Shown: in pieces, positions 1 through 64,000 of the stretch
Position numbering within the stretch: position 1 is the stretch's first letter
How the letters are laid out: each line of letters starts with the position of its first letter
DNA from: Candidatus Yanofskybacteria bacterium
Lineage (GTDB): Bacteria > Patescibacteriota > Minisyncoccia > 2-02-FULL-40-12 > IGHO2-01-FULL-4-A
Assembly: GCA_903897805.1 (NCBI GenBank)
Contig: CAIUCV010000017.1
Location: 5,725 to 69,724, forward strand
Direction of reading: 5' to 3'
Length of the DNA stretch: 64,000 bases
Position numbers and translations under genes: made by a program
Notes under the pieces: model-generated
What the model saw: the letters and a program-made list of their open reading frames with translations, nothing else
What the model was told of the DNA's origin: nothing
The model's database searches: none

Positions 1-14
1 GGAGCTGAAATTAG

Positions 15-2321
<2,307 letters not shown>

Positions 2322-2322
2322 T

Positions 2323-2351
2323 TTGACGGCTAAAAACGGTTCTGCTATACT
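2323..2351 (+). promoter_or_regulatory. Sigma70-like promoter (TTGACG, 17-nt spacer, TATACT) upstream of secE
   Basis: Hexamers read directly from the sequence with a 17-bp spacer. Confidence 0.55.
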
Positions 2352-2407
2352 GGGCTTAGAATTAAACAGGCCCCGGGAGGGGTCTTTAGATAGAGGCAGG
2401 AATTATT

Positions 2408-2593
2408 ATGGCCAAATTAACCGAATTTCTAAAAGACGTTAAAACCGAGTTGAGTCGTGTAAGCTGGCCGACCAAAAAACAGACCGCACAATATACGGTG
2501 GTGGTTATATTAATGAGCTTGGCCGTTGCCGCGTTTTTGACCGCGTGGGATTCCATTTTCGGCTTTATTCTTAATAAACTACTTCTCAAATAA
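2408..2593 (+). CDS. secE: Preprotein translocase subunit SecE
   Basis: 61-aa single-TM protein immediately upstream of nusG, in the conserved secE-nusG-rplK order. Confidence 0.85.
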   Translation: MAKLTEFLKDVKTELSRVSWPTKKQTAQYTVVVILMSLAVAAFLTAWDSIFGFILNKLLLK

Positions 2594-2599
2594 CGAAAC

Positions 2600-3145
2600 A
2601 TGCCTAAACAGGTTACAACCGGGGAAAAACGCTGGTATGCTATCCACACTTATTCCGGGTATGAGGATAATGTCGCGCGCAATTTAAAACAACGCATTGA
2701 ATCGCTAGGTTTTGAAGATCAGATTTTTAACGTCCTCGTGCCGAAAGAAAAAAAGATAAAAATCAAAGGCGGGAAGCGTGAGGTCATAGAAGAAAAGATC
2801 TACCCTGGTTATGTGCTGGTTGAAATGGTGGTAAATGACGCCTCGTGGTACATCGTCCGCAACACCCCCAACGTTACCGGTTTCATCGGCGCCGGAGTCA
2901 TCCCAACGCCCCTCTCGGGCGAAGAAATAGAAACACTGACGAAACAGATGGGAGTGGATGAACCAAAATACAAATTTGATATTATGGTCGGTGATAGCGT
3001 TAAAATAACCGACGGTCCGTTCAAGGATTTTGACGGTCGGGTGTCGGAGATTGATGAAGAACGTGGAAGAATTAAGGTGCTGGTTACAATGTTCGGCCGG
3101 GAAACACCGGTAGAGCTGGATTTTCTTCAAGTAAAGAAAATCTAG
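2600..3145 (+). CDS. nusG: Transcription termination/antitermination factor NusG
   Basis: NGN and KOW domain pattern ([11 protein letters not shown]...PGYVLVEM...[15 protein letters not shown]). Confidence 0.92.
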
Positions 3146-3170
3146 AATTTCTAAACAAATCTCAACGATT

Positions 3171-3593
3171 ATGGCTAAGAAAATTAAAACAATAATTAAA
3201 CTCCAGCTGGAAGCGGGGAAAGCCACGCCGGCGCCGCCGGTTGGCACGGCCCTGGGTCCTCACGGATTGAACATCCAAGAGTTCGTTTTGAAGTTCAATG
3301 AAGCAACGAAAGAAAAAACTGGCGAGATAATCCCGGTTGAAATAACGGTTTTTGAAGACAGGACTTTCAGTTTTGTTTTGAAAACTCCGCCAGCAGCATT
3401 TTTGCTGCGCAAGGCGGCAGGTCTGGAAAAGGGTTCCGGTGAACCCAACAAAAACAAGGTTGGCGCCGTTACCAAAGAGCAGATCCGCCAGATCGCCGAG
3501 GTAAAAATGCCGGATTTAAATGCCAACGATATTGAGCAAGCAATGAAAATCATAGAAGGGACGGCTAGGAGTATGGGGATAGAGGTAAAATAA
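3171..3593 (+). CDS. rplK: 50S ribosomal protein L11
   Basis: Start reads MAKKI..IKLQ; PAPPVG.ALG motif characteristic of L11. Confidence 0.93.
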
Positions 3594-3628
3594 GGCAGGT
3601 TGACTGGGGGTTGGAAATTTGCCAAGCT

Positions 3629-3656
3629 AAAACGGCTGATTAGCCGTTTTTTGGCT
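3629..3656 (+). terminator. Rho-independent terminator after rplK
   Basis: aacggct-gatt-agccgtt hairpin followed by a T-run. Confidence 0.6.
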
Positions 3657-3677
3657 CTTTAACAAGGAGGAGAGAAA

Positions 3678-4322
3678 ATGATTCCAAATCCATATAGCGG
3701 ACGTTTTATTGCTCTGGAAGGTATTGATGGTTGCGGTAAAAGTAAACAATTTGAACAATTAGTTAGGTGGCTAATACAGCGGAGAGCTACCGTTATTGGC
3801 ACAAAAGAGCCAGATAAAAAGGGTGTGTGGGGTTCGCAAATTTACAAAGATCTGGCCAATCCTAATGGCCTCAATCAAACTGATCCTTTCAGGTTTCAGA
3901 TGTGGTACGCCTGCGACAGCAAATTGAATCTTAGAGAAGTGGTAATCCCGCGGCTTCGCGCCGGATGCAATATTGTCACCGACAGATTCAGGCCGTCAAT
4001 GGTCTATGGCGCCCAAACGGTAAAAGAAATAGCCAAACTTATGCTAATGAGTCAGACGATTCTGGGCGAAGATTTTATCTGGCCGGATGCGACGCTAATT
4101 TTTGATGTTTCCGTGGAAACCGCAATACGAAGATCGAGAGAAAAAAATAGGGATTTGGACGAGCATGAAAGGGCGGAAGTTTTAACGAGGGTGCGCCTAA
4201 ATTATCTCTATTTTTCCAGCGCCTATCCTGGGTGCCATGTTATCAACGGAGAAAGATCGCCGGAGGAAGTTTTTGAAGAGGTTAAATTCGTCATAGCGCC
4301 CGTGCTTAAGCTGAAAATCTAA
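3678..4322 (+). CDS. tmk: Thymidylate (dTMP) kinase
   Basis: P-loop FIALEGIDGCGKS at the N-terminus; ~210 aa. Confidence 0.8.
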   Translation: MIPNPYSGRFIALEGIDGCGKSKQFEQLVRWLIQRRATVIGTKEPDKKGVWGSQIYKDLANPNGLNQTDPFRFQMWYACDSKLNLREVVIPRLRAGCNIVTDRFRPSMVYGAQTVKEIAKLMLMSQTILGEDFIWPDATLIFDVSVETAIRRSREKNRDLDEHERAEVLTRVRLNYLYFSSAYPGCHVINGERSPEEVFEEVKFVIAPVLKLKI

Positions 4323-4425
4323 TCCTCTACAGCCCCGCCAAGCGGGGTTTTTGTTTTGGGTATAGACGTCGGGATAGATTTTTGATAATCTCAGAAAACC
4401 GCTCTTTACCAAATAGGAGAATGAG

Positions 4426-5859
4426 ATGGCAGAAGTAACTGCTTTGGCCGGTTGGCCGCCCGAGGTGCTTGCATATGGTTTCGCAACATATTCACGCTCA
4501 CCGCTATCAATTCGAGAAAGTATCCTGAAGATTACGAGTGAGACGAGTAGCAAGTTTCTAGAAAATTATTACTTCCAGTTTGGCCATAAATCAATCGCCG
4601 ACAATGCCCAAACGCCCCTTGCCTATGAAAGCATCTCTGAAATTGCTGCTTATGAGCTTGAAAAAGAACAGCTCTGGAACGGCTGCGAACGCTCAACTAG
4701 ATTTCAAAACTTCGGCGAGAGCGGTTATTACATGCCCGCTTCAGTACAAGGGACGCCTCTTGAACCTATATATTCGCAAGGCGCTAATTTCTTACTTGAA
4801 CAATATAAATTCTTCTCGGCTCGTGGCTTTGAATGGCTTGTTAAAAACACGCCAAGGCCAGCGGACATGAAGCAGGATAATTACGAGCGCACGCTTAAAG
4901 CCCGGGCATTTGATGTCGCCCGTTATTGGCTTTTCAACGGCATGCTTACCAGTGTCGGCCAAATCACCAGCGCAAGAACGCTTGAAGGACAGATTTCCCG
5001 TCTGATGTCTTCAGAATATCTTGAGCTTCAAGAGTTGGGGCAAAAAATGAAAGAGGCCTGCATTGGAAAACCGTTTTGCCCGGAAGGAAGGGATGAGCCA
5101 CCAATCGCCCCTACGCTTGTGAAATATACAGCCCCAAATCCCTTTCAAATACATTTGAGAGATAATGTGCGCAGTGAGGCAAGGCGGCTCCTCTCGTGGG
5201 AACCCCAAGTAAAATCGGAGCGATATGTTAGGCTTGCTCCTTTCCTACGCCTGGAAGATGAAATTGTTTCAACCCTCCTTTATGAGGCCTCGCATCACCC
5301 GTATCATGAAATTATAAGTTTCGTGCATTCCATGGATAAAAAGGAGGAGGATAGAATAATTGGATTGGCGCTTTCGCATCGAGGAGATTACGATCCATTA
5401 CCAAACGTATTTGCCGCGGGTTATAAAATACAGTTTGACATTGCGATGGATCGCGGTGGGGAACGCGACCTACACAGGCACAGGAATTGCATTCAAATCC
5501 ACCAAGAACTTAGCACGGAGCGCGGCTGGGATGTCCCACCATTAGTTTCCGAAATGGGGCTTGCCGAAATTTACAATTCCGGCATGGCTCAAGCGGGTAA
5601 AACAGTCCGCGAACTAAGCCGAAAAGTCGGCGTAGACGCGAATTATCTTATTCCCTTCGGCTATCTCTCGGCAACGTTGTATAAAATGCATCTCGCCCAA
5701 GCGGCCTATCTAATTGAACTGCGTTCAAAGCCACAGGGCCACTTTTCGTACCGCGAGGTTGCCTGCCAGATGCATGACCAGTTAAAAGAACGGTTTCCGT
5801 TTTTAGATGGCTGTATCCGCGTAACGCCATTCAGCGACTCAAATCTGCTAGTACGATAA
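4426..5859 (+). CDS. ThyX-like (FAD-dependent thymidylate synthase family) protein, double length
   Basis: RHR...S signature (HRHRNCIQIHQELS) lies in the C-terminal half. Sits directly downstream of tmk. At 477 aa it is about twice a canonical ThyX. Confidence 0.4.
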   Translation: MAEVTALAGWPPEVLAYGFATYSRSPLSIRESILKITSETSSKFLENYYFQFGHKSIADNAQTPLAYESISEIAAYELEKEQLWNGCERSTRFQNFGESGYYMPASVQGTPLEPIYSQGANFLLEQYKFFSARGFEWLVKNTPRPADMKQDNYERTLKARAFDVARYWLFNGMLTSVGQITSARTLEGQISRLMSSEYLELQELGQKMKEACIGKPFCPEGRDEPPIAPTLVKYTAPNPFQIHLRDNVRSEARRLLSWEPQVKSERYVRLAPFLRLEDEIVSTLLYEASHHPYHEIISFVHSMDKKEEDRIIGLALSHRGDYDPLPNVFAAGYKIQFDIAMDRGGERDLHRHRNCIQIHQELSTERGWDVPPLVSEMGLAEIYNSGMAQAGKTVRELSRKVGVDANYLIPFGYLSATLYKMHLAQAAYLIELRSKPQGHFSYREVACQMHDQLKERFPFLDGCIRVTPFSDSNLLVR

Positions 5860-5912
5860 ACAAAGCCCCCAACGGGCTTTTTTAATTACGTGAATTATGA
5901 TAAATTTTTATT

Positions 5913-7424
5913 ATGAACTACGAACCGACCATCGGGCTGGAAATCCACGTTGAACTGAAAACGAAAACCAAGATGTTTTGTGATTGCCTCAACGATCCTG
6001 ACGAAAAACATCCCAATTTTAATGTATGCCCAACTTGCATGGGCCACCCCGGAACCTTACCCACAATCAACAAAGAAGCGGTAGAAAAACTGCTCAAGGT
6101 CGGCTTGGTTCTTAATTCTAAAGTCGCGGAATTCTCAAAATTTGACCGCAAGAACTATTTCTACCCCGACCTACCCAAGGGCTACCAGATTTCCCAATAT
6201 GACCTCCCCTTATGCGGGGGCGGGGAATTAGAAATAGAAGGGGGAGGGAAAATAAACTTAGAGCGGATACACCTTGAGGAAGACACCGGAAGATTGCTAC
6301 ACCCCGAAGGCGAGAAATATACATTGGTTGATTTTAATCGTGCCGGCATTCCACTGATGGAACTTGTTACCAGGCCCGATTTGAAATCGGGCAAAGAGAT
6401 AGAAAAATTCGCCAAAGAATTGCAACTGATTCTGCGTTATCTGGATGTATCTGATGCTGACATGGAAAAGGGGCAAATGAGAATAGAGGTCAATATATCT
6501 ATTAAAAAGAAGGGCGCAAAGGAGCTAGGAACAAAAGTTGAAATTAAAAACATCAATTCTGTAAAAGCGGCTTCGGCGGCTACCGATTTTGAAATCAAAA
6601 GACAGACGGAAAAACTTGAAAAAGGCGAAAAGATAATACAGGAAACGCGGGGATGGGACGAAAACAAGGATGCGACGTTCAGTCAAAGGACTAAAGAGGG
6701 TTCGGCTGACTACCGCTATTTCCCGGAACCTGACTTGCCGCCGATGAAATTTAGCAAAGACGAGGTAGAAGAACTCCGCCTGGGCCTTCCTGAACTACCC
6801 GCACAAAGAAAAGAAAGGTTTAAAAAACAATACGGACTTACCAACGCCCAGGTTGAAATTTTCACCATCGCCAAAAATTTCGGCGACTATTACGAAAGCG
6901 TAGCAAGCGAACTGGATGCGGCAAGCATGGTAACCCATTTACAAAAAGGATACAAAGACATTCCTCCGGCAGAGAAGCATCTGCCAGCCAAACTGCACGC
7001 CCTTGCGGCTAATTACATGATCACGGAGTTCCCGCCCCTCCTGAATATGCAGGGTATGGAAATTAACGAGCTTGAGGGTATAAAAATCACGCCGGAATCG
7101 TTCGCCGAGTTGATGGTCATGATTTTTCATGAGGAATTATCATCAACAAATGCAAAACTCGTCCTGAAAGAAATAGCTGAAACCGGCCTGCATCCGAGCC
7201 AAATCGTCAAAGAAAAAAATCTCGGGCAGACCTCGGACATTGAGGAAATTGGCAGGGCCGCGGACGAGATTGTCACTAAAAATCCGAAAGCGGTGGAAGA
7301 TTACAAAAAAGGCAAAGTTGAAACCATTAAGTTTTTAACCGGCCAAGTAATGGCTTTAACCCGCGGCAAGGCCAATCCACAGATCGTCAGCCAGTTACTC
7401 AAACAAAAATTGAGCGACTTTTAG
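5913..7424 (+). CDS. gatB: Asp-tRNA(Asn)/Glu-tRNA(Gln) amidotransferase subunit B
   Basis: N-terminus MNYEPTIGLEIHVEL..K.FC.C is characteristic GatB; length also fits. Confidence 0.9.
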   Translation: MNYEPTIGLEIHVELKTKTKMFCDCLNDPDEKHPNFNVCPTCMGHPGTLPTINKEAVEKLLKVGLVLNSKVAEFSKFDRKNYFYPDLPKGYQISQYDLPLCGGGELEIEGGGKINLERIHLEEDTGRLLHPEGEKYTLVDFNRAGIPLMELVTRPDLKSGKEIEKFAKELQLILRYLDVSDADMEKGQMRIEVNISIKKKGAKELGTKVEIKNINSVKAASAATDFEIKRQTEKLEKGEKIIQETRGWDENKDATFSQRTKEGSADYRYFPEPDLPPMKFSKDEVEELRLGLPELPAQRKERFKKQYGLTNAQVEIFTIAKNFGDYYESVASELDAASMVTHLQKGYKDIPPAEKHLPAKLHALAANYMITEFPPLLNMQGMEINELEGIKITPESFAELMVMIFHEELSSTNAKLVLKEIAETGLHPSQIVKEKNLGQTSDIEEIGRAADEIVTKNPKAVEDYKKGKVETIKFLTGQVMALTRGKANPQIVSQLLKQKLSDF

Positions 7425-8329
7425 GCTTTTAAAAAAGAAGTTACTAGTTTAAACGCCCTCTCTCTTCCACCGAAAATCCAATGAATATTTTTGTTCCTCT
7501 TGAACCAGGTCATTTGCCGTTTTGCGTAATGCCAAGTATTTTTGTTCATTAGCTCAACGGCTTCCGTCAAACTGATCTTACCCCTTAAATAATCGATAAT
7601 TTCCCGATAGCCGATGGCGTCAAAGGCCTTGCAATCGAGGCCATATTTTTTTACCATTTTTTTCACTTCTTCAACTAGCCCTTCTCTAATCATCTGCTTT
7701 GTCCGCTTCGCGATTTTTCTTTTCAACAGTTCCGACGGAAAGTTAATTCCGATTTCCAAGGCATTGTAAAGCGGCTTGCCGGTTTTTCTCTGTTCCGAAA
7801 ACTTTTTGCCGGAGGTCAGAGCTATTTCCAGCGCGCGGATAACACGGCGGGGATTCTTCGGGTCAACAATATAGGCGGCCTCCGGATCCAAGCCAACAAG
7901 CTTATTGAAAACAAAATCGAGCCCCTTTACGCTGATTTCTTTCTCCAATTGCACACGCAATTTTTTGTTTTCTTTCACCTTGGGAAACTCCAGATTTTTC
8001 ACCACGGCGTCAATGTAAAGCCCCGTTCCGCCTACGAGTATCGGAATCTTGCCCGATTTTATGATTTTATTTATTGCCCTGATTGCATCTTTCTTGTATT
8101 GTCCCGCTGCATAGTCCTGATTCGGGTTTTTGATACCAATCAAATAATGCTTAACGGCAGCTAATTCTTTTTTGCCCGGCTTCGCCGTGCCGATATCCAT
8201 CTCCCGATAAATCTGTCTCGAGTCGGCCGAAATGATTTCGCCGTTGAATTTTTTAGCGATTTTAACGGCCAAATCCGACTTCCCCGAAGCCGTCGGCCCG
8301 ACAATAACGATAATTTGGTCTTTATTCAT
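7421..8329 (-). CDS. miaA: tRNA dimethylallyltransferase
   Basis: IVIVGPTASGKS P-loop followed by ISADSRQIYREMDIGTAKP. Confidence 0.92.
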   Translation of the reverse strand: MNKDQIIVIVGPTASGKSDLAVKIAKKFNGEIISADSRQIYREMDIGTAKPGKKELAAVKHYLIGIKNPNQDYAAGQYKKDAIRAINKIIKSGKIPILVGGTGLYIDAVVKNLEFPKVKENKKLRVQLEKEISVKGLDFVFNKLVGLDPEAAYIVDPKNPRRVIRALEIALTSGKKFSEQRKTGKPLYNALEIGINFPSELLKRKIAKRTKQMIREGLVEEVKKMVKKYGLDCKAFDAIGYREIIDYLRGKISLTEAVELMNKNTWHYAKRQMTWFKRNKNIHWIFGGRERAFKLVTSFLKA

Positions 8330-8331
8330 AA

Positions 8332-8360
8332 ATAAAAAGCCTTTTTGAGCGGCTTTTTAT
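8332..8360. terminator. Bidirectional hairpin terminator between miaA and thrS
   Basis: aaaagcc ... ggctttt stem flanked by A-run and T-run. Confidence 0.45.
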
Positions 8361-8374
8361 TTCTACCTTAAAAA

Positions 8375-10165
8375 TTATTTTTTATCAATAACTTCCTCCC
8401 TGATTTTTACAATAAATTCTTCGGTCTTCATCTGGCCCAAATCTCCTTGCCCCCGCTTGCGGACGGCAATTGCTCCGGCATCAATTTCTTTTTTCCCGAT
8501 TACGGCGATATATGGAACTTTTTGCAATTCCGCTTCGCGGATTTTTTTGCCGATGGTTTCATTCTGATCGTAAAGCTCGAATCGGATATCCGCCTCTTTT
8601 AACTTATCGCAAAATTCAATGGCGTATTCCAGCTGGCTATCGGAAATCGGGGCCACAACAACCTGAACGGGGGAGAGCCATAGCGGAAAGGCGCCGGCAT
8701 AATGCTCCAGTAAAATCATCATAAACCGCTCCGGCGAGCCAATTATCGCTCTATGTAACATAACGGGGGTTTTTTCTTTACCGTCCTTGTCTACATAGGT
8801 CAGACCGAATCTCTGGGGCATGACAAAATCGATCTGAACGGTTGAGAGCTGCCACTCCCTACCAAGAGCATCGGTCGCCATTAAATCCATCTTTGGCGCG
8901 TAAAAAGCCGCCTCTCCCGGAGCATCAAAATAATCAATTTTATTTCTCTGCATAATTTTTTCCGCCCATTCCTCAACTTTATCCCAAACTTTCGGCTCGC
9001 CAAGATATTTTTCGGGATGTTTTTTATCTCTCGTGGAAAGACAATACCTATATTTTAATCCAAAAGTCGCCATAACTTCTTTTATCATCGCCAAGGCCGC
9101 GTCCATCTCTTTATCTACCTGGTCTTCGCGGCAAAATATATGGCAATCGTCCTGCGAGAAAGACCTGACTCTTGCCAGACCATTCAATTCTCCTGGCTTT
9201 TCGTCGCGGTAAAGCATCGCAAAATCAGTGTAGCGAATCGGCAGGTCACGATAACTTCTCATCTGGCTGGCATAAATCTGGGTATGCTGGGGACAATTCA
9301 TCGGTTTCAAATAAAACTCCTCCTCCGAATAGTTAGAAACAACGCGAAACATTCCGTCCTTATATTTATCGTAGTGGCCGGAAACTTTAAAAAGTTCGGC
9401 TTTAGCAATCTGCGGCGTCCAAACCTGCATATAACCGGCCTTTATCTGGAGCGATTCAATGTAGTCATTCAATGCCCTACGGATAAAAGCACCTTTTGGC
9501 GTATATAGAGGTAAGCCGCTGCCGATTAATTCAGAAAAAGTAAATAAGTCCAATTGCTTGCCCAATTTTCTGTGGTCTCTCTTTTGGGCCTCTTCAATCA
9601 TGTTCAGATGCTCATCCAGTTCTTTTTTGGTTTCAAAAGCCACACCGTAAATCCGCGTGAGCATCTTGTTATTTTCACTGCCACGCCAATAGGCGCCGGC
9701 GACTGAAGTAAGTTTAAAAGCTTCGGGATCAATATTTTTGGCATTTTTCACATGACCGCCCCGGCAAAGGTCAACAAAATCACCGGATTTATATAGGGTC
9801 AGTTCTTGGCCGGTATATTCTTGAATTAGTTCCAGTTTATATGGATTACCGGCAAAAAGTTTCTTGGCTTCTTTTTCGGTTATTTCTACTCTTTCAAATT
9901 CGTCCCAAGTTTTCAGTATTTCCCGCATCTTATTTTCAATTTTCGGCAGGTCCTCTTCGGATATCGGCTCGGGGAATTCAAAGTCGTAATAAAACCCGTT
10001 TTCTATAACGGGACCGATGGTCGGTTTTGTATCCGGCCACAATTCCAAAGCCGCCGCCGCCAAAAGGTGGGCAAGGGAATGCCTGATATTTTCTATTTTT
10101 TCTTTCGCCACAATGAAATAATACCAAAATAAGCCATTTTCAACACTATTGACTTTGCCTATCAA
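8375..10165 (-). CDS. thrS: Threonyl-tRNA synthetase (appears to lack the N-terminal TGS domain)
   Basis: HS.AH.L second-domain motif and class II core (HRDHRKLGKQLDLF); 596 aa. Confidence 0.92.
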   Translation of the reverse strand: MIGKVNSVENGLFWYYFIVAKEKIENIRHSLAHLLAAAALELWPDTKPTIGPVIENGFYYDFEFPEPISEEDLPKIENKMREILKTWDEFERVEITEKEAKKLFAGNPYKLELIQEYTGQELTLYKSGDFVDLCRGGHVKNAKNIDPEAFKLTSVAGAYWRGSENNKMLTRIYGVAFETKKELDEHLNMIEEAQKRDHRKLGKQLDLFTFSELIGSGLPLYTPKGAFIRRALNDYIESLQIKAGYMQVWTPQIAKAELFKVSGHYDKYKDGMFRVVSNYSEEEFYLKPMNCPQHTQIYASQMRSYRDLPIRYTDFAMLYRDEKPGELNGLARVRSFSQDDCHIFCREDQVDKEMDAALAMIKEVMATFGLKYRYCLSTRDKKHPEKYLGEPKVWDKVEEWAEKIMQRNKIDYFDAPGEAAFYAPKMDLMATDALGREWQLSTVQIDFVMPQRFGLTYVDKDGKEKTPVMLHRAIIGSPERFMMILLEHYAGAFPLWLSPVQVVVAPISDSQLEYAIEFCDKLKEADIRFELYDQNETIGKKIREAELQKVPYIAVIGKKEIDAGAIAVRKRGQGDLGQMKTEEFIVKIREEVIDKK

Positions 10166-10178
10166 ATTATGCTATAAT
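10149..10178 (+). promoter_or_regulatory. Strong sigma70-like promoter (TTGACT, 18-nt spacer, TATAAT)
   Basis: Hexamers read directly. Drives the transcript carrying the 81-aa ORF; overlaps the thrS 5' end on the other strand. Confidence 0.55.
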
Positions 10179-10235
10179 TAAGGTGTGGGTTGAGAACCTT
10201 CGGGAACTCAAATCCAGCCCACAAAGGCGGAACAT

Positions 10236-10481
10236 ATGGCAGAGCTCTCTAAAGAATCTGTCACCAAAATCCTGCGCTTTATCCTGCGGGAGAAGCTGCA
10301 AAATGCCACCAACCCAATACTTCAAAGCGTGTGCGAGATGGCCAAGCTGGTCTCGGGACACGTTGCGGAAACGGCTCAAAACCGCCTCGCTCTTCTGGAA
10401 ATGGCTGAGGAGGAACTTCTTCGTATCCTCAAAGACCAGAAGGAACGGGCCGAGATGACACTAAAAGATCTGAGGAGTTGA
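10236..10481 (+). CDS. Small hypothetical protein (81 aa), standalone unit with its own promoter and terminator
   Basis: ORF bounded by the promoter at 10149 and the terminator at 10550; predicted helical and charged. Confidence 0.35.
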   Translation: MAELSKESVTKILRFILREKLQNATNPILQSVCEMAKLVSGHVAETAQNRLALLEMAEEELLRILKDQKERAEMTLKDLRS

Positions 10482-10549
10482 GCCGGAGTAATTCAGGGCA
10501 CCTTAAGTGGGCCCACGAGAACAAGAATCCGGTTTCACTCCCAGATCGC

Positions 10550-10585
10550 CACGGCCGCGCAGAGTATCGCGCGGTCTTTTTTATT
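10550..10585 (+). terminator. Rho-independent terminator
   Basis: ccgcgc-agagtatc-gcgcgg hairpin followed by tctttttt. Confidence 0.6.
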
Positions 10586-10592
10586 TTTGATG

Positions 10593-13500
10593 TCAACCAA
10601 CCGTCGCTATCGCCCTGACATCATCACACATCAATTTCGGTATCCCATCACGGTCACTCAATTTGCCGCGGATAACAAGTACGTTGTTTTCTTTGAACGC
10701 TTCGGGATTAGCTTCTAAAATATTGGGGAATGCCACAACTTCAATTTTTGCGCTCGTATCTTCAACCCAGGAAAAAATCATCGGCTTGCCGGTTTTGGTG
10801 AGCACTTTTTGAATTTTGGTTACTATGCCGCCGATTTTGACTTGGATATTGCTCCTGTTAACTGGCAGATCTTTTATTTTCACCAGCCCTTTTTCAAAAT
10901 CTAGTTTCTGCTGATAATCCTTTAGCGGATGGTCGGAAATGAACAAGCCAAGCAATTCCTTTTCCCACATAAGCTTCTCGGCCCGCGTCGCCGAAACGGT
11001 TTCCGCTAAACGAAGTGGGGGAAGAGTAACGGCTGAATTTGGGCCACCAAACAAACTGATCTGCCCCGTTGTGCGGGCTTTTTGACTTTCCCGGGAATAA
11101 TAAAGAAGCTGTTCAATGTTGGCCAGCAGCGCGGCTCTTTCCCCGAAAACATCCAAGGCGCCGCATCTTACCAAACTCTCCAGCGATTTCTTGTTCAAAT
11201 CTTTGTTCTGAACCCTGGAAACAAAGTTTTCAACATCCTTGAACAACCCGCCGCTCTTGCGTTCATCAATAATCGCCTGAACAATATTTACACCGACATT
11301 CTTTATCGCCGCCAGTCCAAACCTGATCTTAGGCTTATCGGCAGAATTTATCACGGCGAAATTCTCCATACTTTCATTGATTTCAGGCGGAAGAACTCCT
11401 AGGCCCATTGATTGGCATTCCTCAATAAGGAAAGCAACGCGCTCTATTTCACTGGAGGCCGAATTCATAAGAGCCGCCATAAATTCCAGGGGGTAGTGGG
11501 CCTTAAGATACGCCGTCTGATAACTGATCATGGCATAGCATATGGCATGGCTTTTATTAAATCCGTAGCGGTCAAAAGGTTCAATTAACTGCCAAAATTT
11601 TTCGGCGACACTTTCGCTTACCCCGTTGTTTTTACAGCCCTGAATCAGTTTATCTTTTTGGTCGGCTAGCAGTTTCTTTATCTTTTTCCCAACCGCCTTT
11701 CGCAAAATATCGGCTTCGGACAAGGAAAACCCGGCAAGTGCCCGCGCCGCTGCCATTAATTGTTCCTGATAGATCATGACTCCATAAGTATTCGCCAGAA
11801 CCGGCTCCAGTTTCGGGTGTAGATATTCAATCCTCTTTTTCCCGTGCTTGCGGGCGATGAATTCGGGTATAAGTTCTATCGGCCCCGGGCGGTAAAGGGC
11901 GATCATCACGGCAATGTCTTCAAAAATCGTTGGTTTTAATTCTTTAAAATAACGGCGCATGCCCGAACCCTCAAGCTGGAATATCCCGGTCGTTCTGGCT
12001 TCGCGAAGCAGTTTAAATGTTTCCTTGTCGTCAAGTGGAATTTCGTCAATATTAATTTTGACGCCGTGATTTTGCTCAACAAGCCGCAAGGCATCGCCTA
12101 TTATCGTCAGGTTGGAAAGACCCAGAAAGTCCATTTTCAACAATCCTAAATCCTCAATCGCATGCATCTCGTATTGAGTTACGATATTATCCTCGCCGGT
12201 ATCTTTCTGAAGTGGCACATACTCGGTCAGCGGCTGAGGCGTTATCACAACGGCACAGGCGTGGGTTGAGGAATGCCTGGCCACACCTTCTAATCGCATC
12301 CCGGCGTCAATCACAGTTTTTGCATCATTATTAGTATTGTAAAGCTGGCGAAGCTCTTCAACGTCATCAAGGCACTTTTTGAGAAAACCCAGTTTTTCGT
12401 TTTGATTAGGATTGAATGGAATTAACTTGGCAATACGATCGCAGAAATCATAAGAAAATCCCAGCGCCCGTCCGGCATCGCGGATGCCGCCCCGGGCGGC
12501 CATTGTGCCAAATGTAATAACTTGGGCAAAATGGTCATTGCCGTATTTTTCCCTCACATAATCAAAGACTTCGTCGCGCCTCGCATCATCAAAATCCAAG
12601 TCAATATCGGGCATACTGATGCGTTCCGGATTCAAAAACCTCTCAAAAAGCAAATCGTACTTGAGCGGGTCTACGTTCGTAATGTTCAAAAGATAGGAAA
12701 CCAAGCTGCCTGCCGCCGAACCCCGCCCCGGACCTACGATAATGCCTTGGTTTTTGGCCCAATTGACGAGATCCTGAACAATCAGGAAATAGGAAGCAAA
12801 GCCGGTTTTTTTAATAACCCCCAACTCAAAGTCCAGTCGGGCAGCAATCGCGTCGCCGATGTTGGCACCATATCTTTTTGGCAACCCCTCATGGGCAAGT
12901 TTTTTTAGATAACCATCGGCATCATATCCAGCGGGCAGAGGAAATTCCGGCAATTTGGTTTTGCCGAGTTCAATTTCAACATTGCACCTCTCGGCAATTT
13001 TAACGGTATTTTCTATCGCTTCGGGAATGTCCTTGAAATTTTCAATCATCTTCTCCGGTGCGAGGAAAGAAAAATCATCGTTTCTTAAAGTGAGGCGGTC
13101 TTTGTCTTCCACTTGATTCCCTGTTTGAATGGCAAGCAGTACGTCATGGGCGCGGGCGTCCTCCGAGCGGGGATAGTGGGAATCCTGAGTGGCCACAAGA
13201 GGAATATCAAGTTCCTTGGAAAATTCCAGAAGCTTTTTATTTAAAATTGCTTGTTCTTCCAAATGTGGGTGGTGCTGGAGCTCTAAATAAAAATTGCCCT
13301 TGCCAAAAATGTTCTGATACTCAAGGGCAAGTTTTTTTGCCCTCTCGTCGTTATTGGAAAGAATGGCGCGGGAGATTTCCCCGCCCAAACAGCCGGACAA
13401 TCCGATAAGGCCCTCGGAGTGCTGTTTTAAAAGCTCCCTATCTATTCTTGGTTTATAATAAAACCCCTCCAGGTGAGCGGCTGTTACTAATTTTATGAGA

Positions 13501-13874
13501 TTTTTGTAGCCGGTGTTGTTTTCTGCAAGCAAAACGAGGTGATAAAAATTTTTTCCGTTGGTATTGGGCCTCTTGTCGTGCATATTTTCGGTAATATACA
13601 CCTCACAACCAATGATCGGTTTAATGCCGGCTTTTTTTGCCTTCTGATAAAATTCAACGACGCCGTACATAGCGCCGTGGTCGGTAATTGCCGCCGCATC
13701 CATACCCAATTCCTTGGTTCTTTCCACCAATTCGTCCACCCTGGTCAATCCATCAAGTAGTGAGTAGTGAGTGTGGGTGTGTAGATGGACGAATTTCATA
13801 CTCTTAATTTTACTCTCCGCTTCAAATAGCAACAACCCCGATTTTTTGTGGATAACTAAGGAAAAAATTGACAC
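10593..13874 (-). CDS. dnaE: DNA polymerase III alpha subunit
   Basis: PHP domain HLHTHTHYSLLDG plus polymerase core. Probable true start is MKFVHLH at 13799. Confidence 0.93.
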   Translation of the reverse strand: MSIFSLVIHKKSGLLLFEAESKIKSMKFVHLHTHTHYSLLDGLTRVDELVERTKELGMDAAAITDHGAMYGVVEFYQKAKKAGIKPIIGCEVYITENMHDKRPNTNGKNFYHLVLLAENNTGYKNLIKLVTAAHLEGFYYKPRIDRELLKQHSEGLIGLSGCLGGEISRAILSNNDERAKKLALEYQNIFGKGNFYLELQHHPHLEEQAILNKKLLEFSKELDIPLVATQDSHYPRSEDARAHDVLLAIQTGNQVEDKDRLTLRNDDFSFLAPEKMIENFKDIPEAIENTVKIAERCNVEIELGKTKLPEFPLPAGYDADGYLKKLAHEGLPKRYGANIGDAIAARLDFELGVIKKTGFASYFLIVQDLVNWAKNQGIIVGPGRGSAAGSLVSYLLNITNVDPLKYDLLFERFLNPERISMPDIDLDFDDARRDEVFDYVREKYGNDHFAQVITFGTMAARGGIRDAGRALGFSYDFCDRIAKLIPFNPNQNEKLGFLKKCLDDVEELRQLYNTNNDAKTVIDAGMRLEGVARHSSTHACAVVITPQPLTEYVPLQKDTGEDNIVTQYEMHAIEDLGLLKMDFLGLSNLTIIGDALRLVEQNHGVKINIDEIPLDDKETFKLLREARTTGIFQLEGSGMRRYFKELKPTIFEDIAVMIALYRPGPIELIPEFIARKHGKKRIEYLHPKLEPVLANTYGVMIYQEQLMAAARALAGFSLSEADILRKAVGKKIKKLLADQKDKLIQGCKNNGVSESVAEKFWQLIEPFDRYGFNKSHAICYAMISYQTAYLKAHYPLEFMAALMNSASSEIERVAFLIEECQSMGLGVLPPEINESMENFAVINSADKPKIRFGLAAIKNVGVNIVQAIIDERKSGGLFKDVENFVSRVQNKDLNKKSLESLVRCGALDVFGERAALLANIEQLLYYSRESQKARTTGQISLFGGPNSAVTLPPLRLAETVSATRAEKLMWEKELLGLFISDHPLKDYQQKLDFEKGLVKIKDLPVNRSNIQVKIGGIVTKIQKVLTKTGKPMIFSWVEDTSAKIEVVAFPNILEANPEAFKENNVLVIRGKLSDRDGIPKLMCDDVRAIATVG

Positions 13875-13896
13875 AAAAATTCATCTGTGATAATAT
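13868..13896 (+). promoter_or_regulatory. Sigma70-like promoter (TTGACA, 17-nt spacer, TAATAT)
   Basis: Hexamers read directly upstream of the 13931 ORF. Confidence 0.45.
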
Positions 13897-13930
13897 AAAG
13901 CGAGTTATTTTGAAAGTTTGGAGAGGATAA

Positions 13931-14383
13931 ATGCTGACAAAAACCCAAATAGCGCGTATCCAGGGGCGGTTTCGTATTCCCGTTGATGCGTTTTGTCCTG
14001 GTCATTATTGGATTATATCAATAGACCGCGAGTCCTTGATACCAACCGACCAAGAACTGGCTCAACTTTCCAGTTATCGCGAATTCGTTGTTTTAAAAAC
14101 ATACAGAGAGACATACGGACGGCAAATTCTTAAAATGCCCCTGCCTTTCGTCCCCGGGCACAATACTGCTATTTTCCGAAAGGGCGCGCCGCTTAATCCC
14201 GAAGACAATGGGTGGTTTCTTCGCAAATCAACGTGGAGAGAAGGCCCCTTATACATACCGAACGTTGCCGGAAAGGACTATTGCGTTCATACTTTGGTAG
14301 AGATAATCGATAGATATGAGGATATAATCCCGGAAAAATGGGAAAGATGGAAACTTGATCATCCTAAGATTTTTCCAAAATAA
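13931..14383 (+). CDS. Hypothetical protein (150 aa)
   Basis: Clean ORF with promoter and terminator; no recognisable family. Confidence 0.45.
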   Translation: MLTKTQIARIQGRFRIPVDAFCPGHYWIISIDRESLIPTDQELAQLSSYREFVVLKTYRETYGRQILKMPLPFVPGHNTAIFRKGAPLNPEDNGWFLRKSTWREGPLYIPNVAGKDYCVHTLVEIIDRYEDIIPEKWERWKLDHPKIFPK

Positions 14384-14389
14384 CAACAG

Positions 14390-14415
14390 CCCGCCCTGCG
14401 GGCTTTCTTATTGCA
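14390..14415 (+). terminator. Rho-independent terminator
   Basis: cagcccgc-cct-gcgggct hairpin then a T-rich tail. Confidence 0.55.
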
Positions 14416-14447
14416 AAATTCAAAAAAGTAATGTAAGCTCATAAATT

Positions 14448-14669
14448 ATGGGTGTTCCTCGGGCGCATTCAACGCGCGCACAAAAAGGAAGAAGGAGAAG
14501 CCATTTGGCCCTGCACAAAGTCGGGCTTGTTTCATGTGGCCATTGTCATAAGCTGATATTGCCCCATGCGGTTTGTAAGTATTGCGGCTTTTACAACGGC
14601 AGAGAAGTTATTAATGTCATTGCCCGGGAGTTGAAAAAGAAAGAAAAGCATCAGCATAAATCAAAATAA
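14448..14669 (+). CDS. rpmF: 50S ribosomal protein L32
   Basis: Start reads VPRAHSTRAQKGRRRSH; zinc-ribbon motif C..C...C..CG.Y.GREV. Confidence 0.85.
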   Translation: MGVPRAHSTRAQKGRRRSHLALHKVGLVSCGHCHKLILPHAVCKYCGFYNGREVINVIARELKKKEKHQHKSK

Positions 14670-14675
14670 ATTATT

Positions 14676-15170
14676 ATGGCTTCAAGGCATCTTTCAAGAA
14701 GTGTGGCTATGCAATCGCTTTACGAGTGGGATTTTAAAGGCAAGAAAAAAGATAAACTGCAAGCAACCATAGAGCACAACGTCGAAGAGTTCGCGCCTGG
14801 CGTAGAAGACCCAAAATTTATCTACGACTTGGTTAATAACGCGATTGAGAAGATAGAAGAAATAGACAAGATTATAGAAAAAGCCGCGCCCCAGTGGCCC
14901 ATTGACCAAATTGCGATGGTGGATAGGGCGGTATTGCGCCTGGGCATATACGAACTGCTTTTTGGGAACCGCGAGGAGGTTCCGCCCAAAGTCGCCATAA
15001 ACGAAGCAATAGAGCTGGCAAAGACATTTGGCGGCGATGCCTCCGGCAAGTTCGTCAACGGGGTTCTCGGTACTATCTACCGGGAAATAGGAGAGCCGGG
15101 CAAAGATGACACGCCCAAAGCCAAGGAGAAAGAACAAGCCGAGGAAACTGAAAAAATAATTAATTTCTAA
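14676..15170 (+). CDS. nusB: Transcription antitermination factor NusB
   Basis: [14 protein letters not shown]-terminus and NusB fold pattern. Confidence 0.85.
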
Positions 15171-15267
15171 TTCCTAATATCTAATTTCTAAATAAGCCCC
15201 GGGTCCCAATTGGGACATTAGACGTTGAGTCATTGTTTAGAAATTAGTAATTAGAAATTGGTCATTA
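15161..15267 (+). repeat. Long imperfect inverted repeat (~32-bp arms, 26/32 matching) built from aatttcta motifs, enclosing a gtccc-aatt-gggac hairpin, directly upstream of rnc
   Basis: Left arm 15161-15192 pairs with right arm 15236-15267; the central small hairpin is at 15204-15218. Confidence 0.6.
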
Positions 15268-15271
15268 TAAA

Positions 15272-15958
15272 ATGACGGATATTTCTGAACTAGAGAAAAA
15301 AATAGGAGTAAATTTTAAAGACAAAAATCTTCTACTCCAGTCATTGACTCACCGCTCTTACTTAAACGAAAATCCTAAATGGCATCTTGACCACAATGAA
15401 CGTCTGGAATTTTTGGGAGACGCGGTTTTGGAATTAGTGGTTACTGAATATCTGTATAATAAATACCCAAATCCTGAAGGTGAACTAACTAACTGGCGTG
15501 CAGCACTGGTAAACGCCATTATGATGGCCAAGGTCTCGGCCAAAATTGACCTGAATGAATATCTTCTATTGTCCCGCGGGGAATCAAAGGACATCGGCCG
15601 TGCCCGTCAGTATATTCTTGCGAATGCTCTAGAGGCAGTTATTGGCGCGATTTATTTAGACCGAGGATACGAAACCGCCAGCGATTTCATTTCACGTTTT
15701 ATCATTGAGGAGCTGCCTGAAATTATAGAAAGCGGGGCCTATAAAGATTATAAGAGCCGGTTTCAGGAAGAAGCCCAAGACCGCGTCGGTATTACTCCGA
15801 CTTACGAAGTATTAAAAGAGTGGGGGCCGGACCATGCTAAGCATTTCAACATCGGCGTATTTCTGGAAAAAGAACTGGCCGGCGAGGGTGAAGGGCCGTC
15901 CAAACAAGACGCCCAGCAAGAGGCGGCTAAAGATGCATTGGAGAAAAAGGGGTGGTAA
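15272..15958 (+). CDS. rnc: Ribonuclease III
   Basis: RNase III signature ERLEFLGDAVLELVV and a C-terminal dsRBD. Confidence 0.93.
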   Translation: MTDISELEKKIGVNFKDKNLLLQSLTHRSYLNENPKWHLDHNERLEFLGDAVLELVVTEYLYNKYPNPEGELTNWRAALVNAIMMAKVSAKIDLNEYLLLSRGESKDIGRARQYILANALEAVIGAIYLDRGYETASDFISRFIIEELPEIIESGAYKDYKSRFQEEAQDRVGITPTYEVLKEWGPDHAKHFNIGVFLEKELAGEGEGPSKQDAQQEAAKDALEKKGW

Positions 15959-15996
15959 CACCACGATCTACTTATTTTTATACAAGAAAAAAACCG

Positions 15997-16296
15997 TCAG
16001 AGTTGACGGTTGCCTCGCATTATGGGCGCAGGAACTTTCCATTTGTAAACCTCTCTAATCTCTTCGCCGACCCCATCAACTTCCGTTAACCGTCGAGCGT
16101 GTACGGTCCTGCCCGGAGTTCCTATAAGTTTTGGGTACGGGTTAAGAATTTGCGGTACCAACATATGCACCATACCATCATTGTGAGCCTCAAAAGGCTG
16201 AGATATTGGAACCTCCTTGCGTTCTCCGACCCATACACCGCACGCCAAAGGGCGCGGATGGAAAACTGCAACGTAATCTAGTTTATACCTCGCCAT
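15997..16296 (-). CDS. Hypothetical protein (99 aa)
   Basis: ORF followed on the minus strand by the hairpin aaccgtca/tgacggtt (15992-16011) and a T-run. Confidence 0.4.
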   Translation of the reverse strand: MARYKLDYVAVFHPRPLACGVWVGERKEVPISQPFEAHNDGMVHMLVPQILNPYPKLIGTPGRTVHARRLTEVDGVGEEIREVYKWKVPAPIMRGNRQL

Positions 16297-16412
16297 ACTA
16301 CACCCTCTCTCTATTTTCTAATTATTAAAGAAGTGATTGATATTTTAGCAAGCTGCCGATTTCTGTCAATGACTCCTTGATTCAATTAAAATAAAATGTT
16401 ATCATCGGCGCA

Positions 16413-16865
16413 ATGCTAAAAATACGGTTACAAAGAACGGGTAAGCGCGGGCAGGCGTATTTTCGCGTCGTGGTCTTAGAACACACTACAAAGCCGAAGG
16501 GTAAATACCTAGAGTTTTTGGGCTCTTATGACCCGCATAAAAACGAAATTTCCGTAAAAGCGGATAGGGTAAAGTACTGGCTCTCTATGGGGGCTCAGCT
16601 GTCAGAAACGGCTAATAATCTCCTTGTTGGCAGGGGCGTAATTGAAGGCGAAAAAGTGAAAGCTTGGAAACCAAAGAAGAAAAAGAAAGAAAAAGAGGCG
16701 GCTCAAGTGAAGACCGCGCCGGCGGAAAAACCACAGACAGAAGAAGCCACGGTATCGAAGGAAAACGGGGGAGAGAGCAAGCCCGCTAAAATCGCCGAAG
16801 AGGCCGCTCCCGCACCAGCCGAAGAAGCTAAGACGGAACAGGAATCAGCCCAGCCCACGCCATAG
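16413..16865 (+). CDS. rpsP: 30S ribosomal protein S16 with a K/A/E-rich C-terminal tail
   Basis: MLKIRLQRTGKRGQAYFRVVV is canonical S16; the low-complexity extension runs ~70 aa. Confidence 0.92.
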   Translation: MLKIRLQRTGKRGQAYFRVVVLEHTTKPKGKYLEFLGSYDPHKNEISVKADRVKYWLSMGAQLSETANNLLVGRGVIEGEKVKAWKPKKKKKEKEAAQVKTAPAEKPQTEEATVSKENGGESKPAKIAEEAAPAPAEEAKTEQESAQPTP

Positions 16866-17012
16866 ATCACCAATTTATCCATTTGACACTAGACAACAGT
16901 TTTGCTAGAATAAAACAAAGGTCGAGGTCACTAACAACAGGAAAAAGTGAGTTTCGTCTGACAGAATACCGAAAGGATTGTAAGAAGAAATTCATTTTTG
17001 CTGTAACATAGA

Positions 17013-17339
17013 ATGGCGAATTACGCAGACAGGGAATTTGTTGAATATCTTATTAAACAAATAGTCAACAAGCCCGATAGTGTAGAAGTTACGAGGAGAA
17101 CCGATGAGATGGGAGTCCTGCTTGAGGTCAAGGTGGACCCGGAAGATATGGGTTTACTGATCGGCCGAGCCGGCTCAACCGCCAAAGCGATCAGGACTTT
17201 AGCCAGAATCGTCGGCATGAGAAACAACGCCCGCGTTAACTTGAGAATTGTAGAACCAGAAGGCAGCACCCATCAACCAACGAACAAGGACGAAAAGACC
17301 AAAAACGTGGACGACGTTGTGAACGACCTCGGAATGTAA
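17013..17339 (+). CDS. KH-domain RNA-binding protein (KhpA/UPF0109-like)
   Basis: GxxG KH motif LIGRAGSTAKAIR; rpsP-neighbourhood context. Confidence 0.8.
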   Translation: MANYADREFVEYLIKQIVNKPDSVEVTRRTDEMGVLLEVKVDPEDMGLLIGRAGSTAKAIRTLARIVGMRNNARVNLRIVEPEGSTHQPTNKDEKTKNVDDVVNDLGM

Positions 17340-17362
17340 ACTTTAAAAATCAAAGAACAAAT

Positions 17363-17386
17363 AAAACCCCTTTCGGGGTTTTATTT
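17363..17386 (+). terminator. Rho-independent terminator
   Basis: aaaacccc-tttc-ggggtttt. Confidence 0.6.
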
Positions 17387-17427
17387 GTTGACAAAATGAA
17401 ACTTTATGATAAAGTCGGGAAAGCACA

Positions 17428-18750
17428 TTGAAAACAAGAGGTTATATGAAGGTCACCTTGATCTGTCCGAAACCAACGAACATGAATTTGAACTCGGTCC
17501 CAATTTTCAACTTCCCCAATCAAGCGATCTATTTACTTGCATCAATCACCCCACTGAATTGGGATGTGGAAATTATTGACGAAAATAGAACGCCGATTGA
17601 TTTTGAAACTGAAACAGATCTAGTCGCTCTTACTGCTTTATCTGCTTCAGCTCCAAGGGCATATGAGATTGCGGCCAAATTTAAAATGCGAGGTATTCCA
17701 ATAATCATGGGCGGGATACACGCGACTGTGATACCAGATGAAGCAGCCGAGCATGTTGATTCGGTAGTCATTGGCGAAGCCGACGAAATCTGGCCACAAA
17801 TTTTAAACGATTTTGAACAAGGCCGTTTGCAAAGAGTGTATAAGCCACAGCTACCTCGCAGTTTAGACATCCAAGAGACCAGAGAAATTACAAAAACACA
17901 TAGGGTTAATTTTATTAATTGGCTACCTCTATCTTTAAAAGTAACCTTCATGCAGGTAGGCAGAGGGTGCCCCAATAACTGCGAATTTTGCTCAGTGACA
18001 AAAATTAGTGGTCGCACGCTAAGAACAAAAAGTATCCCTTATATAATTGACAAAATTAAAGAGGAGATAGCGAAGGGCACAGATTTCTTCTTTTTTTACG
18101 ATGACAATATTATTGTTAATAAAAAATTTGCCAAAGAATTATTCCGCGCTATTAAACCACTAAATATAAAATGGATGTCGCAAGCCGATATAAAAATTGC
18201 CGACGAAGACATTTTAGATTTAGCAGTTGAGGCGGGTATGGCCGGAATTCTTCTTGGCCTAGAATCTATTAGCGAAAACACACTTGGCGATGGAGTTGGT
18301 AGGGTGAAGCAACGAATGAGGCCGAATTATGAAAATGCTATAAAAAGATTGCATGATCACAATGTAAATGTAATGGGCGCACTAATATTCGGCTTTGACC
18401 ACGAGAGCGAAGACTCCTATGCTGAAACCGTGGAGTGGGCAATCCAAAATAAATTAGACATCGGACAATTTACCGTCCTTACTCCACTCCCCGGCACGGA
18501 TCTTTCTGAAAGAATGAAAAGGGAAGGCAGGATTACCACGCTTAATTGGACCGATTATGATTGTACGCATGATGTTGTGCAGCGTGAAAAAACTAGAACT
18601 AAAAACTTGGACTTGATAGTGAGAATGGCTTTCAGAAAATTTTATTCATATGGAGCACAGTTAAGGAGATTTAGGCTCCCAAAAAATTTGTTTGATCTAG
18701 CTATCCGACTGACCAATATGCGACTAAGAACCGTTTCCCAATCATTTTAA
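17428..18750 (+). CDS. B12-binding-domain radical SAM protein
   Basis: N-terminal B12-binding-like domain; CPNNCEFC radical SAM cluster motif. Confidence 0.8.
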   Translation: MKTRGYMKVTLICPKPTNMNLNSVPIFNFPNQAIYLLASITPLNWDVEIIDENRTPIDFETETDLVALTALSASAPRAYEIAAKFKMRGIPIIMGGIHATVIPDEAAEHVDSVVIGEADEIWPQILNDFEQGRLQRVYKPQLPRSLDIQETREITKTHRVNFINWLPLSLKVTFMQVGRGCPNNCEFCSVTKISGRTLRTKSIPYIIDKIKEEIAKGTDFFFFYDDNIIVNKKFAKELFRAIKPLNIKWMSQADIKIADEDILDLAVEAGMAGILLGLESISENTLGDGVGRVKQRMRPNYENAIKRLHDHNVNVMGALIFGFDHESEDSYAETVEWAIQNKLDIGQFTVLTPLPGTDLSERMKREGRITTLNWTDYDCTHDVVQREKTRTKNLDLIVRMAFRKFYSYGAQLRRFRLPKNLFDLAIRLTNMRLRTVSQSF

Positions 18751-18776
18751 GACTTACTTTTATAAGTCTTTTTATT
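18749..18776 (+). terminator. Rho-independent terminator
   Basis: aagactta-ctttta-taagtctt then ttttatt. Confidence 0.55.
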
Positions 18777-18822
18777 TATTACGTGGTTGCCATGTTATGG
18801 AAAATGATGTATAGTACATCGA

Positions 18823-19518
18823 ATGCGTTTTGACATTATAACAATTTTCCCCAACTTTTTTAAGAGTTTTTTAAACGAAGCTTTGATTGCGCGTGCCCAA
18901 AAAAAGAAATTAATAACAATCCGCAGCCACAATTTGAGAGATTGGACCGATGACAACCATAAAACCGTGGATGGTAAACCCTATGGCGGAGGCGCCGGAA
19001 TGGTTTTGATGGCAGAACCGATAATGAAAGCCGTAAAAAACATAAAAAGAAAATCTAAAGCCAAAAAAATAAAGACGGTGGTTTTTTCGCCGAAGGGTAA
19101 AAAATTCAATCAAGCCATGGCCAGAAAATTTTCAAAGCTGGACCAAATAATAATGATATGCGGCCGCTACGAAGGGATAGATGAAAGGGTGGCAAAACAT
19201 ATTGCCGATGAAGAAATATCAATAGGAGATTATGTTTTATTCGGCGGCGAGGTGCCGGCTATGGTAATTATGGAAGCCATAACGCGTCTCCTGCCGGGAG
19301 CTATCGGCAAACAAGAGTCATTAAAAGATGAGTCCTTTAATGAGGCGGGAATAATGGGACAAAAACAACTTTCAAAATTAATTGAATATCCTCACTATAC
19401 AAGACCGGCGATTGTAAAAATAAACGGTAAAGCCAGAGGAGTGCCCAAAGTCTTATTGTCCGGCAATCATAAAAAAATAGAAGAATGGCGCAAAAAACAT
19501 GCCGGACAAAAGCACTAG
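18823..19518 (+). CDS. trmD: tRNA (guanine37-N1)-methyltransferase
   Basis: MRFDIITIFP..F start and SPOUT fold motifs (GRYEGIDERV, GGGAGMV). Confidence 0.92.
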   Translation: MRFDIITIFPNFFKSFLNEALIARAQKKKLITIRSHNLRDWTDDNHKTVDGKPYGGGAGMVLMAEPIMKAVKNIKRKSKAKKIKTVVFSPKGKKFNQAMARKFSKLDQIIMICGRYEGIDERVAKHIADEEISIGDYVLFGGEVPAMVIMEAITRLLPGAIGKQESLKDESFNEAGIMGQKQLSKLIEYPHYTRPAIVKINGKARGVPKVLLSGNHKKIEEWRKKHAGQKH

Positions 19519-19791
19519 TTGAATCCGGCAAAATTTTGTGGCATCATTGTACTTATAAATATGGCATTCTTAGAATTTATTAAAAGTTCAACCCTGCCGG
19601 AAAAAGACAAGGAATTTTGGGTTTTAATCTTGACAACTTTAACCGAAGATCAAATTAAAATTTTTGAAGATTTCACGGAAGGAAAGGAGGAAAATCTAAA
19701 AGTTTTAACTGAAAATATCAAAGCCAAGGAACAGGCATTTAGAAATTCCGATGAAAATGCGCTTGAAAAAATAATTAGTAACGAACAATAA
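19519..19791 (+). CDS. Hypothetical protein (90 aa)
   Basis: ORF abutting the trmD stop; no recognisable family. Confidence 0.35.
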   Translation: MNPAKFCGIIVLINMAFLEFIKSSTLPEKDKEFWVLILTTLTEDQIKIFEDFTEGKEENLKVLTENIKAKEQAFRNSDENALEKIISNEQ

Positions 19792-19792
19792 C

Positions 19793-20383
19793 ATGCTTGA
19801 GAATTTTTTTAGAAAACCAAAAGCAGAAAAAGAAAAAAATCCTGAACGAGTAATAGAGCTTGGAACGAAAGTTTTGCAAAAAGAAGAGAATTCAGAGATT
19901 GGGCCCAAGAGGAACGGTGGCTATATGCTGTGCACCGTTTTAGCAATGGCTCTGGCAATGGGCATGACGGCCGGTAAGGCAGAGGCCCAAGTAAGGGGAG
20001 TGGGGCCGCAGGGACACGGCTTTGGCGGGCAGATAGCCAGTGAGATTTTTCATCAGGGCGTGTTTGAAGTCGGAAGCGTCCTAAATAGAACGCAAAACGC
20101 GAAACAGGATAGGATTGAGCATGAATATGTGGCTCGGCTAACTCAGTTAGGAAACGCAATGAGGCAACTTGATAATCAATACAGCAACCAAAGAGATAGC
20201 CTGACGAGACAAGGCGGCGACTCCGCAGATTTGAAAAAACTGGAGGATAGATATAGAACAGAAAAGACACAATTAATACAAACCGAGAATGACCTGAAAG
20301 GGGAATACCACAAACAAACTAGGAATACCGGTATAAAAAGGGCGCTAACCGAGACTGTAGTCCAAGGCGCAAGAGGCTGGTAA
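19793..20383 (+). CDS. Hypothetical protein, likely secreted (internal signal-like segment MLCTVLAMALAMGMTAGKAEA)
   Basis: ORF only; possible alternative start at 19925. Confidence 0.4.
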   Translation: MLENFFRKPKAEKEKNPERVIELGTKVLQKEENSEIGPKRNGGYMLCTVLAMALAMGMTAGKAEAQVRGVGPQGHGFGGQIASEIFHQGVFEVGSVLNRTQNAKQDRIEHEYVARLTQLGNAMRQLDNQYSNQRDSLTRQGGDSADLKKLEDRYRTEKTQLIQTENDLKGEYHKQTRNTGIKRALTETVVQGARGW

Positions 20384-20392
20384 TAAGGGGGC

Positions 20393-20420
20393 TTGACTTC
20401 CCCATTTGGAGGAATATAAT
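20393..20420 (+). promoter_or_regulatory. Candidate 16S rRNA promoter (TTGACT, 16-nt spacer, TATAAT)
   Basis: Hexamers read directly, ~260 nt upstream of the 16S 5' end. Confidence 0.5.
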
Positions 20421-20469
20421 CAAGGATATTAAAATGAAGTAAAAACCTTACAACTTTCTGTGTTTTTAC

Positions 20470-20516
20470 ACACTCGGGATTGTCCTTTGACCATAATTCA
20501 GGACAATCCCGAGTGT
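20470..20516 (+). repeat. Perfect 17-bp hairpin in the 16S leader (acactcgggattgtcct / aggacaatcccgagtgt); its loop side carries a boxA-like tgtcctttgacca
   Basis: Read directly; 13-nt loop. Confidence 0.7.
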
Positions 20517-20565
20517 TATTGTCAGGACATTAAAAATTAAATACGAACGATAAGAATACGTGATT

Positions 20566-20583
20566 TCTTATCGTTAACCAGAT
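20566..20583 (+). promoter_or_regulatory. 16S leader half of the rRNA processing stem
   Basis: tcttatcgttaaccagat is the perfect reverse complement of 22358-22375 in the trailer. Confidence 0.7.
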
Positions 20584-20678
20584 CTAAATAGCTTGTGATT
20601 TTTTCACAATCTATTCCTAAGAGAAAATTTTTACCCTTGCCATTTACGGCAAGGAGAGCAAGATTAACTCTTTTTTAT

Positions 20679-22154
<1,476 letters not shown>

Positions 22155-22357
22155 AAATTCAATTCCGCCAACCGGTGGATGAATTTAGAAATAAGTGTCG
22201 TTATAAATTATCAGTTGTTTGCCGGCAGATTGTTGGTAGACGCGCGGTATTAGAGGCCGGTTAATGTGCCTTTGATACTGCGTAAAACTTTTTAATTTAT
22301 GGTCATCCGTTTTGACCGATTCAAACGGCGTTTAAGGCAAGGAGTCGAAAACCTTCC

Positions 22358-22375
22358 ATCTGGTTAACGATAAGA
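22358..22375 (+). promoter_or_regulatory. 16S trailer half of the rRNA processing stem
   Basis: atctggttaacgataaga complements 20566-20583. Confidence 0.7.
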
Positions 22376-22388
22376 GATCATACAATCT

Positions 22389-22413
22389 AAAACCCGCCTC
22401 TCGGCGGGTTTTA
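22389..22413 (+). terminator. Rho-independent terminator ending the 16S transcription unit
   Basis: aaaacccgcc-tctc-ggcgggtttta. Confidence 0.65.
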
Positions 22414-22430
22414 GATTGAGATTAAAAATT

Positions 22431-22697
22431 CTAACCTCTTCTAGCAATTGCTTTTGATAATTGCTCCTTTGCGGTCTCGTGGGCTTTTTCGCTTTCGGTT
22501 AGCTCGTTCTCAAGTTTTCTTATTTCAGCAGAATCTCCATCGCCTTTCTCTTTGTGCGCATCCAGATATTGCTTCAGCGCGTTTTCGGCGTTTGTATGCC
22601 TTTGTTCATATGCACGAAGATTAGCTGCAGACGCTTCTACCCAATCAGCGGCCTCTTTTGACGAAACTTCAGGTTTTGGCATTTCTCCAAATCCCAT
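22431..22697 (-). CDS. Hypothetical small coiled-coil protein (88 aa)
   Basis: ORF only; charged, helical composition. Confidence 0.4.
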   Translation of the reverse strand: MGFGEMPKPEVSSKEAADWVEASAANLRAYEQRHTNAENALKQYLDAHKEKGDGDSAEIRKLENELTESEKAHETAKEQLSKAIARRG

Positions 22698-22786
22698 AAA
22701 ACACCTCCTTTCCTAAACCCCAGACGAGACCTTGTCTCATGGGGTCGGGCGACCAATTCACTTTGTGAATTGGTTTAGCCAAAAAA

Positions 22787-23539
22787 TTATTTTATTTGAT
22801 AAGTTATCGTTACATCAACGGTTATCTCATTTTCACCTGATGGCACCGAGGGGACAACGCCGCCACCGCCGCCAACGCCCATTCCTTTCATTGCCGATTC
22901 ATACATCGGCACCGGATAACCTGCCACTCCTTCTGAAAAATTAATTATCCTGCCAAGCTTAATGCCAAGCTGATTTTTAAGCACATTTGCTTTATCTTTG
23001 GCGTCATTGATGGCCAATTCCCGCGCTTGTTCTTTCAGTTTTTCCGGCTCATCTATTTCAAAACTTAAATTTCCCACCTGATTGGCCCCGGCTGTAACAA
23101 CACCGTCCAATATAGAGCTGACGCTTCCCAAATCCCTTATCTTGACCTCCATCGTTTGGTTAACTTGATATCCTTTTATCGTGGGAACTCCGTTTCTAGG
23201 ATATTCATATTGAGGATAAATATTGTAGGAGGTTGTCTTAATATCCTTATCTTCTATTTTTTGTTTTTTCAAAAAATCGGTAACTTTGTTTGATTTCTCC
23301 GAGTTAGCATCCTGGGCCGCTTTTGAGGTAGCGGCTTCGGTAACGATTGAGAAATCAATTACCGCCACATCCGGTTTCGCCAAAACCTTGCCCTCGCCCG
23401 AAAACGAAACGGTATTGGTCGTGGCGACGGTGTTTAGTTTTTGATTGATACTAACCACAACAAAAATTGCAGATACCACTAAGAGACCAATTAACACTCT
23501 TAAGGCCGTGAGAAGAGTTGTGTCCTGTATGTTTTTCAT
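22787..23539 (-). CDS. SIMPL/DUF541-domain periplasmic protein
   Basis: N-terminal TM anchor followed by SFSGEGKV.AKPD.A.I.F.V....T...A pattern typical of SIMPL proteins. Confidence 0.65.
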   Translation of the reverse strand: MKNIQDTTLLTALRVLIGLLVVSAIFVVVSINQKLNTVATTNTVSFSGEGKVLAKPDVAVIDFSIVTEAATSKAAQDANSEKSNKVTDFLKKQKIEDKDIKTTSYNIYPQYEYPRNGVPTIKGYQVNQTMEVKIRDLGSVSSILDGVVTAGANQVGNLSFEIDEPEKLKEQARELAINDAKDKANVLKNQLGIKLGRIINFSEGVAGYPVPMYESAMKGMGVGGGGGVVPSVPSGENEITVDVTITYQIK

Positions 23540-23581
23540 ATTTTTAAAAAATTATTTAATTAAACTTAAATTTTAGCAAAA

Positions 23582-24145
23582 TTAAAAAGTATTGACACCC
23601 ATGGTTGAATTAACTTGCTTTAGGTCAAACGGCGGTACGGAGTGAAAATCTAAAATAGTAATATTATCGGCTTTGTCCCTTACGGCAACAATTATTACGT
23701 TGTGATTTTCCAAAATATATTTTATCCTTATGGTCTGTATCTCGCCTAAAGTATTGAGACCTCTTTTATCTAAAGTTTTTCTGGCATTGTTTATTAAATA
23801 ATCCACGAACTCAACGGGAAATTTTACATCCGTTTCATTGTTAATCCTTGCTTCACTCACATCGTCGTTGCGAAGCACGTAATCCCTGTTTTCTTCCTGC
23901 CATTCCTCTATAAAACCGGGGGTGCTTTTGCCCCTTTCTCTCTTTTTAGCCCTAAGATAACCTGCCTCCTGACCTATCGGCACATGTGCTCCCTTTGGCT
24001 CCTGTGTTAAGCCCAATCTTTCTCTTTCCTTTGCCTCATACCAAGTATCCCCTTCGATTCTCTCAAGAGTTTGAGCTAATTCTTTGGGAGAGATTTTCTT
24101 TTTCTCCATAACTACTATAATATCATCGTGAGCCAAAAATGGCAA
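23582..24145 (-). CDS. Hypothetical protein (187 aa)
   Basis: ORF only. Its 5' end overlaps the start of the opposite-strand methyltransferase, so the true start is probably internal (MEKKK at 24109). Confidence 0.4.
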   Translation of the reverse strand: MPFLAHDDIIVVMEKKKISPKELAQTLERIEGDTWYEAKERERLGLTQEPKGAHVPIGQEAGYLRAKKRERGKSTPGFIEEWQEENRDYVLRNDDVSEARINNETDVKFPVEFVDYLINNARKTLDKRGLNTLGEIQTIRIKYILENHNVIIVAVRDKADNITILDFHSVPPFDLKQVNSTMGVNTF

Positions 24146-24622
24146 GAAATCTATCTAATCTTACACAATATCCGGAGCGCCTATAATGTCGGCTCTATTT
24201 TCAGGACGGCCGATGCGGCTGGTATAGAAAAAATCTATGTGTGCGGTTATTCGCCGATTCCTAACGACAAAAAGGTTGCTAAAACCGCTCTAGGCGCTGA
24301 AAAATCCGTTCCGTGGAAGTATTGCAAACAAACGTGGCGGCTATTGGAAAAATTAAAAAAAGAGGGTGTACAAATTGTGGCCCTTGAGCAGACAAAAAAG
24401 TCAGTTGATTACCGACGATTTAGACCAAGATTTCCGACGGCTTTAGCGGTAGGCAATGAGGTTAGGGGATTGAGCAAAAAGATTTTAAAATATGCGGATA
24501 AAATAATCGCTATACCTATGTATGGTAAAAAGGAGAGTTTGAATGTGGCAGTCGCGGCCGGGATTGCTGTTTTTAAAATAATTGAACAAAAAAAACCGCG
24601 TCAAGCGCGGTTAAGACAGTAA
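24128..24622 (+). CDS. SpoU-family RNA 2'-O-methyltransferase (TrmL-like)
   Basis: SPOUT motifs (NVGSIFRTADAAG, ALAVGNE..GLS, IPMYG...SLNVAVAAGIA); ~160 aa as in TrmL. Confidence 0.8.
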   Translation: MSQKWQEIYLILHNIRSAYNVGSIFRTADAAGIEKIYVCGYSPIPNDKKVAKTALGAEKSVPWKYCKQTWRLLEKLKKEGVQIVALEQTKKSVDYRRFRPRFPTALAVGNEVRGLSKKILKYADKIIAIPMYGKKESLNVAVAAGIAVFKIIEQKKPRQARLRQ

Positions 24623-24651
24623 AAAGAAAAGTGCGGACGGAATCATAGGAA

Positions 24652-25044
24652 TCAGGGTTTCAAGTCTCTGGCCAGCACGTGCTGAATCTGCGCAGGACTA
24701 AGGAAAATTCCAGATTTTACGGGCTCCGCCTTTTTGTTAAAAGAAAAGTAGAAATTCACGGCTTGCCCTTCGCCCCACAATCCCAATCTTTGCAAAATCC
24801 TGTCCCAGGTATAATGCTCTAAGCAGAAGGAGGAAATAAAAGCATTCTCGTCGGTTGAAATTATACTTATAATCTTAGCCAGATATTGCCGGGAAAATAT
24901 TTCCTCGCCAATCATGGCCTCGGCTATTTTTTGGGCAATTTCCAAGCTTTGGGCAGAAATGACCCTTCCAATTACCCCGCCCTCTCTGTAATTTCGGCTG
25001 CTGATTTTTACTTCAAGCTCAAACACTATTTTGAAGTTCCGCAT
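24652..25044 (-). CDS. Hypothetical protein (130 aa)
   Basis: ORF only. Confidence 0.35.
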   Translation of the reverse strand: MRNFKIVFELEVKISSRNYREGGVIGRVISAQSLEIAQKIAEAMIGEEIFSRQYLAKIISIISTDENAFISSFCLEHYTWDRILQRLGLWGEGQAVNFYFSFNKKAEPVKSGIFLSPAQIQHVLARDLKP

Positions 25045-25078
25045 TTTCGCCCCCTAATTTTCAAACTACAAGGATGAT

Positions 25079-25723
25079 ATGAAATTACCACATAAAACCT
25101 TGGAACGCAAATTGTTTAATGATGGCTATCGCTCCGTTATTGGTATAGATGAAGTAGGGATGGGCTGTTTGGCCGGGCCAGTGGTTGTATGCGCCGTTTT
25201 GTTCGGCAAAAAGTTTTTTAAGAAAACGCACAAAAAACTGCATTGGCTAAGGGACTCAAAGCTTCTCTCGCCGCACCAGAGGGAAAAATTCGTTTCCGAA
25301 TTGCTGAAAGAAAAAGGATTAAAATTCCAAACCGCCCGCTGTCTCCCCAAAACAATAGACAAAATTAATATCTACCGAGCCGCGCGGCTGGCAATGCGAA
25401 GAGTGGTCAATAAGCTAAGAGCCGAAAACTCCAAGATGAAAACTGTCGTGTTGGTTGATGGAAAAACGAAAATTACCGGTTTAAAAATTCCGCAGATCGC
25501 AGTCGTCAAAGGCGACCGTAAGGTTTTTTCCATCGCCTGCGCGTCAATTATCGCAAAGGTCACGCGCGACAAGATGATGAAAAAATACGCCAAAAAATAC
25601 CCGAATTACGGTTTTGAAAAACACAAGGGCTACGGGACGAAGCTTCATCAAGCGCAATTAGCCGTTTTGGGGCCTTGCAAGCTCCACAGAAGGTCTTTTG
25701 CGCCGGTGGCAAAACTATTGTAA
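25079..25723 (+). CDS. rnhB: Ribonuclease HII
   Basis: VIGIDEVGMGCLAGPVV active-site region. Confidence 0.9.
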   Translation: MKLPHKTLERKLFNDGYRSVIGIDEVGMGCLAGPVVVCAVLFGKKFFKKTHKKLHWLRDSKLLSPHQREKFVSELLKEKGLKFQTARCLPKTIDKINIYRAARLAMRRVVNKLRAENSKMKTVVLVDGKTKITGLKIPQIAVVKGDRKVFSIACASIIAKVTRDKMMKKYAKKYPNYGFEKHKGYGTKLHQAQLAVLGPCKLHRRSFAPVAKLL

Positions 25724-25732
25724 AATACCATT

Positions 25733-26749
25733 ATGGACAAAATTAAAATAGCAATTAACGGTTTCGGTAGAATTGGGCGGATATTTTTCCGCCAAGCTTT
25801 TGGTAATCCAAAATTGGACTTCGTCGCCATCAACGACCTAGGTTCACCGGAAAATCTTGCCTATTTGCTCAAATATGACAGCGTTTATGGCCCTTACGAA
25901 AAAAGTGTTGAGGTTAAAAACGGCAAATTAATCGTGGACAGGGAACGCGAGATACCCGTGCTTTCCGAAAAAGACCCGGCAAAACTTCCGTGGAAAGACC
26001 TTGGGGTTGATGTTGTTATTGAATCAACCGGCATTTTTGAATCCCGTGACAAAGCAAAGGCGCACCTTGATGCCGGGGCAAAGAGAGTAGTTATCACAGC
26101 ACCGGCGAAGGACGATACAACGCCAACCGCGACTCCGAATGTAGGCGAAGAATTTCTAAAGTCCGATAAAATCACTTCCAACGCTTCCTGCACCACCAAT
26201 GCCATAACTCCAATAATGGCGGTAATGATGAAGACGCCGGGGATTAAAAAAGCGGTACTGAATACGGTTCATGGTTACACGGCAACGCAGGGCTTGGTTG
26301 ACGGCCCTGACCGCAAGAATGATTTCAGACGCGGAAGGGCAGCGGCACAAAACATCGCTCCCTCTTCCACCGGCGCGGCACTGGCGGCAACTAAAGCTGT
26401 GCCGGAACTCGTCGGCAAATTTGACGGTATTGCTTTGCGCATACCGTTAATTTGCGGCTCAATTGCTGATTTCACTTTTATTGCCGCTAAACCTACTTCT
26501 GTTGAAGAAATCAACGATATTTTCAAAAAGGCGGCGGCCCAAGAAGAATGGAAGGGGATTTTGGCAATTACCGAGGAACCGCTTGTTTCAACGGACATTC
26601 TTCGCAATCCCCATGGTTCAATCGTTGACCTAACAATGACAAGAGTAATAGATGGTGACTTAGTAAAGGTCCTCGCTTGGTACGACAATGAGTGGGGATA
26701 CGGAGCAATGCTATTGAAACATGTATTGGCTGTGGCTCAATTACTTTAA
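25733..26749 (+). CDS. gap: Glyceraldehyde-3-phosphate dehydrogenase
   Basis: KIAINGFGRIGR Rossmann start and SCTTN catalytic Cys motif. Confidence 0.92.
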   Translation: MDKIKIAINGFGRIGRIFFRQAFGNPKLDFVAINDLGSPENLAYLLKYDSVYGPYEKSVEVKNGKLIVDREREIPVLSEKDPAKLPWKDLGVDVVIESTGIFESRDKAKAHLDAGAKRVVITAPAKDDTTPTATPNVGEEFLKSDKITSNASCTTNAITPIMAVMMKTPGIKKAVLNTVHGYTATQGLVDGPDRKNDFRRGRAAAQNIAPSSTGAALAATKAVPELVGKFDGIALRIPLICGSIADFTFIAAKPTSVEEINDIFKKAAAQEEWKGILAITEEPLVSTDILRNPHGSIVDLTMTRVIDGDLVKVLAWYDNEWGYGAMLLKHVLAVAQLL

Positions 26750-26754
26750 ACAGA

Positions 26755-27618
26755 ATGTCCGAATATATCCACGACGAAAAAATAAAGGAGCTGGAAGAAA
26801 AGGCCAACCAGATACGTCAATCAATAATTGAAATGCTGGTTGCCGCCGGTTCCGGCCACACAGCCGGTCCTATGGGCATGGCTGATATTTTTACGGCCTT
26901 TTATTTTCATATTTTAAATCACGATCCTAAAAATCCGGAGTGGCCGGAGCGTGATCGGCTTATTCTTTCCAACGGCCACATTTGCCCAGTCCGCTATGCC
27001 GCCATGGCCCACGCGGGATATTTTCCGATTGAGGAATTAAAAACTCTGCGCAAATTCGGCTCACGCCTACAGGGCCATCCCGAAAGAGAAAGATTACCCG
27101 GTTTAGAAACATCCTCCGGCCCGCTCGGTTCCGGTTTGGGCGAGGCCTGCGGCATTGCTTATGCAGCCCGAATGGATAGCAATAAATTCAGAGTTTATTG
27201 CACCATGGGCGACGGGGAGCTGGATTCCGGCAATATTTGGGAGTCAGTAATGTTCGCCGGCAAATACAAACTCAACAACCTCACTGGCATTATTGACCGC
27301 AACAATATCCAAATTGACGGCATGACCGAGAATGTTATGCCTCTTGAGCCGCTGAAGGAAAAATTTGAAGCGTTCAATTGGCATGTGCTTGAAGTTGATG
27401 GCCATAATATTGAACAATTTGTGGACGCTTGCGAGGAAGCTAAGGCAATTTATGAAAAGCCGACAATGATTATAGCCCATACTATTGCCGGTAAAGGTAT
27501 CCCCGAAATTGAGTTTGATTACAAATGGCACGGCAAATCGCCCAAACCCGAAGAAGCCCAAAAATTTTTGGCTGAATTAAGAACTTTGGGCGGAAAAATA
27601 CAAAGCGAGCACCAATAA
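26755..27618 (+). CDS. Transketolase, N-terminal (TPP-binding) subunit
   Basis: GSGHTAGPMGMADI and GDG..DSG.IWE motifs. Probable start MSEYIHD at 26755; the tracked ORF begins at 26692 inside gap. Confidence 0.88.
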   Translation: MSEYIHDEKIKELEEKANQIRQSIIEMLVAAGSGHTAGPMGMADIFTAFYFHILNHDPKNPEWPERDRLILSNGHICPVRYAAMAHAGYFPIEELKTLRKFGSRLQGHPERERLPGLETSSGPLGSGLGEACGIAYAARMDSNKFRVYCTMGDGELDSGNIWESVMFAGKYKLNNLTGIIDRNNIQIDGMTENVMPLEPLKEKFEAFNWHVLEVDGHNIEQFVDACEEAKAIYEKPTMIIAHTIAGKGIPEIEFDYKWHGKSPKPEEAQKFLAELRTLGGKIQSEHQ

Positions 27619-27644
27619 TATAAAGCGTCGGAAATTTTATAATC

Positions 27645-28646
27645 ATGATGAACCCAGAGGCAAAGTTAGCAGAAAATTTATTGGATAAATCAAAGTTGGA
27701 AATGGTGCCGACAAGAATGGGTTTTGGCAAGGGATTGGTTGAGGCAGGGGATAAAGATAAGCGAGTAATGGCTTTATGCTGCGACCTGACCGAATCCACC
27801 CAGGTTCATCTTTTTGCTCAGAAATATCCCGACAGATACATTGAGATCGGCATCGCCGAACAAAATATGGTTTGCGTCGCCGCCGGCTTGGCTCTTCAGG
27901 GCAAGATTCCTTTTGTTACCTCTTACGCAACTTTCGGTCCGGGCCGCAACAATGAGCAGATAAGAACGGCGGTATGCATCAGTAATTTGCCGGTAAAGAT
28001 CGGCGGGATGCATGCCGGCGTTTCTGTCGGTCCGGACGGCATGACTCATCAGGCGCTTGAAGATATCGCTTTAATGAGAGTTCTACCGCGAATGATAGTT
28101 ATTGTACCCTGCGACGCCCTAGAATCGCAAAAGGCAACTTTGGCCGCCGCTTTCAACAACCAGCCGACGTATTTGCGATTCGGCAGGGAGAAAACCCCGG
28201 TTTTTACCGCGGCTGATACGCCTTTTGAAATCGGCAAAGCGCTGATTCTGCGAGATGGAAAAGATGTTGCAATCGTCGGGTGCGGTACATTGCTTTATAA
28301 CTCTCTGCTTGCCGCCGAGGAATTATCAAAAGAAGGAATTGAATGCATGGTCATAAACTCGCACACCGTTAAACCGCTTGACGAAAAAGTTATCATTGAA
28401 GCGGCTCAAAAAACCGGTGCGGTTGTCAGCGTTGAAGAGCACCAGGTTGCCGGGGGCCTCGGTTCGGCAATTGCCGAGTGCTTGGCAAAAAATCATCCCG
28501 TCCCGCAGGAATTCATAGGCGCCCAAGACCGTTTCGGCGAATCCGGTCAGCCCGACGAACTTATTGAAGCTATGGGGATGGGGGTTAACTCCATAAAAGA
28601 AGCGGTGAAGAAAGTTATTTCAAGGAAAGCAGGGATAGACAAATGA
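27645..28646 (+). CDS. Transketolase, C-terminal (pyrimidine-binding) subunit
   Basis: Follows the N-terminal subunit; split-transketolase arrangement. Confidence 0.88.
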   Translation: MMNPEAKLAENLLDKSKLEMVPTRMGFGKGLVEAGDKDKRVMALCCDLTESTQVHLFAQKYPDRYIEIGIAEQNMVCVAAGLALQGKIPFVTSYATFGPGRNNEQIRTAVCISNLPVKIGGMHAGVSVGPDGMTHQALEDIALMRVLPRMIVIVPCDALESQKATLAAAFNNQPTYLRFGREKTPVFTAADTPFEIGKALILRDGKDVAIVGCGTLLYNSLLAAEELSKEGIECMVINSHTVKPLDEKVIIEAAQKTGAVVSVEEHQVAGGLGSAIAECLAKNHPVPQEFIGAQDRFGESGQPDELIEAMGMGVNSIKEAVKKVISRKAGIDK

Positions 28647-28727
28647 GATTTCTTTATATATGATAAAGCCGTTATAAATAGAGAGGCTTGCTTGGGTTTA
28701 GCTTCATCCTATCAGGTACCCCGACCA

Positions 28728-28736
28728 GTGGTATAA
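28728..28736 (+). promoter_or_regulatory. Extended -10 promoter element (TGgTATAAT)
   Basis: Read directly upstream of the 28775 start. Confidence 0.4.
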
Positions 28737-28774
28737 TATACGGTGGCGAATTAAAAATTAAAAAATATAACAAA

Positions 28775-30913
28775 ATGAAAACAAAACTTTTTGTATTGAT
28801 TGGGTTGTTGGCTATTATTCTAATAAGTTTTTTTGTTGGTAATATCCCTGCGCAAGCGACCATTCCGTACACGCCAACCGCGGCTGAACAGGTGGTTTTA
28901 ACCAAGAATGCCTTGATACGCAGCTTTACAAACAGTCTGGCGGATGCAATTCGTAATCTAGGTTACACTCCAATCATAGAAGACCGGGTTATCGCGTCAG
29001 TTCCTATGAATGACATAAGCCTTTCCAGCCGAGTGCCAAATGTGTGGTACATAATAAAAATAGCTCAATTTCCTGATTGGCCGGGAGAAGAAATTAACTA
29101 TAATCAAACCCTAACGGATCCTAATAATTTCGCGGGCTATGCCACTCATATTATAGCCACAGCACCGTCGGAATCTTGGTGCCCGGGAACAAGACCGGAT
29201 AATAGTCAGGTAGTTCACTGTATTGGCCTTGGGTGTGAAATGACAACTGCTCCCGGTGGAATATCTCTTGGCTCTACACCAGTCGTCTCCGGTTCCGGAA
29301 CTCTAGCTCAATTTTTCCAAGCTCTGGAATACCTTCCGGCAGAATATTCAGATATGGTGGCGAAATTTCATACATTGTTTGATGGTTGGACGCCAGGTAT
29401 GCCTTATCCCGGCGCTTCCTCTTATACTCCTCTAACCAGAAGCATGAACGCTGCCGAAATCACCCAATTTTTCAGAGACAATTCTGGCTATGTCAACCCT
29501 TATCTCATTTTCACCTCCGGCGGAGTTTTTGGAGACCCTGCCAATTGGACATATCAACAGCATTATTGGTATGACCAAGCTTATCAATCAAATACCGGCC
29601 AACAATGCCCGGGCAGTTATTGCTCGGGAGTAGCCGAAGCGCACAGAGACCCTTTTAAAGACAATCTTGCTCAATGCACGGTCAGCAGTCCTTATAATAG
29701 AGTGGACAGCAAAGGCAATGTCTACAGTATTTTTGACGCTGGTACCAGTTATTCTGTTAGTTCGGGTGGGAAGACGACAAATATTCAAATAATTCCTCCA
29801 TATATGAGTCAATATGGATTATTGCAAAAACTGATGGACAGAGCTTATAACCCTCGAAATTTGAACGTAAGCGGCATAATGGAAACTGATGTTGGTAAAA
29901 TAGATTATCAAAAATTAAGGGCGTATGTTCTTAAAGCTATTGATGCTTATATTGCTCCTAAACTGCCGGTTTTTGTGGCGGCTCCTACTCCTCCTTATGA
30001 TATAGCTACGCGAGATGCTTACACTGCTTATATAAAAGCGGCGACCAAAGTGGTAGTGGAAGCGGTCCAGCAAGTACAGCTCACCATGGGAAGGGCTTCA
30101 GATGAAAAAGCGGCAGCTCTTGCGTTTATAAACCAATGGAATAAAGATCCGTTACCTGTATTAGGAAGTTCTACTTCTACTCCTACTTCTACTCCTACTT
30201 CTACTCCTACTTCTACTCCGATTCCGACACCTACTCCTACTTGTTGGTGGTGGATGCCAAATTGCTCGCCAACTCCAACCCCGATTCCGACTCCGACACC
30301 GACACCGACTTGTTGGTGGTGGGAAACATGTCAGCCGACTCCTACTCCCATTATTACCTTGACCCCAACGCCGACGTCCTCGTCAACACCGACTCCCTCT
30401 CCAACGCCTACCATTTCACCAATACCCACTAATCCCACTAGACTCTACATGCTGTCAGAAATAAACGATGGCGACCTCATAAGAGGGCAGGGGGATATCG
30501 CTGTCTGGATAGTAAAAATCGTGGGAGAAAAAAGATATAAAAGATGGCTCTTCGGCCCCCAGATATTCAAAGCCTATGGACACCTTGGTTTCAACAAGGT
30601 TAAAAACGTCAGCAAGGAAACCTTAAATAAATTTGACACCTCCAACCTGATTCGTAAATTTGACGATACTAAGGTTTATGAGCTCACGGATTTCGTACCT
30701 GGCAAAAGTGCTGCAAGGAGATGGATACAAACCTCAGAAATTTTCCTCCAGAGAGGCTTCGATTTTGACTCAGTTTACATAATAAACGCGGGGGAATTTA
30801 ATTTATACACCGAGGGTTCGCCACTGCCAATAACCAAAACAGATGAAACTAAAAACAGTCTCCCGCTAACTGCCAATCTCTCCGAGGCAATGTTGAGATT
30901 CTTGGGCTGGTAG
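28775..30913 (+). CDS. Large secreted protein with a Pro/Thr-rich linker carrying two CWWW-x2-C motifs
   Basis: Signal peptide [29 protein letters not shown] Cys-containing N-terminal domain, then (STPT)n and PTPT repeats with [12 protein letters not shown] and [12 protein letters not shown], then a C-terminal ~150-aa domain. The tracked ORF starts at 28688. Confidence 0.7.
30170..30222 (+). repeat. In-frame 12-nt tandem repeat (tctactcctact, ~4 units) encoding (STPT)n
   Basis: Read directly. Confidence 0.8.
30226..30345 (+). repeat. Tandem duplication (~70-nt unit) encoding P(I/T)PTPT-CWWW-xxC-PTPT
   Basis: Two copies of ttgttggtggtgg-containing units flanked by ccgac/ccaac repeats. Confidence 0.6.
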
Positions 30914-30940
30914 GGCGTGTTTGAAAAAGTTGCGATTATA

Positions 30941-30972
30941 ACAAAACACTCCGCTAGCGGAGTGTTTTGTTC
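30941..30972. terminator. Bidirectional hairpin terminator (aacactccgc / gcggagtgtt)
   Basis: Lies between convergent genes. Confidence 0.55.
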
Positions 30973-30981
30973 TTGCAAGAT

Positions 30982-31524
30982 CTATACAAACTCCCTCATC
31001 CTTGCCAAGTCCTCTCTGAACATTGGCTCCCAATTAATATTCCGCAAAATTGCAGCCGGATGGTAGGTAATTAAAATCTTGTGGCTGTTTTTTTCTATAA
31101 CCTTGCCGCGATTTTCGGCCATAGTACCCCCAATGCCAAGACCGGCCATCGCAATCCGTCCGAGTATAACAATCAACTTCGGGTCAACAACTTCTATTTC
31201 TTTTTCTATCGCCGGCCTGAATTTTTCTATCTCCTGCGGCATAGGTGTAAGAGTGCCGCCTACGGCGTCGCGCGGCCTATATTTTACGATGTTGGTAATA
31301 TAGAAATCGCTTCTTTGCCAGCCAAGTATTTCCAATGTCGCATTAAGCAGTTTACCGGCCCGGCCTACAAACGGCTTACCCTGTTTTTCTTCGTCAGCGC
31401 CCGGTGCCTCGCCGATAATCATAACCGGCGCGTCCGGCGAGCCGTCATTAAACACCAAGGTCTTTCCCGGATAGGCCTCTTTTATCGCTTTGAAGATATA
31501 TTCAAGCTTTTGATTTTTGTCCAC
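30982..31524 (-). CDS. Uracil-DNA glycosylase, family 4
   Basis: [23 protein letters not shown] motif. Confidence 0.88.
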
Positions 31525-31563
31525 TTCTCTGTTATCCTATCAATAAAATGGCGGTTTTTAAAG

Positions 31564-31638
31564 GGGCGTGTAGTTCAATGGTAGAACGTCGATCTGATAA
31601 GTCGAAGGTTCTAGGTCCGATTCCTAGCACGCCCACCA
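31564..31638 (+). tRNA. tRNA-Ile (anticodon GAU), CCA encoded
   Basis: Manual cloverleaf: acceptor GGGCGTG/CACGCCC, D-arm GTTC-AATGGTA-GAAC, anticodon loop CTGATAA, T-arm CTAGG-TCCGATT-CCTAG, then ACCA. Confidence 0.85.
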
Positions 31639-31686
31639 AAACCTATTTGTTTTGTCGGCAACAAAAAGTGAGTTATAATTAAATCA

Positions 31687-32421
31687 ATGAACAACGATCA
31701 TCTCAACGTCCCGGCATCAAAACTGCCGTTGGTGGAAAAGCTCCCGCCCGAGAAGGATTGGAGACAATCTTTCCATTGGCGGATATTCAGAATAATGGCC
31801 GAGCTTGTTGACGGCTGGCAATTTCTTGCCGACCTCAAAAAAACGGTTACATTTTTCGGTTCGGCAAGAACCAAAGAGGGCGACAAGTGGTATGAGGAAG
31901 CGAGACAGCTTGGCGAAATGCTGGCCAATGACGGCTTTAGCATCATCACCGGCGGCGGGCCGGGCATAATGGAAGCCGCAAATCGCGGAGCGCATGAGGC
32001 CAAAGAGAAGTCAAACAATCCGGAAGTGGTCGGCAGTTCAATCGGGCTTAACATAAAACTTCATTTTGAGCAAAGAATCAATGCTTTTGTGGACAAGGCA
32101 ATTGCTTTCCACTACTTTTTCGTCAGGAAAGTGATGCTCTCCTATTACGCCCAAGCTTATGTTTACTTCCCCGGCGGATTTGGCACGCTTGATGAAGCCT
32201 TTGAATTGTCCACCTTGGTCCAGGTCAAAAAAGTTCCTAATATTCCCATTATCCTGGTTGGCAAAGATTATTGGGAACCATTGGCAAAATGGATTAAAGA
32301 ATGTGTCTACGAAAAATACGAAGCAATAGATAAAGACGATATGGATATTTACAAAATCGTGGACAGCGCCGAAGAGGCCTATGAGATCATCAAAAAGGCA
32401 CCGGAAAGAAAAGAGTTTTAG
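31687..32421 (+). CDS. LOG-family (TIGR00730, lysine-decarboxylase-like) protein
   Basis: Motifs GGGPGIMEA and PGG.GTLDE. Confidence 0.8.
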   Translation: MNNDHLNVPASKLPLVEKLPPEKDWRQSFHWRIFRIMAELVDGWQFLADLKKTVTFFGSARTKEGDKWYEEARQLGEMLANDGFSIITGGGPGIMEAANRGAHEAKEKSNNPEVVGSSIGLNIKLHFEQRINAFVDKAIAFHYFFVRKVMLSYYAQAYVYFPGGFGTLDEAFELSTLVQVKKVPNIPIILVGKDYWEPLAKWIKECVYEKYEAIDKDDMDIYKIVDSAEEAYEIIKKAPERKEF

Positions 32422-32481
32422 GGCTTCAAATTTAAATGGAAATGTGGTATAAATAAAGCGCGAAAGCGCTTTATTTATTAA

Positions 32482-32553
32482 GGGCCGGTAGTTCAGCGGT
32501 AGAACGCCGCTTTTGCAAAGCGGAGGTCAGGGGTCCGACTCCCCTCCGGTCCA
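32482..32553 (+). tRNA. tRNA-Ala (anticodon UGC), CCA not encoded
   Basis: Manual fold: acceptor GGGCCGG/CCGGTCC with the G3:U70 alanine identity pair; anticodon loop TTTGCAA; T-arm AGGGG-TCCGACT-CCCCT. Confidence 0.85.
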
Positions 32554-32585
32554 CAAAATTAAAACTGCTCGATTGAGCGGTTTTA

Positions 32586-33776
32586 ATGTGCTCGCATTTC
32601 GCATATAATTTCTTTGTCATGATTCACCGAGGCATCGCAACATTCGGGCTTGATTACGGCAAGTGCCCGCCATGGCTTTTTGAGCGTATGGTTAGGCTCG
32701 GCCGACAGATTCTGGTTGTGATGAATGAGGAATACGGCCCGGATGAGTTTATAAAACGAATTGCCGACCCGGGCTGGTTTCAATCACTGGGAACCGTGCT
32801 GGCCTTTGACTGGAACGCATCGGGGCTGACAACTATTCTCACGGCGGCGCTCAAAGAAGCGATCCGCGGAGAGGAAAGGAATTTCGGCTTCTTCATTTGC
32901 GGGGGTAAGGGCAAAACTTCGCTTAAAACGCCCGACGAAATACGAAATTGGGGCGGGGTTTTAAGTTTGCCCGAACCGCAAGTCAACAATCTGGTTTACA
33001 ATTCCAAAATGGCGGCGAAAGTTGACTCAAGCTTGGTCCAGGACGGTTTTCAGATTTATCATCATGCCTTTTTCTTCTCAAAAAACGGGGCATGGGCGGT
33101 AGTTCAGCAGGGGATGAATGCGGCAAACCAATCGGCCCGCCGTTATCATTGGTATTCCAAAAATATAACCGACTTGGTTGTGGAACCGCATTCGGGCATT
33201 TCCAGCCAAACGCTGGCAAAAACTCTTAATCTGACGGCGAGAGAAAGTAAACCAACCCAAGAATTAAGCACTGAGATGGTTCAGGGAAACTACTTTGGCT
33301 TGATGAAAGATGTGGAGACTCTTCGCCGCCATTATTCGGAATTTTCCCAATCCTTGAAAATCAAACAGGGCAATCAAACCTTAACTCTTCTAAATCTGGA
33401 AAACAGGGAATTCAAATGGCATCCGGTAGTAACGGAAGATTTTAGCAAGAGTAAATATTTGGAAAAAATCTTGTACAAAGTTTGCGAAATGAGACCGGAT
33501 AATTATGAAAAACTGGTTTCCCTTGAAGGCGTGGGGCCAAAGACCGTCAGGGCTTTGAGTTTGGTCTCCGAAGTAATCTACGGCGCCAAGCCGTCCTATC
33601 AAGATCCGGCGCGCTATAGTTTCGCTCACGGCGGAAAAGACGCCACGCCTTATCCAGTTGACAGACCGACTTACGACTCCACAATTTCATTTTTCCAGAG
33701 AATAATTGACAAGCTCAAAATCCCGCTTTCGGAAAAAAGAAAACTGGAAAACAGACTGGCTGGCGTGGTAGATTAG
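32586..33776 (+). CDS. Conserved hypothetical protein (possibly DUF763-like)
   Basis: 396-aa ORF with probable start MIHRG at 32619; family assignment is from memory and uncertain. Confidence 0.5.
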   Translation: MCSHFAYNFFVMIHRGIATFGLDYGKCPPWLFERMVRLGRQILVVMNEEYGPDEFIKRIADPGWFQSLGTVLAFDWNASGLTTILTAALKEAIRGEERNFGFFICGGKGKTSLKTPDEIRNWGGVLSLPEPQVNNLVYNSKMAAKVDSSLVQDGFQIYHHAFFFSKNGAWAVVQQGMNAANQSARRYHWYSKNITDLVVEPHSGISSQTLAKTLNLTARESKPTQELSTEMVQGNYFGLMKDVETLRRHYSEFSQSLKIKQGNQTLTLLNLENREFKWHPVVTEDFSKSKYLEKILYKVCEMRPDNYEKLVSLEGVGPKTVRALSLVSEVIYGAKPSYQDPARYSFAHGGKDATPYPVDRPTYDSTISFFQRIIDKLKIPLSEKRKLENRLAGVVD

Positions 33777-33780
33777 AACT

Positions 33781-35796
33781 GTGAAGACAGCGCCAGACAG
33801 AATTTTTGACAGCCTCAACGACAAGCAAATTGAGGCGGTAAGGGCCATAAACGGCCCGGTTTTAATATTGGCCGGCGCGGGGTCGGGCAAAACACGCGCT
33901 TTAATACACCGAATCGCTTATCTTATCGCCTCCGGCATAAAACCGGAAAGCATTCTCGCAGTTACTTTCACCAATAAGGCGGCGGGGGAAATAAAAGAAC
34001 GGGTTCACAAATTGCTACAAACTACTAACTACTCACTACGAACTAGTCCTTGGATGGGCACATTTCATTCCGTTTGTTTCAAAATATTGCGCCGAGAAGC
34101 CGAAAAAATCGGTTACGGCAGAGGTTTTGTAATTTACGATACCGATGACCAAATTTCGTTGCTGAAAAATGTGATGCGGGACTTGGATATGGATATTAAA
34201 AAATTCAATCCTAAAGCCATGCTCGGCAAAATTTCAAAACTTAAAAGCGAGCTTATCGGCCATGAAGAATTCGCCGATAGCGCCAAAGAATATATTGAAA
34301 AAATATTGGCCCCGGTCTACACCGGCTATCAAACCGCGCTAAAACAAAGCAGCGCGATGGATTTTGACGATTTAATCATGCTCTGTGTGAGCTTGTTTCA
34401 AAAGAATACCGAAACTCTCAAAAAATATCAAGAAATTTTTAAATACATTTTGATTGACGAATATCAAGACACAAATCACTCGCAATACGTCTGGGCTAAT
34501 TTACTCGCCCAAAAACATAGAAATCTTTTTGTCATCGGTGACGACTATCAAAGCATTTACCAGTTCCGCCAAGCCGACATTAGAAATATACTGGACTTTG
34601 AAAAAGATTACCCGGAAGCCAAGGTAATTATGCTTGAACAGAATTACCGCTCAACCCAAAACATCCTGACGGCCGCCAATAATATCATCCTCAATAACAA
34701 GGAACAGAAACATAAAAAACTTTGGACAAAAAATACGAAAGGCGCGAAAATTATTCTCAAAGAAAATGCTGACCAAAGAAAGGAAGGCCAGTTTTTGGCT
34801 GAAACAATAAGAAACGTTGTGAAACAGGATTTTCGCCCAGACCAGATCACCGTACTATACAGAACTCATGCCCAGTCCCGTTCTGTTGAAGAGGCAATGC
34901 TAAAATACGGGATACCCTACAAAATTATCGGGGGAATTAATTTTTATCAAAGGCGGGAGATAAAAGATGTTTTGGCCTATGCCAAACTCACGCTCAACCC
35001 GAATGACAAAATTAGTCTGGATAGAATATACAACGTTCCGGCCCGCGGCATCGGCAACGCACTTTTTCAAAAAGCTAAAACGATTATGTGCGAAGGCGGA
35101 TTTGATAATTTTATGACTTTGACTCAAAAACTGACTGCCGATTACGGATTTAACAAAAGACAGATTGGCGCTCTTAAAAATCTGGGGCTGCTGATTGAAA
35201 CACTCAACCAGAGATCAAAAGAAACCTCGGTTTCGGAATTGATAAAACTGATCATCAAAAAGACAAGCTACGAACAATATATAAAGGACGGCAGCCGCGA
35301 GGGCGAGGAAAGATGGGAAAACGTAAAGGAAATTTTTACCGCGGCTAATAAATATGAGGAGATACCGGTACCGGAAGGGCTTGAAAATTTTTTGGCGGAA
35401 GTGGCATTAATCCAAGATACAGATAGGATGAACCGGAAAGAAAACGCTGTTAATTTAATGACTGTTCATTCGGCTAAGGGTCTTGAATTTCCGGTTGTTT
35501 TTCTGGTTGGCATGGAAGAGGGTCTTTTCCCGCATGCGAGTTCGTTAATCAACCCAGCCGAGCTTGAGGAAGAAAGGCGCCTATGCTATGTCGGCATCAC
35601 CAGAGCTAAACAACAGCTTTTTCTAACCTACTGCCGCGAAAGAATGATGTACGGCTCAACCCAAGCTAATCCGCCGTCACGATTTATTTTTGAAATACCA
35701 GATGATTTGATTGACTTTCAACCGCTGGAACAGATCGAACGAAAAAAGAAATGGAATGAGTTTGATTGGGAAAAATACATACGCTACGACAAATAA
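33781..35796 (+). CDS. pcrA: ATP-dependent DNA helicase, UvrD/PcrA family
   Basis: Walker A AGAGSGKTRAL and motifs Ia-VI (TFTNKAAGE, DEYQDTN, VGDD.QSIY.FR, NYRS, VHSAKGLEF). Confidence 0.9.
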   Translation: MKTAPDRIFDSLNDKQIEAVRAINGPVLILAGAGSGKTRALIHRIAYLIASGIKPESILAVTFTNKAAGEIKERVHKLLQTTNYSLRTSPWMGTFHSVCFKILRREAEKIGYGRGFVIYDTDDQISLLKNVMRDLDMDIKKFNPKAMLGKISKLKSELIGHEEFADSAKEYIEKILAPVYTGYQTALKQSSAMDFDDLIMLCVSLFQKNTETLKKYQEIFKYILIDEYQDTNHSQYVWANLLAQKHRNLFVIGDDYQSIYQFRQADIRNILDFEKDYPEAKVIMLEQNYRSTQNILTAANNIILNNKEQKHKKLWTKNTKGAKIILKENADQRKEGQFLAETIRNVVKQDFRPDQITVLYRTHAQSRSVEEAMLKYGIPYKIIGGINFYQRREIKDVLAYAKLTLNPNDKISLDRIYNVPARGIGNALFQKAKTIMCEGGFDNFMTLTQKLTADYGFNKRQIGALKNLGLLIETLNQRSKETSVSELIKLIIKKTSYEQYIKDGSREGEERWENVKEIFTAANKYEEIPVPEGLENFLAEVALIQDTDRMNRKENAVNLMTVHSAKGLEFPVVFLVGMEEGLFPHASSLINPAELEEERRLCYVGITRAKQQLFLTYCRERMMYGSTQANPPSRFIFEIPDDLIDFQPLEQIERKKKWNEFDWEKYIRYDK

Positions 35797-35805
35797 AAAT
35801 CGCTG

Positions 35806-36669
35806 ATGCCAAACTTAATTAGCCGAAAAATCAAAGATGAGTTGAACCAGCTAGGAATTGAACCCAAAAAATCGCTTGGGCAAAATTTTCTCATCAATGA
35901 AGGAATTTATAAAAAAATAGTCGTTGCTTTAGAGATAAAAAATAACGATATAATCGTTGAGGTTGGTCCTGGCTTGGGCACTCTGACCGGGTTTTTAGCC
36001 GAAAGCGGGGCCGAAATCATCGCCATCGAAAAAGACGGATTATTGACTGCCTACCTTAAAAATAAGTTCAAAAACAATAAAAATGTTACAATTATAGAAG
36101 GCGACATTTTAAAATTTAATCCCGTCGACTACCGATTACAAACTACCAATTACAAACTAGTCGGCAATATTCCCTATTACCTCACTTCGCGCTTAACAAG
36201 AACCGTTTTTGAAAAATGGCCTCGCCCCGAAAAAATCGTGCTGATGATCCAAAAAGAGGTCGCCCAGCGCATAATCGCCAAGCCGCCGGATATGAGTTTA
36301 CTTGCCGTTTCAGTTCAATACTATTCAGAACCGAAAATAATTAGTTACGTTTCCAGGAATAGTTTTTACCCGGCTCCAAAAGTTGACTCAGCGATTCTTC
36401 GGCTAGTTTCTAGTTTTCAGTTTCTAGCTTCTAGTAAAAAAACTAAAAACTCGCAACTAGAAACTAGAAGCTTCTTTCGGATTGTTAGGGCGGGCTTTGC
36501 GGGCAAAAGAAAACAACTGATCAACAACTTGGCAATGGGCTTGAAAATTTCAAAACAGGAAATTCAACAAAAGCTATCTCTCGTTGATATCAATCCCCAG
36601 CGTCGTGCTGAAACTCTAACTATTGAGGAATGGCAAAAAATTACAAACTCCTTATTTTCGCGGGACTAA
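35806..36669 (+). CDS. rsmA: 16S rRNA (adenine1518/1519-N6)-dimethyltransferase
   Basis: LGQNFLIN and EVGPGLG.LT SAM motifs. Confidence 0.9.
   Translation: MPNLISRKIKDELNQLGIEPKKSLGQNFLINEGIYKKIVVALEIKNNDIIVEVGPGLGTLTGFLAESGAEIIAIEKDGLLTAYLKNKFKNNKNVTIIEGDILKFNPVDYRLQTTNYKLVGNIPYYLTSRLTRTVFEKWPRPEKIVLMIQKEVAQRIIAKPPDMSLLAVSVQYYSEPKIISYVSRNSFYPAPKVDSAILRLVSSFQFLASSKKTKNSQLETRSFFRIVRAGFAGKRKQLINNLAMGLKISKQEIQQKLSLVDINPQRRAETLTIEEWQKITNSLFSRD
36403..36472. repeat. Nested tttctag / ctagaaa direct and inverted repeats, including a perfect 10-bp inverted repeat agcttctagt ... actagaagct, inside the ksgA CDS
   Basis: Read directly; in-frame and encodes SSFQFLASSKKTKNSQLETRS. Confidence 0.65.
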
Positions 36670-38246
36670 GCGGCATTATTTTGGCCTTAGCCTTTCCGGG
36701 CTGGGGTTTTAATCTAGGATTTCTGGTCTGGATAGGATTCGTTCCGCTGTTTTACGCTTTAAATAGGGGATATCATCCGTTTCTAACCGGTTTTGTCGCC
36801 GGCCTTTTCTATTTCTTGATAATTTTCCGGTGGTTTTGGTCAATTTATCCTTTGAATACGCTGGGGATTCAAAATGATTTTGCCTCGTTCACTATTATTT
36901 TTCTTGTCTATGCCATAAGCTCCGCAGGTATGGCAGCATTTTGGGGATTGTTCGGTATAATTTTCAATTTTCAATTTTCAATTTTCAAAAAAGGCAAAAT
37001 ACCGTTAATACTGCGACTTTTAGTTCCTGCGGCCACTTTCGTTTTGCTTGAATACGCGCGTTCTTATGGGTTTGGTATCTTGTGGGCGGGCTCCGGAACT
37101 CTTTTCGGCCCCCACTGGACGCTGGGCAATCTGGCTTATGCTCTTACTAATAATAGTCTGGCCCTGAAATTATCCTCGTATGTCGGTATTTACGGAATAT
37201 GTTTTATCGTAATCGTCGCTAATTTTTTCTTTCTTAAAACCCTCATCAGAAAAAATCTGCGCAGTGCGGGTATCGTCATTCTGATAGTTTTGCTTGTCAC
37301 TCTGGGACCGAAATTATTAAAACAGAGATCTCCATCCCCGGACAAAGAAATTAATTTTGCCCTTATCCAGACAAACCAACCGACCAAAATCCTGCCCACG
37401 CCGAAAGAAACGCTTAACGCATTTAAAGAACAGCTTGACTTGTTGACCCGCGTAGCCAAAGAACATCCCGAAAGCCAGTTGATAATTTTCCCCGAGGCAA
37501 GCGATTTTTTCAAAAATCTTTCTTTGTTCCTGACTGGCGCCCAGATACCAAATTACTTTTCTAATCTTTTCAAAGAACCAAAATTGATAGTCGCCGGCGC
37601 CAGAATTATTGATACTAACGACCGTGCCTACTCGCGCGTTTTCGCTCTGGATACTAAAAAAGATATCATTGGTTTTTACGACAAACGCCTCTTAACGCCG
37701 GAGGGGGAATTTTTATCGTATCCCACGAAATTTATAGTCAATCTTCTATCAAAAACCAAGGTTTCCGAATTCGGTGAGCTGCGCGAGTTGGGCGTAGGCG
37801 AGAAAAAAGTTTCAACGGTCAATTTCCGCGGCCAATTCAACGTTGCGCCAATTGTTTGCTCGGAAGTTCTATCGCCGGGTCTGGTCCGGCAAACAACAGA
37901 GGGTTCGGATGTAATTGTAGGAATGGCGAGTTACGGTATTTTCCACGGGAGCGTTATCCTTGCCAGACAAAGTCTTGCAAACGCCCGATTCCGCGCCGCA
38001 GAGAACCAAAAACCCCTGTTAGCGGCGTCAAATATGGGGCTTTCCTACGTTACAGATAGCGGGGGGGAGATACGATCTACAACGCCAAATCAAGGAGCAC
38101 AGATATTAACAGGTAGTATTGCGCTTAACTCCCAAAAATCGTGGTATAATAGAGTAGGTGATTTGCCAACAATTTTGGTATCTTTAGTATTGATAATAAG
38201 TTTTAGCCTATTAACTATTTTTAGGAGAAAAAAAGGAGGCTCCTAA
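36630..38246 (+). CDS. lnt: Apolipoprotein N-acyltransferase-like (polytopic N-terminus plus C-terminal nitrilase/CN-hydrolase domain)
   Basis: N-terminal multi-TM region. The C-terminal segment LIIFPEASDFFKN...CSE reads like a CN-hydrolase Glu and Cys; by domain order the Lys would lie between them but was not located, so the family assignment rests on the Glu/Cys and overall architecture. Confidence 0.7.
   Translation: MAKNYKLLIFAGLSGIILALAFPGWGFNLGFLVWIGFVPLFYALNRGYHPFLTGFVAGLFYFLIIFRWFWSIYPLNTLGIQNDFASFTIIFLVYAISSAGMAAFWGLFGIIFNFQFSIFKKGKIPLILRLLVPAATFVLLEYARSYGFGILWAGSGTLFGPHWTLGNLAYALTNNSLALKLSSYVGIYGICFIVIVANFFFLKTLIRKNLRSAGIVILIVLLVTLGPKLLKQRSPSPDKEINFALIQTNQPTKILPTPKETLNAFKEQLDLLTRVAKEHPESQLIIFPEASDFFKNLSLFLTGAQIPNYFSNLFKEPKLIVAGARIIDTNDRAYSRVFALDTKKDIIGFYDKRLLTPEGEFLSYPTKFIVNLLSKTKVSEFGELRELGVGEKKVSTVNFRGQFNVAPIVCSEVLSPGLVRQTTEGSDVIVGMASYGIFHGSVILARQSLANARFRAAENQKPLLAASNMGLSYVTDSGGEIRSTTPNQGAQILTGSIALNSQKSWYNRVGDLPTILVSLVLIISFSLLTIFRRKKGGS
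36961..36988 (+). repeat. Heptanucleotide tandem repeat (ttttcaa)x4 inside the lnt CDS
   Basis: Read directly; encodes FNFQFSIF. Confidence 0.85.
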
Positions 38247-38256
38247 TGACAAAAAT

Positions 38257-39240
38257 ATGTCGCAAAAACTCAAAATAATTCTCGGGGTTCTGATTCTGGC
38301 TGCCGCTTTTTTGGTCATTCGGGTGGGTTCTTCGTTTTACAGAAGCGCGAAAACCGCCGCTCTAATTTCGCAAATAGTAATTACGCCTGCGCCGGAAGAA
38401 AACCTTCTGACCAAAGACAGCGACAATGACGGAATCCCGGATTATTTAGAAGCCTACTATCGAACAGACCCGTTTAATCCCGACACCGATGGCGATGGCT
38501 ATCTTGACGGCGAAGAAATTGTCGCAGGGACCGATCCGCTTAAAAAAGACAGTCCTCCGGTTATCGCCGGCACTCAAAGCTCCAACGTAACCGATACGAT
38601 GATGAATAGGCTAGTTGCCGGCGTTTACTCCGGAGATCTTAATCCAGGAACGGGGGATAAGACAAAATATGATACCGGCGTGAATTCCCTAACCTTTGCG
38701 ACCATAGATGATGCCCTCAAGGCCCTGACGCCGAAACTGGTAGAAGGCACTATAGTAACGGACGATGATACCAAGCAAGCTAAAGAAAAATATTTGCAAA
38801 ACGTCTCCCATTTGCTTGAGGGCCCCTTTTTAGATTCATTTATGCAACAGCCGCAGACGATGAATAAGGCCGTTAACTTGTGGGCCAGAGGTGATTACGA
38901 CGGCGCCTCTAAGATCTTTGAGGATTTATCCCTGAAATTTACTACTGCCTATACCGAGCTTCTGACCCTGCCGGTTCCTTCCAGCTGGGTTGATTTTCAT
39001 AAAAATCTTCTCGCGACATTCCAAAAAATATCCGTTAACTATTCGGTGCTGTCCAGAACCGGGGAAGATCCCGTGCTGGCGATGACCGCCCTTAGTGACT
39101 TCTCCAACAATATGCTTGATATTGATTCGTCTTTATTGCAAGAGTTAAAACTATTGATACAAAAAGATAATTTGGAAATACCTAAAACGCCTCTTTTTGA
39201 AACATTGGACATCCTAAACAATAAATCATCAATTCAATGA
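38257..39240 (+). CDS. Membrane-anchored protein with thrombospondin-type-3-like Ca-binding repeats
   Basis: N-terminal TM; DSDNDGIPDYLE and DPFNPDTDGDGYLDGEE repeats. Confidence 0.6.
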   Translation: MSQKLKIILGVLILAAAFLVIRVGSSFYRSAKTAALISQIVITPAPEENLLTKDSDNDGIPDYLEAYYRTDPFNPDTDGDGYLDGEEIVAGTDPLKKDSPPVIAGTQSSNVTDTMMNRLVAGVYSGDLNPGTGDKTKYDTGVNSLTFATIDDALKALTPKLVEGTIVTDDDTKQAKEKYLQNVSHLLEGPFLDSFMQQPQTMNKAVNLWARGDYDGASKIFEDLSLKFTTAYTELLTLPVPSSWVDFHKNLLATFQKISVNYSVLSRTGEDPVLAMTALSDFSNNMLDIDSSLLQELKLLIQKDNLEIPKTPLFETLDILNNKSSIQ

Positions 39241-40295
39241 TAAACCCCGGTTTCAAGCTAATCGTTGCCGTAATCGCAATTAGCACCTTGCTTTTATTTC
39301 CCTTCGCTGTCGCCCGGGCGGCGGGCTCTATTATGTATATCTTAAAGGAATTCGGCTTGGATGTTGCCGCCAGAGTTATCACCAGAATGCTCGAAACAAA
39401 ATTAAGCGATGGCATGGTGAAAAAAATGCTGAAGCTCGGGCGGGGTGGAGGACCGGCTTTTATTCAGGATTGGAGGACCTTTTTGTCAACCGCTCAATAT
39501 AGAGGAGAAGATATTACAAGAGGGGTAATTGCCGATGCTGTTGACACAACCATTTGTCCATATATGGGGCCGTCTATTGCTAGTATATTCAACGCCCAAC
39601 TCCCCATCCCCGACCCGTATAAATATCGTGTAGACTCTCTCCAGTACTATAAATTGCGCAACCGATGTTCCTTGCCTTCCGGTCTTAACGTTGACGCATT
39701 CAGAAACGATTTTAACCAAGGCGGCTGGGAGGCGTGGGGAGAATTGATCCAGCCGCAGAATAATTTTTACGGGGTTTACGGAGATAGCATAAGCGAGTTG
39801 ACGAGCCAAAGAACATTTGAACAAGGCATTGATACGAGCGAGGCGATCTCGGGCAATGGCAATACTTCAGCAAGAGCACCTTGCGTGGGAGAAGGCATGA
39901 ATAAGCAATGTACGGTCATGGGACTAATAATCACTCCCGGAACCGTCTTTAGCCAAAACGAGGCGGCCACGATTAACAAGGAGATGGATTGGCTGATAAG
40001 CGCCGACGAGCTAAGCGAAGTTGTTGCGAATCTCACGACAAGCGTTCTCAGCCGTCTTGAAGATTATGCGGCCGGAGCCGTTCTCTCCGGACCAGCGGCA
40101 GGAAATAATTACGATGCCAGCGGAGCCTTGGGGCAAGCCAAGCAAGATTGCGTTAACTCTTGCATTGTCGCTAAGTGCCCGGCGGCTTTGGCTGCCTGTA
40201 ATATAGACACGAGCAATCGTCCCTGCGCTCCGGCTGATCCGGATCCCCGTGATGCCTGCGTATCAAGTTGCCAGCAGACCCAAGGATGCCAATAA
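39237..40295 (+). CDS. Secreted hypothetical protein with a Cys-rich C-terminus
   Basis: Signal peptide; C-terminal CVNSCIVAKCPAALAACN...CAPADPDPRDACVSSCQQTQGCQ. Confidence 0.55.
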   Translation: MINPGFKLIVAVIAISTLLLFPFAVARAAGSIMYILKEFGLDVAARVITRMLETKLSDGMVKKMLKLGRGGGPAFIQDWRTFLSTAQYRGEDITRGVIADAVDTTICPYMGPSIASIFNAQLPIPDPYKYRVDSLQYYKLRNRCSLPSGLNVDAFRNDFNQGGWEAWGELIQPQNNFYGVYGDSISELTSQRTFEQGIDTSEAISGNGNTSARAPCVGEGMNKQCTVMGLIITPGTVFSQNEAATINKEMDWLISADELSEVVANLTTSVLSRLEDYAAGAVLSGPAAGNNYDASGALGQAKQDCVNSCIVAKCPAALAACNIDTSNRPCAPADPDPRDACVSSCQQTQGCQ

Positions 40296-40317
40296 TGACA
40301 TTTAGCGATAAATAAGG

Positions 40318-42636
40318 ATGGCAAAAAAGAAATTATGTATCGCGGTAATATCTACAGTAATAATTTTACTGGCGGTTTTAGTTCCTCAACATCAGGCCAG
40401 GGCTGATGCCGTGACGGACATAGCCCAGCAAGCTAGCAGGTTAATTTTGGCAGGGGTTGGCAAAGCAGTCGCGTGGGCCGCTCAAGGGTTTGATGCATTC
40501 GTCCAGTACCAAACTGATAACGCTGTTTTTGGTGTAAAAGTAGTTGATGATAGTTGGGCAACAATCAGAGACTTCGTAAATCTGTTTTTCATTCTGATAC
40601 TTATAATTATGGCCTTCGGCACGATTTTTGACATCAAAGAATATACCTGGAGAGATATGCTCGTGCCATTTCTGATTGTCGCTTTGCTTATCAACTTCAG
40701 TCTTGTAATAGGCCAGTATATTATAACCGTCGCAAACGGTCTGGCCGGGATTTTTTTAAGGACAATGACTCAGGGTGGTGGCAGTATTTCTGAAATATTT
40801 GCTCAAGGATTTTCCCAGGTTGGTATTGTCTCCGCGACACCGCAAGCGGGCATACTTAAGCAGATGGCCACTGCGGTGTGGGATTCAACACCAATCGGTA
40901 TAGTGTTAAATGCAGCCAGCCCTCCAACCAGCGTCTTGCTAACTGCAATTTTTGGCATCATCTTTTTGGTGATCACGTTTCTTGCTTTCTTGTCGGCTTT
41001 TATTTTTTCATTAGCAAGGATTTTTGTTTTATGGTTCCTGCTGATTATTTCTCCTATCGCCTGGCTCGGCTATGCACTTCCGAACCTTAGGAAGCAAACT
41101 TGGAGTGAGTGGTGGAAACATTTCTTCTGCTGGTGCTTTTTCTTACCTTATTATTTATTCTTTTTAATGTTTGCTGTGATTTTTATAAAGAATCAAGCCG
41201 TTTTTAAGCCCGTCCCTGGTTCTGCCTCCATCACAATTGGTTCTATGACGCTTAATAATCTCCTTATTTATGGTATCAGCTTGATTTTTCTTATCGGCGG
41301 CCTGTTTGTAGCAAGAAAAATGGCTTGTGCAACCGGTTCCGGCGTGAAAACTGTTTTCGGCAAAATAGATGCGGGTGTTAAGAAATACATGCCGGGGGCG
41401 GCTTATGTAAGAGGCGCATGGGGGGGAGTGAAGGCAAGGGGTGAGGAGATCCAAGAAAAAGGAGTTCTAGGTATTGGCGGAGCCCAGCGCACTCGTATAG
41501 CTGAAGCTGGGATAAAAGGTTGGGTAGCTGGAATACCTGGCTTAGGCCGAGTACCTGGAGCGAGAGAAGAGACTAATAGAGTAAGGTTAGAGGAAATCAT
41601 TAAGAAAGAGGTTCCTAAATTGGCGTTGGAATTACAAAGACTTTCGGCGGACGAGCGGAAGGAGTTCCTCCAAAAAGCACAAGACAGGAAGGGTGTTGCG
41701 GGCGAAGCGGCTTTGCTTGAATATGCCAAGCAGGGCTATTCCACTAAGGATGACTACGTAAAAGCAATAGACAAATTTGGCGGTGAAAATACTGCTCTTG
41801 GCAGGCAGTATTTGAAAAATCTTGTAGAAGCTAACCTTAGAGATTTATTTAGTAGCTCTACCGAAGAGCTTGATATTGCCAGACCAACCGATCCCACTCT
41901 CTCCAACCTTAGGCGTGAACTCTGGAAAGATTTAGCAAAACGAAATCAAATTTCAAGTAAAGAAGATTATAAAATTGCCAAGGATTTGTTCTCCTCGACA
42001 CCAACCGAACTTAAATCATTTCTTGATTCCATCAAGCCAGAATATATTGTCGGCACTAAGGAAACTAGACAAGACGCTATTAGAAATAGAACTCTCGGCG
42101 ATACTGACCTCGAAAGAAAGCTGGTAGAGTTCATGAAGGACAAGAAAGAGATTAACGATGTGCGACTTAGACAAGAGGCATTGGCTATCGTGGACGGAAA
42201 GGATACTATCGAGGGTCGCAACATAATAAATGAGATTAATAAGTTCAATCCGGCAATAAACATTGAGGCCGACTTGCGAGAAGAAAGAGGCACTCCAGTC
42301 GATCAATCCCTCTCTACTGAGGACAATGACAGAATCGTCGGAGAAATCGCTGATAAAATTGCTGAAAAAGAATTCGCAGACTTGCGGAAAATGTCAAGTA
42401 AATTCTGGGAAGATAAAAGAACTCAGCGGGCAGTACGTCAAACTTTTAATGGAGGGGAGCTCACTCAATTGCTAGAGAACGCGCCTAAAGAAATGAGAAG
42501 GGCATTAAAAAATCTGCCTGGGGGTGGGTCTACTACAGCAGGGGACGGCGAAACAAGAAGACCGGCTGGCTTTGTCCCTTCGGGCTCAACGGTAACTCCT
42601 GAGGGACGGGTAATCCCACCGGAAGATAGATCTTAG
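40318..42636 (+). CDS. VirB6/TrbL-like polytopic membrane protein with a large C-terminal hydrophilic coiled-coil domain
   Basis: Signal sequence, then ~6-7 TM helices across residues ~90-330, then a ~430-aa charged domain; sits next to the VirB3/VirB4 genes. Confidence 0.55.
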   Translation: MAKKKLCIAVISTVIILLAVLVPQHQARADAVTDIAQQASRLILAGVGKAVAWAAQGFDAFVQYQTDNAVFGVKVVDDSWATIRDFVNLFFILILIIMAFGTIFDIKEYTWRDMLVPFLIVALLINFSLVIGQYIITVANGLAGIFLRTMTQGGGSISEIFAQGFSQVGIVSATPQAGILKQMATAVWDSTPIGIVLNAASPPTSVLLTAIFGIIFLVITFLAFLSAFIFSLARIFVLWFLLIISPIAWLGYALPNLRKQTWSEWWKHFFCWCFFLPYYLFFLMFAVIFIKNQAVFKPVPGSASITIGSMTLNNLLIYGISLIFLIGGLFVARKMACATGSGVKTVFGKIDAGVKKYMPGAAYVRGAWGGVKARGEEIQEKGVLGIGGAQRTRIAEAGIKGWVAGIPGLGRVPGAREETNRVRLEEIIKKEVPKLALELQRLSADERKEFLQKAQDRKGVAGEAALLEYAKQGYSTKDDYVKAIDKFGGENTALGRQYLKNLVEANLRDLFSSSTEELDIARPTDPTLSNLRRELWKDLAKRNQISSKEDYKIAKDLFSSTPTELKSFLDSIKPEYIVGTKETRQDAIRNRTLGDTDLERKLVEFMKDKKEINDVRLRQEALAIVDGKDTIEGRNIINEINKFNPAINIEADLREERGTPVDQSLSTEDNDRIVGEIADKIAEKEFADLRKMSSKFWEDKRTQRAVRQTFNGGELTQLLENAPKEMRRALKNLPGGGSTTAGDGETRRPAGFVPSGSTVTPEGRVIPPEDRS

Positions 42637-42642
42637 TATCAA

Positions 42643-43152
42643 ATGGCCCAAGACAACCAAAAATATTTTCAGTTCAGCCCATTTTTCATTGATTCAACAT
42701 TAATGTCGGACTTAGATTGGGACAAACTCCAAGACAAAATCGATAAGTTACCTATCGTTCTTGGCAATATTCTAACCAGTTATAAAACCTCGGAATTTAT
42801 AGAAATGTTAGCCCAAAAATATGTTCAGTTAGGCGTGCAATGGTCAGATATCGCCAGAATTGTCCGTGATGTGGTTTTGGCCGATATCTATATCGGTGAT
42901 ATGCCGGCGCAGATTTCATCAAAGCTCGGGGTTGACCAAAATACGGCTCTTGAAATAGCGAGAGCTATCGTCTCCCAGCTTTTCGCGCCGGTTATTGAGG
43001 ATATTAAAAAGTTGCAATTGCAAAAATTCGGAAAATTGCCCGGCTCAAGTGCGCCCCAACAATCTCCGCAAGCAAGACCACCGCAACATATACCAGGAGA
43101 AGAATTGCCGGAAACAGGGGGGAATATAATTGATTTGAGGAATCAAAAATAA
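42643..43152 (+). CDS. Hypothetical protein (169 aa)
   Basis: ORF only. Confidence 0.4.
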   Translation: MAQDNQKYFQFSPFFIDSTLMSDLDWDKLQDKIDKLPIVLGNILTSYKTSEFIEMLAQKYVQLGVQWSDIARIVRDVVLADIYIGDMPAQISSKLGVDQNTALEIARAIVSQLFAPVIEDIKKLQLQKFGKLPGSSAPQQSPQARPPQHIPGEELPETGGNIIDLRNQK

Positions 43153-43210
43153 AAAAGAACCTTTCGGTTCTTAATGGCTCTGAGGCCTAAAAATGGTGCC
43201 CCGGGGGAAT

Positions 43211-44284
43211 TCAAGAAGTTGGATGCAAGAAATCGTCTGCCAGAATACTGTAGCAATGCGAGAGCTCGGAACAATAGTTTACGTAATCAAAGTAGTTGCT
43301 CTCCCAGTTGATAAACATATTATCCGTGGCTAAAAGAGCGTAATAAGCAGCATTCCTCGTATCGCTGGCCACGGTAATAAGATCGTCGGGCATCCCAGAA
43401 AGGCCAGCAATTAAAGTGTCGGCATCGCGGCATACCCTATCAAAGCTGGCTCTTGCCTGATAACGAAAAATCGTTTCGGCAGTAGACTTGTCTCCCTTGT
43501 TAAAGTAAGACATTGCGTTATTATAGCAATCCATGCCTTTGCTATAGAGTTGGTGTAGGTTCTCAACTTTAATCAACATATTAATCCCACGAGCTAGCTG
43601 ATTTGCCAGATTCTTTTCTTCGCCTGACAGCGGATAATAGGCAGAAATAACATTAAAATCCTCCAGTTCTAAAATCTTAACTAAAAAGACTGGGAGTTTT
43701 AGATACTCGGGTACTAAATACGTGAGGCAAATGCGAATACGACTTCGCCCATCGGGAGTTATCCCATCAAAACCTGAACTGGAATCGTGATCAAAATTTA
43801 CATAGGTTTGCCAGAGTAGATTCACACTTTCAGTCTTGGCTATGATCTTTTTAAGCTCGGCCATCCCGGATACGCGTCGAGTTTTTTCAGAATAGATAAG
43901 CGGCTCAACCGGTGGGCGGTCTTCTTCCTCATCTTCTTCCTCATAATCTTCTCCATCGTCGTGATCTTCAACAGCGTCCAGGAGTTCCCGGTGTCGGCGC
44001 TCTTCGTTTTCCTCGCGTTCTCTACTGCTTTCAACCTCAACAACTCTTTCTGTAACTCCTGCCGTGCTAGATCTTTCTTCTGTTTTTACTACCGATGCTT
44101 TTGCCCCCGCGGCGATTCTTTCGGCCAAATCCTTGTTTTTAAGATAGTCTGCATATCCCTGCCTTTGCCCTTCTACGTATGTCCCTTCGGCACATATTAA
44201 CGAAAGACCGTCAGGTCTTGATCCCGAAAAGCCGACTTCGTAGCCTGCTAAGCGGCTTCTTTCTTCACCTTTCTTGTCAGCCAT
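43211..44284 (-). CDS. Hypothetical protein with an acidic D/E-rich tract, encoded divergently inside the T4SS-like cluster
   Basis: ORF; low-complexity stretch DHDDGEDYEEEDEEED. Confidence 0.45.
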   Translation of the reverse strand: MADKKGEERSRLAGYEVGFSGSRPDGLSLICAEGTYVEGQRQGYADYLKNKDLAERIAAGAKASVVKTEERSSTAGVTERVVEVESSREREENEERRHRELLDAVEDHDDGEDYEEEDEEEDRPPVEPLIYSEKTRRVSGMAELKKIIAKTESVNLLWQTYVNFDHDSSSGFDGITPDGRSRIRICLTYLVPEYLKLPVFLVKILELEDFNVISAYYPLSGEEKNLANQLARGINMLIKVENLHQLYSKGMDCYNNAMSYFNKGDKSTAETIFRYQARASFDRVCRDADTLIAGLSGMPDDLITVASDTRNAAYYALLATDNMFINWESNYFDYVNYCSELSHCYSILADDFLHPTS

Positions 44285-44407
44285 ATATTCCTTCTGTTGT
44301 TAAATAGCTGAATATGCCTATATTATACGCACTCCTAGGGTTAGTGTCAAGGGGGTTGGGGTGGTGTGCGGAGTGTTGAGATTGTGTGTGCTATTTGGAT
44401 GTTGTTT

Positions 44408-44416
44408 TGGTATAAT
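44408..44416 (+). promoter_or_regulatory. Extended -10 element (TGgTATAAT) upstream of the VirB3/VirB4 genes
   Basis: Read directly; preceded by an unusual GT-rich tract (44340-44400). Confidence 0.4.
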
Positions 44417-44445
44417 TTGTATATAGTCAAGTTGCGAAGCAAGCT

Positions 44446-44778
44446 ATGCGTTTTCAAGTTCCACAATTTATTGAGACGGAGAGCAAAATCGTCGGGCCGT
44501 TTACGCTCAAACAGTTTTTGTATTTGGCCGCCGGGGCGGTAATAATTTTCATTCTGCAATATGTTCTTAGTTTCACATATTTAATAATCGTTGGTACGCC
44601 AATTGCCGCCCTTGCCGCCGCTTTAGCTTTTTATAAAGTTGACGGCGTCCCGTTCCCACAATACCTATTGATGGCCCTATCGTTTCTAACCGGAACAAAG
44701 AAGTATGTTTTCAGCAAAGACCAAGGACAACAATACTTGCCGGAAAATAAATCCCAAGCATCAAATTCTAAGCCTTAA
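44446..44778 (+). CDS. VirB3/PrgI-like small membrane protein
   Basis: 110 aa; I.GPFTLKQF followed by two TM segments, as in Gram-positive VirB3-like proteins; immediately precedes VirB4. Confidence 0.6.
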   Translation: MRFQVPQFIETESKIVGPFTLKQFLYLAAGAVIIFILQYVLSFTYLIIVGTPIAALAAALAFYKVDGVPFPQYLLMALSFLTGTKKYVFSKDQGQQYLPENKSQASNSKP

Positions 44779-44788
44779 ACAAATTTCA

Positions 44789-45436
44789 ATGGCCAAACTG
44801 ACAAGGGAGCAAAAAGCGGTAAAGACAACTAGGGATTTTGTCCAAATCGCTGAAATTCGCGATACCGTTTTGGCGTTAAAAGACGGCTCGTTGAGATCGG
44901 TTGTTGAAATAGGTTCAATAAATTTTGAGCTGAAATCGGCAGACGAACAGGTTGCAATAGTCCAAGGGTTTCAAAACTTCATTAACTCTCTCGATTTCCC
45001 GCTTCAGATAGTGGTAAACTCACGCAAGTTGGACATTGAACCTTATTTAAAATCCCTTGAGGGGCTGACCGAAAGTTTAAAAAACGAATTGCTGAAAATC
45101 CAAGCCGTTGAATATACCAGATTCATTAAGGGCCTAACTGAATTAACCAACATAATGGCCAAGAAATTTTTTATTGTGGTTCCTTTTTACGCGATAGAGG
45201 CGGTGTCTCCGACCAAAGCCGGCTTTTTTGGCGCGATAAAAAGCGCGGTTATTCCGTCCAAGTTCGTAAAAACACTAACCGAAGAACAATTGGGAAATTA
45301 CAAAGTGCAGATAGGCCAAAGGATAGGAGTGATTGCTGAAGGGCTTAGCGGGCTGGGGCTTCAAACAAAAACTCTGGCGGGAGACGAACTTATGAATTTG
45401 TTTTATTCCTATTATAATCCCGGGGAACACCTATAA
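44789..45436 (+). CDS. VirB4/TraE-family ATPase, N-terminal fragment (split gene)
   Basis: F.QIAEIRD..L.L.DGS...VEIGSINFELKS..EQ matches the N-terminal region of Gram-positive VirB4 homologues. Ends at TAA 45434-45436, 2 nt before the next ORF, which is in another frame. The tracked ORF starts at 44705. Confidence 0.6.
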   Translation: MAKLTREQKAVKTTRDFVQIAEIRDTVLALKDGSLRSVVEIGSINFELKSADEQVAIVQGFQNFINSLDFPLQIVVNSRKLDIEPYLKSLEGLTESLKNELLKIQAVEYTRFIKGLTELTNIMAKKFFIVVPFYAIEAVSPTKAGFFGAIKSAVIPSKFVKTLTEEQLGNYKVQIGQRIGVIAEGLSGLGLQTKTLAGDELMNLFYSYYNPGEHL

Positions 45437-45438
45437 AT

Positions 45439-47220
45439 ATGGCGCTATTCGGCAGAAAACAATCAATCATCCCGACGGATATCCAGCCTAAAACGCTTGA
45501 TGATTTGCTAGCACCTTCGGCAATCAGCATTTCGTCAAACTACCTCCAGATAGGCAGCCAGTTTGCCCGCACGCTTTTTGTCGTAACTTACCCGAGATAT
45601 TTGAACACCAATTGGTTTTCGCCGGTCATAAATATGGACAGACCGATAGACGTTTCCATCTTCGTCCATCCGCAAGATACCGGGAACATTCTAAAACAGC
45701 TGAGGGACCGCCTCGGCAGATTAGAAGCTCAAGCGATGGAAGAGCAGGCAGCAGGCAAGGTAAGAGATCCGATACTGGAAACGGCGATTAATGACATCGA
45801 AATGTTGCGCGACAAGCTTCAACAGGGGACGGACAGGTTTTTTGAGCTGGGATTGTATATAACGATTTACGGTGATTCCACAAAAGAACTTGACGAAACG
45901 GAAAACAAAATAAAAGCGATCCTTGATGCTCAGCTTATTTATTCCAAGCAGGCGACTTTCAGGATGAAAGAGGGATTTTTCTCAACGATGCCCCTGAACG
46001 ATGACCAGCTTGCCGTCCACACTTCTTTAAATACCGAGCCCATTTCCTCGCTCTTCCCGTTTGTTTCTTACGACCTTACGGCTGATAAAGGGATACTTTA
46101 CGGAATAAACACCCACAATAACTCTCTGGTTTTGTTTGACAGATTTGCTTTGGAGAACGGCAATATGGTTGTCTTCGGCAAGGCCGGCGGGGGAAAAAGT
46201 TACGCCGTAAAACTGGAAATTTTAAGAAGCTTGATGTTCAGCACTCAGGTTTTTGTCATTGACCCAGAAAATGAATACAAGTTCCTGTCGGATACCGTGG
46301 GCGGGATTTCAATCAAGATATCTATCGCTTCGGACCAGCATATTAATCCTTTTGACTTGCCTGCGCCTCTGCCCGATGAGAGTCCGGCAGACGTTCTGCG
46401 CTCTCATGTATTGAATTTGCTCGGCTTGTTCAAAATTATGCTTGGCGCTCTCACTCCCGAAGAAGAAGCGATTCTTGATGAAGCCGTAAACCAGACATAT
46501 GCCCTAAAAGACATAACCTCGGCCACAACCGACCTTAAAAGCGCTACGCCGCCCTTAATGAGCGATTTGCAAAGCGTCTTGGAAGGAATGACGGGGACAG
46601 AATCATTAGCCATCAGAATCAAAAAATATACCGAGGGAAGTTTTGCCGGTTTCCTAAACAACCCGACCAATGTTCAGCTGGATAATCAGCTTATAACATT
46701 CAGTATCCGCGATATGGAAGAGGAATTAAGACCGATAGCAATGTATCTGGTCTTGAATTTCATCTGGACCCAGGTTAGGACCGAGCTCAAGAAGCGCATA
46801 TTGGTGGTTGACGAGGCCTGGGTGTTGATGAAGTATGAAGCTGGTGCGGCGTTTTTGTTCAATATGGCCAAACGTTGCCGCAAATACTTCTTGGGTCTTA
46901 CCACGATTTCCCAAGACATTCCCGACTTTATGTCTTCGCCGTACGGAAAGCCGATCGTTACCAACTCGTCGCTGCAGTTGCTTTTAAAGCAATCCACGGC
47001 GTCAATTGAGCTGGTAAAAAGCACCTTTAATCTCACGGACGCTGAAAAGTTCTTCCTCATGGAATCGCGTGTCGGGCATGGTCTGTTCTTCGCTGGCGCT
47101 AATCACGTCGCATTACGGGTCGTTGCCTCTTACGCGGAAGACCAGATAATAACCTCCGACCCCAGACAGATACTTGAGATAGAACAGGCCAAAAAGGAAT
47201 TGGCTCAACAAGCAACTTAA
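45439..47220 (+). CDS. VirB4/TraE-family ATPase, central and C-terminal fragment
   Basis: Walker A GKAGGGKSY, Walker B ILVVDEAW, GLTTISQD motif. Confidence 0.8.
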   Translation: MALFGRKQSIIPTDIQPKTLDDLLAPSAISISSNYLQIGSQFARTLFVVTYPRYLNTNWFSPVINMDRPIDVSIFVHPQDTGNILKQLRDRLGRLEAQAMEEQAAGKVRDPILETAINDIEMLRDKLQQGTDRFFELGLYITIYGDSTKELDETENKIKAILDAQLIYSKQATFRMKEGFFSTMPLNDDQLAVHTSLNTEPISSLFPFVSYDLTADKGILYGINTHNNSLVLFDRFALENGNMVVFGKAGGGKSYAVKLEILRSLMFSTQVFVIDPENEYKFLSDTVGGISIKISIASDQHINPFDLPAPLPDESPADVLRSHVLNLLGLFKIMLGALTPEEEAILDEAVNQTYALKDITSATTDLKSATPPLMSDLQSVLEGMTGTESLAIRIKKYTEGSFAGFLNNPTNVQLDNQLITFSIRDMEEELRPIAMYLVLNFIWTQVRTELKKRILVVDEAWVLMKYEAGAAFLFNMAKRCRKYFLGLTTISQDIPDFMSSPYGKPIVTNSSLQLLLKQSTASIELVKSTFNLTDAEKFFLMESRVGHGLFFAGANHVALRVVASYAEDQIITSDPRQILEIEQAKKELAQQAT

Positions 47221-47223
47221 ACT

Positions 47224-47673
47224 TTGGTTTGGCAAGCAATGGAATCAACCTCTGAACAACAATACCAATACGCTCTTGAAGAAGATCGGGCGCGCCAGCG
47301 CCTAGAAGCGGAGAGCTTGGCACAACAGCAGGGGTCCTCGCAAGACAAAATGGGATGGGGGATTTTCATTGTTGCCCTCATTTTAAGTTTAATAGCCGAC
47401 GCGGTTGAACTTATCACCGCAGGAACTCTTGGTTGGTTTGTGGGCCTGTTTATTGATTTGATATTGCTCGTTATGCTAGGATTTTCCAAGGCGGGAAGAA
47501 AACAGTTTAAAAAATGGATATGGGGACCCTTGATAGAAACAGTGCCGATTCTCTCCGCGGTTCCTCTCTTCCGTGTCGCTTTTCTGATTTGGGCATTTGC
47601 CTCCTCCCGCAGTAAAACACTTCGGGCAGTTTCTAAGGTAGCATCGGCTGGTTTGTCTAAGAAAGCGGTTTGA
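47224..47673 (+). CDS. Small membrane protein (149 aa)
   Basis: Two to three predicted TM segments, directly after VirB4. Confidence 0.45.
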   Translation: MVWQAMESTSEQQYQYALEEDRARQRLEAESLAQQQGSSQDKMGWGIFIVALILSLIADAVELITAGTLGWFVGLFIDLILLVMLGFSKAGRKQFKKWIWGPLIETVPILSAVPLFRVAFLIWAFASSRSKTLRAVSKVASAGLSKKAV

Positions 47674-47686
47674 TTCTTCGGCTCGT

Positions 47687-48778
47687 ATGGCTAAAAAAAT
47701 CACAATCTTTTTCGTATTCATCCTCGCCGCCTTGGCTATGTTTTTAGCCGGTTATTTAATCAGCAAAAAGTCGCTGACCGGCGGGCAAAACCAGCAAGCG
47801 TTAATAAATAATTCGCTAGTGTCCCGTTTTGAAGAATCGCCAGAGAAGCATGTTTCGCCAATTGGACTTTTCGCCCTTTCGCAAGACCGTGCCACCTTCC
47901 CCACGCTTTCGGCAGACGGAAAGGAAATTTTCTATTATAATCCCGACAGCGGAGAGATAAGGTCAGTGTCAACCCAAAATATGGCCGGCGGCTCAACACT
48001 GGCGGCAAAAATCCAGCCAGGTGCTCGCCAAATAAGCTGGGCTTCAAATAAAACTTTGGTTGCCACTTACTCCAACAACAGTATTTTTTACGACCTTAAC
48101 TCCAACTCTTCCAAAAAACTGGATAGCAAAATAAAAAATCCCGTCCTTTCAAGGGCGGGTGATAAGCTTGCTTACAACTACTTTGATACGGAAACGGGGG
48201 AGGGTAGCATAAGCATTGCCGACCCCACGGCAGAAATTTTCAAAACTCTCCTGTCCACCAGATTTGAAAACTGGCAAATTAGTTGGCTAAACAGCGATGT
48301 CCTATTTCTTGTCACGCGCCCCGCTTTAGGGAACTCTGTGTTTTCTCTTTTTACTCTGGACACTACAACCAAGGCTCTGCACGGCGTTCTTGATTCGAAA
48401 AACAACCTTGAAGTCGTTTGGTCGCCCAGCGGTCAGAAAATAGTTTATTCATATAGCATCGGCCCGGCCCAAGAAAGCGGTCTTTACTTTATGGATTTAG
48501 CTAATCGGGAGGAAGTAGGGCTGAATGCTACCCTCAACGCTTCCAAATGCACATGGAGCATTGATGATAAGACGATTTACTGCGCAGGGAAGGATTCGTT
48601 TGTTGTTCTGGACACTTCTTTGGCTAGTCCAATCCCTGAAAACATCCCGAACGTTCCGAAAGAAAACCTGGACAGCTCCGCCACCGCCACCAATTTATTA
48701 CTGACGAGCGCGGAAGATTACCTTGTCTTCAGAAATTCACAAAACGGAAAACTGTACGGTTTAAACTTAAACCGATAA
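47687..48778 (+). CDS. Membrane-anchored TolB-like beta-propeller protein
   Basis: Signal anchor, then repeated DG..I.Y / SP.G.K..Y propeller-blade motifs. Confidence 0.55.
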   Translation: MAKKITIFFVFILAALAMFLAGYLISKKSLTGGQNQQALINNSLVSRFEESPEKHVSPIGLFALSQDRATFPTLSADGKEIFYYNPDSGEIRSVSTQNMAGGSTLAAKIQPGARQISWASNKTLVATYSNNSIFYDLNSNSSKKLDSKIKNPVLSRAGDKLAYNYFDTETGEGSISIADPTAEIFKTLLSTRFENWQISWLNSDVLFLVTRPALGNSVFSLFTLDTTTKALHGVLDSKNNLEVVWSPSGQKIVYSYSIGPAQESGLYFMDLANREEVGLNATLNASKCTWSIDDKTIYCAGKDSFVVLDTSLASPIPENIPNVPKENLDSSATATNLLLTSAEDYLVFRNSQNGKLYGLNLNR

Positions 48779-48807
48779 TCAACTCCGGTAATATTTGCAA
48801 AATAAAA

Positions 48808-48840
48808 AAAGCCGGCCTCGCGGCTGGCTCTCCATTTTGA
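48808..48840 (+). terminator. Putative terminator after the T4SS-like cluster
   Basis: A-run, gccggcctcgcggctggc hairpin, T-run. Confidence 0.4.
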
Positions 48841-48942
48841 TTTCAGCTCAAACGGAGACAAAAACTGCTTACCCGTACTTTTACGCCCAAGGATTTTGGG
48901 GCAACCTCCGTGAGGAGGCAGTGATGTGAGCTGACCCCACGG

Positions 48943-49341
48943 CTACTTTGCCAAAAAGATGGTGGCGGTGACCAAAAGGTACGCCATGCCGATTAGGGCG
49001 GGGCCCACAAGCCCGTGAGTCCCCAGCTTTATGCAGCGTTCGGGGGGATCCTCATCCCTTCCCAGAAACAGCACAAGCAGGGCCGCCACAGCCGCCGCCG
49101 GGAAATCCCAGACAGCGAAAGCGTGTTGGAAACGGAGGTAACTCTCCACCGACTGGTAAATCGGTGGCAGTACTGCAACCCCCGCTACAAAAACGCTGCC
49201 AAACAACACCCAAAGGCTGGTTCGTACCAGCCCCCGGCCACCCAGTGGCCCTTCCGCCACCACGGGCATGACGAAGGCCAACATCACGACAAAACCCACC
49301 AGCTCAAACAAAATCAAACCAATTACAGAGATAGCCGGCAT
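48943..49341 (-). CDS. Hypothetical membrane protein (132 aa)
   Basis: Four predicted TM segments. Confidence 0.45.
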   Translation of the reverse strand: MPAISVIGLILFELVGFVVMLAFVMPVVAEGPLGGRGLVRTSLWVLFGSVFVAGVAVLPPIYQSVESYLRFQHAFAVWDFPAAAVAALLVLFLGRDEDPPERCIKLGTHGLVGPALIGMAYLLVTATIFLAK

Positions 49342-49806
49342 GGCTAGCTCCTTTCTCCCGCAATTATGGCTTGCGAGTAGCCGATTTGATGTAAAAGTGC
49401 GTATTTACTGGCCTACTTCAGGTTTCTTAGTATACCTTAATTATAGCAAAATATGGCTCTCTTGTCAAGCCCAAAATGGGGTCGCTTTGAATATCGCAGA
49501 AAAACATAAGTTTTAAGCCCTATTCCGGCCCAAAAACGATATAAGCTCTCTGATTTTTGTTATCCAGATAGCATAGAAAGTAGGGCCTGAGCGAGTCCCT
49601 ATCTAAGAAATTATTGATGATGACTTTGGTAACAAATAAGCGAGCGAGTAGCGGGAAACCTGCTCCCGCAGACCCTTTAGCCCCGCCTTTGGCGGGGTCA
49701 GCTCCATCAGGAGCTGAGGTTGAGGGAAAGGCAGGAGGGTTCCTGCGTTACTAGCGACGCTATATTTGTCAAAGTCGGAATACTGATTTCGTGATAGGGG
49801 GTCGCG
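49342..49806. ncRNA. Unassigned ~460-nt non-coding region with tandem GC-rich hairpins; candidate structured RNA
   Basis: No ORF on either strand. Hairpins gcggga/tcccgc, ccccgcc/ggcgggg, tcagctc/gagctga and gcagga/tcctgc at 49650-49750. Confidence 0.3.
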
Positions 49807-51246
49807 CTAGCTTTCAACGCTCTCCGGCAAGGCCGGCTCTTTTTTTAGAGAAATAATCTCCCGCAGATCCTCTCTAGTAAAACCCCCTAACAGGAAAAGA
49901 ATTGGGAAATAAGAAACGGCGGCCATAGTAGCCCAAATAAAATTACCGAGAAACGGCCACATAATGACCAGCATAACAACTGTGGCAATGGCTGCTTTGA
50001 ATATTACGGTCTTGTCCGCCACGGTCCCCGCTTCTTTTTTTATCAGCCGGAACATCCACAATGTGATGAGAATCTCCGTTGCTACTGTAATCCAGGCGGC
50101 GGCGAAATATGAATAGCGGGGTATTAGGATCAGATTCGCCGCCACATTAAAAACTGCGCCTGCCAAATAAATCCACATGCCCTTTTTCTGAAGATTGAGG
50201 GCGACGATGGCGTTACCCCCCAGATTGCCAAAAAATATCATTAAAATCGCGACGCTCAATATTTTCAACACCGGACCGGATTGGACAAAGCCGCTGCCGC
50301 CGATAATCCTTATGATCTTGTCGGATAAAACAAAAATGTAGACCATGAGCGGCAAGGCAAATACCGATAATACATTGAAGGCCTTGCGGAAGGTTCTTAC
50401 AAATTCCGCCTGATTGCCAAACGCATACTTGGACAACAAGGGCATGACAAGACCGACATAAATTGCCGGGAGAAAAATGGCCGCCTCAAGAATTTTGTAA
50501 GCAACGGAGTAAATGCCTACGTCATAAGCCGGCTTCATTAAAGATAACAAAACCGTATCCAGTTTGAAATAAATCAAAACAAAAACAAGGGAAACCGCTA
50601 TAGGAAAGGCTGTTTTTAAAATCTGTTTCCAATAAACAAAGTCGGCGGAAAGTTTTATTTTTACCAATGAGCGGGAAAATGCGAGAGTCAAAAGAAAATG
50701 GATTGCTTCAGATAAGACGACTGCCCAGACAAAAGACAGTAAGCCTGCCTTGATATAAATCATAACCGCCAACAGTACGAGCTGGCACGCTCTGGCGATA
50801 ATATCGGCTACAGAGACAAGGTAAAGGCGCAGGTATTTCTGAAACACTCCCATTAAAACCTGCGTTAATGAAGAAAACACGGAAAAGAGGGAGGCGATAA
50901 CAACACCCCACCTTACCAGCGGCGGGTAGGGAAAAAATAAAACCAGAAAATCCGCCAGAACTAGAATTAAGACCACAAAAATCAGGCGGAGGGTAAAAAT
51001 TTTACTGGCAATCGGTTTCTCTTTATCAGTATCAACTTTAGAAACTTCCCTGACCAGAACCGTATAAAGGCCTAAGTCGGCAATAGAGGTAAAAATGTAA
51101 AGATAGGCAAAGATAAGATTGTAATATCCGTAGCCGGCCGGCCCCAGAGAGCGCGTCAAAAGACCGACTACAACAAGACTGATAGCCCCGATTACAAGGC
51201 GGGAGAGAGCGGCAATGCCCAGATTGTAGGAAATCTTTTGGAACAA
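49807..51246 (-). CDS. Polysaccharide/lipid-linked oligosaccharide flippase family protein (Wzx/MurJ-like)
   Basis: ~14 TM helices; N-terminal pattern typical of MOP-superfamily flippases. Confidence 0.6.
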   Translation of the reverse strand: MFQKISYNLGIAALSRLVIGAISLVVVGLLTRSLGPAGYGYYNLIFAYLYIFTSIADLGLYTVLVREVSKVDTDKEKPIASKIFTLRLIFVVLILVLADFLVLFFPYPPLVRWGVVIASLFSVFSSLTQVLMGVFQKYLRLYLVSVADIIARACQLVLLAVMIYIKAGLLSFVWAVVLSEAIHFLLTLAFSRSLVKIKLSADFVYWKQILKTAFPIAVSLVFVLIYFKLDTVLLSLMKPAYDVGIYSVAYKILEAAIFLPAIYVGLVMPLLSKYAFGNQAEFVRTFRKAFNVLSVFALPLMVYIFVLSDKIIRIIGGSGFVQSGPVLKILSVAILMIFFGNLGGNAIVALNLQKKGMWIYLAGAVFNVAANLILIPRYSYFAAAWITVATEILITLWMFRLIKKEAGTVADKTVIFKAAIATVVMLVIMWPFLGNFIWATMAAVSYFPILFLLGGFTREDLREIISLKKEPALPESVES

Positions 51247-51260
51247 AAGAGTTGCTGTTT

Positions 51261-51758
51261 TTACTTCAAGAACTGCTCCGGCTGCGGCTTTACGATTATT
51301 CTGCGTCTGGGTTCCTGCCCGACGCTCTCGGTTTGAATCTCTTTATAAGATGCGAGTTCCGTGTGCACTAATCTTCTTTCATAAGAGCTCATCGGCGAAA
51401 GGGCCTCGGCTCTTTGTGTCTGTATCACTCTCCGGGCCACATCTCTGGCAATGCCAATCAAGTAATTGGTTCTGGATTTGCGGTAATCATTCACGTCAAT
51501 GATAAAATGCAGTTCGTTCTCCGGATCAGCTAATTTGCGGCTTGCCAACAGTCGGACGAGGCGCTCAAAGGCCTCCAAATTTTGTCCGTTTTTCCCTATG
51601 AGCATGCTAAGGTCTTTGTCGGACTCAATGGAAATAGTGGAGAGCTTGCTCTCGCTCGGCCCGTTTTCTGCAAACTTTACTTCACCCTCAAAACCGACCC
51701 TTTGGAGCAGGTCTTTGGCAATTTCTACAATCTTGTTTTTTTTGTCATCGGTGTTCAT
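51261..51758 (-). CDS. jag: Jag/KhpB-like R3H-domain RNA-binding protein
   Basis: C-terminal R3H motif; position immediately downstream of yidC. Confidence 0.75.
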   Translation of the reverse strand: MNTDDKKNKIVEIAKDLLQRVGFEGEVKFAENGPSESKLSTISIESDKDLSMLIGKNGQNLEAFERLVRLLASRKLADPENELHFIIDVNDYRKSRTNYLIGIARDVARRVIQTQRAEALSPMSSYERRLVHTELASYKEIQTESVGQEPRRRIIVKPQPEQFLK

Positions 51759-52474
51759 GTTTCGGTTCGGGCTTTGTATTTTTTATTGATGTATAACTGC
51801 TCAAATATAGAAAACATAGTCGCCACAATCCAGTAAAGAACCAGCCCGGCGGGTAAATTCCAAGCAATGATTATAACCATAACCGGGAAGAAATACAACA
51901 TTTGGCGGCTTGCCTTTACAGCAGGAGGTTCGGGCTGACCTTTAACGGCTGATGCCTGAAATGACACTGCCTGCTTTGACTGCACCCACTGCAATACGGC
52001 GGCCATAACGGCCATTACGGGAGAGTTTTTGGCAAGATTAACTAGGCCAAAAGCCATTTCTTTTATGGCGCCGGGATTGTGGACAAAAGAATAAAGAAAT
52101 TGCAGGGTTTCCGGCTTAAACCCAGACCCCAGGGCTTTATAAAGCGCCAACAGTACCGGGAGCTGAATTAACAGGGGGAGACAGCCGCTGAAAGGATTAA
52201 CCTTGTGTTCTTTATATAAAGCCATCGTCGCTTGCCCCAGCGCCTGCTTGTCGTTCTTATATTTTTCCTGGAGTTCTCTTATTTTGGGCTGCAGTTGGTT
52301 CATCTCTTTCTGCGAGACCAGTGACTTGATCGACAGGGGAACGAAGGCGAACCTTATCAGCACGGTCAGTAATATGATGGCCAAGCCAAAATCCCCTCCG
52401 GGTATTATGTTGTAAATAAATACCAAGAAGTTGAACAGAGGACGAAAAAGGACTTGGTTATAAATTTCAACCAT
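51755..52474 (-). CDS. yidC: Membrane protein insertase YidC (short form)
   Basis: Conserved start FNFLVFIYN....GDFGLAIILLT..IR and 5-TM core. Confidence 0.9.
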   Translation of the reverse strand: MVEIYNQVLFRPLFNFLVFIYNIIPGGDFGLAIILLTVLIRFAFVPLSIKSLVSQKEMNQLQPKIRELQEKYKNDKQALGQATMALYKEHKVNPFSGCLPLLIQLPVLLALYKALGSGFKPETLQFLYSFVHNPGAIKEMAFGLVNLAKNSPVMAVMAAVLQWVQSKQAVSFQASAVKGQPEPPAVKASRQMLYFFPVMVIIIAWNLPAGLVLYWIVATMFSIFEQLYINKKYKARTET

Positions 52475-52481
52475 GTTATCT

Positions 52482-52727
52482 CTAGGCTAAATCCACGCCT
52501 CCTTTTGAAAAGGGGCTGCATCTTAAAATTCTCCACAGCCCTTTCAATGCGCCTTTCAAAATACCGTAACGGCTCACGGCTTCATAAGTATATTGGGAAC
52601 AAGATGGATAAAAACGGCAGCGCATCGCCCCGCCAAACACAACAATGCCATGGTCAGGAGAAATGGTTTTTTGGTATACTCTGATTAACCTCAGAATGAT
52701 TTTTTTCATTAGGTGATTAGTTTTCAA
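52482..52727 (-). CDS. yidD: Membrane protein insertion efficiency factor YidD
   Basis: LIR.YQ..ISP......CRF.PSCS.Y motif. Confidence 0.9.
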
Positions 52728-52810
52728 TTATTAGATTGTTCGTGACTGTTTTTGGAAGCTGAAACTTGCTTGACCCCGTCAAATAACCGCAACGCAGTTA
52801 GCGCATGGCG

Positions 52811-53155
52811 CTATTTGACTGGGTTGACAAAAATCGTGCCTATTGCGCTCGTTAGTTCGCTCTTGATTTCTCTAAAGGGTCTGCCTACGATACTTGGAGT
52901 AGCGACAAAAATTGCATCGAAGGGTTGTCCTTCTAAGCCGGCTGTCTTAAAAATTTCGGCTATCGTTCTCCGTAAACGATTGCGGACGGCGCTGCTTCTT
53001 GAAACCTTGGCCGGCACCAAAATCGCTAGGCGGCAGTAGCCGACCTGGTTTTCAGAAAATTTGATAAAGAAAAAACTGCCTTTTACAGTTTCTCCCTTTC
53101 TGAAAACATATTCAGAATCCTTCCTGGCTAAACGATGTTTTCTTGCTAACGCCAT
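52811..53155 (-). CDS. rnpA: Ribonuclease P protein component
   Basis: Basic ~114-aa protein (LARKHRL.RK..F..VF); rpmH-rnpA context. Confidence 0.88.
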   Translation of the reverse strand: MALARKHRLARKDSEYVFRKGETVKGSFFFIKFSENQVGYCRLAILVPAKVSRSSAVRNRLRRTIAEIFKTAGLEGQPFDAIFVATPSIVGRPFREIKSELTSAIGTIFVNPVK

Positions 53156-53204
53156 TTCTTGAAATTAGCGATAAAGGGTAGCCTTCTACTGTGGGGTGGC
53201 TAGG

Positions 53205-53342
53205 CTAAACGGAAATCCTGCAGCGTCCTTTCCGGCGGCGGCGGGACAATACCTTGCGACCTTTCTTTGTTTTGGATCGTTTGAGAAAGCCATGTTTATT
53301 TTTCCTTTTCCGTTTTTTGGGATGGTATAGTGTCGTTTTCAT
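53205..53342 (-). CDS. rpmH: 50S ribosomal protein L34
   Basis: Manual translation of the minus strand gives [45 protein letters not shown] (45 aa); not in the ORF track because it is <60 aa. Confidence 0.85.
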
Positions 53343-53475
53343 TTGTATACAATCTATCAGTTTTTCAGGGCAAAGTCAATTTAAAACAGAATGGCCCGGC
53401 TATCAACTTTTTATAAACACCTTATCAACGAAATTCTATTTCTGAATCCTGTTTAATTTAATTATACTTTAGTAT

Positions 53476-54846
53476 ATGACTAACGAAGAGCTTTGGAAGG
53501 CAGTATTAACCGAGATGGAGCTGGCCCTTTCACGGGCTAATTTCACTACCTGGTTCAAGGGTACGTCGCTTTTGGCTAATAATAGTGGGGCTTTGATGGT
53601 TAGTGCTCCTAATGGATTTGTTAAAGAATGGCTAGAAAACAAGTTTGGAAAACAGATTTTTCAGATTATAAGAAACTTGAGCCCGGAAGTGCGGGAAATA
53701 AAATATATCGTGGGCAACCTGCGTCCCGGATTGCCTTTTCAAAAGAAAGATTTGGTTCAATTCGTACCAGACAAAATCAGTGAAGAGTGCTCCGATGCCG
53801 ATATTGACAAGGCAACAAACTTAAACAAGCGTTACTCTTTTAATTCGTTTGTAGTCGGCCCAAGTAATGAACTGGCGTACGCCGCTGGTATCGCCATCAC
53901 TAAGAATTTGGGCAAGGTCTATAATCCGCTTTTTATCTACGGCGGGGTGGGATTGGGAAAAACACACTTGCTTCAAGCTACCGGGAATCTTGTCGCGGCC
54001 AGCTCGTCAAACAAAAAAGTGCTCTATATTCCGTCCGAGAGATTAACAACAGATATCATTGAGTCGCTTAAAAATAGAACAATTGAGGATTTGAAACAAC
54101 GTTATTTAAAATTGGACCTTTTAATAATTGACGACATTCAGTCCATCGCCGGCAAAAAGGGGACGCAGGATATATTCTTTGCGACGTTCAACGAGCTTTA
54201 CGGTAAAAATAAGCAGATAATACTTTCCTCTGACCGACCGCCAAGCGCAATACCGGCGCTGGAGGAACGCTTACGCTCCAGGTTTGAGGGCGGGATGATT
54301 ACCGATATAATGCCACCGGACTATGAAACAAGACTTGCGATCTTGAAACTAAAGAGCAAAGAAAAGAATTTTGAAATTGACAATAATTCTCTGGCTTACA
54401 TAGCGTCTAACATCCAAAAGAATATCCGCGAACTGGAGGGTGCCTTGAATCGCATAATAGCTTTCAGCCAGGTGTATAGTAAAATTCCAGATTTCAAGGA
54501 AGTAAAAAAACTTCTGGCCGCTTATCTAAATACCCCATATCGTAAAACGACGCATCAATTGATACTCAAATCGGTCGCCGATTTCTACGGTATATCCTTA
54601 AGCGACCTTGTAAAAAGGAGCCGGAAGAAAGAAATAGTAAAACCGAGACAAATAGCAATGTTTTTATTGCGGGAAGAAACAAAATCGTCATTCCCTGAAA
54701 TAGGTTCCAAGCTCGGAGGGAGAGACCATTCCACCGTAATTCACGCTTATGAGAAAATTAAAAAAGAAGAAGAGGGAGACGAGACCATAAAACAAGAATT
54801 GGTTTTAATTAAAGAGAGGATTTATCAAACGTTTGAAAACGTTTAA
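53476..54846 (+). CDS. dnaA: Chromosomal replication initiator protein DnaA
   Basis: AAA+ Walker A GGVGLGKTHL, LLIIDDIQ, and C-terminal DNA-binding helix-turn-helix (DHSTV). Confidence 0.95.
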   Translation: MTNEELWKAVLTEMELALSRANFTTWFKGTSLLANNSGALMVSAPNGFVKEWLENKFGKQIFQIIRNLSPEVREIKYIVGNLRPGLPFQKKDLVQFVPDKISEECSDADIDKATNLNKRYSFNSFVVGPSNELAYAAGIAITKNLGKVYNPLFIYGGVGLGKTHLLQATGNLVAASSSNKKVLYIPSERLTTDIIESLKNRTIEDLKQRYLKLDLLIIDDIQSIAGKKGTQDIFFATFNELYGKNKQIILSSDRPPSAIPALEERLRSRFEGGMITDIMPPDYETRLAILKLKSKEKNFEIDNNSLAYIASNIQKNIRELEGALNRIIAFSQVYSKIPDFKEVKKLLAAYLNTPYRKTTHQLILKSVADFYGISLSDLVKRSRKKEIVKPRQIAMFLLREETKSSFPEIGSKLGGRDHSTVIHAYEKIKKEEEGDETIKQELVLIKERIYQTFENV

Positions 54847-55092
54847 AAGTTAATGCTCGAGAAAGTTGATAATATTGTTAATATAGTTGTGGAATTAGTT
54901 ATAATAACCGGCTTATAAAAAGTAGACAGTGTAGTTTAAACGGTCAACTAAATATTTTATAAGATTTTTATCCAGTAGTAATCGCAAGTTTATAAACAGT
55001 TTAGTAAATAGTTTTTAACAAAGATAACCTGGTCAATTTGAGTAATTTCGTCTTATGCACATTACTTATTACTATTATTAATTAACTTTAAT
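54847..55092. other. Putative oriC / DNA-unwinding region in the dnaA-dnaN spacer
   Basis: Strongly AT-rich; imperfect DnaA-box-like 9-mers (ttatccagt, tgtggaatt, ttgataata). Confidence 0.45.
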
Positions 55093-56181
55093 ATGAAGAT
55101 AATAATAAATCACAATAAGCTACTGACGGCTCTACGGATTGTAGAAAGAATCGTTTCAAGAAATGTATCATTGCCAATTCTAAGTGCAATCCTCCTTAGG
55201 ATTGAAAATGGACGCTTAAAACTATCAGCGACAAATCTGGAGATCGGCATTAATTATTGGGTTGGCGCAAAAGTGGATGAGGATGGAGAAGTTGCCGTTC
55301 CGGCTCGCGTTTTTTCAGATTTCATCAGTAATATTACTGATGAAAAAGTAATTATTACGACGAATAAAAATATAATTTCAATTAATTCTGAGCACTACAA
55401 GACTCAAATTCTAGGCATGGAAGCTAAAGATTTTCCGATAATCCCGAAGGTCAAAAAGGAAACGTCATTTAAAATTAACAGTCAGGCGCTGAAAACCTCA
55501 TTAATCAGCGTTTCGGATTCTATATCTCTTTCGGAAACCAGACCGGAGTTGAGTGGTGTATATGTTAATATCTCAAGTAACAAAGCCGAGTTTGCAGCAA
55601 CCGACAGCTTTCGTTTGTCCGAAAAAATTACCGTTCTAAAAGAAGGGGTAAATAAAGCAGTTATTATTCCCCGCAATGCCATAGTTGAGATTGTAAGGAT
55701 GCTGGAAAACACCGATGAAGAAATTAATGTAGCTATTTCCGAAAACCAAGTTTTTCTTTATAATGACGACTTTGAATTTGTCTCGCGTTTGATTGATGGC
55801 CGTTATCCCGACTACAAAAAAGTAATTCCAGAAAAATTTATATCCCTCGTCAAGGTTAACAAAGGGGAATTTGAAAGAAACGTCCGATTGGCCAGTATTT
55901 TCTCATCAAATATATCCGACGTCAGGATAAAGACCGCAAAAGATTCAATGGAAGTTTCGGCCAAGAATAGCGACTGCGGTGACATTACATCGCACCTGGC
56001 CTGCGAGTTAAAAAACAAACCATTTGAGATTTCGGTTAATTACCACTATCTTCTCGACGGGCTTAAAGTGATACCAACGGAGAATGTAATCGTAGAGTTT
56101 ACCGGCGAGGGCAGTCCATTGGTGCTTCGGGGCGACGATCTTAAAGACCAAACTTACGTTATAATGCCCTTAAGGAGTTAG
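55093..56181 (+). CDS. dnaN: DNA polymerase III beta sliding clamp
   Basis: Directly follows dnaA; ~360 aa with the three-domain clamp pattern. Confidence 0.9.
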   Translation: MKIIINHNKLLTALRIVERIVSRNVSLPILSAILLRIENGRLKLSATNLEIGINYWVGAKVDEDGEVAVPARVFSDFISNITDEKVIITTNKNIISINSEHYKTQILGMEAKDFPIIPKVKKETSFKINSQALKTSLISVSDSISLSETRPELSGVYVNISSNKAEFAATDSFRLSEKITVLKEGVNKAVIIPRNAIVEIVRMLENTDEEINVAISENQVFLYNDDFEFVSRLIDGRYPDYKKVIPEKFISLVKVNKGEFERNVRLASIFSSNISDVRIKTAKDSMEVSAKNSDCGDITSHLACELKNKPFEISVNYHYLLDGLKVIPTENVIVEFTGEGSPLVLRGDDLKDQTYVIMPLRS

Positions 56182-58346
56182 TTATTTTGCCCGGTTCTGG
56201 CAAGCCATCTCTGAACTGTTTCTTCCCAGTTCTTAAATTGAGAATCTTCGTTTGGATTTGAAGGCGGAGGGCCGGCGGGGTCTTTTTTGTCTGCATAATA
56301 GAGAATTGAATGTATACCATTTGGGCCGTTGTAATCGCCGTTTAGCATTATTTTATCAGTCGTTATGGGATCGGGCTCAATAAACTGCTCAGGAGCAGTG
56401 CCCTCCAGCGCGCGGGACATAAAATTATTCCACATAGGACCGGCGGCAGATAAACCGGCGCCCTGTTGGGTCATGGACTCGTTGTTATTATTTCCCGTCC
56501 AAACTCCGACAACCAGCGAAGGAGTATATCCTACCAACCAACCATCGCGGTTTTCCTGGGTAGTTCCAGTTTTGGCCGCAACTTGCCGGCCAGGAAAGTA
56601 AAGCGGGCTGTTATAGCCGAATATCGGCCCGCGCGCATTATTGTCCGACAAGACATCGGAAACGAGTCTGGCTATCTGCGGCTCAAGCACTCTTTCCTCG
56701 TCGTGTTTGTATTCTTCAAGAATTGTGCCGTCGCCGGTAGAAACTTTTTGAATGAAAGTCTGCGGCACTTTTATGCCGTCGTTGGCGAATACTCCGTAAG
56801 CCGCAACCATATCAACAAGACGGACTTCTCCTCCGCCGAGTACCAAGGAGAGACCGTATCGAGAACGGTCGTTGAGCGTTGTAATTCCCATTTTATGAGC
56901 GAGGTCAATGGTGTCATCAATCCCAGCCAGATAAAGCACTTGAACCGAGGGCACGTTAAGGGATTGGCTAAGCGCTTGGCGCATGGTTACCGGCCCTCTA
57001 AACAGTCCGTCATAATCTTGGGGATTGTAGCAGTCTTGGCCGTTAGGATCTTTTACTTGTGTTGCGGAGGAGTCACAGTTGGGGTTGAATTCCGTAGGCA
57101 GATCAAAGAGTATAGTTGAATCGGTAAAACCCTTAATGAAAGCTTCGGAGTAGGCGAATGGCTTAAATGATGAACCTGGCTGGCGAAACCCAAGGGCAAC
57201 ATTAAAATTACCTTCAAACTTACAGCTGTTAGCTCCGGTAGTTCCAGGCGCGCAACCCTCCGGTTCCGATTTCCCGAAATAATTCTTTGAGCCCACCATA
57301 GCCAGTATCTGCCCCGTTTTTGGGTCTTCCGCGACTAAGGCGGCGTTACTGGCCTTGTATTTGTCGGTGTTGATGGTCGCATATTTACTTACCGACGCCG
57401 AGGCCGCTTCCTGTAATTTAGTATCTAAGGTGGTTATTACATTAAGTCCGCCGGTTTCCACCATATCTTCCCCATATCGGGCTACCAGATACTCTTTGAC
57501 CATGACAACAAAATGGGGGGCGAACATGTCACTGGGCTGATTGAATTGAAATTTTTCCTTCTTGGCCTGATCATATTCCGCTTGACTGATATAGTCCAAG
57601 CTTTTCATTCTTTCCAGGACATAATCCTTTCTTGCTATCAGTTCGGAATAATGGTTTCCATAGGGAGAATAATAGCTGGGCGCTTTTGGCAAAGAGGCCA
57701 GAATGGCGGCCTCGGCCAGATCAATGTCTTTTGCCGACTTTCCAAAATAGGTTTGGGCCGCAGCTTCTATACCATAGGCATTTGAGCCGTAGGGGATCTG
57801 ATTGAGATACATCCAAAATATCTGGTCTTTTGTAAATTTGCGTTCAACCTGAATGGACAAAACCGCCTCCTTTATTTTCCTGGCGATAGTTTTTTCATTG
57901 CCCAAAAGGGATGTCTTTACTAATTGCTGGGTTATGGTGGAGCCGCCCTGTGAGGCGCTAAGATGCAAAATATCTTGATAGAAAGCGCGAAGTATTCCTT
58001 TAAAATCTATACCTTGGTGACTGTAGAACTCGCTGTCCTCCGCGGCTAACGTCGCCTTTTTGATGGTGTCGGAAATTTGCTCCCACGGAACAACGGTCCT
58101 TTTCTCTTCGCCGTGGATATCATACAACAGGGCGGTGCCGGTGCGATCGTAAATTTTGGTTGATTCATTGATGCGGCGAGAGGCAATAGCCGAAGGATCG
58201 GGAATTTGTCCCGCGTAGTAAATGAAAAGAATAACCAAAAAAACCAAGCCGATTACGGCCAGGGCCAGAATTGTGAGAAAAATATTTTTCACAGGATGAG
58301 ACTTATTTTTTCTGCGTGATCTATTCACTTGTGTCAAGTTTGCCAC
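56178..58346 (-). CDS. Class A penicillin-binding protein (transglycosylase + transpeptidase)
   Basis: GT51 motif EDSEFYSHQGID; transpeptidase SSFKP, SLN and KTGTT motifs. Confidence 0.9.
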   Translation of the reverse strand: MANLTQVNRSRRKNKSHPVKNIFLTILALAVIGLVFLVILFIYYAGQIPDPSAIASRRINESTKIYDRTGTALLYDIHGEEKRTVVPWEQISDTIKKATLAAEDSEFYSHQGIDFKGILRAFYQDILHLSASQGGSTITQQLVKTSLLGNEKTIARKIKEAVLSIQVERKFTKDQIFWMYLNQIPYGSNAYGIEAAAQTYFGKSAKDIDLAEAAILASLPKAPSYYSPYGNHYSELIARKDYVLERMKSLDYISQAEYDQAKKEKFQFNQPSDMFAPHFVVMVKEYLVARYGEDMVETGGLNVITTLDTKLQEAASASVSKYATINTDKYKASNAALVAEDPKTGQILAMVGSKNYFGKSEPEGCAPGTTGANSCKFEGNFNVALGFRQPGSSFKPFAYSEAFIKGFTDSTILFDLPTEFNPNCDSSATQVKDPNGQDCYNPQDYDGLFRGPVTMRQALSQSLNVPSVQVLYLAGIDDTIDLAHKMGITTLNDRSRYGLSLVLGGGEVRLVDMVAAYGVFANDGIKVPQTFIQKVSTGDGTILEEYKHDEERVLEPQIARLVSDVLSDNNARGPIFGYNSPLYFPGRQVAAKTGTTQENRDGWLVGYTPSLVVGVWTGNNNNESMTQQGAGLSAAGPMWNNFMSRALEGTAPEQFIEPDPITTDKIMLNGDYNGPNGIHSILYYADKKDPAGPPPSNPNEDSQFKNWEETVQRWLARTGQNN

Positions 58347-58394
58347 AAAACCGCAAAATTTACAAGATTACCCGCGGGGTATATAATAGGTGAA

Positions 58395-59594
58395 ATGACT
58401 CAGATTATTTCCGATGAAAATCAAATAAAGGAGTTTTTGGACTCAAGATATATTGAAGCGGTTTTTCCGTCCAAGGAGAGGGCGGCGGAGATAATGGGAT
58501 CGGGGAATCAACTGGTTTTTTACTTAGGCATAGACCCGACCGGGCCGGAGATACACCTAGGTCACACCATCCCGCTCCTCTTGCTTAAACAAATTGCCAA
58601 GCTTGGCCATCAAATCATACTTTTAATCGGTGATTTTACCGCAAGGATCGGCGATCCAACAGATAAGGAGGCGGCTAGAGTTGCGCTTACAGAGGCAGAA
58701 ATCAAACAGAATATGAAAACCTATGTCGAGCAGGTTAAAAAGATTTTGGGAAATACAGATTTTGAGGTTGAGTATAATAGTAAATGGCTTAGTAAAATGT
58801 CCTTTGAAGACGTAATAAAACTGGCGAGTCGTGTAACAGTTAAGCAAATGTTGGCTAGGGATATGTTTAGAGAGAGGCTAGAAAAAGAAAAACCAATATA
58901 TGTTCACGAATTTTTATACCCCTTGATGCAGGGCTACGATTCGGTTGCGATGCAGGTTGATGGGGAAGTCGGCGGAAATGACCAGACTTTCAATATGCTC
59001 GTGGGTAGAGATTTGGAAAAAGAATATCTAAATAAAGACAAACTGGTATTTACCACCAGACTTTTAGTAGATACAGAAACAGGCAAAAAGATTAGCAAAA
59101 CAGAAGGGAGTTTTGTTGCCGTAGATGATTCTCCGGGGAATATTTTTGGTAAAATTATGGCTATGTCCGATTCAGCGATTGTGTCCTTGTTTAGTTACAC
59201 TACCGAAGTTTCGAATGAGAAAATTAGCGAAGTGAAATCTAGGCTTGAAAAAGGCGAGAATCCCAAAGTGATTAAAGAAGAGTTGGCCTACGAACTGGTC
59301 AGAATGTATCACGGTGAAAAAGAAGCGATTCGGGCGCGCGAAGAATTTATGAAGGTTTTTGTCGAGGGCCAGTTGCCGGAAAAAATTGAGGAATTTAAAA
59401 TGGGAAGCGGCTCAACGAAGCTGACGGAATTATTGAAAGAATCCGGTCTAGCGAGCTCTATGTCAGAAGCAAAGCGATTGATTGAGCAAAAAGCCGTGAG
59501 TGTAAACGGCAAGGTTGTGGAAAGTTGGGATTACGAAATTAAAAAGGGGGACGTAATTAAGGTTGGTCCGCGGAAATTTGTAAGAGCGATATAA
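58395..59594 (+). CDS. tyrS: Tyrosyl-tRNA synthetase
   Basis: HIGH-type HLGH, KMSKS-type KISKT, C-terminal S4 domain. Start MTQIIS at 58395; the tracked ORF starts at 58329. Confidence 0.88.
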   Translation: MTQIISDENQIKEFLDSRYIEAVFPSKERAAEIMGSGNQLVFYLGIDPTGPEIHLGHTIPLLLLKQIAKLGHQIILLIGDFTARIGDPTDKEAARVALTEAEIKQNMKTYVEQVKKILGNTDFEVEYNSKWLSKMSFEDVIKLASRVTVKQMLARDMFRERLEKEKPIYVHEFLYPLMQGYDSVAMQVDGEVGGNDQTFNMLVGRDLEKEYLNKDKLVFTTRLLVDTETGKKISKTEGSFVAVDDSPGNIFGKIMAMSDSAIVSLFSYTTEVSNEKISEVKSRLEKGENPKVIKEELAYELVRMYHGEKEAIRAREEFMKVFVEGQLPEKIEEFKMGSGSTKLTELLKESGLASSMSEAKRLIEQKAVSVNGKVVESWDYEIKKGDVIKVGPRKFVRAI

Positions 59595-59600
59595 AGAAAT

Positions 59601-59636
59601 AAAAACTCCCCCTGTCTCTGGGGGAGTTTTTATATT
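59601..59636 (+). terminator. Rho-independent terminator after tyrS
   Basis: aaaactccccc-tgtctct-gggggagtttt. Confidence 0.65.
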
Positions 59637-59642
59637 GCCTTT

Positions 59643-59783
59643 TTACACCCCTTCTTCTACTGCTGACTTTTCTTCATCTTCGCCCTCTTCTACGGCCAAT
59701 GGATCTAAAGGGGCCTCTGTTTCCTCTACCTCTCCAAGCTCTTCTTCCTCTAAAAGAGAAAGTTTATAGTCCTGGTTTAACAT
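59643..59783 (-). CDS. Possible small acidic protein (46 aa, MLNQDYKLSLLEEEELGEVEE...)
   Basis: Manual translation of the minus strand; low complexity and not in the ORF track. May be spurious. Confidence 0.2.
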   Translation of the reverse strand: MLNQDYKLSLLEEEELGEVEETEAPLDPLAVEEGEDEEKSAVEEGV

Positions 59784-59873
59784 AATAACCTAGACCGACT
59801 TTGCTTATACCCTCCCGGATTACCGTAGTTATCCGGGAGAAAACACAAGCAAAGCCTGGTTAATTTGAGTTAA

Positions 59874-60347
59874 TCAATATACTACAGTATTTGCACAGCA
59901 AATTGCAATAGCCAAGGCATCGGCCACATCGTCCGGCTTGGGCTCGGTCTTCAGGCCCAAAATCAACTTAACCATCTTTTGGACTTGGCTTTTCTCGGCG
60001 CGGCCATAACCGGAGACCGCTTGTTTTACCTGCAACGGGGTAAACTCGGCAATCTCAACACCGTTTTTGGCGGCGGTAAGCATCAGCACTCCTCTTATTT
60101 CGCTTACCTTCATCACCGTCTTGGCGTTTTTAAAAAAGAACAAGCTCTCAAGAGCCACTTTGTCGGGCTTAAATTTTTTTATCAGTTTTTCAAAGAAATC
60201 GCAGACAGTTTTGACGCGTTCGCTGTTTTTAATATTTACCCCAGTTCTCAAATCGCCAAAATCCACCGCCTTAAAACTTTTACCATCGGCGTCAATAATG
60301 CCGTAACCTATTAGGGAAGTTCCGGGGTCAATGCCTAATATTCGCAT
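59874..60347 (-). CDS. ruvC: Holliday junction resolvase RuvC
   Basis: MRILGIDPGT start and catalytic Asp/Glu pattern. Confidence 0.92.
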   Translation of the reverse strand: MRILGIDPGTSLIGYGIIDADGKSFKAVDFGDLRTGVNIKNSERVKTVCDFFEKLIKKFKPDKVALESLFFFKNAKTVMKVSEIRGVLMLTAAKNGVEIAEFTPLQVKQAVSGYGRAEKSQVQKMVKLILGLKTEPKPDDVADALAIAICCANTVVY

Positions 60348-60350
60348 TGT

Positions 60351-60902
60351 TTAATGGTCAAGCCCTGACGATTGTTCGTCTTTCAGATTTGAGTGGACGT
60401 TTTCGACATCATCATTAGTGGCAAGTTCTTCCAGGAGTTGATTAAATTTTTGGCGCATTGTAGGGTCGCTGTTTTCCAGTGGGTTTTTTGGCGCCCAGCT
60501 TGCGTCAAACATCCAGTTTAGCGAGCCTTCGGGGACCATCTTAAACCCGTTTTTTGCCAGAATGTTTTTTACCTCGGCTATTGTGCGGTTTTTGTTGTCG
60601 GTGATTGCTTCAATAACCACCGCCACAGAGCCAGGCCCCATTGCCTGAACCGTAATCTCGTTCAAAGAAGCAGCTTCTTTCTCGGTGGCCCTTTTGATCG
60701 CGCGCTCAATGTTCTCTTTGGGCATATTTACCGCCCGCGCTTCTTCTATGGTTGATTGAAGTTTGTAATTGGCCAAAGGATCAGTACCGCTTCGCGCCGC
60801 AATCGTTATTTTGTTCGCAAGTTTGCTGAAAACCCGACCCTTCTTCTGGTCGCTAATTCCTTTTTTATGTTTTATCTGCGCCCATTTACTATGGCCTGAC
60901 AT
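60351..60902 (-). CDS. YebC/PmpR-family transcriptional regulator (short, 183 aa)
   Basis: MSGHSKWA.IKHKK start. Confidence 0.85.
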   Translation of the reverse strand: MSGHSKWAQIKHKKGISDQKKGRVFSKLANKITIAARSGTDPLANYKLQSTIEEARAVNMPKENIERAIKRATEKEAASLNEITVQAMGPGSVAVVIEAITDNKNRTIAEVKNILAKNGFKMVPEGSLNWMFDASWAPKNPLENSDPTMRQKFNQLLEELATNDDVENVHSNLKDEQSSGLDH

Positions 60903-60911
60903 ATCCTCATT

Positions 60912-61589
60912 TTATTCCGTAATGACCATTTGTAAAGATTTTGAGAAACTTTGGCTGTCTTTGGAGCAGTTCAAATCGATAGTTGCGGTACCGGGCGTGG
61001 TACTTCCGCCTATTTTCCATGACCACCTTATATTTCCCGGGGCATCGGTGAGCGGTGTTTTAAGCCCTGAAGCGCTGGATTCGCTGCCACTCGGTAGTGT
61101 TACTCTTATTAAGCACTGGGCGTCAGGCAGAGTTGTTATACTGAGTCCAGCTGTGAGTCCTCGTTTTATCGGCGAAGTGAGAGAGAAGACGTTTATAAGT
61201 TCCTGTTGAGAACTTTGAGAAGAGGGAGCTGGTGTTGGCGTGGGAGAAGGTTGAGGGGTAGATGTTTGAACTGGCATAGGCGTTGAAGACGGGCTAGGAG
61301 CTTGAGTTGGGGCAGGTGTTGATGTTTGCCTCGCGGTAGAGCTGCTTTGTGTGGTAGGCGAGGGTGTAGGAGTGGTGGCATGGACTGGTGTTGATATCGG
61401 GGTTGGAGTCGGTGTCCGAGCTTTAATCGGAGACGGCATTACCGAAGCCACGGCGCTTGCGTTCCCTTCCTTTAGCGCCTCTATAATGCGAGCGGAATCT
61501 TCTTTGGGAGATTTGCCGGTTTCAATTAAAAACAGCATTCCGAGGGTTGCCACAAAAGTTATAGCCGCAATCAAAAGTTTCATATTCAA
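60912..61589 (-). CDS. Membrane-anchored Pro/Thr/Ser-rich protein
   Basis: N-terminal TM, then TPTPTPISTPVHATTPTPSPT... low-complexity linker, then a ~90-aa C-terminal domain. Confidence 0.55.
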   Translation of the reverse strand: MNMKLLIAAITFVATLGMLFLIETGKSPKEDSARIIEALKEGNASAVASVMPSPIKARTPTPTPISTPVHATTPTPSPTTQSSSTARQTSTPAPTQAPSPSSTPMPVQTSTPQPSPTPTPAPSSQSSQQELINVFSLTSPIKRGLTAGLSITTLPDAQCLIRVTLPSGSESSASGLKTPLTDAPGNIRWSWKIGGSTTPGTATIDLNCSKDSQSFSKSLQMVITE

Positions 61590-61695
61590 GGATGGTATAA
61601 CGGTTTTTGAGGCGATGCAAGCCGTACGTCAAAATTGACAGAATAAAAAACCTCTGATATCTTATTTATATTCTTTGAAAAATGTTTAGGGGGGG

Positions 61696-62424
61696 GTGTT
61701 TATGAGAATTACTCACGCGACAGCCCAAGGCCCGCGGCCGTATCAAGAAGACCGGTACTGTTTTTTTAGCATTAGAAAACCCCAAACAATAATTGCCGTG
61801 ATGGACGGACATGGCGGAAGAGAAGTGGCTGAATTTTGCTCTTGTAATTTAAAGAAGATATTTCAAGATACACGAGGCAAGATAGCCGATCGTCTGAATG
61901 AAGTTATCAGAAAACTCGCTGAAGCAACCCCTCGTCATTATGAAGTAGGATCAACCATTTCGATCGTCAGCGCTACTAATCACTGGGCGCACATCGCCTT
62001 TCTTGGAGATTCCCCGGTAATTATACGAACTGCTGGAGGGAAAATTGATATCAGTCCCGAACATAATGTACGCAGCAACGATGCAGAAAGATTAGCCGCA
62101 GAAAAACGCGGCGGAGTATATGATAACGGTTATATCTGCAAGTCCCTTGGCGGGTATGGACTACAGTTAAGCCGTGCTCTTGGAGATTGCGAGATGGGGT
62201 CAATTATAAGTAGGGAGCCCGAGATATATAGACAGCCAGTTGACCAAGATAGTTGGGTTCTTGTTGCATCTGACGGGCTTATAGACCCAAGCCATCAAGG
62301 AACGGGAAATGTAGAGCAGATCGCCGATATGCTTAATAATGGAAAGGATGCCAGCGACCTGATTGAATGGGCTAGCCACGAGGGCCTACAGGATAATGCG
62401 ACCGCAATAGTCTGGCGTCCCTAG
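61696..62424 (+). CDS. PP2C-family Ser/Thr protein phosphatase
   Basis: MDGHGG start-region motif and DG..D metal-binding motifs. Confidence 0.85.
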   Translation: MFMRITHATAQGPRPYQEDRYCFFSIRKPQTIIAVMDGHGGREVAEFCSCNLKKIFQDTRGKIADRLNEVIRKLAEATPRHYEVGSTISIVSATNHWAHIAFLGDSPVIIRTAGGKIDISPEHNVRSNDAERLAAEKRGGVYDNGYICKSLGGYGLQLSRALGDCEMGSIISREPEIYRQPVDQDSWVLVASDGLIDPSHQGTGNVEQIADMLNNGKDASDLIEWASHEGLQDNATAIVWRP

Positions 62425-62444
62425 GCCATTTATACCACCTATGT

Positions 62445-62485
62445 GCCCTGCGTAGCATTTTACGCGGGGTTTTTGTTTTTTGAGA
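62445..62485 (+). terminator. Rho-independent terminator after the PP2C gene
   Basis: ccctgcgta-gcatt-tacgcgggg then tttttgtttttt. Confidence 0.6.
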
Positions 62486-62548
62486 CCTCAAAAGCAAAGA
62501 CCTTAGGGGGAGGCAGAAGGGGACCAGCCCCCTCTTTCAATAATTGTA

Positions 62549-62577
62549 TTGACAAGAGATAATTTATCAGCTATACT
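62549..62577 (+). promoter_or_regulatory. Sigma70-like promoter (TTGACA, 17-nt spacer, TATACT) with a ~60-nt leader before the csp start
   Basis: Hexamers read directly. Confidence 0.5.
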
Positions 62578-62635
62578 TATAAGATACGGAAACATAGTCG
62601 AGTTTCTCGTCATAAATAGTCATAAAAACAATCAT

Positions 62636-62845
62636 ATGACCGGAACTATCAAAACCCTCGTTAAGGATAGAAAATTCGGATTCATTGTTCGTGAAGGTCA
62701 GGCAGACGGAACAAAGGATCTGTTCTTTCATTCCGAGGACTTGAGTGGCGTGACATTTGAGGAATTGAACGAAGGCGACAAGGTCTCCTTTGATGAAGTT
62801 ATGGGCGAAAAAGGCCCAGCCGCCAAAAACGTAAAGCGCGAATAA
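62636..62845 (+). CDS. Cold-shock protein (CspA family)
   Basis: MTGTIKTLVKDRKFGFI.RE.....D.FFH cold-shock domain. The tracked ORF begins at a TTG at 62549 inside the promoter. Confidence 0.85.
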   Translation: MTGTIKTLVKDRKFGFIVREGQADGTKDLFFHSEDLSGVTFEELNEGDKVSFDEVMGEKGPAAKNVKRE

Positions 62846-62894
62846 CCATCGCAAAAAACCGTCCCGCCTAGGCGGGACGGTTTTTTGATTCCTT

Positions 62895-63929
62895 TCAAAT
62901 AAGAGATTGCTGGTCGGTCTTTTTCAGACCAAGATGTTTGGCGGCAAGGTCGGTAAGTACCCGGCCTCGCGAGGTACGGGCCAAAAAGCCGATTTGCATG
63001 AGATAAGGTTCGTAGACGTCTTCTATGGTTTCTTCTTCTTCGGCGATGGCCGCGGCGATTGATTTAAGCCCCGCCGGTCCGCCGTTGAAGTTTTTGGAAA
63101 TCACGTCAAGTATTTTTCGGTCTGTCGCATCCAGCCCCAGTTCGTCTATGCCAAGAAGCGACAAGGCCTCGGTTGCGAGAGGTTCGGTAAGAATGGGGGA
63201 GTTTTTAACTTGAGCGTAATCCCTGGTGCGCTTAAGCAGACGGTTGGCAATTCTTGGAGTAAAACGCGACGAGGCAGCAATTTTAGCCAGGGCCCCATCT
63301 CCCGTTTTAACTTTCAACAATTGGGCGGAACGCTGCAGGATCTTTTCAATCTCTTTTTGGTTGTAGAAATCAAGCTTGTAATGAGCGCCGAATCGCGAAC
63401 GAAACGGGTTGGAAAGCAGTGAAATTCTGGTAGTGGCGGCAATCAGGGTGAAACGGGGAAGTTTAACCTGTAATGTTTTGGCGGAAGTGCCTTTGCCGAT
63501 TATGATGTCAAGACAGTAATTTTCCATTGCCGGGTAAAGAGTTTCTTCCACCGTTTTATTAAGCCGGTGAACTTCGTCAATGAATAGAAAATCACCATCA
63601 GACAGGCCCGTTAAGATAGAACCGATATCTCCCGCCTTCTCCATTGCCGCGCCGGAAGTTATCCTGATACCTGCCCCGCTTTCTTTGGCGATAAGATAGG
63701 CCAGGGTGGTCTTGCCCAGCCCCGACGGGCCGTGAATCAGTATATGCTCCAGCGGTTCATTGCGTTTTTTTGCGGCACCGATCAGTATGGCTAAGTTTCC
63801 CTTTACGTTCTCTTGGCCTATAAAATCATTAAAAGTGGTCGGCCTTAAAGCAAGGTCTAAAACCTGATCGTCTGGTCCCTGCAATAAAGCGCTTTTTTTC
63901 TTAGTTTCGTTGGGTAAAACCATGATCAA
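62895..63929 (-). CDS. ruvB: Holliday junction branch-migration helicase RuvB
   Basis: AAA+ P-loop HGPSGLGKTTLA and DE..H; C-terminal winged helix. Confidence 0.93.
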   Translation of the reverse strand: MIMVLPNETKKKSALLQGPDDQVLDLALRPTTFNDFIGQENVKGNLAILIGAAKKRNEPLEHILIHGPSGLGKTTLAYLIAKESGAGIRITSGAAMEKAGDIGSILTGLSDGDFLFIDEVHRLNKTVEETLYPAMENYCLDIIIGKGTSAKTLQVKLPRFTLIAATTRISLLSNPFRSRFGAHYKLDFYNQKEIEKILQRSAQLLKVKTGDGALAKIAASSRFTPRIANRLLKRTRDYAQVKNSPILTEPLATEALSLLGIDELGLDATDRKILDVISKNFNGGPAGLKSIAAAIAEEEETIEDVYEPYLMQIGFLARTSRGRVLTDLAAKHLGLKKTDQQSLI

Positions 63930-64000
63930 AGGGGCTTGACAGGCGCAGTTTTTTTGTATACAATACTATCAGCATCCCTTGATAGGGATTTTAATTTAAG

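Follow-up and report, generated by a model that had tools for sequence, protein, structure and literature searches.

Cysteine-bracketed tryptophan loops in the Pro/Thr stalk of a modular Patescibacteria surface protein

Variable-head surface proteins of Gram-positive bacteria carry a conserved wall-anchoring module of the LysM, SLH, CWB2, choline-binding, or GW type. The protein described here resembles them in its signal peptide, variable head, flexible linker, and conserved module built of repeats, and in having its heads exchanged while the anchor is kept; it differs from them in that its C-terminal domain has no Pfam or NCBIfam match and its wall binding is putative. Its linker is like the PT boxes of Cellulomonas fimi cellulases, P/T-rich spacers made from short tandem DNA repeats that lie between a functional and a binding domain. 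We know of no PT box that is interrupted by Cys-bracketed Trp loops, and the matches listed by the database scans performed here included no such loops in other PT boxes. Small Cys-stabilized units that present aromatic residues in or beside P/T/S-rich, often glycosylated spacers include fungal CBM1 and the CysD domains, which contain Cys and Trp and interrupt the PTS regions of mucins. Unlike CBM1 (~36 aa, 4 Cys) and CysD (~110 aa, 10 Cys), the loops described here have 7−8 residues and 2 Cys, and have no Pfam match. Consecutive Trp residues, sometimes in a disulfide-bounded loop, are also found in tritrpticin (WWW), the Trp-rich loop between Cys residues in puroindoline, and lactoferricin, all of which are cationic and use Trp for interfacial membrane binding. 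In contrast, the present loops have no basic residues (M/E/P/S/N/T/G are used instead) and are set in a large protein, within its long neutral PT stalk. Finally, the periplasmic repeats of EccB1 and EccB5 (type VII secretion) and the PlyCB and LysIME-EF1 phage-lysin modules that bind cell walls, all of which the model of the C-terminal domain studied here weakly resembles, are small β/α repeat units in the envelope, and the EccB1 repeats have themselves been likened to the wall-binding PlyCB (PMC4769845).

Gene, signal peptide, and head domain

The sequence analyzed, referred to as the window, was a 64-kb stretch of DNA; coordinates are positions within it, and all features of the gene lie on the + strand. 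The coding sequence of 712 aa (28775 to 30913, including the stop codon) was defined by an uninterrupted ORF translation and by the starts of homologues. The ATG at 28775 is backed by an ENA gene call (P0005) and by the MKK... N-termini of P0002, P0010, and P0023; public gene calls use a longer version of 741 aa with a TTG start at 28688. Residues 1−27 (28775 to 28855) were read by eye as a Sec signal peptide with n-h-c organization (MKTK, a hydrophobic segment, then NIPAQA-T), an AXA-type site giving the cleavage motif AQA, and equivalent N-termini in the homologues. The protein is thus predicted from its sequence to be secreted by the Sec pathway, and both a cleaved peptide and a signal/membrane anchor are compatible with the prediction. 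The architecture proposed in the original prediction (signal peptide, Cys-containing N-terminal domain, PT linker with repeats, and C-terminal domain) was borne out by the translation, and the gene product is a cell-surface protein of modular build from a bacterium of the Patescibacteria (CPR), a relative of Candidatus Yanofskybacteria. Its immediate neighbors encode transketolase, UDG, a LOG-family protein, and DUF763. Because the window also contains an ORF that we read by eye as PBP1A-like (56178−58346), we conclude that the organism has a wall.

Searches of Pfam-A and NCBIfam with the whole protein, the N-terminal domain, or the C-terminal domain gave no family at E ≤ 1, and a PHROG search gave only two families of unknown function at E = 0.11. 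Member-by-member family scans of the N- and C-domain alignments yielded nothing consistent.

The head (aa 28−463; 28856 to 30163) is an orphan domain with six Cys at aa 136, 149, 154, 278, 283, and 301. It had no family or structure match in Pfam, NCBIfam, PHROG, or the PDB, and an exhaustive phmmer search of 1.84 billion representatives returned only four matches. A PDB match to 4zxm by phmmer and profile searches (E of 0.29 and 2.8) was rejected as spurious, being to Cys/Gly/Ser-rich sequence, and the AF2 model made from four sequences was unusable (pLDDT 38.6). Elsewhere the domain occurs in fusions, with LysM in P0006 and with four somatomedin-B-like modules in P0001. The window protein itself had no Pfam match to small disulfide modules of the CBM1, hevein-like, and somatomedin-B types, which are recognized by profiles of their Cys spacing; Somatomedin_B was found in the homologue P0001 only. 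Because all six head-domain Cys are kept in P0001, extracellular disulfides are plausible, and the head may plausibly be regarded as a rare domain of the disulfide type.

The Pro/Thr stalk and its loops

The stalk comprises aa 464−555 (92 aa; 30164 to 30439), of which 75% are P, T, or S. It contains a 12-nt tandem repeat that encodes (STPT)n in frame and was found by repeat search at 30171 to 30241, with 5.9 copies and an 84% match. Translation gave two loops downstream. Loop 1 (30242 to 30265) is C490-W-W-W-M-P-N-C497 followed by S-PTPTP, and loop 2 (30311 to 30331) is C513-W-W-W-E-T-C519 followed by Q-PTPTP. The units that bear them lie at a spacing of 69 nt and share 82% identity over 51 nt, so that the predicted 12-nt repeat and ~70-nt duplicated unit were both confirmed. 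The duplicated CWWW-xx-C motif of the same prediction held in that both units have WWW between two Cys; the exact spacing fits loop 2 but not loop 1, which is C-WWW-MPN-C. These two sites are the only occurrences of WWW in the six frames of the window, and both DNA patterns searched gave 2 matches vs 0 in 100 shuffled sequences.

Low-complexity DNA of this kind could in principle be misassembled or frameshifted, and two short-read Logan contigs (L151 and L153), which match the N-terminal domain at 100%, do stop inside the 12-nt repeat at 30200. However, one independent ENA assembly (L146) spans 30148−30991 at 100%, bridging the unique end of the N-terminal domain, the whole repeat with the same copy number, both loops, and the C-terminal domain; another (L147) spans 30231−30921 at 100% and includes both loops; and three further contigs, from different samples, carry loops in frame. 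The linker and loops are not an assembly artefact, an explanation to which we give a practically negligible probability. The same comparison bears on the suggestion that slippage makes the linker hypervariable: copy number was identical among independent assemblies of the strain, whereas linker length does differ between relatives.

Relatives carrying the loops were found by walking upstream of homologues of the C-terminal domain. The positional orthologue P0023, on contig L181 from a close relative, has C-QWW-MSN-C and C-WWW-MSN-C at the positions of loops 1 and 2. A paralogue on contig L157 has C-YWW-EEG-C-QPTPTP, its only loop within the 150 residues before its C-terminal domain, and a fourth contig (L182) begins with ...GC-QPTPTP, the 3' half of a loop with a TGC Cys codon. 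The resulting consensus is C-x-W-W-[M/E]-x(1-2)-C-[S/Q]-PTPTP, located inside the PT linker upstream of the shared C-terminal domain, with W, Y, or Q at position 1 and 2 or 3 residues after the WW-containing triplet. The invariant core is therefore C-x-W-W and not the WWW originally predicted, although the placing of tryptophans between two Cys is retained in the relatives. Between the window and L181, Cys codons exchange TGT for TGC or the reverse, and PT codons show third-position differences. In 24 proteins and 18 loci, the pattern C.WW.{2,4}C matched at these linker sites and nowhere else. The loops are not unique to the window protein but are conserved in a small set of related proteins, a result new to this analysis. 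The complete loops known number five, in three proteins; because all come from one narrow lineage, they are partly non-independent.

Wider scans gave chance matches. A genome contig scan for TPT-C-WWW (ACNCCNACNTGYTGGTGGTGG) hit at least 120 loci, and among the matches listed all were out-of-frame chance occurrences in high-GC genomes; this pattern proved too permissive for DNA of high GC, and the scan was uninformative. A metagenome contig scan for TGT-(TGG)3-x2-3-C-x-PTP gave 23 matches, all out of frame at GC of 0.55−0.72; here the pattern was too strict and missed TAC or CAG at position 1 and TGC as the first Cys codon. A viral contig scan for WW-x2-3-C-Q-PTP gave 21 matches, by chance only. 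An artificial query, in which the two loops without PT were joined to the C-terminal domain, was run by word search against 5.8 billion protein clusters; it gave only 39 candidates and no loop-only match at E ≤ 10. Literature on "CWWW" consisted of physics papers and engineered peptides only. The description of the motif as highly unusual agrees with these results, since no Pfam, NCBIfam, or PHROG family covers the protein and the matches listed by the scans included no further in-frame copy in a PT linker; widespread occurrence of CWWW in a known domain family was looked for in these searches and not found.

The C-terminal domain and exchange of heads

The conserved C-terminal domain (aa 556−712, 157 aa; 30440 to 30910) was defined by a model and an alignment as two tandem subdomains of ~58 aa followed by a conserved tail. 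Secondary-structure elements and the alignment place subdomain 1 at approximately aa 566−624 (30470 to 30646) and subdomain 2 at approximately aa 625−679 (30647 to 30811), with the order β-β-β-α-β-α. The model is confident (pLDDT 83) and weakly resembles the EccB1 repeats and phage-lysin wall-binding modules, with EccB5 and EccB1 ranked first by Foldseek. Sequence identity to EccB and PlyCB is 8−12%, and the scores are below those for confident homology. The domain had no Pfam match to the EccB or PlyCB families, its gene has housekeeping neighbors and no T7SS context, and tblastn found no match in 50,697 phage records. A sortase anchor of the LPXTG type was considered and rejected by eye, because the LPLTA-like string is followed by only 12 amphipathic residues, with no TM segment or basic tail.

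The domain's place in the protein is C-terminal or, in P0003, P0014, and P0015, directly after the signal peptide. The same domain, with 74−100% identity, is found behind different heads: the P0002-like head (P0023 and P0002), a Kre9/KNH-like Ig head (P0010), and the L157 head. The exchange is seen most directly in L181, which is syntenic with the window (transketolase N and C, this gene, and convergent UDG). DNA identity is 95.2% up to 28651 and 87.7% from 30228, whereas the segment between them (28652 to 30227), which includes the promoter region, signal peptide, head, and (STPT)n, has no DNA similarity to L181. Because homology is lost over this segment and resumes 14 nt before loop 1, we conclude that the head has been replaced. 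In every case the loops lie in a stalk that leads into this C-terminal domain; they belong to a conserved tail cassette, consisting of the loop-bearing stalk plus the C-terminal domain, that is common to several surface proteins of the lineage. P0002 and P0010 are close homologues in the C-terminal domain (81−83% identity), yet their PT linkers lack any Cys loop, and the loops are therefore dispensable for the C-terminal domain.

This absence from homologous linkers, together with the lineage restriction of the motif and its location in repetitive, duplication-prone DNA, is what would be expected if the loops were a functionless by-product, in which an inversion or template switch within the PT repeats made Cys and Trp codons that were then duplicated and tolerated in a disordered linker. 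Such codons could arise by inversion, because TGT and TGG are the reverse complements of the Thr and Pro codons ACA and CCA. However, a search of the linker for inverted repeats found none, and its RNA folding was unremarkable (z = −0.96). Moreover, the first Cys, W-W, the second Cys, and [S/Q]-PTPTP were kept in all five loops while third positions, Cys codons, and interior residues diverged and an indel occurred. We consider a by-product origin improbable.

Proposed envelope attachment and its alternatives

The explanation we favor, at a little short of even chances, is that the locus encodes a tail cassette with exchanged heads, whose loops are aromatic, probably disulfide-closed knobs that aid envelope attachment. 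Recombination in PT-coding DNA would attach different heads to the cassette, and the C-terminal repeats would keep the protein attached to the cell envelope. A disulfide within each Cys pair may close a ring of 5−6 residues, from which two or three Trp side chains would project, forming a small aromatic knob on an otherwise hydrophilic stalk. By making further contacts, with glycan strands or the membrane interface, such knobs could strengthen the anchor or set its position. The wall-, membrane-, or carbohydrate-binding role originally suggested is consistent with the conservation of the loops under synonymous divergence and with the weak likeness of the C-terminal domain to wall-binding modules, and we treat it as putative. 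Exposed Trp residues in the loops could equally serve self-association.

A different use of the same residues is a structural staple, in which the four Cys and six Trp would pair up, either among themselves (C1-C4/C2-C3, Trp-zipper-like) or with neighboring molecules, compacting or cross-linking the stalk. The pair of loops, 15−19 residues apart, is kept in the window protein and its orthologue, and clustering may spare the Trp residues from solvent exposure. The L157 protein, with its single loop, argues that pairing within the chain is not obligatory; we regard stapling as unlikely, though less so than a by-product origin. The adjacency of Cys and Trp also suggested that the loops might be modified after translation by Cys-Trp or other cross-links, in the style of RiPP or cofactor biogenesis, and the window does encode a B12-binding radical-SAM protein (17428−18750). 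That ORF, however, lies 10 kb away among housekeeping genes, the neighbors of the loop gene being those given above, and the candidate substrate is a 712-aa secreted protein and not a short precursor peptide. A radical-SAM RiPP system was rejected because there is no linked gene, and cross-linking in general is very improbable. C-mannosylation of the eukaryotic type (WxxW/C), for which the enzyme is eukaryotic, was also rejected; the motif fits loop 2 only.

Returning to envelope attachment, a bolder form of it, which we put forward as speculation, is that the loops are a hitherto undescribed, minimal disulfide-stabilized aromatic binding or stapling module in a swappable-head system by which episymbiotic Patescibacteria would hold enzymes or adhesins on their own or the host envelope, with the PT repeats as recombination joints. 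Patescibacteria live attached to other cells. Relatives within the Yanofskybacteria have been observed on Methanothrix, and they express secreted proteins with wall-binding domains (PMC10936435). Should the loop prove to bind glycan or membrane, it would rank among the smallest natural binding modules (7−8 residues) and be an easy tag to engineer; if it does not, it would be a lineage-specific curiosity. The locus may also illustrate the use of PT-linker DNA as a joint for domain shuffling, and a conserved tail cassette with exchangeable heads would be a testable handle on the surface biology and host attachment of Patescibacteria.

Gene model and assembly of the repeat linker

Translation of the window gave an ORF for the 712-aa protein on the forward strand, with its ATG at 28775 and its stop codon at 30911−30913. 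The product from this ATG opens with MKTK and has an n-h-c signal peptide of textbook form; the N-termini of homologues begin alike, and the same ATG was chosen by the ENA gene calls. The version in the public gene calls starts at a TTG 87 nt upstream (28688) and has 741 aa; because the 29 additional residues would precede a typical MKTK signal peptide, that start is probably mis-annotated. The protein contains ten cysteines, six in the N-terminal domain (136, 149, 154, 278, 283, and 301) and two pairs in the linker (490/497 and 513/519).

The linker (aa 464−555; 30164−30439, forward strand) is 75% Pro, Thr, and Ser, and its start is formed by a 12-nt tandem repeat encoding (STPT)n (30171−30241, forward strand). 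Two linker units, 69 nt apart and 82% identical over 51 nt, contain the loops C-WWW-MPN-C (loop 1, C490−C497, 30242−30265) and C-WWW-ET-C (loop 2, C513−C519, 30311−30331), which differ in spacing by one residue. Across all six frames of the window, WWW triplets occurred only in these two loops, and neither loop DNA pattern had a match in shuffled sequence.

The original prediction had allowed that the repeat region might be an assembly artefact; this was not borne out. Four independent assemblies from other runs were 100% identical to the window. Two k-mer assemblies (L151 and L153) carried the upstream genes through the N-terminal domain and ended at 30200, within a 48-nt perfect repeat. Contig L146 (30148−30991) contained unique sequence from the 3′ part of the N-terminal domain, the full tandem repeat, both loops, and the C-terminal domain, and contig L147 covered 30231−30921. 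Because these assemblies reproduce the fusion, both loops, and the number of repeat copies, we give practically no weight to an assembly origin of the loops or linker. For L146 and L147, both short contigs, gene callers took the +1 frame through the linker and thereby split the gene; such split calls are an artefact of the PT-coding repeats, and they hide the loops from protein databases. In the window the alternative +1 open frame (30241−30432) encodes 63 aa with a DSDSDTDTD stretch.

Two ENA contigs from other samples (L144 and L145) match the window from 28158 to 29767 with two SNPs (29759 and 29761). Past 29767, inside the N-terminal domain, they run into 25 nt of unrelated sequence containing a stop codon, which truncates the product (P0005). 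This break falls at a 14-aa insertion in the window protein relative to its homologue P0001, and the divergence reflects either strain variation or a chimeric end of the contigs.

Head and C-terminal domains

No part of the protein matched a family in Pfam, NCBIfam, or PHROG. The N-terminal domain (aa 28−463) is nearly an orphan, with only four matches when 1.84 billion representative proteins were searched exhaustively with HMMER: P0005, which is a fragment of the protein itself; P0001, at 62% identity and with all six cysteines kept; and the fragments P0006 and P0007, over the helical C-terminal third only. The head is followed by four somatomedin-B-like Cys knots in P0001, by Cys-rich segments in P0007, and by a LysM repeat in P0006; this last fusion is only a hint that the domain may act at the cell wall. 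PDB sequence matches to the N-terminal domain were spurious (low complexity only), and an AlphaFold2 model from the four sequences was unusable (pLDDT 38.6).

The C-terminal domain (aa 556−712) had relatives at 35−100% identity (P0002, P0003, and P0008−P0015) and belongs to no curated family. Its model, from a ten-sequence alignment, was confident (pLDDT 83, core >90) and consisted of two tandem β-β-β-α-β-α subdomains whose sequences align with each other (E 0.004). The best Foldseek ranks, EccB5 and EccB1, were not significant; among viral models, two uncharacterised actinophage proteins were found (E 5e-6 and 7e-4). The repeats of EccB1 were likened to wall-binding PlyCB in the EccB1 structure paper (PMC4769845), and the C-terminal domain resembles EccB/PlyCB-type repeats weakly. 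The domain lies at the C-terminus behind a PT linker in P0002, P0009, P0010, and P0023, directly after the signal peptide in P0003, P0014, and P0015, and in tandem in P0013; its partners include a Kre9/KNH-like Ig domain in P0010 and, read by eye, a region with a HEIGH (HExxH-type) string in P0002. Anchoring and binding modules are likewise independent of position and partner; taken with the weak fold matches, this behavior suggests binding to the envelope as the likeliest role.

The extreme C-terminus (aa 683−712, 30821−30910) is near-invariant in P0002, P0009, P0011, P0023, and P0024. An LPLTA string there recalls a sortase motif, without a transmembrane tail, and AlphaFold2 placed a short terminal helix behind a disordered segment.

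Cys-Trp-Trp loops in relatives

Loop-bearing relatives came to light when the sequence ahead of truncated C-domain gene calls was read at the DNA level. On L157, the contig of P0009 (C-domain 87% identical), a loop (C-YWW-EEG-C) lies 47 residues ahead of the C-domain and behind a different head. Two loops (C-QWW-MSN-C and C-WWW-MSN-C) are carried by P0023, a 542-aa protein that clusters at 90% with the C-domain fragment P0008, and the edge of contig L182 opens with TGC-QPTPTPTP followed by the C-domain, that is, with the 3′ half of such a loop. The expression C.WW.{2,4}C matched at these linker sites only among 24 proteins and 18 loci. Pattern scans for the loop DNA gave GC-rich out-of-frame noise among the genome matches listed and only out-of-frame chance matches in metagenomes and viruses; none of 39 candidate proteins from a word-index search had a loop.

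In codon alignments, third positions of the PT codons vary freely, Cys is encoded by TGT in some places and by TGC in others, and the inside of the loop differs, with an indel; what is retained throughout is Cys, W-W, Cys, and [S/Q]-PTPTP. The consensus is C-x-W-W-[M/E]-x(1−2)-C-[S/Q]-P-T-P-T-P. Only the aromatic pair WW is invariant in it; the residue ahead of the pair is W, Y, or Q. The loops might also be a tolerated by-product of repeat DNA, with a neat origin in that TGT and TGG are the reverse complements of ACA and CCA; the conservation pattern speaks against an absent function, and we regard this reading as quite unlikely.

In the close homologues P0002 and P0010 the PT linker lacks loops, and the loops are therefore, as judged from these sequences, an optional, lineage-specific elaboration. 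The linker on L158, the contig of P0012, holds another Cys-bounded insert, IC-PTPTPTP...PV-C-PTGRIWSGHFDTTQNPPIPI-C-NPV, and PT stalks ahead of the C-domain therefore seem prone to host more than one kind of Cys-bracketed insert. In another small secreted protein of the window (60912−61589, reverse strand; 225 aa), a long segment rich in P/T/S/Q is combined with a C-terminal domain that contains Cys; C-x-W-W-type loops are absent from it.

A literature search for "CWWW" returned engineered peptides as its only biological matches, and a described counterpart of the 7−8-residue Cys-Trp-Trp loop in a PT stalk was not found. CBM1, mucin CysD domains, and the Trp-rich disulfide loops of membrane-active peptides are conceptual analogues, all of them larger or cationic.

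Head exchange at one locus and a proposed role for the loops

The contig encoding P0023 (L181) is syntenic with the window: both have a GAPDH fragment, transketolase N and C subunits, the surface-protein gene, a convergent UDG gene, and a LOG-family gene. By BLASTN, L181 1−2753 is 95.2% identical to window 25895−28651, and 3751−5686 is 87.7% identical to 30228−32188; between them, L181 2754−3750 gave no alignment with window 28652−30227. Because the flanks align and the head segment does not, close relatives carry unrelated heads on one stalk-plus-anchor cassette at the same chromosomal position. The right-hand breakpoint lies 14 nt before loop 1, within PT-coding DNA, and we infer that such low-complexity DNA is the obvious recombination substrate. 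The N-terminus of P0023 is 45% identical to that of P0002. In the JGI sample that yielded L181, a head of the window's type is present on another contig, fused to LysM.

The window has a relative in the Candidatus Yanofskybacteria MAG GCA_016185545.1, whose locus L148 is collinear with window 47.7−56 kb at 65−74% DNA identity. In L148 (5865−9850) the 942-aa P0002 gene and a 213-aa gene lie between polysaccharide-synthase and jag/yidC genes; in the window (51246−51761) these neighbors are adjacent with nothing in between, and C-domain proteins thus occupy different loci in related genomes. Elsewhere in the window, 38257−48778 holds a series of ORFs with no Pfam match (352, 772, 169, 357, 243, and 363 aa), flanked by a bacterial TSP3-repeat protein (38257−39240) and including a VirB4/TraG-like ATPase (45439−47220) with an equivalent at the start of L148; the series could encode a surface apparatus for type IV secretion or of pilus-like type. 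A 477-aa ORF at 4426−5859 (forward strand) matches the ThyX (Thy1) profile best at residues 334−458, leaving a long N-terminal part.

These results show a secreted modular protein with head exchange and a loop-containing, conserved tail cassette. The design of variable head, PT stalk, and repeat anchor is that of Gram-positive surface proteins and PT-box enzymes. Each Cys pair would form a disulfide closing a 5−6-residue ring, which is plausible given that the six head cysteines are conserved and that Cys-knot modules occur in relatives. The cysteines might instead staple the loops to one another or to neighboring molecules, which we consider unlikely, and enzymatic Cys-Trp cross-linking is very improbable. 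As a closed ring, each loop would expose two or three Trp residues as an aromatic knob, with the rest of the stalk polar, and the knobs would help the C-terminal repeats keep the protein attached to peptidoglycan or glycan, or at the membrane interface. The Cys-Trp-Trp loop, seen in three or four proteins of one lineage, is a clean, testable small motif, and at this locus a CPR surface protein offers a neat case of head swapping.

Follow-up and report, generated by a model that had tools for sequence, protein, structure and literature searches.

The ten-gene region at positions 38257–48778 is very probably a Patescibacteria-type, chromosomal, non-conjugative and Gram-positive-style type IV secretion system (T4SS) cluster, in a reduced form found in the Yanofskybacteria lineage and devoted to the transport of proteins or host-related macromolecules, not to conjugation. 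It is an ordinary copy of an already described system and adds no new kind of system. Patescibacteria T4SSs, described in 2023–2025, are kept by most ultra-small CPR bacteria beside the replication origin. VirB4 was reported in 2,417 of 3,035 Patescibacteria genomes as a monophyletic clade inside MPF_FATA, with TrsD, PrgI and VirB6 encoded near virB4 and relaxases almost absent (PMC12102498); this clade of systems is nested in that monoderm class. The function of these systems is stated as not known in PMC11665869 and PMC12857230.

The cytoplasmic-membrane core is encoded by four genes, for an extended VirB6-like polytopic protein, PrgI/VirB3, a TrsD-like N-domain and the VirB4 ATPase, and the whole module comprises nine co-directional genes, whose order is conserved across Paceibacteria. 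The genes of the region, and the flanking genes in the window (the whole 64-kb stretch of DNA that was analysed), are as follows:

35806-36669: ksgA, flanking gene
38257..39240, plus strand: g1, predicted membrane-anchored surface protein with calcium-binding TSP3 repeats (Pfam TSP3_bac)
39237..40295, plus strand: g2, predicted secreted protein of 352 aa with a conserved core and a variable Cys-rich tail (family alignment)
40318..42636, plus strand: g3, putative extended VirB6-like channel subunit of 772 aa (signal peptide, ~5 TM helices, C-terminal alpha-solenoid)
42643..43152, plus strand: g4, soluble 169-aa protein: helical N-domain, Pro-rich linker, C-terminal motif conserved (alignment of 34 homologues)
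43211..44284, minus strand: g5, acidic 357-aa protein, a self-contained insert (absent from related loci)
44446..44778, plus strand: PrgI/VirB3-like small membrane protein (Pfam PF12666)
44789..45436, plus strand: TrsD-like protein, the VirB4 N-terminal domain as its own gene (NCBIfam, alignment to fused VirB4)
45439..47220, plus strand: VirB4 ATPase, C-terminal two-thirds (NCBIfam conju_CD1110, Pfam)
47239..47673, plus strand: g9, small membrane protein with 3 TM segments (alignment of 38 homologues)
47687..48778, plus strand: g10, membrane-anchored TolB-type (PD40) beta-propeller (family profile against PDB)
52811-53155: rnpA, flanking gene
53476-54846: dnaA, flanking gene
55093-56181: dnaN, flanking gene

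A previous reading of the same DNA, made from the sequence only, had placed nine of its ten ORFs correctly, but the tenth, VirB4 as a single ORF at 44789–47220, proved to be two: the upstream ORF ends with a TAA stop at 45434–45436, and the ATPase ORF begins 2 nt further, at 45439, in another frame. In NCBIfam, the TrsD-like protein matched VirB4_plasma at positions 95–233 of 894 (9.2e-9), TrsD (1.3e-4) and positions 12–118 of CD1110, and an identical gene in the public record carries a precomputed Pfam match to PF26593 (TraC-like). Its residues 14–213 aligned with residues 5–202 of a fused VirB4 (P0020) at 46% identity (E 5e-60). The ATPase matched NCBIfam conju_CD1110 over profile positions 186–733 of 752 (4.1e-105; 352.7 bits, cut-off 325) and, in Pfam, P-loop_TraG (1.2e-21) and CagE_TrbE_VirB (9.7e-6); 7,775 homologues were found at E <= 1e-10. 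The Walker A (GKAGGGKS, 46177–46200) and Walker B (VVDEAW, 46804–46821) motifs recognised previously are present, and the locus thus encodes the VirB4-family ATPase that marks a T4SS of any class. Among the 120 best VirB4 matches (69–95% identity), all proteins with a named source carried the label Yanofskybacteria, Paceibacterota, Parcubacteria, Minisyncoccia or Patescibacteria group, or just 'bacterium'.

The identification of the 110-aa protein as VirB3/PrgI was confirmed by a match to Pfam PF12666 (PrgI) over profile positions 2–90 of 91 (8.1e-11; 42.8 bits, cut-off 27). Its gene is missing from the public annotation of the source contig. With VirB4 and PrgI both above their profile cut-offs, the proposed MPF_FATA-type core (VirB6-like, PrgI/VirB3, VirB4) in a reduced-genome CPR chromosome holds. 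The proposal that g3 is VirB6/TrbL-like was upheld through its homologues and a structure model, but not through a family match of its own: at E <= 0.1 the single sequence matched nothing in Pfam or NCBIfam, TrbL/VirB6 models included, and the Foldseek E-value of the predicted structure was not significant. Four of the 40 homologues at related loci matched PF04610 (best E 1e-4), and about 22 of 111 database homologues matched PF19590, PF04610 or PF19597. The model predicts a VirB6 fold for the polytopic membrane domain of g3, whose gene lies beside virB3 and virB4. The predicted structure and these weak or transitive sequence signals suggest that g3 is VirB6-like. Its C-terminal extension, which had been taken for a coiled coil, is modelled instead as a helical-repeat alpha-solenoid of ~320 residues (aa ~415–735) that makes g3 an 'extended VirB6'; judging from a rough hydropathy count together with the positive-inside rule, the solenoid is probably cytoplasmic.

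When synteny was examined in relatives, as the sequence-only reading had suggested, 84 loci from Yanofsky-, Azam-, Portnoy-, Moranii-, Giovannoni-, Nealson- and Sungbacteria were found to have the gene order uvrD-ksgA-(lnt)-g1-g2-g3-g4-PrgI-TrsD-VirB4-g9-g10-...-jag-yidC-rnpA-dnaA-dnaN. Throughout Paceibacteria the nine module genes stay in the same order and on the same strand, flanked by uvrD-ksgA on one side and by the jag-yidC-rnpA-dnaA origin region on the other, and the Paceibacteria T4SS has been reported near dnaA, dnaN, rnpA and ksgA (PMC12102498). In loci with enough upstream flank, PrgI was present in 51 of 51, g3 in 50, g4 in 48, g1 in 46 (always at the same position and strand) and g2 in 43; downstream of VirB4, g10 was found in 59 of 63 loci with enough flank and g9 in 34, always immediately 3' of VirB4. 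Five uncharacterised accessory genes, g1, g2, g4, g9 and g10, are co-conserved with the core.

Ten consecutive genes had been counted in the cluster, but they are not all co-directional: g5 lies on the minus strand and outside the conserved module. It occurs in none of the 84 related loci and is absent from a relative whose VirB4 is 95% identical (L086); one homologue, with 56% identity, occupies the corresponding position in L088. In the window, g5 is preceded at 44350–44322 by a sigma-70-like promoter that matches perfectly (12/12) and followed by a terminator-like hairpin at 43172–43155, and no Pfam or NCBIfam family matched it. Because of its opposite strand, its own promoter-like and terminator-like sites and its absence from the related loci, we consider g5 a lineage-specific insert.

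It was also found that the cluster carries several features of the Patescibacteria-clade T4SS: an origin-proximal chromosomal site without a relaxase in the 64-kb window, a separate TrsD-like gene adjoining virB4, and PrgI/VirB3 and VirB6 homologues near virB4, the latter by predicted fold and the TrbL domains of its homologues. A VirB2-like pilin near virB4, reported for 1,135 assemblies (PMC12102498) and not a universal feature, was not found; neither the cluster nor its surroundings hold a small ORF resembling a pilin gene, and no substrate, effector or pilin gene was identifiable within the window. No cluster protein contains an SLT, CHAP or lysozyme-type domain of a VirB1-like hydrolase (Pfam, NCBIfam). 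An HMM of the SLT-domain genes that lie between VirB4 and the propeller in 50 more distant Paceibacteria loci, and in no Yanofskybacteria-type locus, found nothing in the window or in loci L001–L023. Similarly, the relaxase, coupling protein and integrase/replication module of a conjugative T4SS or ICE (MPF_FATA) are absent from the ORFs of the window. Other parts of the genome could encode a coupling protein or relaxase; in Patescibacteria, VirD4-like genes occur commonly but far from virB4 (PMC12102498).

A mobile or recently gained conjugation module, that is, the remnant of an integrated conjugative element or plasmid, might be suspected from VirB4, whose best matches are conjugation-type families (CD1110, the Mbov_0397 ICE family, TraC) and whose homologues are publicly annotated as 'conjugal transfer protein TraC'. 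A conjugative element is unlikely, however, because the locus is chromosomal, lies among housekeeping genes (all the remaining genes of known function across the 64 kb) and has neither a relaxase nor a coupling protein or hydrolase close by. The same chromosomal site and flanks recur in 84 loci of many candidate lineages, the GC content of the cluster is that of the surrounding window, and VirB4 phylogeny follows taxonomy, with inter-class transfer rare (PMC12102498). Detection of a full conjugative element would have counted against the sequence-only reading; the search for a relaxase, VirD4/T4CP, SLT/VirB1 or integrase found none among the ORFs of the 64-kb window, and the earlier view of a locus among housekeeping genes with no evident mobile element stands. 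The remnant of a mobile element is thus effectively refuted and we give it almost no credence. We regard it as equally implausible that the system is decaying, the cluster being pseudogenised. The TAA and frame change do interrupt VirB4 at 45434–45439, and a foreign-looking gene with its own promoter lies between g4 and PrgI, but conservation effectively refutes this reading. The split point of VirB4 is a domain boundary colinear with fused homologues, and in 79 of 82 related loci the TrsD-like protein and the ATPase are likewise encoded by two separate, intact ORFs. In the relative L001 the TrsD-like and ATPase halves are 71% and 83% identical, compared with 56–63% for ksgA and uvrD; the ATPase is at least as conserved as DnaA (80%). 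Among the T4SS components of Patescibacteria, TrsD as a gene of its own is the most abundant (PMC12102498).

Three of the accessory proteins are predicted to lie at the cell surface, because they have a single hydrophobic segment at the N-terminus and pairs of conserved Cys. The TSP3 repeats noticed earlier in the 327-aa g1 were verified (Pfam TSP3_bac, 8.8e-16; 57.9 bits, cut-off 25); the C-terminal domain gave no database match, and the one hydrophobic segment is N-terminal (aa 5–23). The stop of g1 overlaps the start of g2, and in L003, P0264 and P0392 the two are fused as one protein. The Cys-rich C-terminus described for g2 is real, with 8 Cys within the last 60 residues, and its conserved core (~aa 33–285) has four conserved Cys and a fold without assignment. 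Sequence searches found no relative of g2 in Pfam, NCBIfam or PDB, and the AlphaFold model was poor (pLDDT 56). Of 1.84 billion representatives searched, 4,714 clusters belong to the family at E <= 1e-3. For g10, single-sequence matches to PD40 and TolB were below threshold, but the TolB-like propeller was borne out by a family-level profile of 37 homologues, which matched PDB TolB beta-propellers (1e-16 to 6e-14) with profile positions 82–283 aligned to TolB 146–350. The protein has one N-terminal TM segment and a C-terminal Cys pair (C288 invariant, C299 nearly so) and is predicted to be extracellular. We also considered whether g10 is TolB of the Tol-Pal system, a protein of diderm tol-pal operons in which an N-terminal alpha/beta domain that binds TolA precedes a six-bladed propeller. 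Only the propeller aligns, the TIGR02800 score was 18.9 bits (cut-off 343), g10 begins with a TM anchor, and no tol or pal genes are nearby; g10 is a TolB-type propeller domain, not TolB.

The other two accessory proteins are g4 and g9. Alignment of 34 homologues of g4 showed a conserved C-terminal motif, N-[IV]-[IV]-D-L-R-N; no TM segment and no family or PDB match was found. We favour the 169-aa start over the 149-aa public call because a conserved 'SP[FY]' motif precedes the internal Met. In g9, an Asp in TM1 and one Pro are invariant among 38 aligned homologues, none of which matched a Pfam family at E <= 0.05, TrbC/VirB2 and T4SS_pilin included. Its reading frame extends back to a TTG at 47224, and the ATG at 47239 agrees with the starts of homologues. 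To call the apparatus effectively undescribed was too strong: the TrsD and VirB4 split, PrgI, VirB6 and the dnaA/dnaN/rnpA/ksgA position are all in PMC12102498. It has some force for the five conserved accessory proteins, of which no description was found in the main text and part of the supplement of that paper, since no mention of TSP3 or PD40/propeller families was found there.

The absence of a relaxase, coupling protein and integrase nearby, together with the fixed chromosomal position, makes transport of macromolecules more likely than DNA conjugation. Most likely, the machine would carry proteins across the envelope during episymbiosis, or other macromolecules that come from the host or are directed at it. 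A VirB4 hexamer with its separate N-domain, tethered by PrgI, would energise a VirB6-lined channel. Since no coupling protein is encoded nearby, the C-terminal solenoid of g3, facing the cytoplasm, could serve as a docking platform, and g1 with its TSP3 repeats, the Cys-containing g2 (fused to g1 elsewhere) and the propeller g10 may touch the cell wall or the host-cell surface. Such roles for g1, g2, g4, g9 and g10 are suggested by conserved synteny and predicted localisation. It is possible, if rather doubtful, that these five are structural parts of a Paceibacteria-specific T4SS architecture in which a Ca-binding, Cys-stabilised and propeller-bearing surface module replaces pilins, VirB8 and VirB1, the VirB6 solenoid replaces the coupling protein, and g4 contributes a docking-type C-terminal motif; this would be a new structural T4SS subclass for host contact or nutrient capture.

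A T4SS-derived importer comparable to Helicobacter ComB or archaeal Ced, scavenging DNA or nucleotides from the host of an organism that cannot synthesise nucleotides itself, seems improbable to us. The idea has been raised (PMC11665869, PMC12857230) and fits the lack of a relaxase or coupling protein in the window; in addition, ABY1-class T4SS loci co-localise with comF, recG and radA (PMC12102498). VirB4 matched the archaeal DNA-import ATPase CedB only weakly (3.9e-12, 45.6 bits), far under the cut-off of 700, whereas the conjugation-type model CD1110 was satisfied, and no com genes lie within the window. Competence of Southlakia epibionticum needs ComEC, and because comEC could be deleted without effect on viability while the T4SS is essential, the essential role of that T4SS is not ComEC-linked DNA uptake. 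As to substrate and direction, DNA uptake is a sub-case of the macromolecule transport preferred here.

Few envelope machines are conserved in this huge radiation, most of which is uncultivated; the Patescibacteria T4SS is one of them, and it is essential in the sole species tested. The present locus offers a version of nine genes, compact and well delimited, that has neither pilins nor a hydrolase. What is new are the five accessory genes that accompany the core across Paceibacteria, two of them fused in other genomes, which are concrete candidates for further work and show the machine's minimal conserved set, and a Yanofskybacteria-type cluster without the VirB1-like gene that 50 more distant loci have.

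Compared with the MPF_FATA conjugative systems (pCF10 Prg, pGO1 Trs, CTn2 CD1110, pIP501), the cluster shares a VirB4 of CD1110 type, PrgI (VirB3), a PrgH/VirB6-type polytopic protein and TrsD (as in pGO1), and like them has no outer-membrane core components. It differs in lacking a relaxase, a T4CP (PcfC/TraJ-type), a VirB8-like protein (PrgL/TraM), a VirB1-like hydrolase (PrgK/TraG) and an adhesin (PrgB), and in being chromosomal, vertically inherited and equipped with other accessory surface proteins. The g3 protein is 10–12% identical to R388 TrwI/VirB6 and Legionella DotA, which are inner-membrane channel or stalk subunits; it adds the ~320-residue C-terminal alpha-solenoid and has no VirB5 partner. 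The sole member of the kind with functional data is SEML1_0006-0019 of the cultivated Saccharibacterium S. epibionticum (class Saccharimonadia, not Paceibacteria), where epibiotic growth requires T4SS genes (Wang et al. 2023, PMC10633639). Both clusters are chromosomal and Gram-positive-type and lack a recognisable coupling protein or relaxase, and that of S. epibionticum lies near the chromosome start; it has an essential VirB2-like pilin array and peptidase/lysozyme genes beside virB4, whereas the window has none. From the Paceibacteria arrangement of the Patescibacteria-clade T4SS (Quinonero-Coronel et al. 2025, PMC12102498) our cluster, without an adjacent VirB2-like pilin or a VirB1-like gene, does not differ essentially: its relatives are annotated Yanofskybacteria or Paceibacterota, the absence of a relaxase is the same, and both have the core of VirB4, separate TrsD-like protein, PrgI/VirB3 and VirB6-like protein at the same site near dnaA, dnaN, rnpA, rpmH and ksgA.

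The type IV secretion cluster lies at 38257-48778, where eleven ORFs were counted; the nine on the plus strand and the one (g5) on the minus strand that were named are:

38257-39240, plus strand: g1, TSP3-repeat protein, 327 aa
39237-40295, plus strand: g2, Cys-rich protein, 352 aa
40318-42636, plus strand: g3, VirB6-like protein, 772 aa
42643-43152, plus strand: g4, 169 aa
43211-44284, minus strand: g5, acidic protein, 357 aa
44446-44778, plus strand: PrgI, 110 aa
44789-45436, plus strand: TrsD-like ORF (VirB4 N-domain), 215 aa
45439-47220, plus strand: VirB4 ATPase ORF, 593 aa
47224/47239-47673, plus strand: g9, 149 or 144 aa
47687-48778, plus strand: g10, TolB-type propeller, 363 aa

This layout departs from the ten consecutive, co-directional genes of the sequence-only reading, since g5 was found on the opposite strand and the VirB4 span contains two ORFs. 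In the public gene calls of the identical contig, the PrgI gene (44446-44778) is missing, a 243-aa TrsD starts at 44705 and overlaps PrgI, and g4 is begun at an internal Met, giving 149 aa. Homologue alignments support the PrgI gene, place the TrsD start at 44789 and favour a length of 169 aa for g4.

VirB4 had been read as a single ORF at 44789-47220. This was ruled out by a TAA at 45434-45436, which ends the first ORF, by the start of the second at 45439 in another frame, and by the conservation of the split. The Walker A (GKAGGGKS, 46177-46200) and Walker B (VVDEAW, 46804-46821) motifs that had been pointed out were both confirmed. Profile searches placed VirB4 and PrgI above the model cut-offs: the 593-aa protein scored 352.7 bits (cut-off 325) against the NCBIfam VirB4-like CD1110 model, matching only profile positions 186-733 of 752, and PrgI scored 42.8 bits (cut-off 27) against Pfam PF12666 and covered almost the entire model. 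The 215-aa protein matched N-terminal parts of VirB4 models (VirB4_plasma 95-233, CD1110 12-118) and, weakly, the TrsD model. In a fused 786-aa database homologue, P0020, residues 5-202 correspond to the 215-aa protein and the ATPase resumes at residue 210; because of this colinearity, the two genes represent one VirB4 cut at a linker. Close database homologues are almost all about 590 aa long and cover about 72% of the concatenated query.

A sequencing error or a pseudogene would be another source of such a break. The TrsD-like and VirB4 parts are, however, separate in 79 of 82 related loci and fused in 3, so the split is a conserved gene structure and not damage, and this conservation, together with the colinearity with fused homologues, rules out both explanations. 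Fusion into one 786-aa protein occurs in a minority lineage (loci L003, at 5185-7545, L004 and L023). In some close VirB4 homologues, about 1,240-1,257 aa long, the ATPase is interrupted by an intein that contains a LAGLIDADG homing endonuclease (PF14890, PF14528; proteins P0011, P0015, P0063, P0064, P0071 and P0083; locus L087, 9001-12774); the VirB4 of the window has no intein.

The 772-aa g3 itself gave no match in Pfam or NCBIfam searches. TrbL-type domains (PF19590, PF04610, PF19597) were detected in about 22 of its 111 database homologues, and in 5 of 40 homologues from related loci (four PF04610, one PF19597). Structure prediction from 46 sequences yielded an AlphaFold model with mean pLDDT 84, and in a Foldseek search with this model TrwI had the highest probability in the list (0.93), with an E-value that was not significant. 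The domains of the homologues, the model and the Foldseek ranking support a VirB6-like identity for g3; the VirB6/TrbL assignment made earlier thus stands by way of homologue domains and predicted fold, but not by a family match of the protein's own sequence. The coiled-coil extension described for it was not borne out, as the C-terminal 320 residues were predicted to form many short helices resembling a HEAT/ARM-type solenoid. A signal peptide, about five hydrophobic helices and a K/R-rich stretch after the last helix suggest an N-out/C-in topology, which would place the solenoid in the cytoplasm.

Among the accessory proteins, g1 has one hydrophobic anchor at the N-terminus and the TSP3 calcium-binding repeats already noticed in the sequence. 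In g2, which starts with a signal peptide, the core is conserved and includes four conserved Cys, whereas the tail, rich in Cys, varies; the family comprises 4,714 clusters at 50% identity. The protein matched no Pfam model, two profiles searched against PDB sequences found no relative of known structure, Pfam searches on ten long g2 relatives returned TSP3 repeats only, and its AlphaFold model was too poor for use (pLDDT 56, pTM 0.23). Some other genomes have g1 and g2 as a fusion: in L003, where g1 and g2 are fused as well as TrsD and VirB4, residues 16-146 of the fusion protein match a g1 profile built without L003 (i-E 2e-11) and the remainder matches the g2 profile, and in two database proteins an N-terminal TSP3 repeat is joined to the g2 core. 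In the window, the stop codon of g1 overlaps with the start of g2. The soluble g4 consists of a helical N-domain, a linker rich in proline and a C-terminal part in which the motif N-[IV]-[IV]-D-L-R-N is conserved; it gave no match against the PDB. The g9 protein has three TM segments, with an Asp and a Pro invariant in the homologue alignment; a VirB2-like pilin was considered for it and rejected, with no Pfam support in any of 38 members. The proposed TolB-like beta-propeller was recovered in g10, an anchored propeller whose family profile matches TolB propellers at E = 1e-16; it is without the TolB N-domain and did not reach the TolB model.

The nearest named relatives belong to Candidatus Yanofskybacteria and Paceibacterota (Parcubacteria group, Patescibacteria). 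The gene order was constant in 84 related loci, taken from both genomes and metagenomes: uvrD-ksgA-(lnt)-g1-g2-g3-g4-PrgI-TrsD-VirB4-g9-g10-(polysaccharide flippase)-jag-yidC-rnpA-dnaA-dnaN. Strand and order of the genes counted below were identical throughout. Identity to related locus L001 was 83% for VirB4, 80% for DnaA and 56-63% for KsgA and UvrD.

Presence of cluster genes in related loci, counted with iterated profiles in loci with enough flank only
g1: 46/51 loci
g2: 43/51 loci
g3: 50/51 loci
g4: 48/51 loci
PrgI: 51/51 loci
g9: 34/63 loci
g10: 59/63 loci

As had been noted, the cluster lies among housekeeping genes, which make up the remainder of the window (gyrB, nusG, rplK, tmk, thyX, gatB, miaA, thrS, dnaE, nusB, rnc, rpsP, trmD, 16S rRNA, rnhB, gap, transketolase, UDG, PBP1, tyrS, ruvC, yebC, ruvB). 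The reported lack of a relaxase, VirD4 coupling protein and VirB1-like hydrolase in the window was reproduced, and neither an integrase nor an SLT domain was found there. GC content is uniform across cluster and window. An integrated conjugative element is effectively excluded by these surroundings, the uniform GC and the absence of relaxase, coupling protein and integrase from the window. We also noticed that the complete bacterial 16S rRNA gene at 20673-22152 (Rfam score 1416 bits) appears to be solitary, neither 23S nor 5S rRNA being detected in the window. A 741-aa ORF (28688-30913, plus strand), flanked by the transketolase genes and the gene for uracil-DNA glycosylase, gave no match in Pfam at E <= 0.001.

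The acidic g5 had been counted in the cluster. It is absent from all 84 related loci and from the closest relative, L086 (VirB4 95% identical), and the metagenome scan found a single homologue, 56% identical and at the same site, in groundwater contig L088, whose PrgI is nearly identical; a part in the secretion system is thereby ruled out. The gene, which has no family match, is a lineage-specific insert that evolves fast. With a perfect 12/12 sigma-70-like promoter match (TTGACA-17-TATAAT, 44350-44322, minus strand) and a terminator-like hairpin at 43172-43155, the region 43155-44350 looks like a self-contained cassette within the cluster.

The interval 48943-49468 (minus strand) holds a 132-aa ORF (four predicted TM segments; GC 0.58 vs about 0.45 for the window) and, upstream of it at 49468-49440, another perfect 12/12 promoter match, this one with a TG extension. 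Absent from all related loci and without a Pfam match, the ORF probably represents a further strain-specific insert, located between the propeller and flippase genes. L086 carries a 23S_rRNA_IVP-family gene (2582-2947) between lnt and g1, and L088 a 124-aa gene (571-945) directly after PrgI whose sequence, by eye, looked like that of a GxxExxY/PD-(D/E)xK-type protein. The intergenic sites of the operon seem tolerant of insertions, with small inserted genes in L086 and L088.

What is observed directly is which genes are present, the order in which they are conserved, the motifs of the ATPase and the lack of conjugation-specific genes close by; the model of g3 shows a VirB6-type fold. By analogy with R388 and with Gram-positive systems, VirB4 would join its separately encoded N-domain and PrgI in a motor associated with the membrane, seated on a channel lined by VirB6. 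Docking of substrates or partners might fall to g4 and the VirB6 solenoid, and an extracellular part meeting the wall or host might be built from g1, g2 and g10. Transport would be protein export or import of host macromolecules, between which sequence alone does not choose.

Quinonero-Coronel et al. (2025; PMC12102498) found VirB4 in 2,417 of 3,035 Patescibacteria genomes, as a clade nested in MPF_FATA. They reported TrsD, a homologue of the VirB4 N-terminus, as its most abundant neighbour, PrgI/VirB3 and VirB6 near virB4, relaxases nearly absent, and a Paceibacteria cluster close to dnaA, dnaN, rnpA, rpmH and ksgA. Our cluster matches this description feature by feature and so belongs to an already described kind; the sequence-only reading was right in kind, but its "effectively undescribed" goes too far. 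In Southlakia epibionticum, a Saccharibacterium, the T4SS genes proved essential when the cells grow as epibionts (Wang et al., 2023; PMC10633639). According to reviews (PMC11665869, PMC12857230) the function is not known, with delivery of effectors or uptake from the host put forward as speculation. Genes with an SLT domain (VirB1-like, PF01464 at 23.5 bits) and weak pilin-like features separate VirB4 from the propeller in 50 more distantly related Paceibacteria loci (VirB4 <= 62% identical). Such genes are absent from the Yanofskybacteria-type loci L001-L023 and from the window, which thus holds a minimal version of the cluster. The main text and the examined supplement parts of PMC12102498 do not mention TSP3 or PD40/propeller families, and accordingly we found no description there of the accessory set g1, g2, g4, g9 and g10. 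Both this co-conserved accessory set and the clade difference in SLT genes appear to be incremental.

Follow-up and report, generated by a model that had tools for sequence, protein, structure and literature searches.

A conserved and very probably genuine two-gene VirB4 in a chromosomal T4SS cluster of Patescibacteria

Is a VirB4 ATPase that appears to be interrupted by a stop codon a broken gene, an artefact of sequencing or assembly, a recoded gene, or a genuine pair of genes? This question is raised by a locus in the window, i.e. the whole 64,000-nt stretch of DNA analysed here, in which the original prediction had described two adjacent ORFs in different frames that together would reconstitute a VirB4 of about 810 aa. 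Direct reading of the sequence bore out this description: the first ORF ends at TAA 45434-45436, and after 2 nt the second starts with ATG 45439 in the -1 frame relative to the first (frame 1, as compared with frame 2 for the ORF from 44705), the two products adding up to 215 + 593 = 808 aa. The translation of the maximal ORF at 44705..45436 includes ...MAKLTREQKAVKTTRDFVQIAEIRDTVLALKDGSLRSVVEIGSINFELKSADEQ.... While its stop had been placed correctly, its proposed start had not, as 44705 merely marks the first ATG in the maximal ORF, and an ORF begun there overlaps prgI upstream; the start that is conserved in all homologues of ORF1 is ATG 44789 (MAKLTREQ...), 10 nt past the prgI stop. The frame of ORF2 is open only from 45418, and both frames are open over 19 nt (45418-45436). 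No promoter-like or terminator-like site is present at the ORF1/ORF2 junction. The positions of all features are summarized in Table 1.

Table 1. The prgI-ORF1-ORF2 run and its surroundings, with positions counted from the first letter of the window.
Feature	Position	Strand	Remarks
prgI	44446..44778	+	110 aa; VirB3-like small membrane protein; opens the prgI-trsD-virB4 run
ORF1, TrsD-like, detached VirB4 N-terminal domain	44789..45436	+	215 aa; soluble; C-terminal motif YYNPGxHL
Junction TAA-AT-ATG	45434..45441	+	ORF1 stop, 2-nt spacer, ORF2 start; read directly
ORF2, VirB4-family ATPase	45439..47220	+	593 aa; starts only after the initial ~190-290 positions in profiles of full-length VirB4
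Walker A GKAGGGKS	46177..46200	+	ORF2 aa 247-254; located by script
Walker B-like ILVVDEAW	46798..46821	+	in ORF2; located by script
772-aa polytopic membrane protein	40318..42636	+	~6 TM-like segments; homologue in 64 of 80 related loci
ksgA-like, RrnaAD	35806-36669
R3H (jag) gene	51261-51758
yidC	51755-52474
dnaA	53476-54846		~6 kb downstream of virB4
dnaN	55093-56181

The second ORF has the properties of a VirB4/TraC-family ATPase, namely a P-loop NTPase with Walker A and Walker B motifs, the former located in this ORF as had been predicted, and homology to the VirB4 C-terminal domain. Its product matches P-loop_TraG (1.2e-21, 77 bits), AAA_10, DUF87 and the C-terminal end of CagE_TrbE_VirB in Pfam, and in the PDB the VirB4 C-terminal domain 4ag5 (2e-42) and TrwK (7e-9). 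The VirB4 unit is adjoined by the gene of a VirB3-like partner, whose product matches Pfam PF12666 PrgI (E 8e-11, 42.8 bits at a cut-off of 27) and contains two hydrophobic, TM-like segments; 76 of 80 related loci also contain a prgI homologue. A complete N-terminal domain is absent from the ORF2 polypeptide, which covers positions 186-733 of the 752 positions of NCBIfam NF045971 conju_CD1110 (352.7 bits, cut-off 325) and positions 293-891 of the 894 of NF045975 VirB4_plasma. As judged from these profile alignments, the missing region is encoded by ORF1. The latter has no TM-like segment and matches positions 95-233 of NF045975 (E 9e-9) and positions 12-118 of NF045971 (E 1e-3), in agreement with the earlier assignment of the first ORF to the VirB4 N-terminus. 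ORF1 and ORF2 are colinear and complementary, and ORF2 lacks the part that ORF1 provides, which argues for a fission of VirB4 and not for a duplication of its N-terminus. On the alignment evidence, the two ORFs correspond to complementary, non-overlapping parts of a full-length VirB4.

With its size of ~200-230 aa, its predicted solubility and the position of its gene between a VirB3-like gene and virB4, ORF1 fits the traits of TrsD. Its match to NCBIfam NF041427 TrsD/TraD (201 positions) reaches E 1.3e-4 and 21.9 bits, far under the cut-off of 200, and ORF1 is thus a remote homologue and not a TrsD/TraD member by the NCBI criterion; ORF2 does not match this family. A search of ORF1 and two of its homologues against a local copy of Pfam, from which PF26593 is probably missing, gave no match even at E <= 10. 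Precomputed matches to PF26593.2 'TraC-like' include all 120 homologues listed as well as the fused proteins described below. When the ORF1 family was searched as a profile against PDB sequences, only chance matches were returned (E > 1).

A search of 5.8 billion proteins yielded 1077 homologues of ORF1, the best 120 of which (55-95% identity) range from 200 to 273 aa, with most of them at 206-220 aa, are all of Patescibacteria/CPR origin and have the YYNPGxHL C-terminus in common. The nearest among them (95-82% identity) comprise 210-215 aa and end with the same terminal residue of this motif, and the nearest homologues of both ORFs stem from Patescibacteria MAGs throughout. The original prediction had proposed a comparison of orthologous loci as a check on whether the split is conserved. 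Species-representative genomes were scanned, which identified 518 relatives, and the best 80 (39-64% identity to ORF1) were examined. At all 80 loci, an ORF1 stop is followed by a VirB4 gene that is 51-84% identical to ORF2, and a fusion of the two occurs in none of these best 80 of the 518 relatives. The two genes are -29 to +411 nt apart, with a median spacing of 7 nt; their relative frame is 0 at 22 loci, 1 at 26 and 2 at 32, and several loci display ATGA- or TAATG-type overlaps. In near relatives, ORF2 starts alike with a MALFG/MSLFG-type sequence, 1-8 nt past the stop. Each ORF has homologues in the hundreds to thousands, so that the pattern goes far beyond what chance would produce. Thus, the two-gene VirB4 is conserved across at least 80 species, in each of which the VirB4 gene has its own start codon.

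Single-chain counterparts do occur in nature. A profile of the ORF1 family was searched against 1.84 billion cluster representatives, 3286 of which are related to ORF1; the best 150 of these clusters include two long proteins, P0250 (797 aa) and P0263 (898 aa). In P0250, residues 8-210 form an ORF1-like part (38% identity, E 8e-41) and residues 229-796 an ORF2-like part (55% identity). Its gene is located directly 3' of prgI and near dnaA (locus L082), and its 90%-identity cluster consists of three members from separate contigs, all of 797 aa, two of which are named Ca. Colwellbacteria. When P0250 itself was used as a query, 118 of the best 120 clusters (59-100% identity) were single chains of 775-807 aa. 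These proteins of ~790 aa, mostly from Ca. Colwellbacteria, form a sister clade to the split form. The possibility raised earlier that the first ORF encodes an unrelated protein does not agree with these data, since ORF1 aligns to the N-terminal 210 residues of the fused VirB4. In a joint alignment, the end of ORF1 and the start of ORF2 in the window both map to a variable linker in the fused proteins, which is ~25 residues long and flanked by the conserved motifs YYNP and AP...NYL.IG, and no residue block is lost or duplicated at the split. As a stand-in for a complex of ORF1 and ORF2, the structure of the natural fusion was modelled; the predicted fold superposes on full-length TrwK/VirB4, with a pLDDT of ~60 at the linker versus 85-88 on either side. 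Two further proteins of ~600 aa from the fused clade, P0289 and P0385, were considered as examples of recent fission and rejected, as they begin with 'MELYFNYYNP...' within the C-terminus of the TrsD part; from their sequences, they are more likely to be gene calls downstream of a frameshift.

Taken together, we consider it very probable that the locus represents a genuine, conserved two-gene VirB4 in a chromosomal T4SS cluster of Patescibacteria (CPR) with the gene order prgI-ORF1-ORF2. Among the other readings, the one that survives best holds that ORF1 was derived from the VirB4 N-terminus and now serves as an independent accessory factor, e.g. as a chaperone-like adaptor or a regulator. 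Some members of the ORF1 family have low-complexity C-terminal tails up to ~440 aa, which would be consistent with such a role. However, ORF2 has no copy of its own of the region provided by ORF1, virB4 adjoins ORF1 at each of the 80 loci, and the fused forms hold both parts in one chain for which a full-length VirB4 fold is predicted; an independent role of this kind is therefore unlikely. Far less probable still is that the split results from an assembly or sequencing indel or marks a frameshift pseudogene, in which case the organism would have, or would recently have had, a single 808-aa virB4. Several observations might favour such an origin: the junction is located just past a CCCGGGG run, a typical site of indel errors at which a single additional base would bring the two frames together, single-chain forms exist in the sister clade, and P0289 and P0385 resemble products of this kind. 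Against this stands the finding that all 80 related species have the stop and a separate start, and a 1-nt indel at 45418-45438 is very unlikely for this reason. Similarly, both the uniform length and C-terminal motif of the nearest ORF1 homologues and the common ORF2 start shortly past the stop in near relatives contradict a recent disruption, and the best 120 homologues of ORF1 are likewise short, separate proteins. Least credible, to the point of being negligible, is a programmed -1 ribosomal frameshift or a stop-codon bypass that would yield a single fused VirB4, as, in spite of the -1 frame of ORF2 and the 19-nt overlap, inspection by eye revealed no X XXY YYZ slippery heptamer in 45418-45436, ORF2 has its own conserved ATG, and the variation of frame and gap among the relatives implies that a recoding signal could not be conserved. 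The presence of a stop and a separate VirB4 gene at every one of the 80 loci, with variable gap and frame, thus speaks decisively against an indel in the assembly, against a pseudogene and against programmed frameshifting, and of the options named in the original prediction it is the genuine two-polypeptide VirB4 that was upheld.

For the two-gene VirB4, the following sequence of events might be envisaged. The genes prgI, ORF1 and ORF2 would be co-transcribed, and the 2-nt spacing would couple translation of ORF2 to that of ORF1. As suggested by the natural fusions and by homology, the ORF1 polypeptide may then bind to ORF2 non-covalently and rebuild the N-terminal domain of VirB4, which in turn would contact PrgI/VirB3 at the membrane as it does in single-chain VirB4. 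The hexameric ATPase assembled in this way would power the T4SS. It might further be speculated that the split itself is functional, and that a separate but coupled N-terminal domain allows the cell to vary or exchange this domain of the hexamer and, thereby, to regulate docking to PrgI/VirB3. This proposal is a doubtful one. Since fusions of the Colwellbacteria type occur alongside split forms within Patescibacteria, and in pGO1-type plasmids, with a common breakpoint, the pair would offer a natural system in which the function of the VirB4 N-terminal domain can be studied in trans.

The arrangement as such is the normal and already published combination of TrsD and VirB4 that is found in pGO1-type plasmids and in Patescibacteria. 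Of the T4SS components encoded next to virB4 in Patescibacteria, TrsD has been reported as the most abundant, with 2,272 homologues in 2,221 assemblies, 1,664 of the homologues adjoining virB4, and as distantly homologous to the N-terminal part of VirB4 (Quinonero-Coronel et al. 2025, PMC12102498). The same study neither speaks of a 'split' nor reports fused forms. Guglielmini et al. 2014 do not name 'TrsD' in their main text, and the TrsD-VirB4 homology is therefore credited to PMC12102498 only. The literature on pELF plasmids and on TraF of pIP501 was also considered and was set aside, as 'TraD' is VirD4-like there or is not discussed. Tn-seq showed the TrsD homologue of Ca. Southlakia epibionticum to be essential (Wang et al. 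2023, PMC10633639; see also PMC12102498), and the Patescibacteria T4SS is reported as a machine that one cultivated strain requires for its epibiotic growth. Our analysis makes a modest addition to these findings, which is the occurrence of split and fused forms with one breakpoint in a variable linker. In the literature considered here, we found no statement of such a fusion/fission polymorphism of VirB4, of the linker breakpoint in common with pSK41, or of the large fused clade. The common breakpoint provides a simple account of TrsD, so far of 'function unknown', as the N-terminal domain of VirB4 provided in trans. The identification of the locus also conveys a warning for annotation: a VirB4 of ~600 aa that follows a 'hypothetical protein' of ~215 aa is not a broken gene.

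Among the known systems, the single-chain VirB4/TraC proteins (TrwK of R388, PDB 7o41/7o42; CD1110; P0250) exhibit colinear homology to ORF1 and ORF2 over the whole length, and in the case of TrwK the likeness extends to the predicted fold. They differ from the window in that here the first ~215 residues make up a polypeptide of their own, which ends at its own stop codon, and the ATPase is initiated at a separate start codon. The staphylococcal plasmid pSK41, which belongs like pGO1 to the pGO1 subclass of MPF_FATA with TrsD/TraD and TrsE/TraE, is closer in its organization, as it harbours, like the window, the VirB3-like TrsC, a trsD of 227 aa, annotated as 'TrsD/TraD family conjugative transfer protein', and a VirB4 of 672 aa. 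By hhalign, pSK41 TrsD weakly matches the ORF1 family (E 2.2e-4, probability 45%, 26% over 174 columns), the match spanning residues 9-210 of ORF1 and 29-216 of pSK41 TrsD, including the C-terminal FY..Y(N/D) motif. pSK41 TraE/VirB4 and ORF2 are aligned by BLASTP (1e-48) from residue 22 to residue 36, i.e. from the N-terminus onward, which indicates the same breakpoint. The identical gene order and breakpoint identify ORF1 as a TrsD-like, detached N-terminal domain of VirB4. Differences remain: the locus in the window is chromosomal, whereas pSK41 is conjugative and has both a relaxase and a coupling protein, and the pGO1-type VirB4 is not the top NCBIfam match of ORF2, for which the CD1110 (CTn2-type) VirB4 family scores best. 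The closest counterparts are the MPF_FATA-related T4SS of the Patescibacteria themselves, the clusters of which are often found near dnaA/dnaN, ksgA and rnpA (PMC12102498). In the window, virB4 is likewise accompanied by trsD and prgI close to dnaA/dnaN, as is characteristic of the chromosomal T4SS of this clade. The 772-aa protein encoded upstream has no match in Pfam, NCBIfam or PHROGs, the last of which yielded nothing for seven neighbouring ORFs, and is probably a membrane component of the T4SS. As in the loci described for Paceibacteria (PMC12102498), the cluster is part of the chromosome, at a distance of ~6 kb from dnaA/dnaN, and ksgA, yidC and the R3H (jag) gene are located close by. 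With prgI, a trsD-like gene and then virB4, the window differs in nothing substantive from the T4SS of Patescibacteria.

In a large clade of Patescibacteria made up of Ca. Colwellbacteria and relatives (P0250 and P0271-P0389 among the proteins retrieved), the TrsD part, which in the window is the detached N-terminal domain of VirB4, and the VirB4 ATPase part form a single protein of 775-807 aa. At L082, the locus of P0250 and the one locus of this clade whose gene context was inspected, the fused gene lies immediately 3' of prgI, which encodes the VirB3-like protein, and near dnaA. Two members of the clade, P0289 (600 aa) and P0385 (601 aa), are short VirB4 proteins whose N-termini fall within the C-terminus of the TrsD part (MELYFNYYNP...). 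Both look like gene calls made 3' of the point at which a gene that is otherwise fused is interrupted by a frameshift or stop, and genuine frameshift cases may therefore exist within the fused clade. In some TrsD-like proteins, P0161 (443 aa) and P0194 (432 aa) among them, the YNPEE motif is followed by a low-complexity C-terminal tail of 100-230 residues with a high content of Pro, Ala, Gln and Thr.

A trsD-virB4 locus typical of Patescibacteria was also found in four metagenome-assembled genome records whose names point to predators of the Proteobacteria or Bdellovibrio type; of these records, three are titled Micavibrio (L025, L032 and L036) and one Pseudobdellovibrionaceae (L039). The taxonomy or the binning of these records is probably wrong.

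Features of the window outside trsD and virB4
Feature	Window coordinates	Strand	Description
16S rRNA gene	20673-22152		complete
772-aa protein	40318-42636		about six TM-like segments
357-aa ORF	43211-44284	minus	between T4SS membrane genes and prgI
Promoter-like site	44350-44322	minus	sigma-70 consensus TTGACA-17-TATAAT, 12/12 match
149-aa ORF	47224-47673		three TM-like segments; TTG start; 3 nt past virB4 stop

Neither a 23S nor a 5S match was obtained elsewhere within the 64-kb window, which suggests that the 16S gene is not linked to the other rRNA genes.

The surroundings of trsD and virB4 were compared with those in the best 80 of 518 species-level genomic relatives; in all of these 80, an ORF1 (trsD) homologue is followed by a separate virB4. 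The 357-aa ORF, which is preceded on its own strand by the perfect sigma-70 consensus, gave no match in Pfam, NCBIfam or PHROG, and a homologue was absent from all 80 related loci searched; it may represent a lineage-specific insertion into the T4SS cluster. Homologues of the 149-aa ORF directly following virB4 occur in only five of these loci. The 772-aa membrane protein, likewise without a family match in Pfam, NCBIfam or PHROG, is kept beside trsD-virB4 in 64 of the 80 loci and is a candidate divergent VirB6-like component of the channel.

Follow-up and report, generated by a model that had tools for sequence, protein, structure and literature searches.

A putative foldback element and a promoter module in a non-coding gap beside a flippase gene of Candidatus Yanofskybacteria

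The gap, the insertion and its modules

The window analysed is a stretch of 64,000 nt from a Candidatus Yanofskybacteria bacterium (GCA_903897805.1 CAIUCV010000017.1:5725-69724). The gap at 49342-49806 (465 nt) is flanked by two minus-strand ORFs, one of 132 aa (48943-49341) and one of 479 aa (49807-51246), the latter being a Polysacc_synt/MatE flippase whose homologues carry names of Paceibacterota or Yanofskybacteria. The locus adjoins oriC: the minus strand carries rnpA, yidD, yidC, jag and the flippase gene, the plus strand dnaA and dnaN. The gap sequence was identical across independent JGI, ENA and Logan assemblies, and due to this agreement an assembly artefact is excluded. The only strain-level variation found at the locus was in one JGI sample (L007, positions 1-342), which showed 6 mismatches in 342 nt over the promoter, the leader and the 5' part of the cargo; every other copy was 100% identical.

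The first-pass annotation had described the gap as one ORF-free unit with a GC-rich stretch and four strong hairpins in its right half. Only short ORFs of 34-82 aa overlap the gap, none of them credible, and homologous rods, with tips of other lengths and sequences, do not preserve those that lie within the rod described below. The GC content of 49650-49750 is 0.62 compared to 0.41 for the remaining gap and 0.45 for the whole window, and the four hairpins are indeed present at -8 to -16 kcal/mol each. The description as a single unit did not hold, as the left ~130 nt are the promoter and leader of the downstream ORF. On balance, the gap is considered to be composite and to lie in a strain-variable insertion of ~1 kb, the right part being a foldback repeat element (the rod) and the left part a promoter module with a leader. 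The features are as follows.

About 48779-49806: insertion of ~1 kb between the flippase gene and the convergent T4SS-like operon
48810-48829: bidirectional terminator, after the 3' module
48826-48931, minus strand: conserved non-coding module 3' of the cargo, also behind six different cargo genes in relatives
48943-49341, minus strand: cargo, an orphan ORF of 132 aa, predicted multi-pass membrane protein
49342-49433, minus strand: 5' leader ahead of the 132-aa ORF, structurally unremarkable (z = -0.6)
49348-49353, minus strand: Shine-Dalgarno AAGGAG, 6 nt ahead of the ATG of the 132-aa ORF
49468-49440, minus strand: predicted sigma-70 promoter (TTGACA, 17 nt, TATAAT, extended -10 TG)
49500-49520, minus strand: conserved box GGGCTTAAAAC-TTAT-GTTTTT, in the alignment a degenerate copy of the 14-bp palindrome AAAACCTAGGTTTT
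49589-49807, minus strand: foldback rod of family palA, an imperfect palindrome of ~219 nt with 75 pairs in the 219-nt domain
49596-49629, minus strand: 3' basal arm of the rod (CCAAAGTCATCATCAATAATTTCTTAGATAGGGA), remnants of which recur in L022, L031 and L061
49632-49637, minus strand: island ATTTGT of the 3' arm, which pairs with GACAAAT; this helix is invariant in alignment A4
49764-49770, minus strand: island GACAAAT of the 5' arm, pairing with ATTTGT(T) at 49632-49637
49651-49746, no strand: GC-rich apical part of the rod with all four hairpins
49651-49670: hairpin 1, -11.0 kcal/mol
49680-49698: hairpin 2, -15.6 kcal/mol
49698-49717: hairpin 3, -13.2 kcal/mol
49731-49746: hairpin 4, -8.2 kcal/mol
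49824-49846, plus strand: terminator-like hairpin and T-run (T7), inside the flippase tail codons KKEPALPE

The locus was compared with a set of 61 loci gathered through flippase homologues. In insert-free relatives (L011-L013, L015-L017, L030, L037, L041-L046) the distance from the flippase stop to a convergent gene of ~360 aa is less than ~150 nt and usually 5-60 nt. Since the flippase gene directly adjoins the convergent operon in most relatives, it is the window that carries an insertion. The ~360-aa gene is the last gene of a PrgI/VirB4-like T4SS operon. The plus-strand genes at 44446-48778 encode a PrgI-like protein, a VirB4/TraG-type ATPase and uncharacterised membrane and beta-propeller-like proteins, and form a Gram-positive-type T4SS-like cluster adjoining oriC. 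The strain L021, whose flippase DNA is 97.6% identical to that of the window, has an unrelated rod (family palE) where the window has palA, and the homology ends at window position 49841.

The terminator-like hairpin at 49824-49846 has an equivalent with a U-run in the insert-free loci L011, L014, L015, L030, L038 and L040. Because it is kept in distant relatives without the insert, it is regarded as the ancestral terminator of the convergent operon. Within the conserved tail KKxPxLPEE, the P-x-L-P codons supply the hairpin and the KK codons the U-run. The conserved C-terminal codons of the flippase gene seem to serve as the terminator of the convergent operon as well.

The cargo ORF gave no Pfam match, and no homologue except itself was found among 5.8 billion proteins. 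Its GC and GC3 values are 0.58 and 0.67, compared to 0.44 and 0.51 for the flippase gene; its composition is foreign (0.58 against 0.45). The cargo ORFs of close relatives encode 77, 94, 142, 153, 197 and 214 aa and show no mutual similarity among those compared, the slot holding a different orphan gene in each examined related genome with cargo. The module 3' of the cargo is ~120 nt long in the relatives, about 76-91% conserved and has three small hairpins; candidate roles for it are a 3'-UTR element, an sRNA and a recombination flank.

The predicted promoter matches the consensus at 12 of 12 positions. The module GCTTGACW-17-TGYTATAATTAAAG, preceded by the box GGGCTTAAAACCTAGGTTTTT, is kept before unrelated cargo genes in L025, L027, L032, L053 and L061, and the homology of the leader with other cassettes stops after AAACCTGAAG (49416-49425). 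The box at 49500-49520 was flagged as terminator-like by the scan and is probably an operator or a weak terminator. The perfect 14-bp palindrome AAAACCTAGGTTTT lies 15-35 nt upstream of the cassette -35 box in L032, L022, L028, L031 and L053 and is a candidate operator for a regulator.

Fold, pairing and families of the rod

The first base of the rod is the last one of the flippase stop codon, and its outer pairing can be extended to 49576-49815, giving ~75-85 bp in total. The minimum free energy of 49540-49850 (311 nt, containing the rod) was -132.1 kcal/mol for the plus strand and -117.5 kcal/mol for the minus strand, with z values of -6.0 and -6.7 respectively, and 0 of 100 shuffles folded as well. 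A GC-corrected sliding-window fold scan revealed the rod as the most structured place in the 64 kb outside the flanks of the 16S rRNA gene. Hairpins 1 and 4 are inverted copies, mutually complementary and paired within the rod, and hairpins 2 and 3 form its variable, bifurcated tip. For 49645-49752, the rod conformation (-56.6 kcal/mol) has a moderate advantage only over the four separate hairpins (~-48 kcal/mol). In all 8 rods examined, the strand antisense to the flippase folds better by 4-20 kcal/mol. By eye, the palF-like minus-strand sequence AAAAATCAGAGAGCTT at 49543-49558 resembles L032 and the L053 rod (3' arm) and may perhaps be a faint trace of an older rod's 3' arm.

Elsewhere in the window, the most structured regions are the 16S flanks at 20400-20680 and 22040-22480. 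The 16S rRNA gene (20673-22152) has no 23S gene nearby, and tRNA-Ile and tRNA-Ala (31564-31638 and 32482-32554) are found 9-10 kb downstream of it with a 244-aa ORF between them. AT-rich imperfect palindromes of short repeated words (TAATTTCTAAT... and CTAGTTTCTAG...) are located at 15155-15267 and 36403-36472.

A trivial explanation would be that intrinsic terminators of the usual kind happen to lie close together in the gap and that the long-range pairing is fortuitous. The tip hairpins resemble terminator stems of this genome, such as those at 62852-62887 and 22383-22418, and the scan found 10 terminator-like sites compared to 2.6 in shuffles. However, a U-run is missing after each of the four hairpins on both strands, the long-range pairing of ~80 bp has a z of about -6, and the pairing is kept with compensatory changes in other lineages. 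This explanation is contradicted by the covariation and homology results and has very little probability.

The first-pass annotation had found no match by eye to the cores of tmRNA, RNase P RNA, SRP RNA or 6S RNA, and had allowed for a degenerate variant of one of them. The Rfam scan of both strands was in accordance with the former statement, as no model reached E = 0.1 on the gap or on seven related loci with gathering or permissive thresholds. In the permissive scan of 751 nt the best match was an unrelated Yersinia sRNA (E = 0.37), with no 6S, SRP, RNase P or tmRNA match at E <= 10; 12 related loci gave no Rfam match, and ARAGORN reported no tmRNA. A highly divergent housekeeping RNA would fit a rod fold that loosely recalls 6S RNA or 4.5S RNA, the presence of rnpA 3 kb away, and the fact that none of 6S, SRP, RNase P and tmRNA was found in the 64-kb window. 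Against it stand the missing Rfam and ARAGORN matches, the lack of a large central bubble in the predicted rod fold and the loss of the rod in most relatives, including its replacement in the 97.6%-identical strain. Since such an RNA would not tolerate this replacement, the reading is rejected; it is essentially refuted and its probability is close to nil. A false lead is thereby removed: the tmRNA, RNase P, SRP or 6S gene of this candidate-phyla-radiation bacterium is not to be sought in the gap.

The architecture was compared over six rods of four families (palA, palC, palE and palF). These rods are 180-226 nt long with 66-81 bp, start 0-6 nt past the stop codon and have the base helix GC..CCCC/GGGG..GC in common. 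The distance of the motif [GT][AG]CAAAT to the 5' end is 34-39 nt, and that of ATTTGY to the 3' end is 41-48 nt. The basal modules were aligned with the two arms joined by an artificial GAAA loop (alignment A4), and 87.9% of the cells pair; for shuffles the figure is 74%, and shifting the partner by 1-3 columns lowers it to 44-55%. A covariation analysis had been proposed by the first-pass annotation; in A4, 13 of the 29 pairs show compensatory changes, and the score of 0.437 (0.196 in shuffles) was reached by 0 of 500 shuffles. The base helix and the ACAAAT/ATTTGT helix are without any variation. Compensatory pairs amount to 12 of 64 for palB (four copies) and 3 of 67 for palA alone, the latter being few because the arms are so conserved. 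In view of the compensatory changes and of pairing above that of shuffles, the rod pairing is read as actively maintained. It may be kept by selection on the hairpin, either as RNA or as single-stranded DNA, or by arm-to-arm correction, and any choice between these has to be inferred.

Two other metagenomic lineages, L032 (77% over 223 nt) and L033/L034 (72%), have a homologue of the palA rod behind the flippase stop codon. Most relatives have no rod, and conservation in relatives, which had also been named as a check, was hence found in part only. The palA arms are 85-88% identical in L032/L033 compared to 71-72% for the neighbouring flippase DNA, and the rod tips of L032 and L033 are unrelated GC-rich hairpins instead. 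The palB, palC, palE and palF rods at the flippase 3' site are non-homologous to palA and are distributed as follows.

palB: same flippase 3' site in L022, L027, L028 and L054
palC: same flippase 3' site in L010 and L031
palE: same flippase 3' site in L021 and L059-L061
palF: same flippase 3' site in L053

The palE rods are 92% identical, and the flippase proteins of their hosts are 77-98% identical to that of the window. The palA rod occurs as a single copy per genome fragment and always at the same locus; in the 64-kb window no second rod copy, tip hairpin copy or related module was found. In L027, palB is present twice, on either side of the cargo (87.8% over 238 nt), and in L055 half a palB copy is fused to the flippase tail. 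The family palD, with foldbacks of ~150 bp, was found before an RRM-protein gene in L021 (4970-5130) and between rnpA and yidD in L031 (631-773), and the flippase flank of L031 (about 4120-4155) holds a palD mini-copy, a mini-palindrome of 30 bp. The occurrence of palD at unrelated loci in two relatives implies that such elements disperse in this lineage.

Several genomes carry, downstream of the current rod, a 3'-arm-only remnant of another rod. BLAST of the palA 3' basal arm against such a remnant gave 91% over 34 nt, and local alignment of the 3' arm to L022, L031 and L061 gave scores of 56, 52 and 33 with a null maximum of ~30. It was also considered whether 140 nt had been inserted into the loop of a small ancestral hairpin, still present in L022, to give the rod; with the 5'-arm similarity within the null and only the 3'-arm homology significant, this is not claimed. 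The newest rod always adjoins the flippase stop codon.

For a target-site duplication, no clean empty site was found for palA, and the junctions of the second palB copy showed no clear direct repeat when compared with L025. No Y1/HUH transposase was present among the ten small ORFs tested, and no RAYT gene was found in the 64-kb window. An exact-pattern scan of IMG/VR for the conserved 3' arm and a blastn search of phage and plasmid collections with the whole 1-kb insert gave no match.

Public assemblies end at or inside rods in L001, L002, L004, L008, L009, L010, L033, L034, L059 and L060. The fragmentation of metagenome assemblies at this hotspot is attributed to long inverted repeats and/or strain heterogeneity, and the practical consequence is that such palindromes break metagenome assemblies.

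Interpretation of the rod

The first-pass annotation had also suggested a lineage-specific structured RNA. The rod is lineage-specific, strongly structured and non-coding and has compensatory pairing; an RNA gene is not the preferred reading. Under that reading the rod would work in cis within the 3' UTR or be an sRNA, antisense or derived from the 3' UTR; a protein would bind its long helix with the two invariant boxes, and the rods would be orthologous or paralogous RNA genes and not selfish DNA. The strong fold fits well, as do the invariant helices and covarying stems over four families, which exceed both controls. Rod arms more conserved than the adjacent coding DNA, the consistent strand asymmetry in 8 of 8 rods and the plus-strand terminator-like hairpin with T7 after the rod (49824-49846) point the same way. 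However, no plus-strand promoter occurs within 49342-49575, and the terminator is explained by the convergent operon, being present in rod-free relatives. Most relatives lack the rod, and the closest strains have rods of other, non-homologous families in its place. Tandem rods and decayed half-copies suggest a turnover of elements, members of sister families are found in duplicate or at other loci, and Rfam gives no match. No promoter and terminator pair defining an independent RNA gene was found in the gap. A plus-strand sRNA ending at 49824-49846 was rejected as the main reading on the same grounds, namely an ancestral terminator and no plus-strand promoter. Overall, a structured RNA is considered unlikely, while still deserving some weight.

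The cargo genes bring in another alternative, in which the rods would be attC-like folded recombination sites, that is, hairpin substrates of a site-specific recombinase exchanging promoter-bearing cargo cassettes at the junction of flippase and T4SS operon. Unrelated orphan cargo genes do lie between conserved flanks at one chromosomal site, the rods have conserved ends and variable centres with structure conserved above sequence, and in L027 the cargo is bracketed by two palB copies. Rod and cargo are uncoupled, however, since L010 has a rod without cargo and L025 a cargo without rod. The cassettes bring their own promoter, unlike integron cassettes, the islands miss the R'/R'' consensus of attC (GTTRRRY/RYYYAAC), no recombinase gene lies beside any locus, and the conserved flanks permit simple homologous replacement. 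This alternative is regarded as highly improbable.

The best reading of the rod, held to be somewhat more likely than not, is that of a foldback element of ~220 bp, belonging to a lineage-specific superfamily nearest in kind to REPINs and foldback MITEs. Features of the REPIN or MITE type are present, namely alternative rod and clover folds, location at a gene end, duplication and dispersal of sister families and decayed half-copies. The element would be built on two invariant helices, the base and ACAAAT/ATTTGT (~36 nt inside either end), separated by covarying stems, and would have a GC-rich tip that may be freely exchanged. The palA tip could itself be REPIN-like, with inverted small palindromes (hairpins 1 and 4) around two tip hairpins. 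Transposition and/or recombination between incoming DNA and the conserved flanks would bring in or swap such elements at the 3' end of the flippase gene, and older copies would decay downstream. A hotspot with recombination between conserved flanks would explain both the patchy distribution and a rod identity exceeding that of the flippase.

As the rod starts at the stop codon with no terminator before it, it should be included in the flippase transcript, and it would then form the 3' end of the rnpA-yidD-yidC-jag-flippase transcript. By analogy, a hairpin of ~80 bp could act there as a 3' barrier that stabilises the mRNA against exonucleases, serves as an RNase III target or impedes read-through into the cargo. 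A stabilising, processing or insulating role would be the most likely one on this analogy, and the pairing may be kept by this barrier effect or by the need for a single-strand hairpin in mobilisation. In the left part, the palindromic box, the consensus -35/-10 and the leader with its Shine-Dalgarno would drive the orphan 132-aa membrane ORF.

Some points count against a mobile element. The palA rod was found in one copy per genome fragment and at one locus, no target-site duplication could be defined, and the ten small ORFs tested yielded no transposase. Homologous recombination of a resident structured element could give the patchiness and the high identity, and the covarying stems and invariant helices also resemble a functional RNA. 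The stronger predicted folding antisense to the flippase would not be expected from the 3'-UTR model.

A more far-reaching proposal is that the rods are a new class of protein-recognised hairpins directing cassette exchange, making the site an integron- or REPIN-like gene-capture hotspot in ultra-small symbiotic bacteria. Two invariant helical boxes, kept at fixed spacing by covarying stems, would then be active as single-stranded DNA or RNA, and promoter-bearing orphan cassettes would be acquired or swapped between the origin-proximal flippase operon and the T4SS-like operon. This proposal is speculative and is judged decidedly unlikely.

Three further candidates were tried. Tn3-type ends were rejected, as the GGGG/CCCC ends have the wrong polarity. 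An Frpo-like single-strand promoter was rejected, TTGACA being present in palA only and without a -10. An oriT was set aside, since there is no relaxase and the rods occur in one subclade only.

A full-text literature search found no foldback or REPIN-like repeats, MITEs or structured intergenic RNAs described for Patescibacteria. If the foldback element family is real, the reduced and supposedly repeat-poor genomes of Patescibacteria would keep foldback repeats with an actively maintained hairpin, and these would be clustered at a hotspot of gene turnover, close to oriC and next to a T4SS-like operon. Such a hotspot, with conserved modules around ever-different orphan genes, may be a route for sampling accessory genes.

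Comparison with known systems

The rod differs from an intrinsic terminator in that no U-run follows it or any of its four hairpins, and the canonical terminators of this genome look different. It resembles 6S RNA and 4.5S SRP RNA in being a long irregular helix of 5' and 3' halves, but it has no covariance-model match, no central bubble, no domain IV motifs and no conservation in close relatives.

Like attC sites, the rods are imperfect palindromes whose ends are conserved and whose centre varies; structure is kept more than sequence, and exchangeable orphan genes at one site accompany them. They are longer than attC sites (57-141 nt). Their islands GACAAAT/ATTTGTY and GC..CCCC/GGGG..GC miss RYYYAAC ... 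GTTRRRY, and GTTACC and GTTGCC do not fit it. The rods are not found one per cassette, the cassettes have their own promoter, and no integrase is present in the neighbouring gene lists.

ERIC/IRU, Correia/NEMIS and RUP are foldback MITEs or intergenic repeats; transcribed along with their neighbours, they form hairpins in the RNA. Foldback MITEs are 100-250 bp long and non-coding, with arms complementary over most of their length. They lie in transcribed intergenic space near or overlapping stop codons, include variants with internal insertions and can change the stability or processing of flanking mRNAs. The rod is similar in being 219 nt long, non-coding and complementary from base to tip, and in its position at a stop codon. 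It differs in that neither target-site duplication nor multi-copy dispersal was shown for palA, and in that several mutually non-homologous rod families, with two short invariant helices in common, are stacked at one site. The rod pairing is kept by covariation between families, whereas classical TIR-only MITEs need none.

REPINs are REP doublets that form hairpins and are mobilised by RAYT/TnpA-REP transposases (PMC3116915). Their ends are conserved, their spacer is constrained in length and hairpin capacity with compensatory changes, and rod and clover folds are alternatives (PMC3116915). The rods, at 180-226 nt, are ~2-3 times longer than REPINs (about 70-110 nt). The palA rod is found once per genome fragment at one locus, in contrast to tens to hundreds of REPIN copies; no REP tag of the GTAG/CGTC type was recognised in the rods, no RAYT gene was found in the 64-kb window, and the host is a Patescibacterium with a reduced genome. 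In common with REPINs, the rod is a symmetrical, non-coding palindrome with highly conserved blocks near its ends, an intervening sequence constrained mainly in length and pairing, and compensatory changes. It also competes with a four-hairpin fold and is extragenic, lying beside gene ends. Because its features match those described for REPINs and foldback MITEs, the rod is best read as a long, low-copy variant of this kind.
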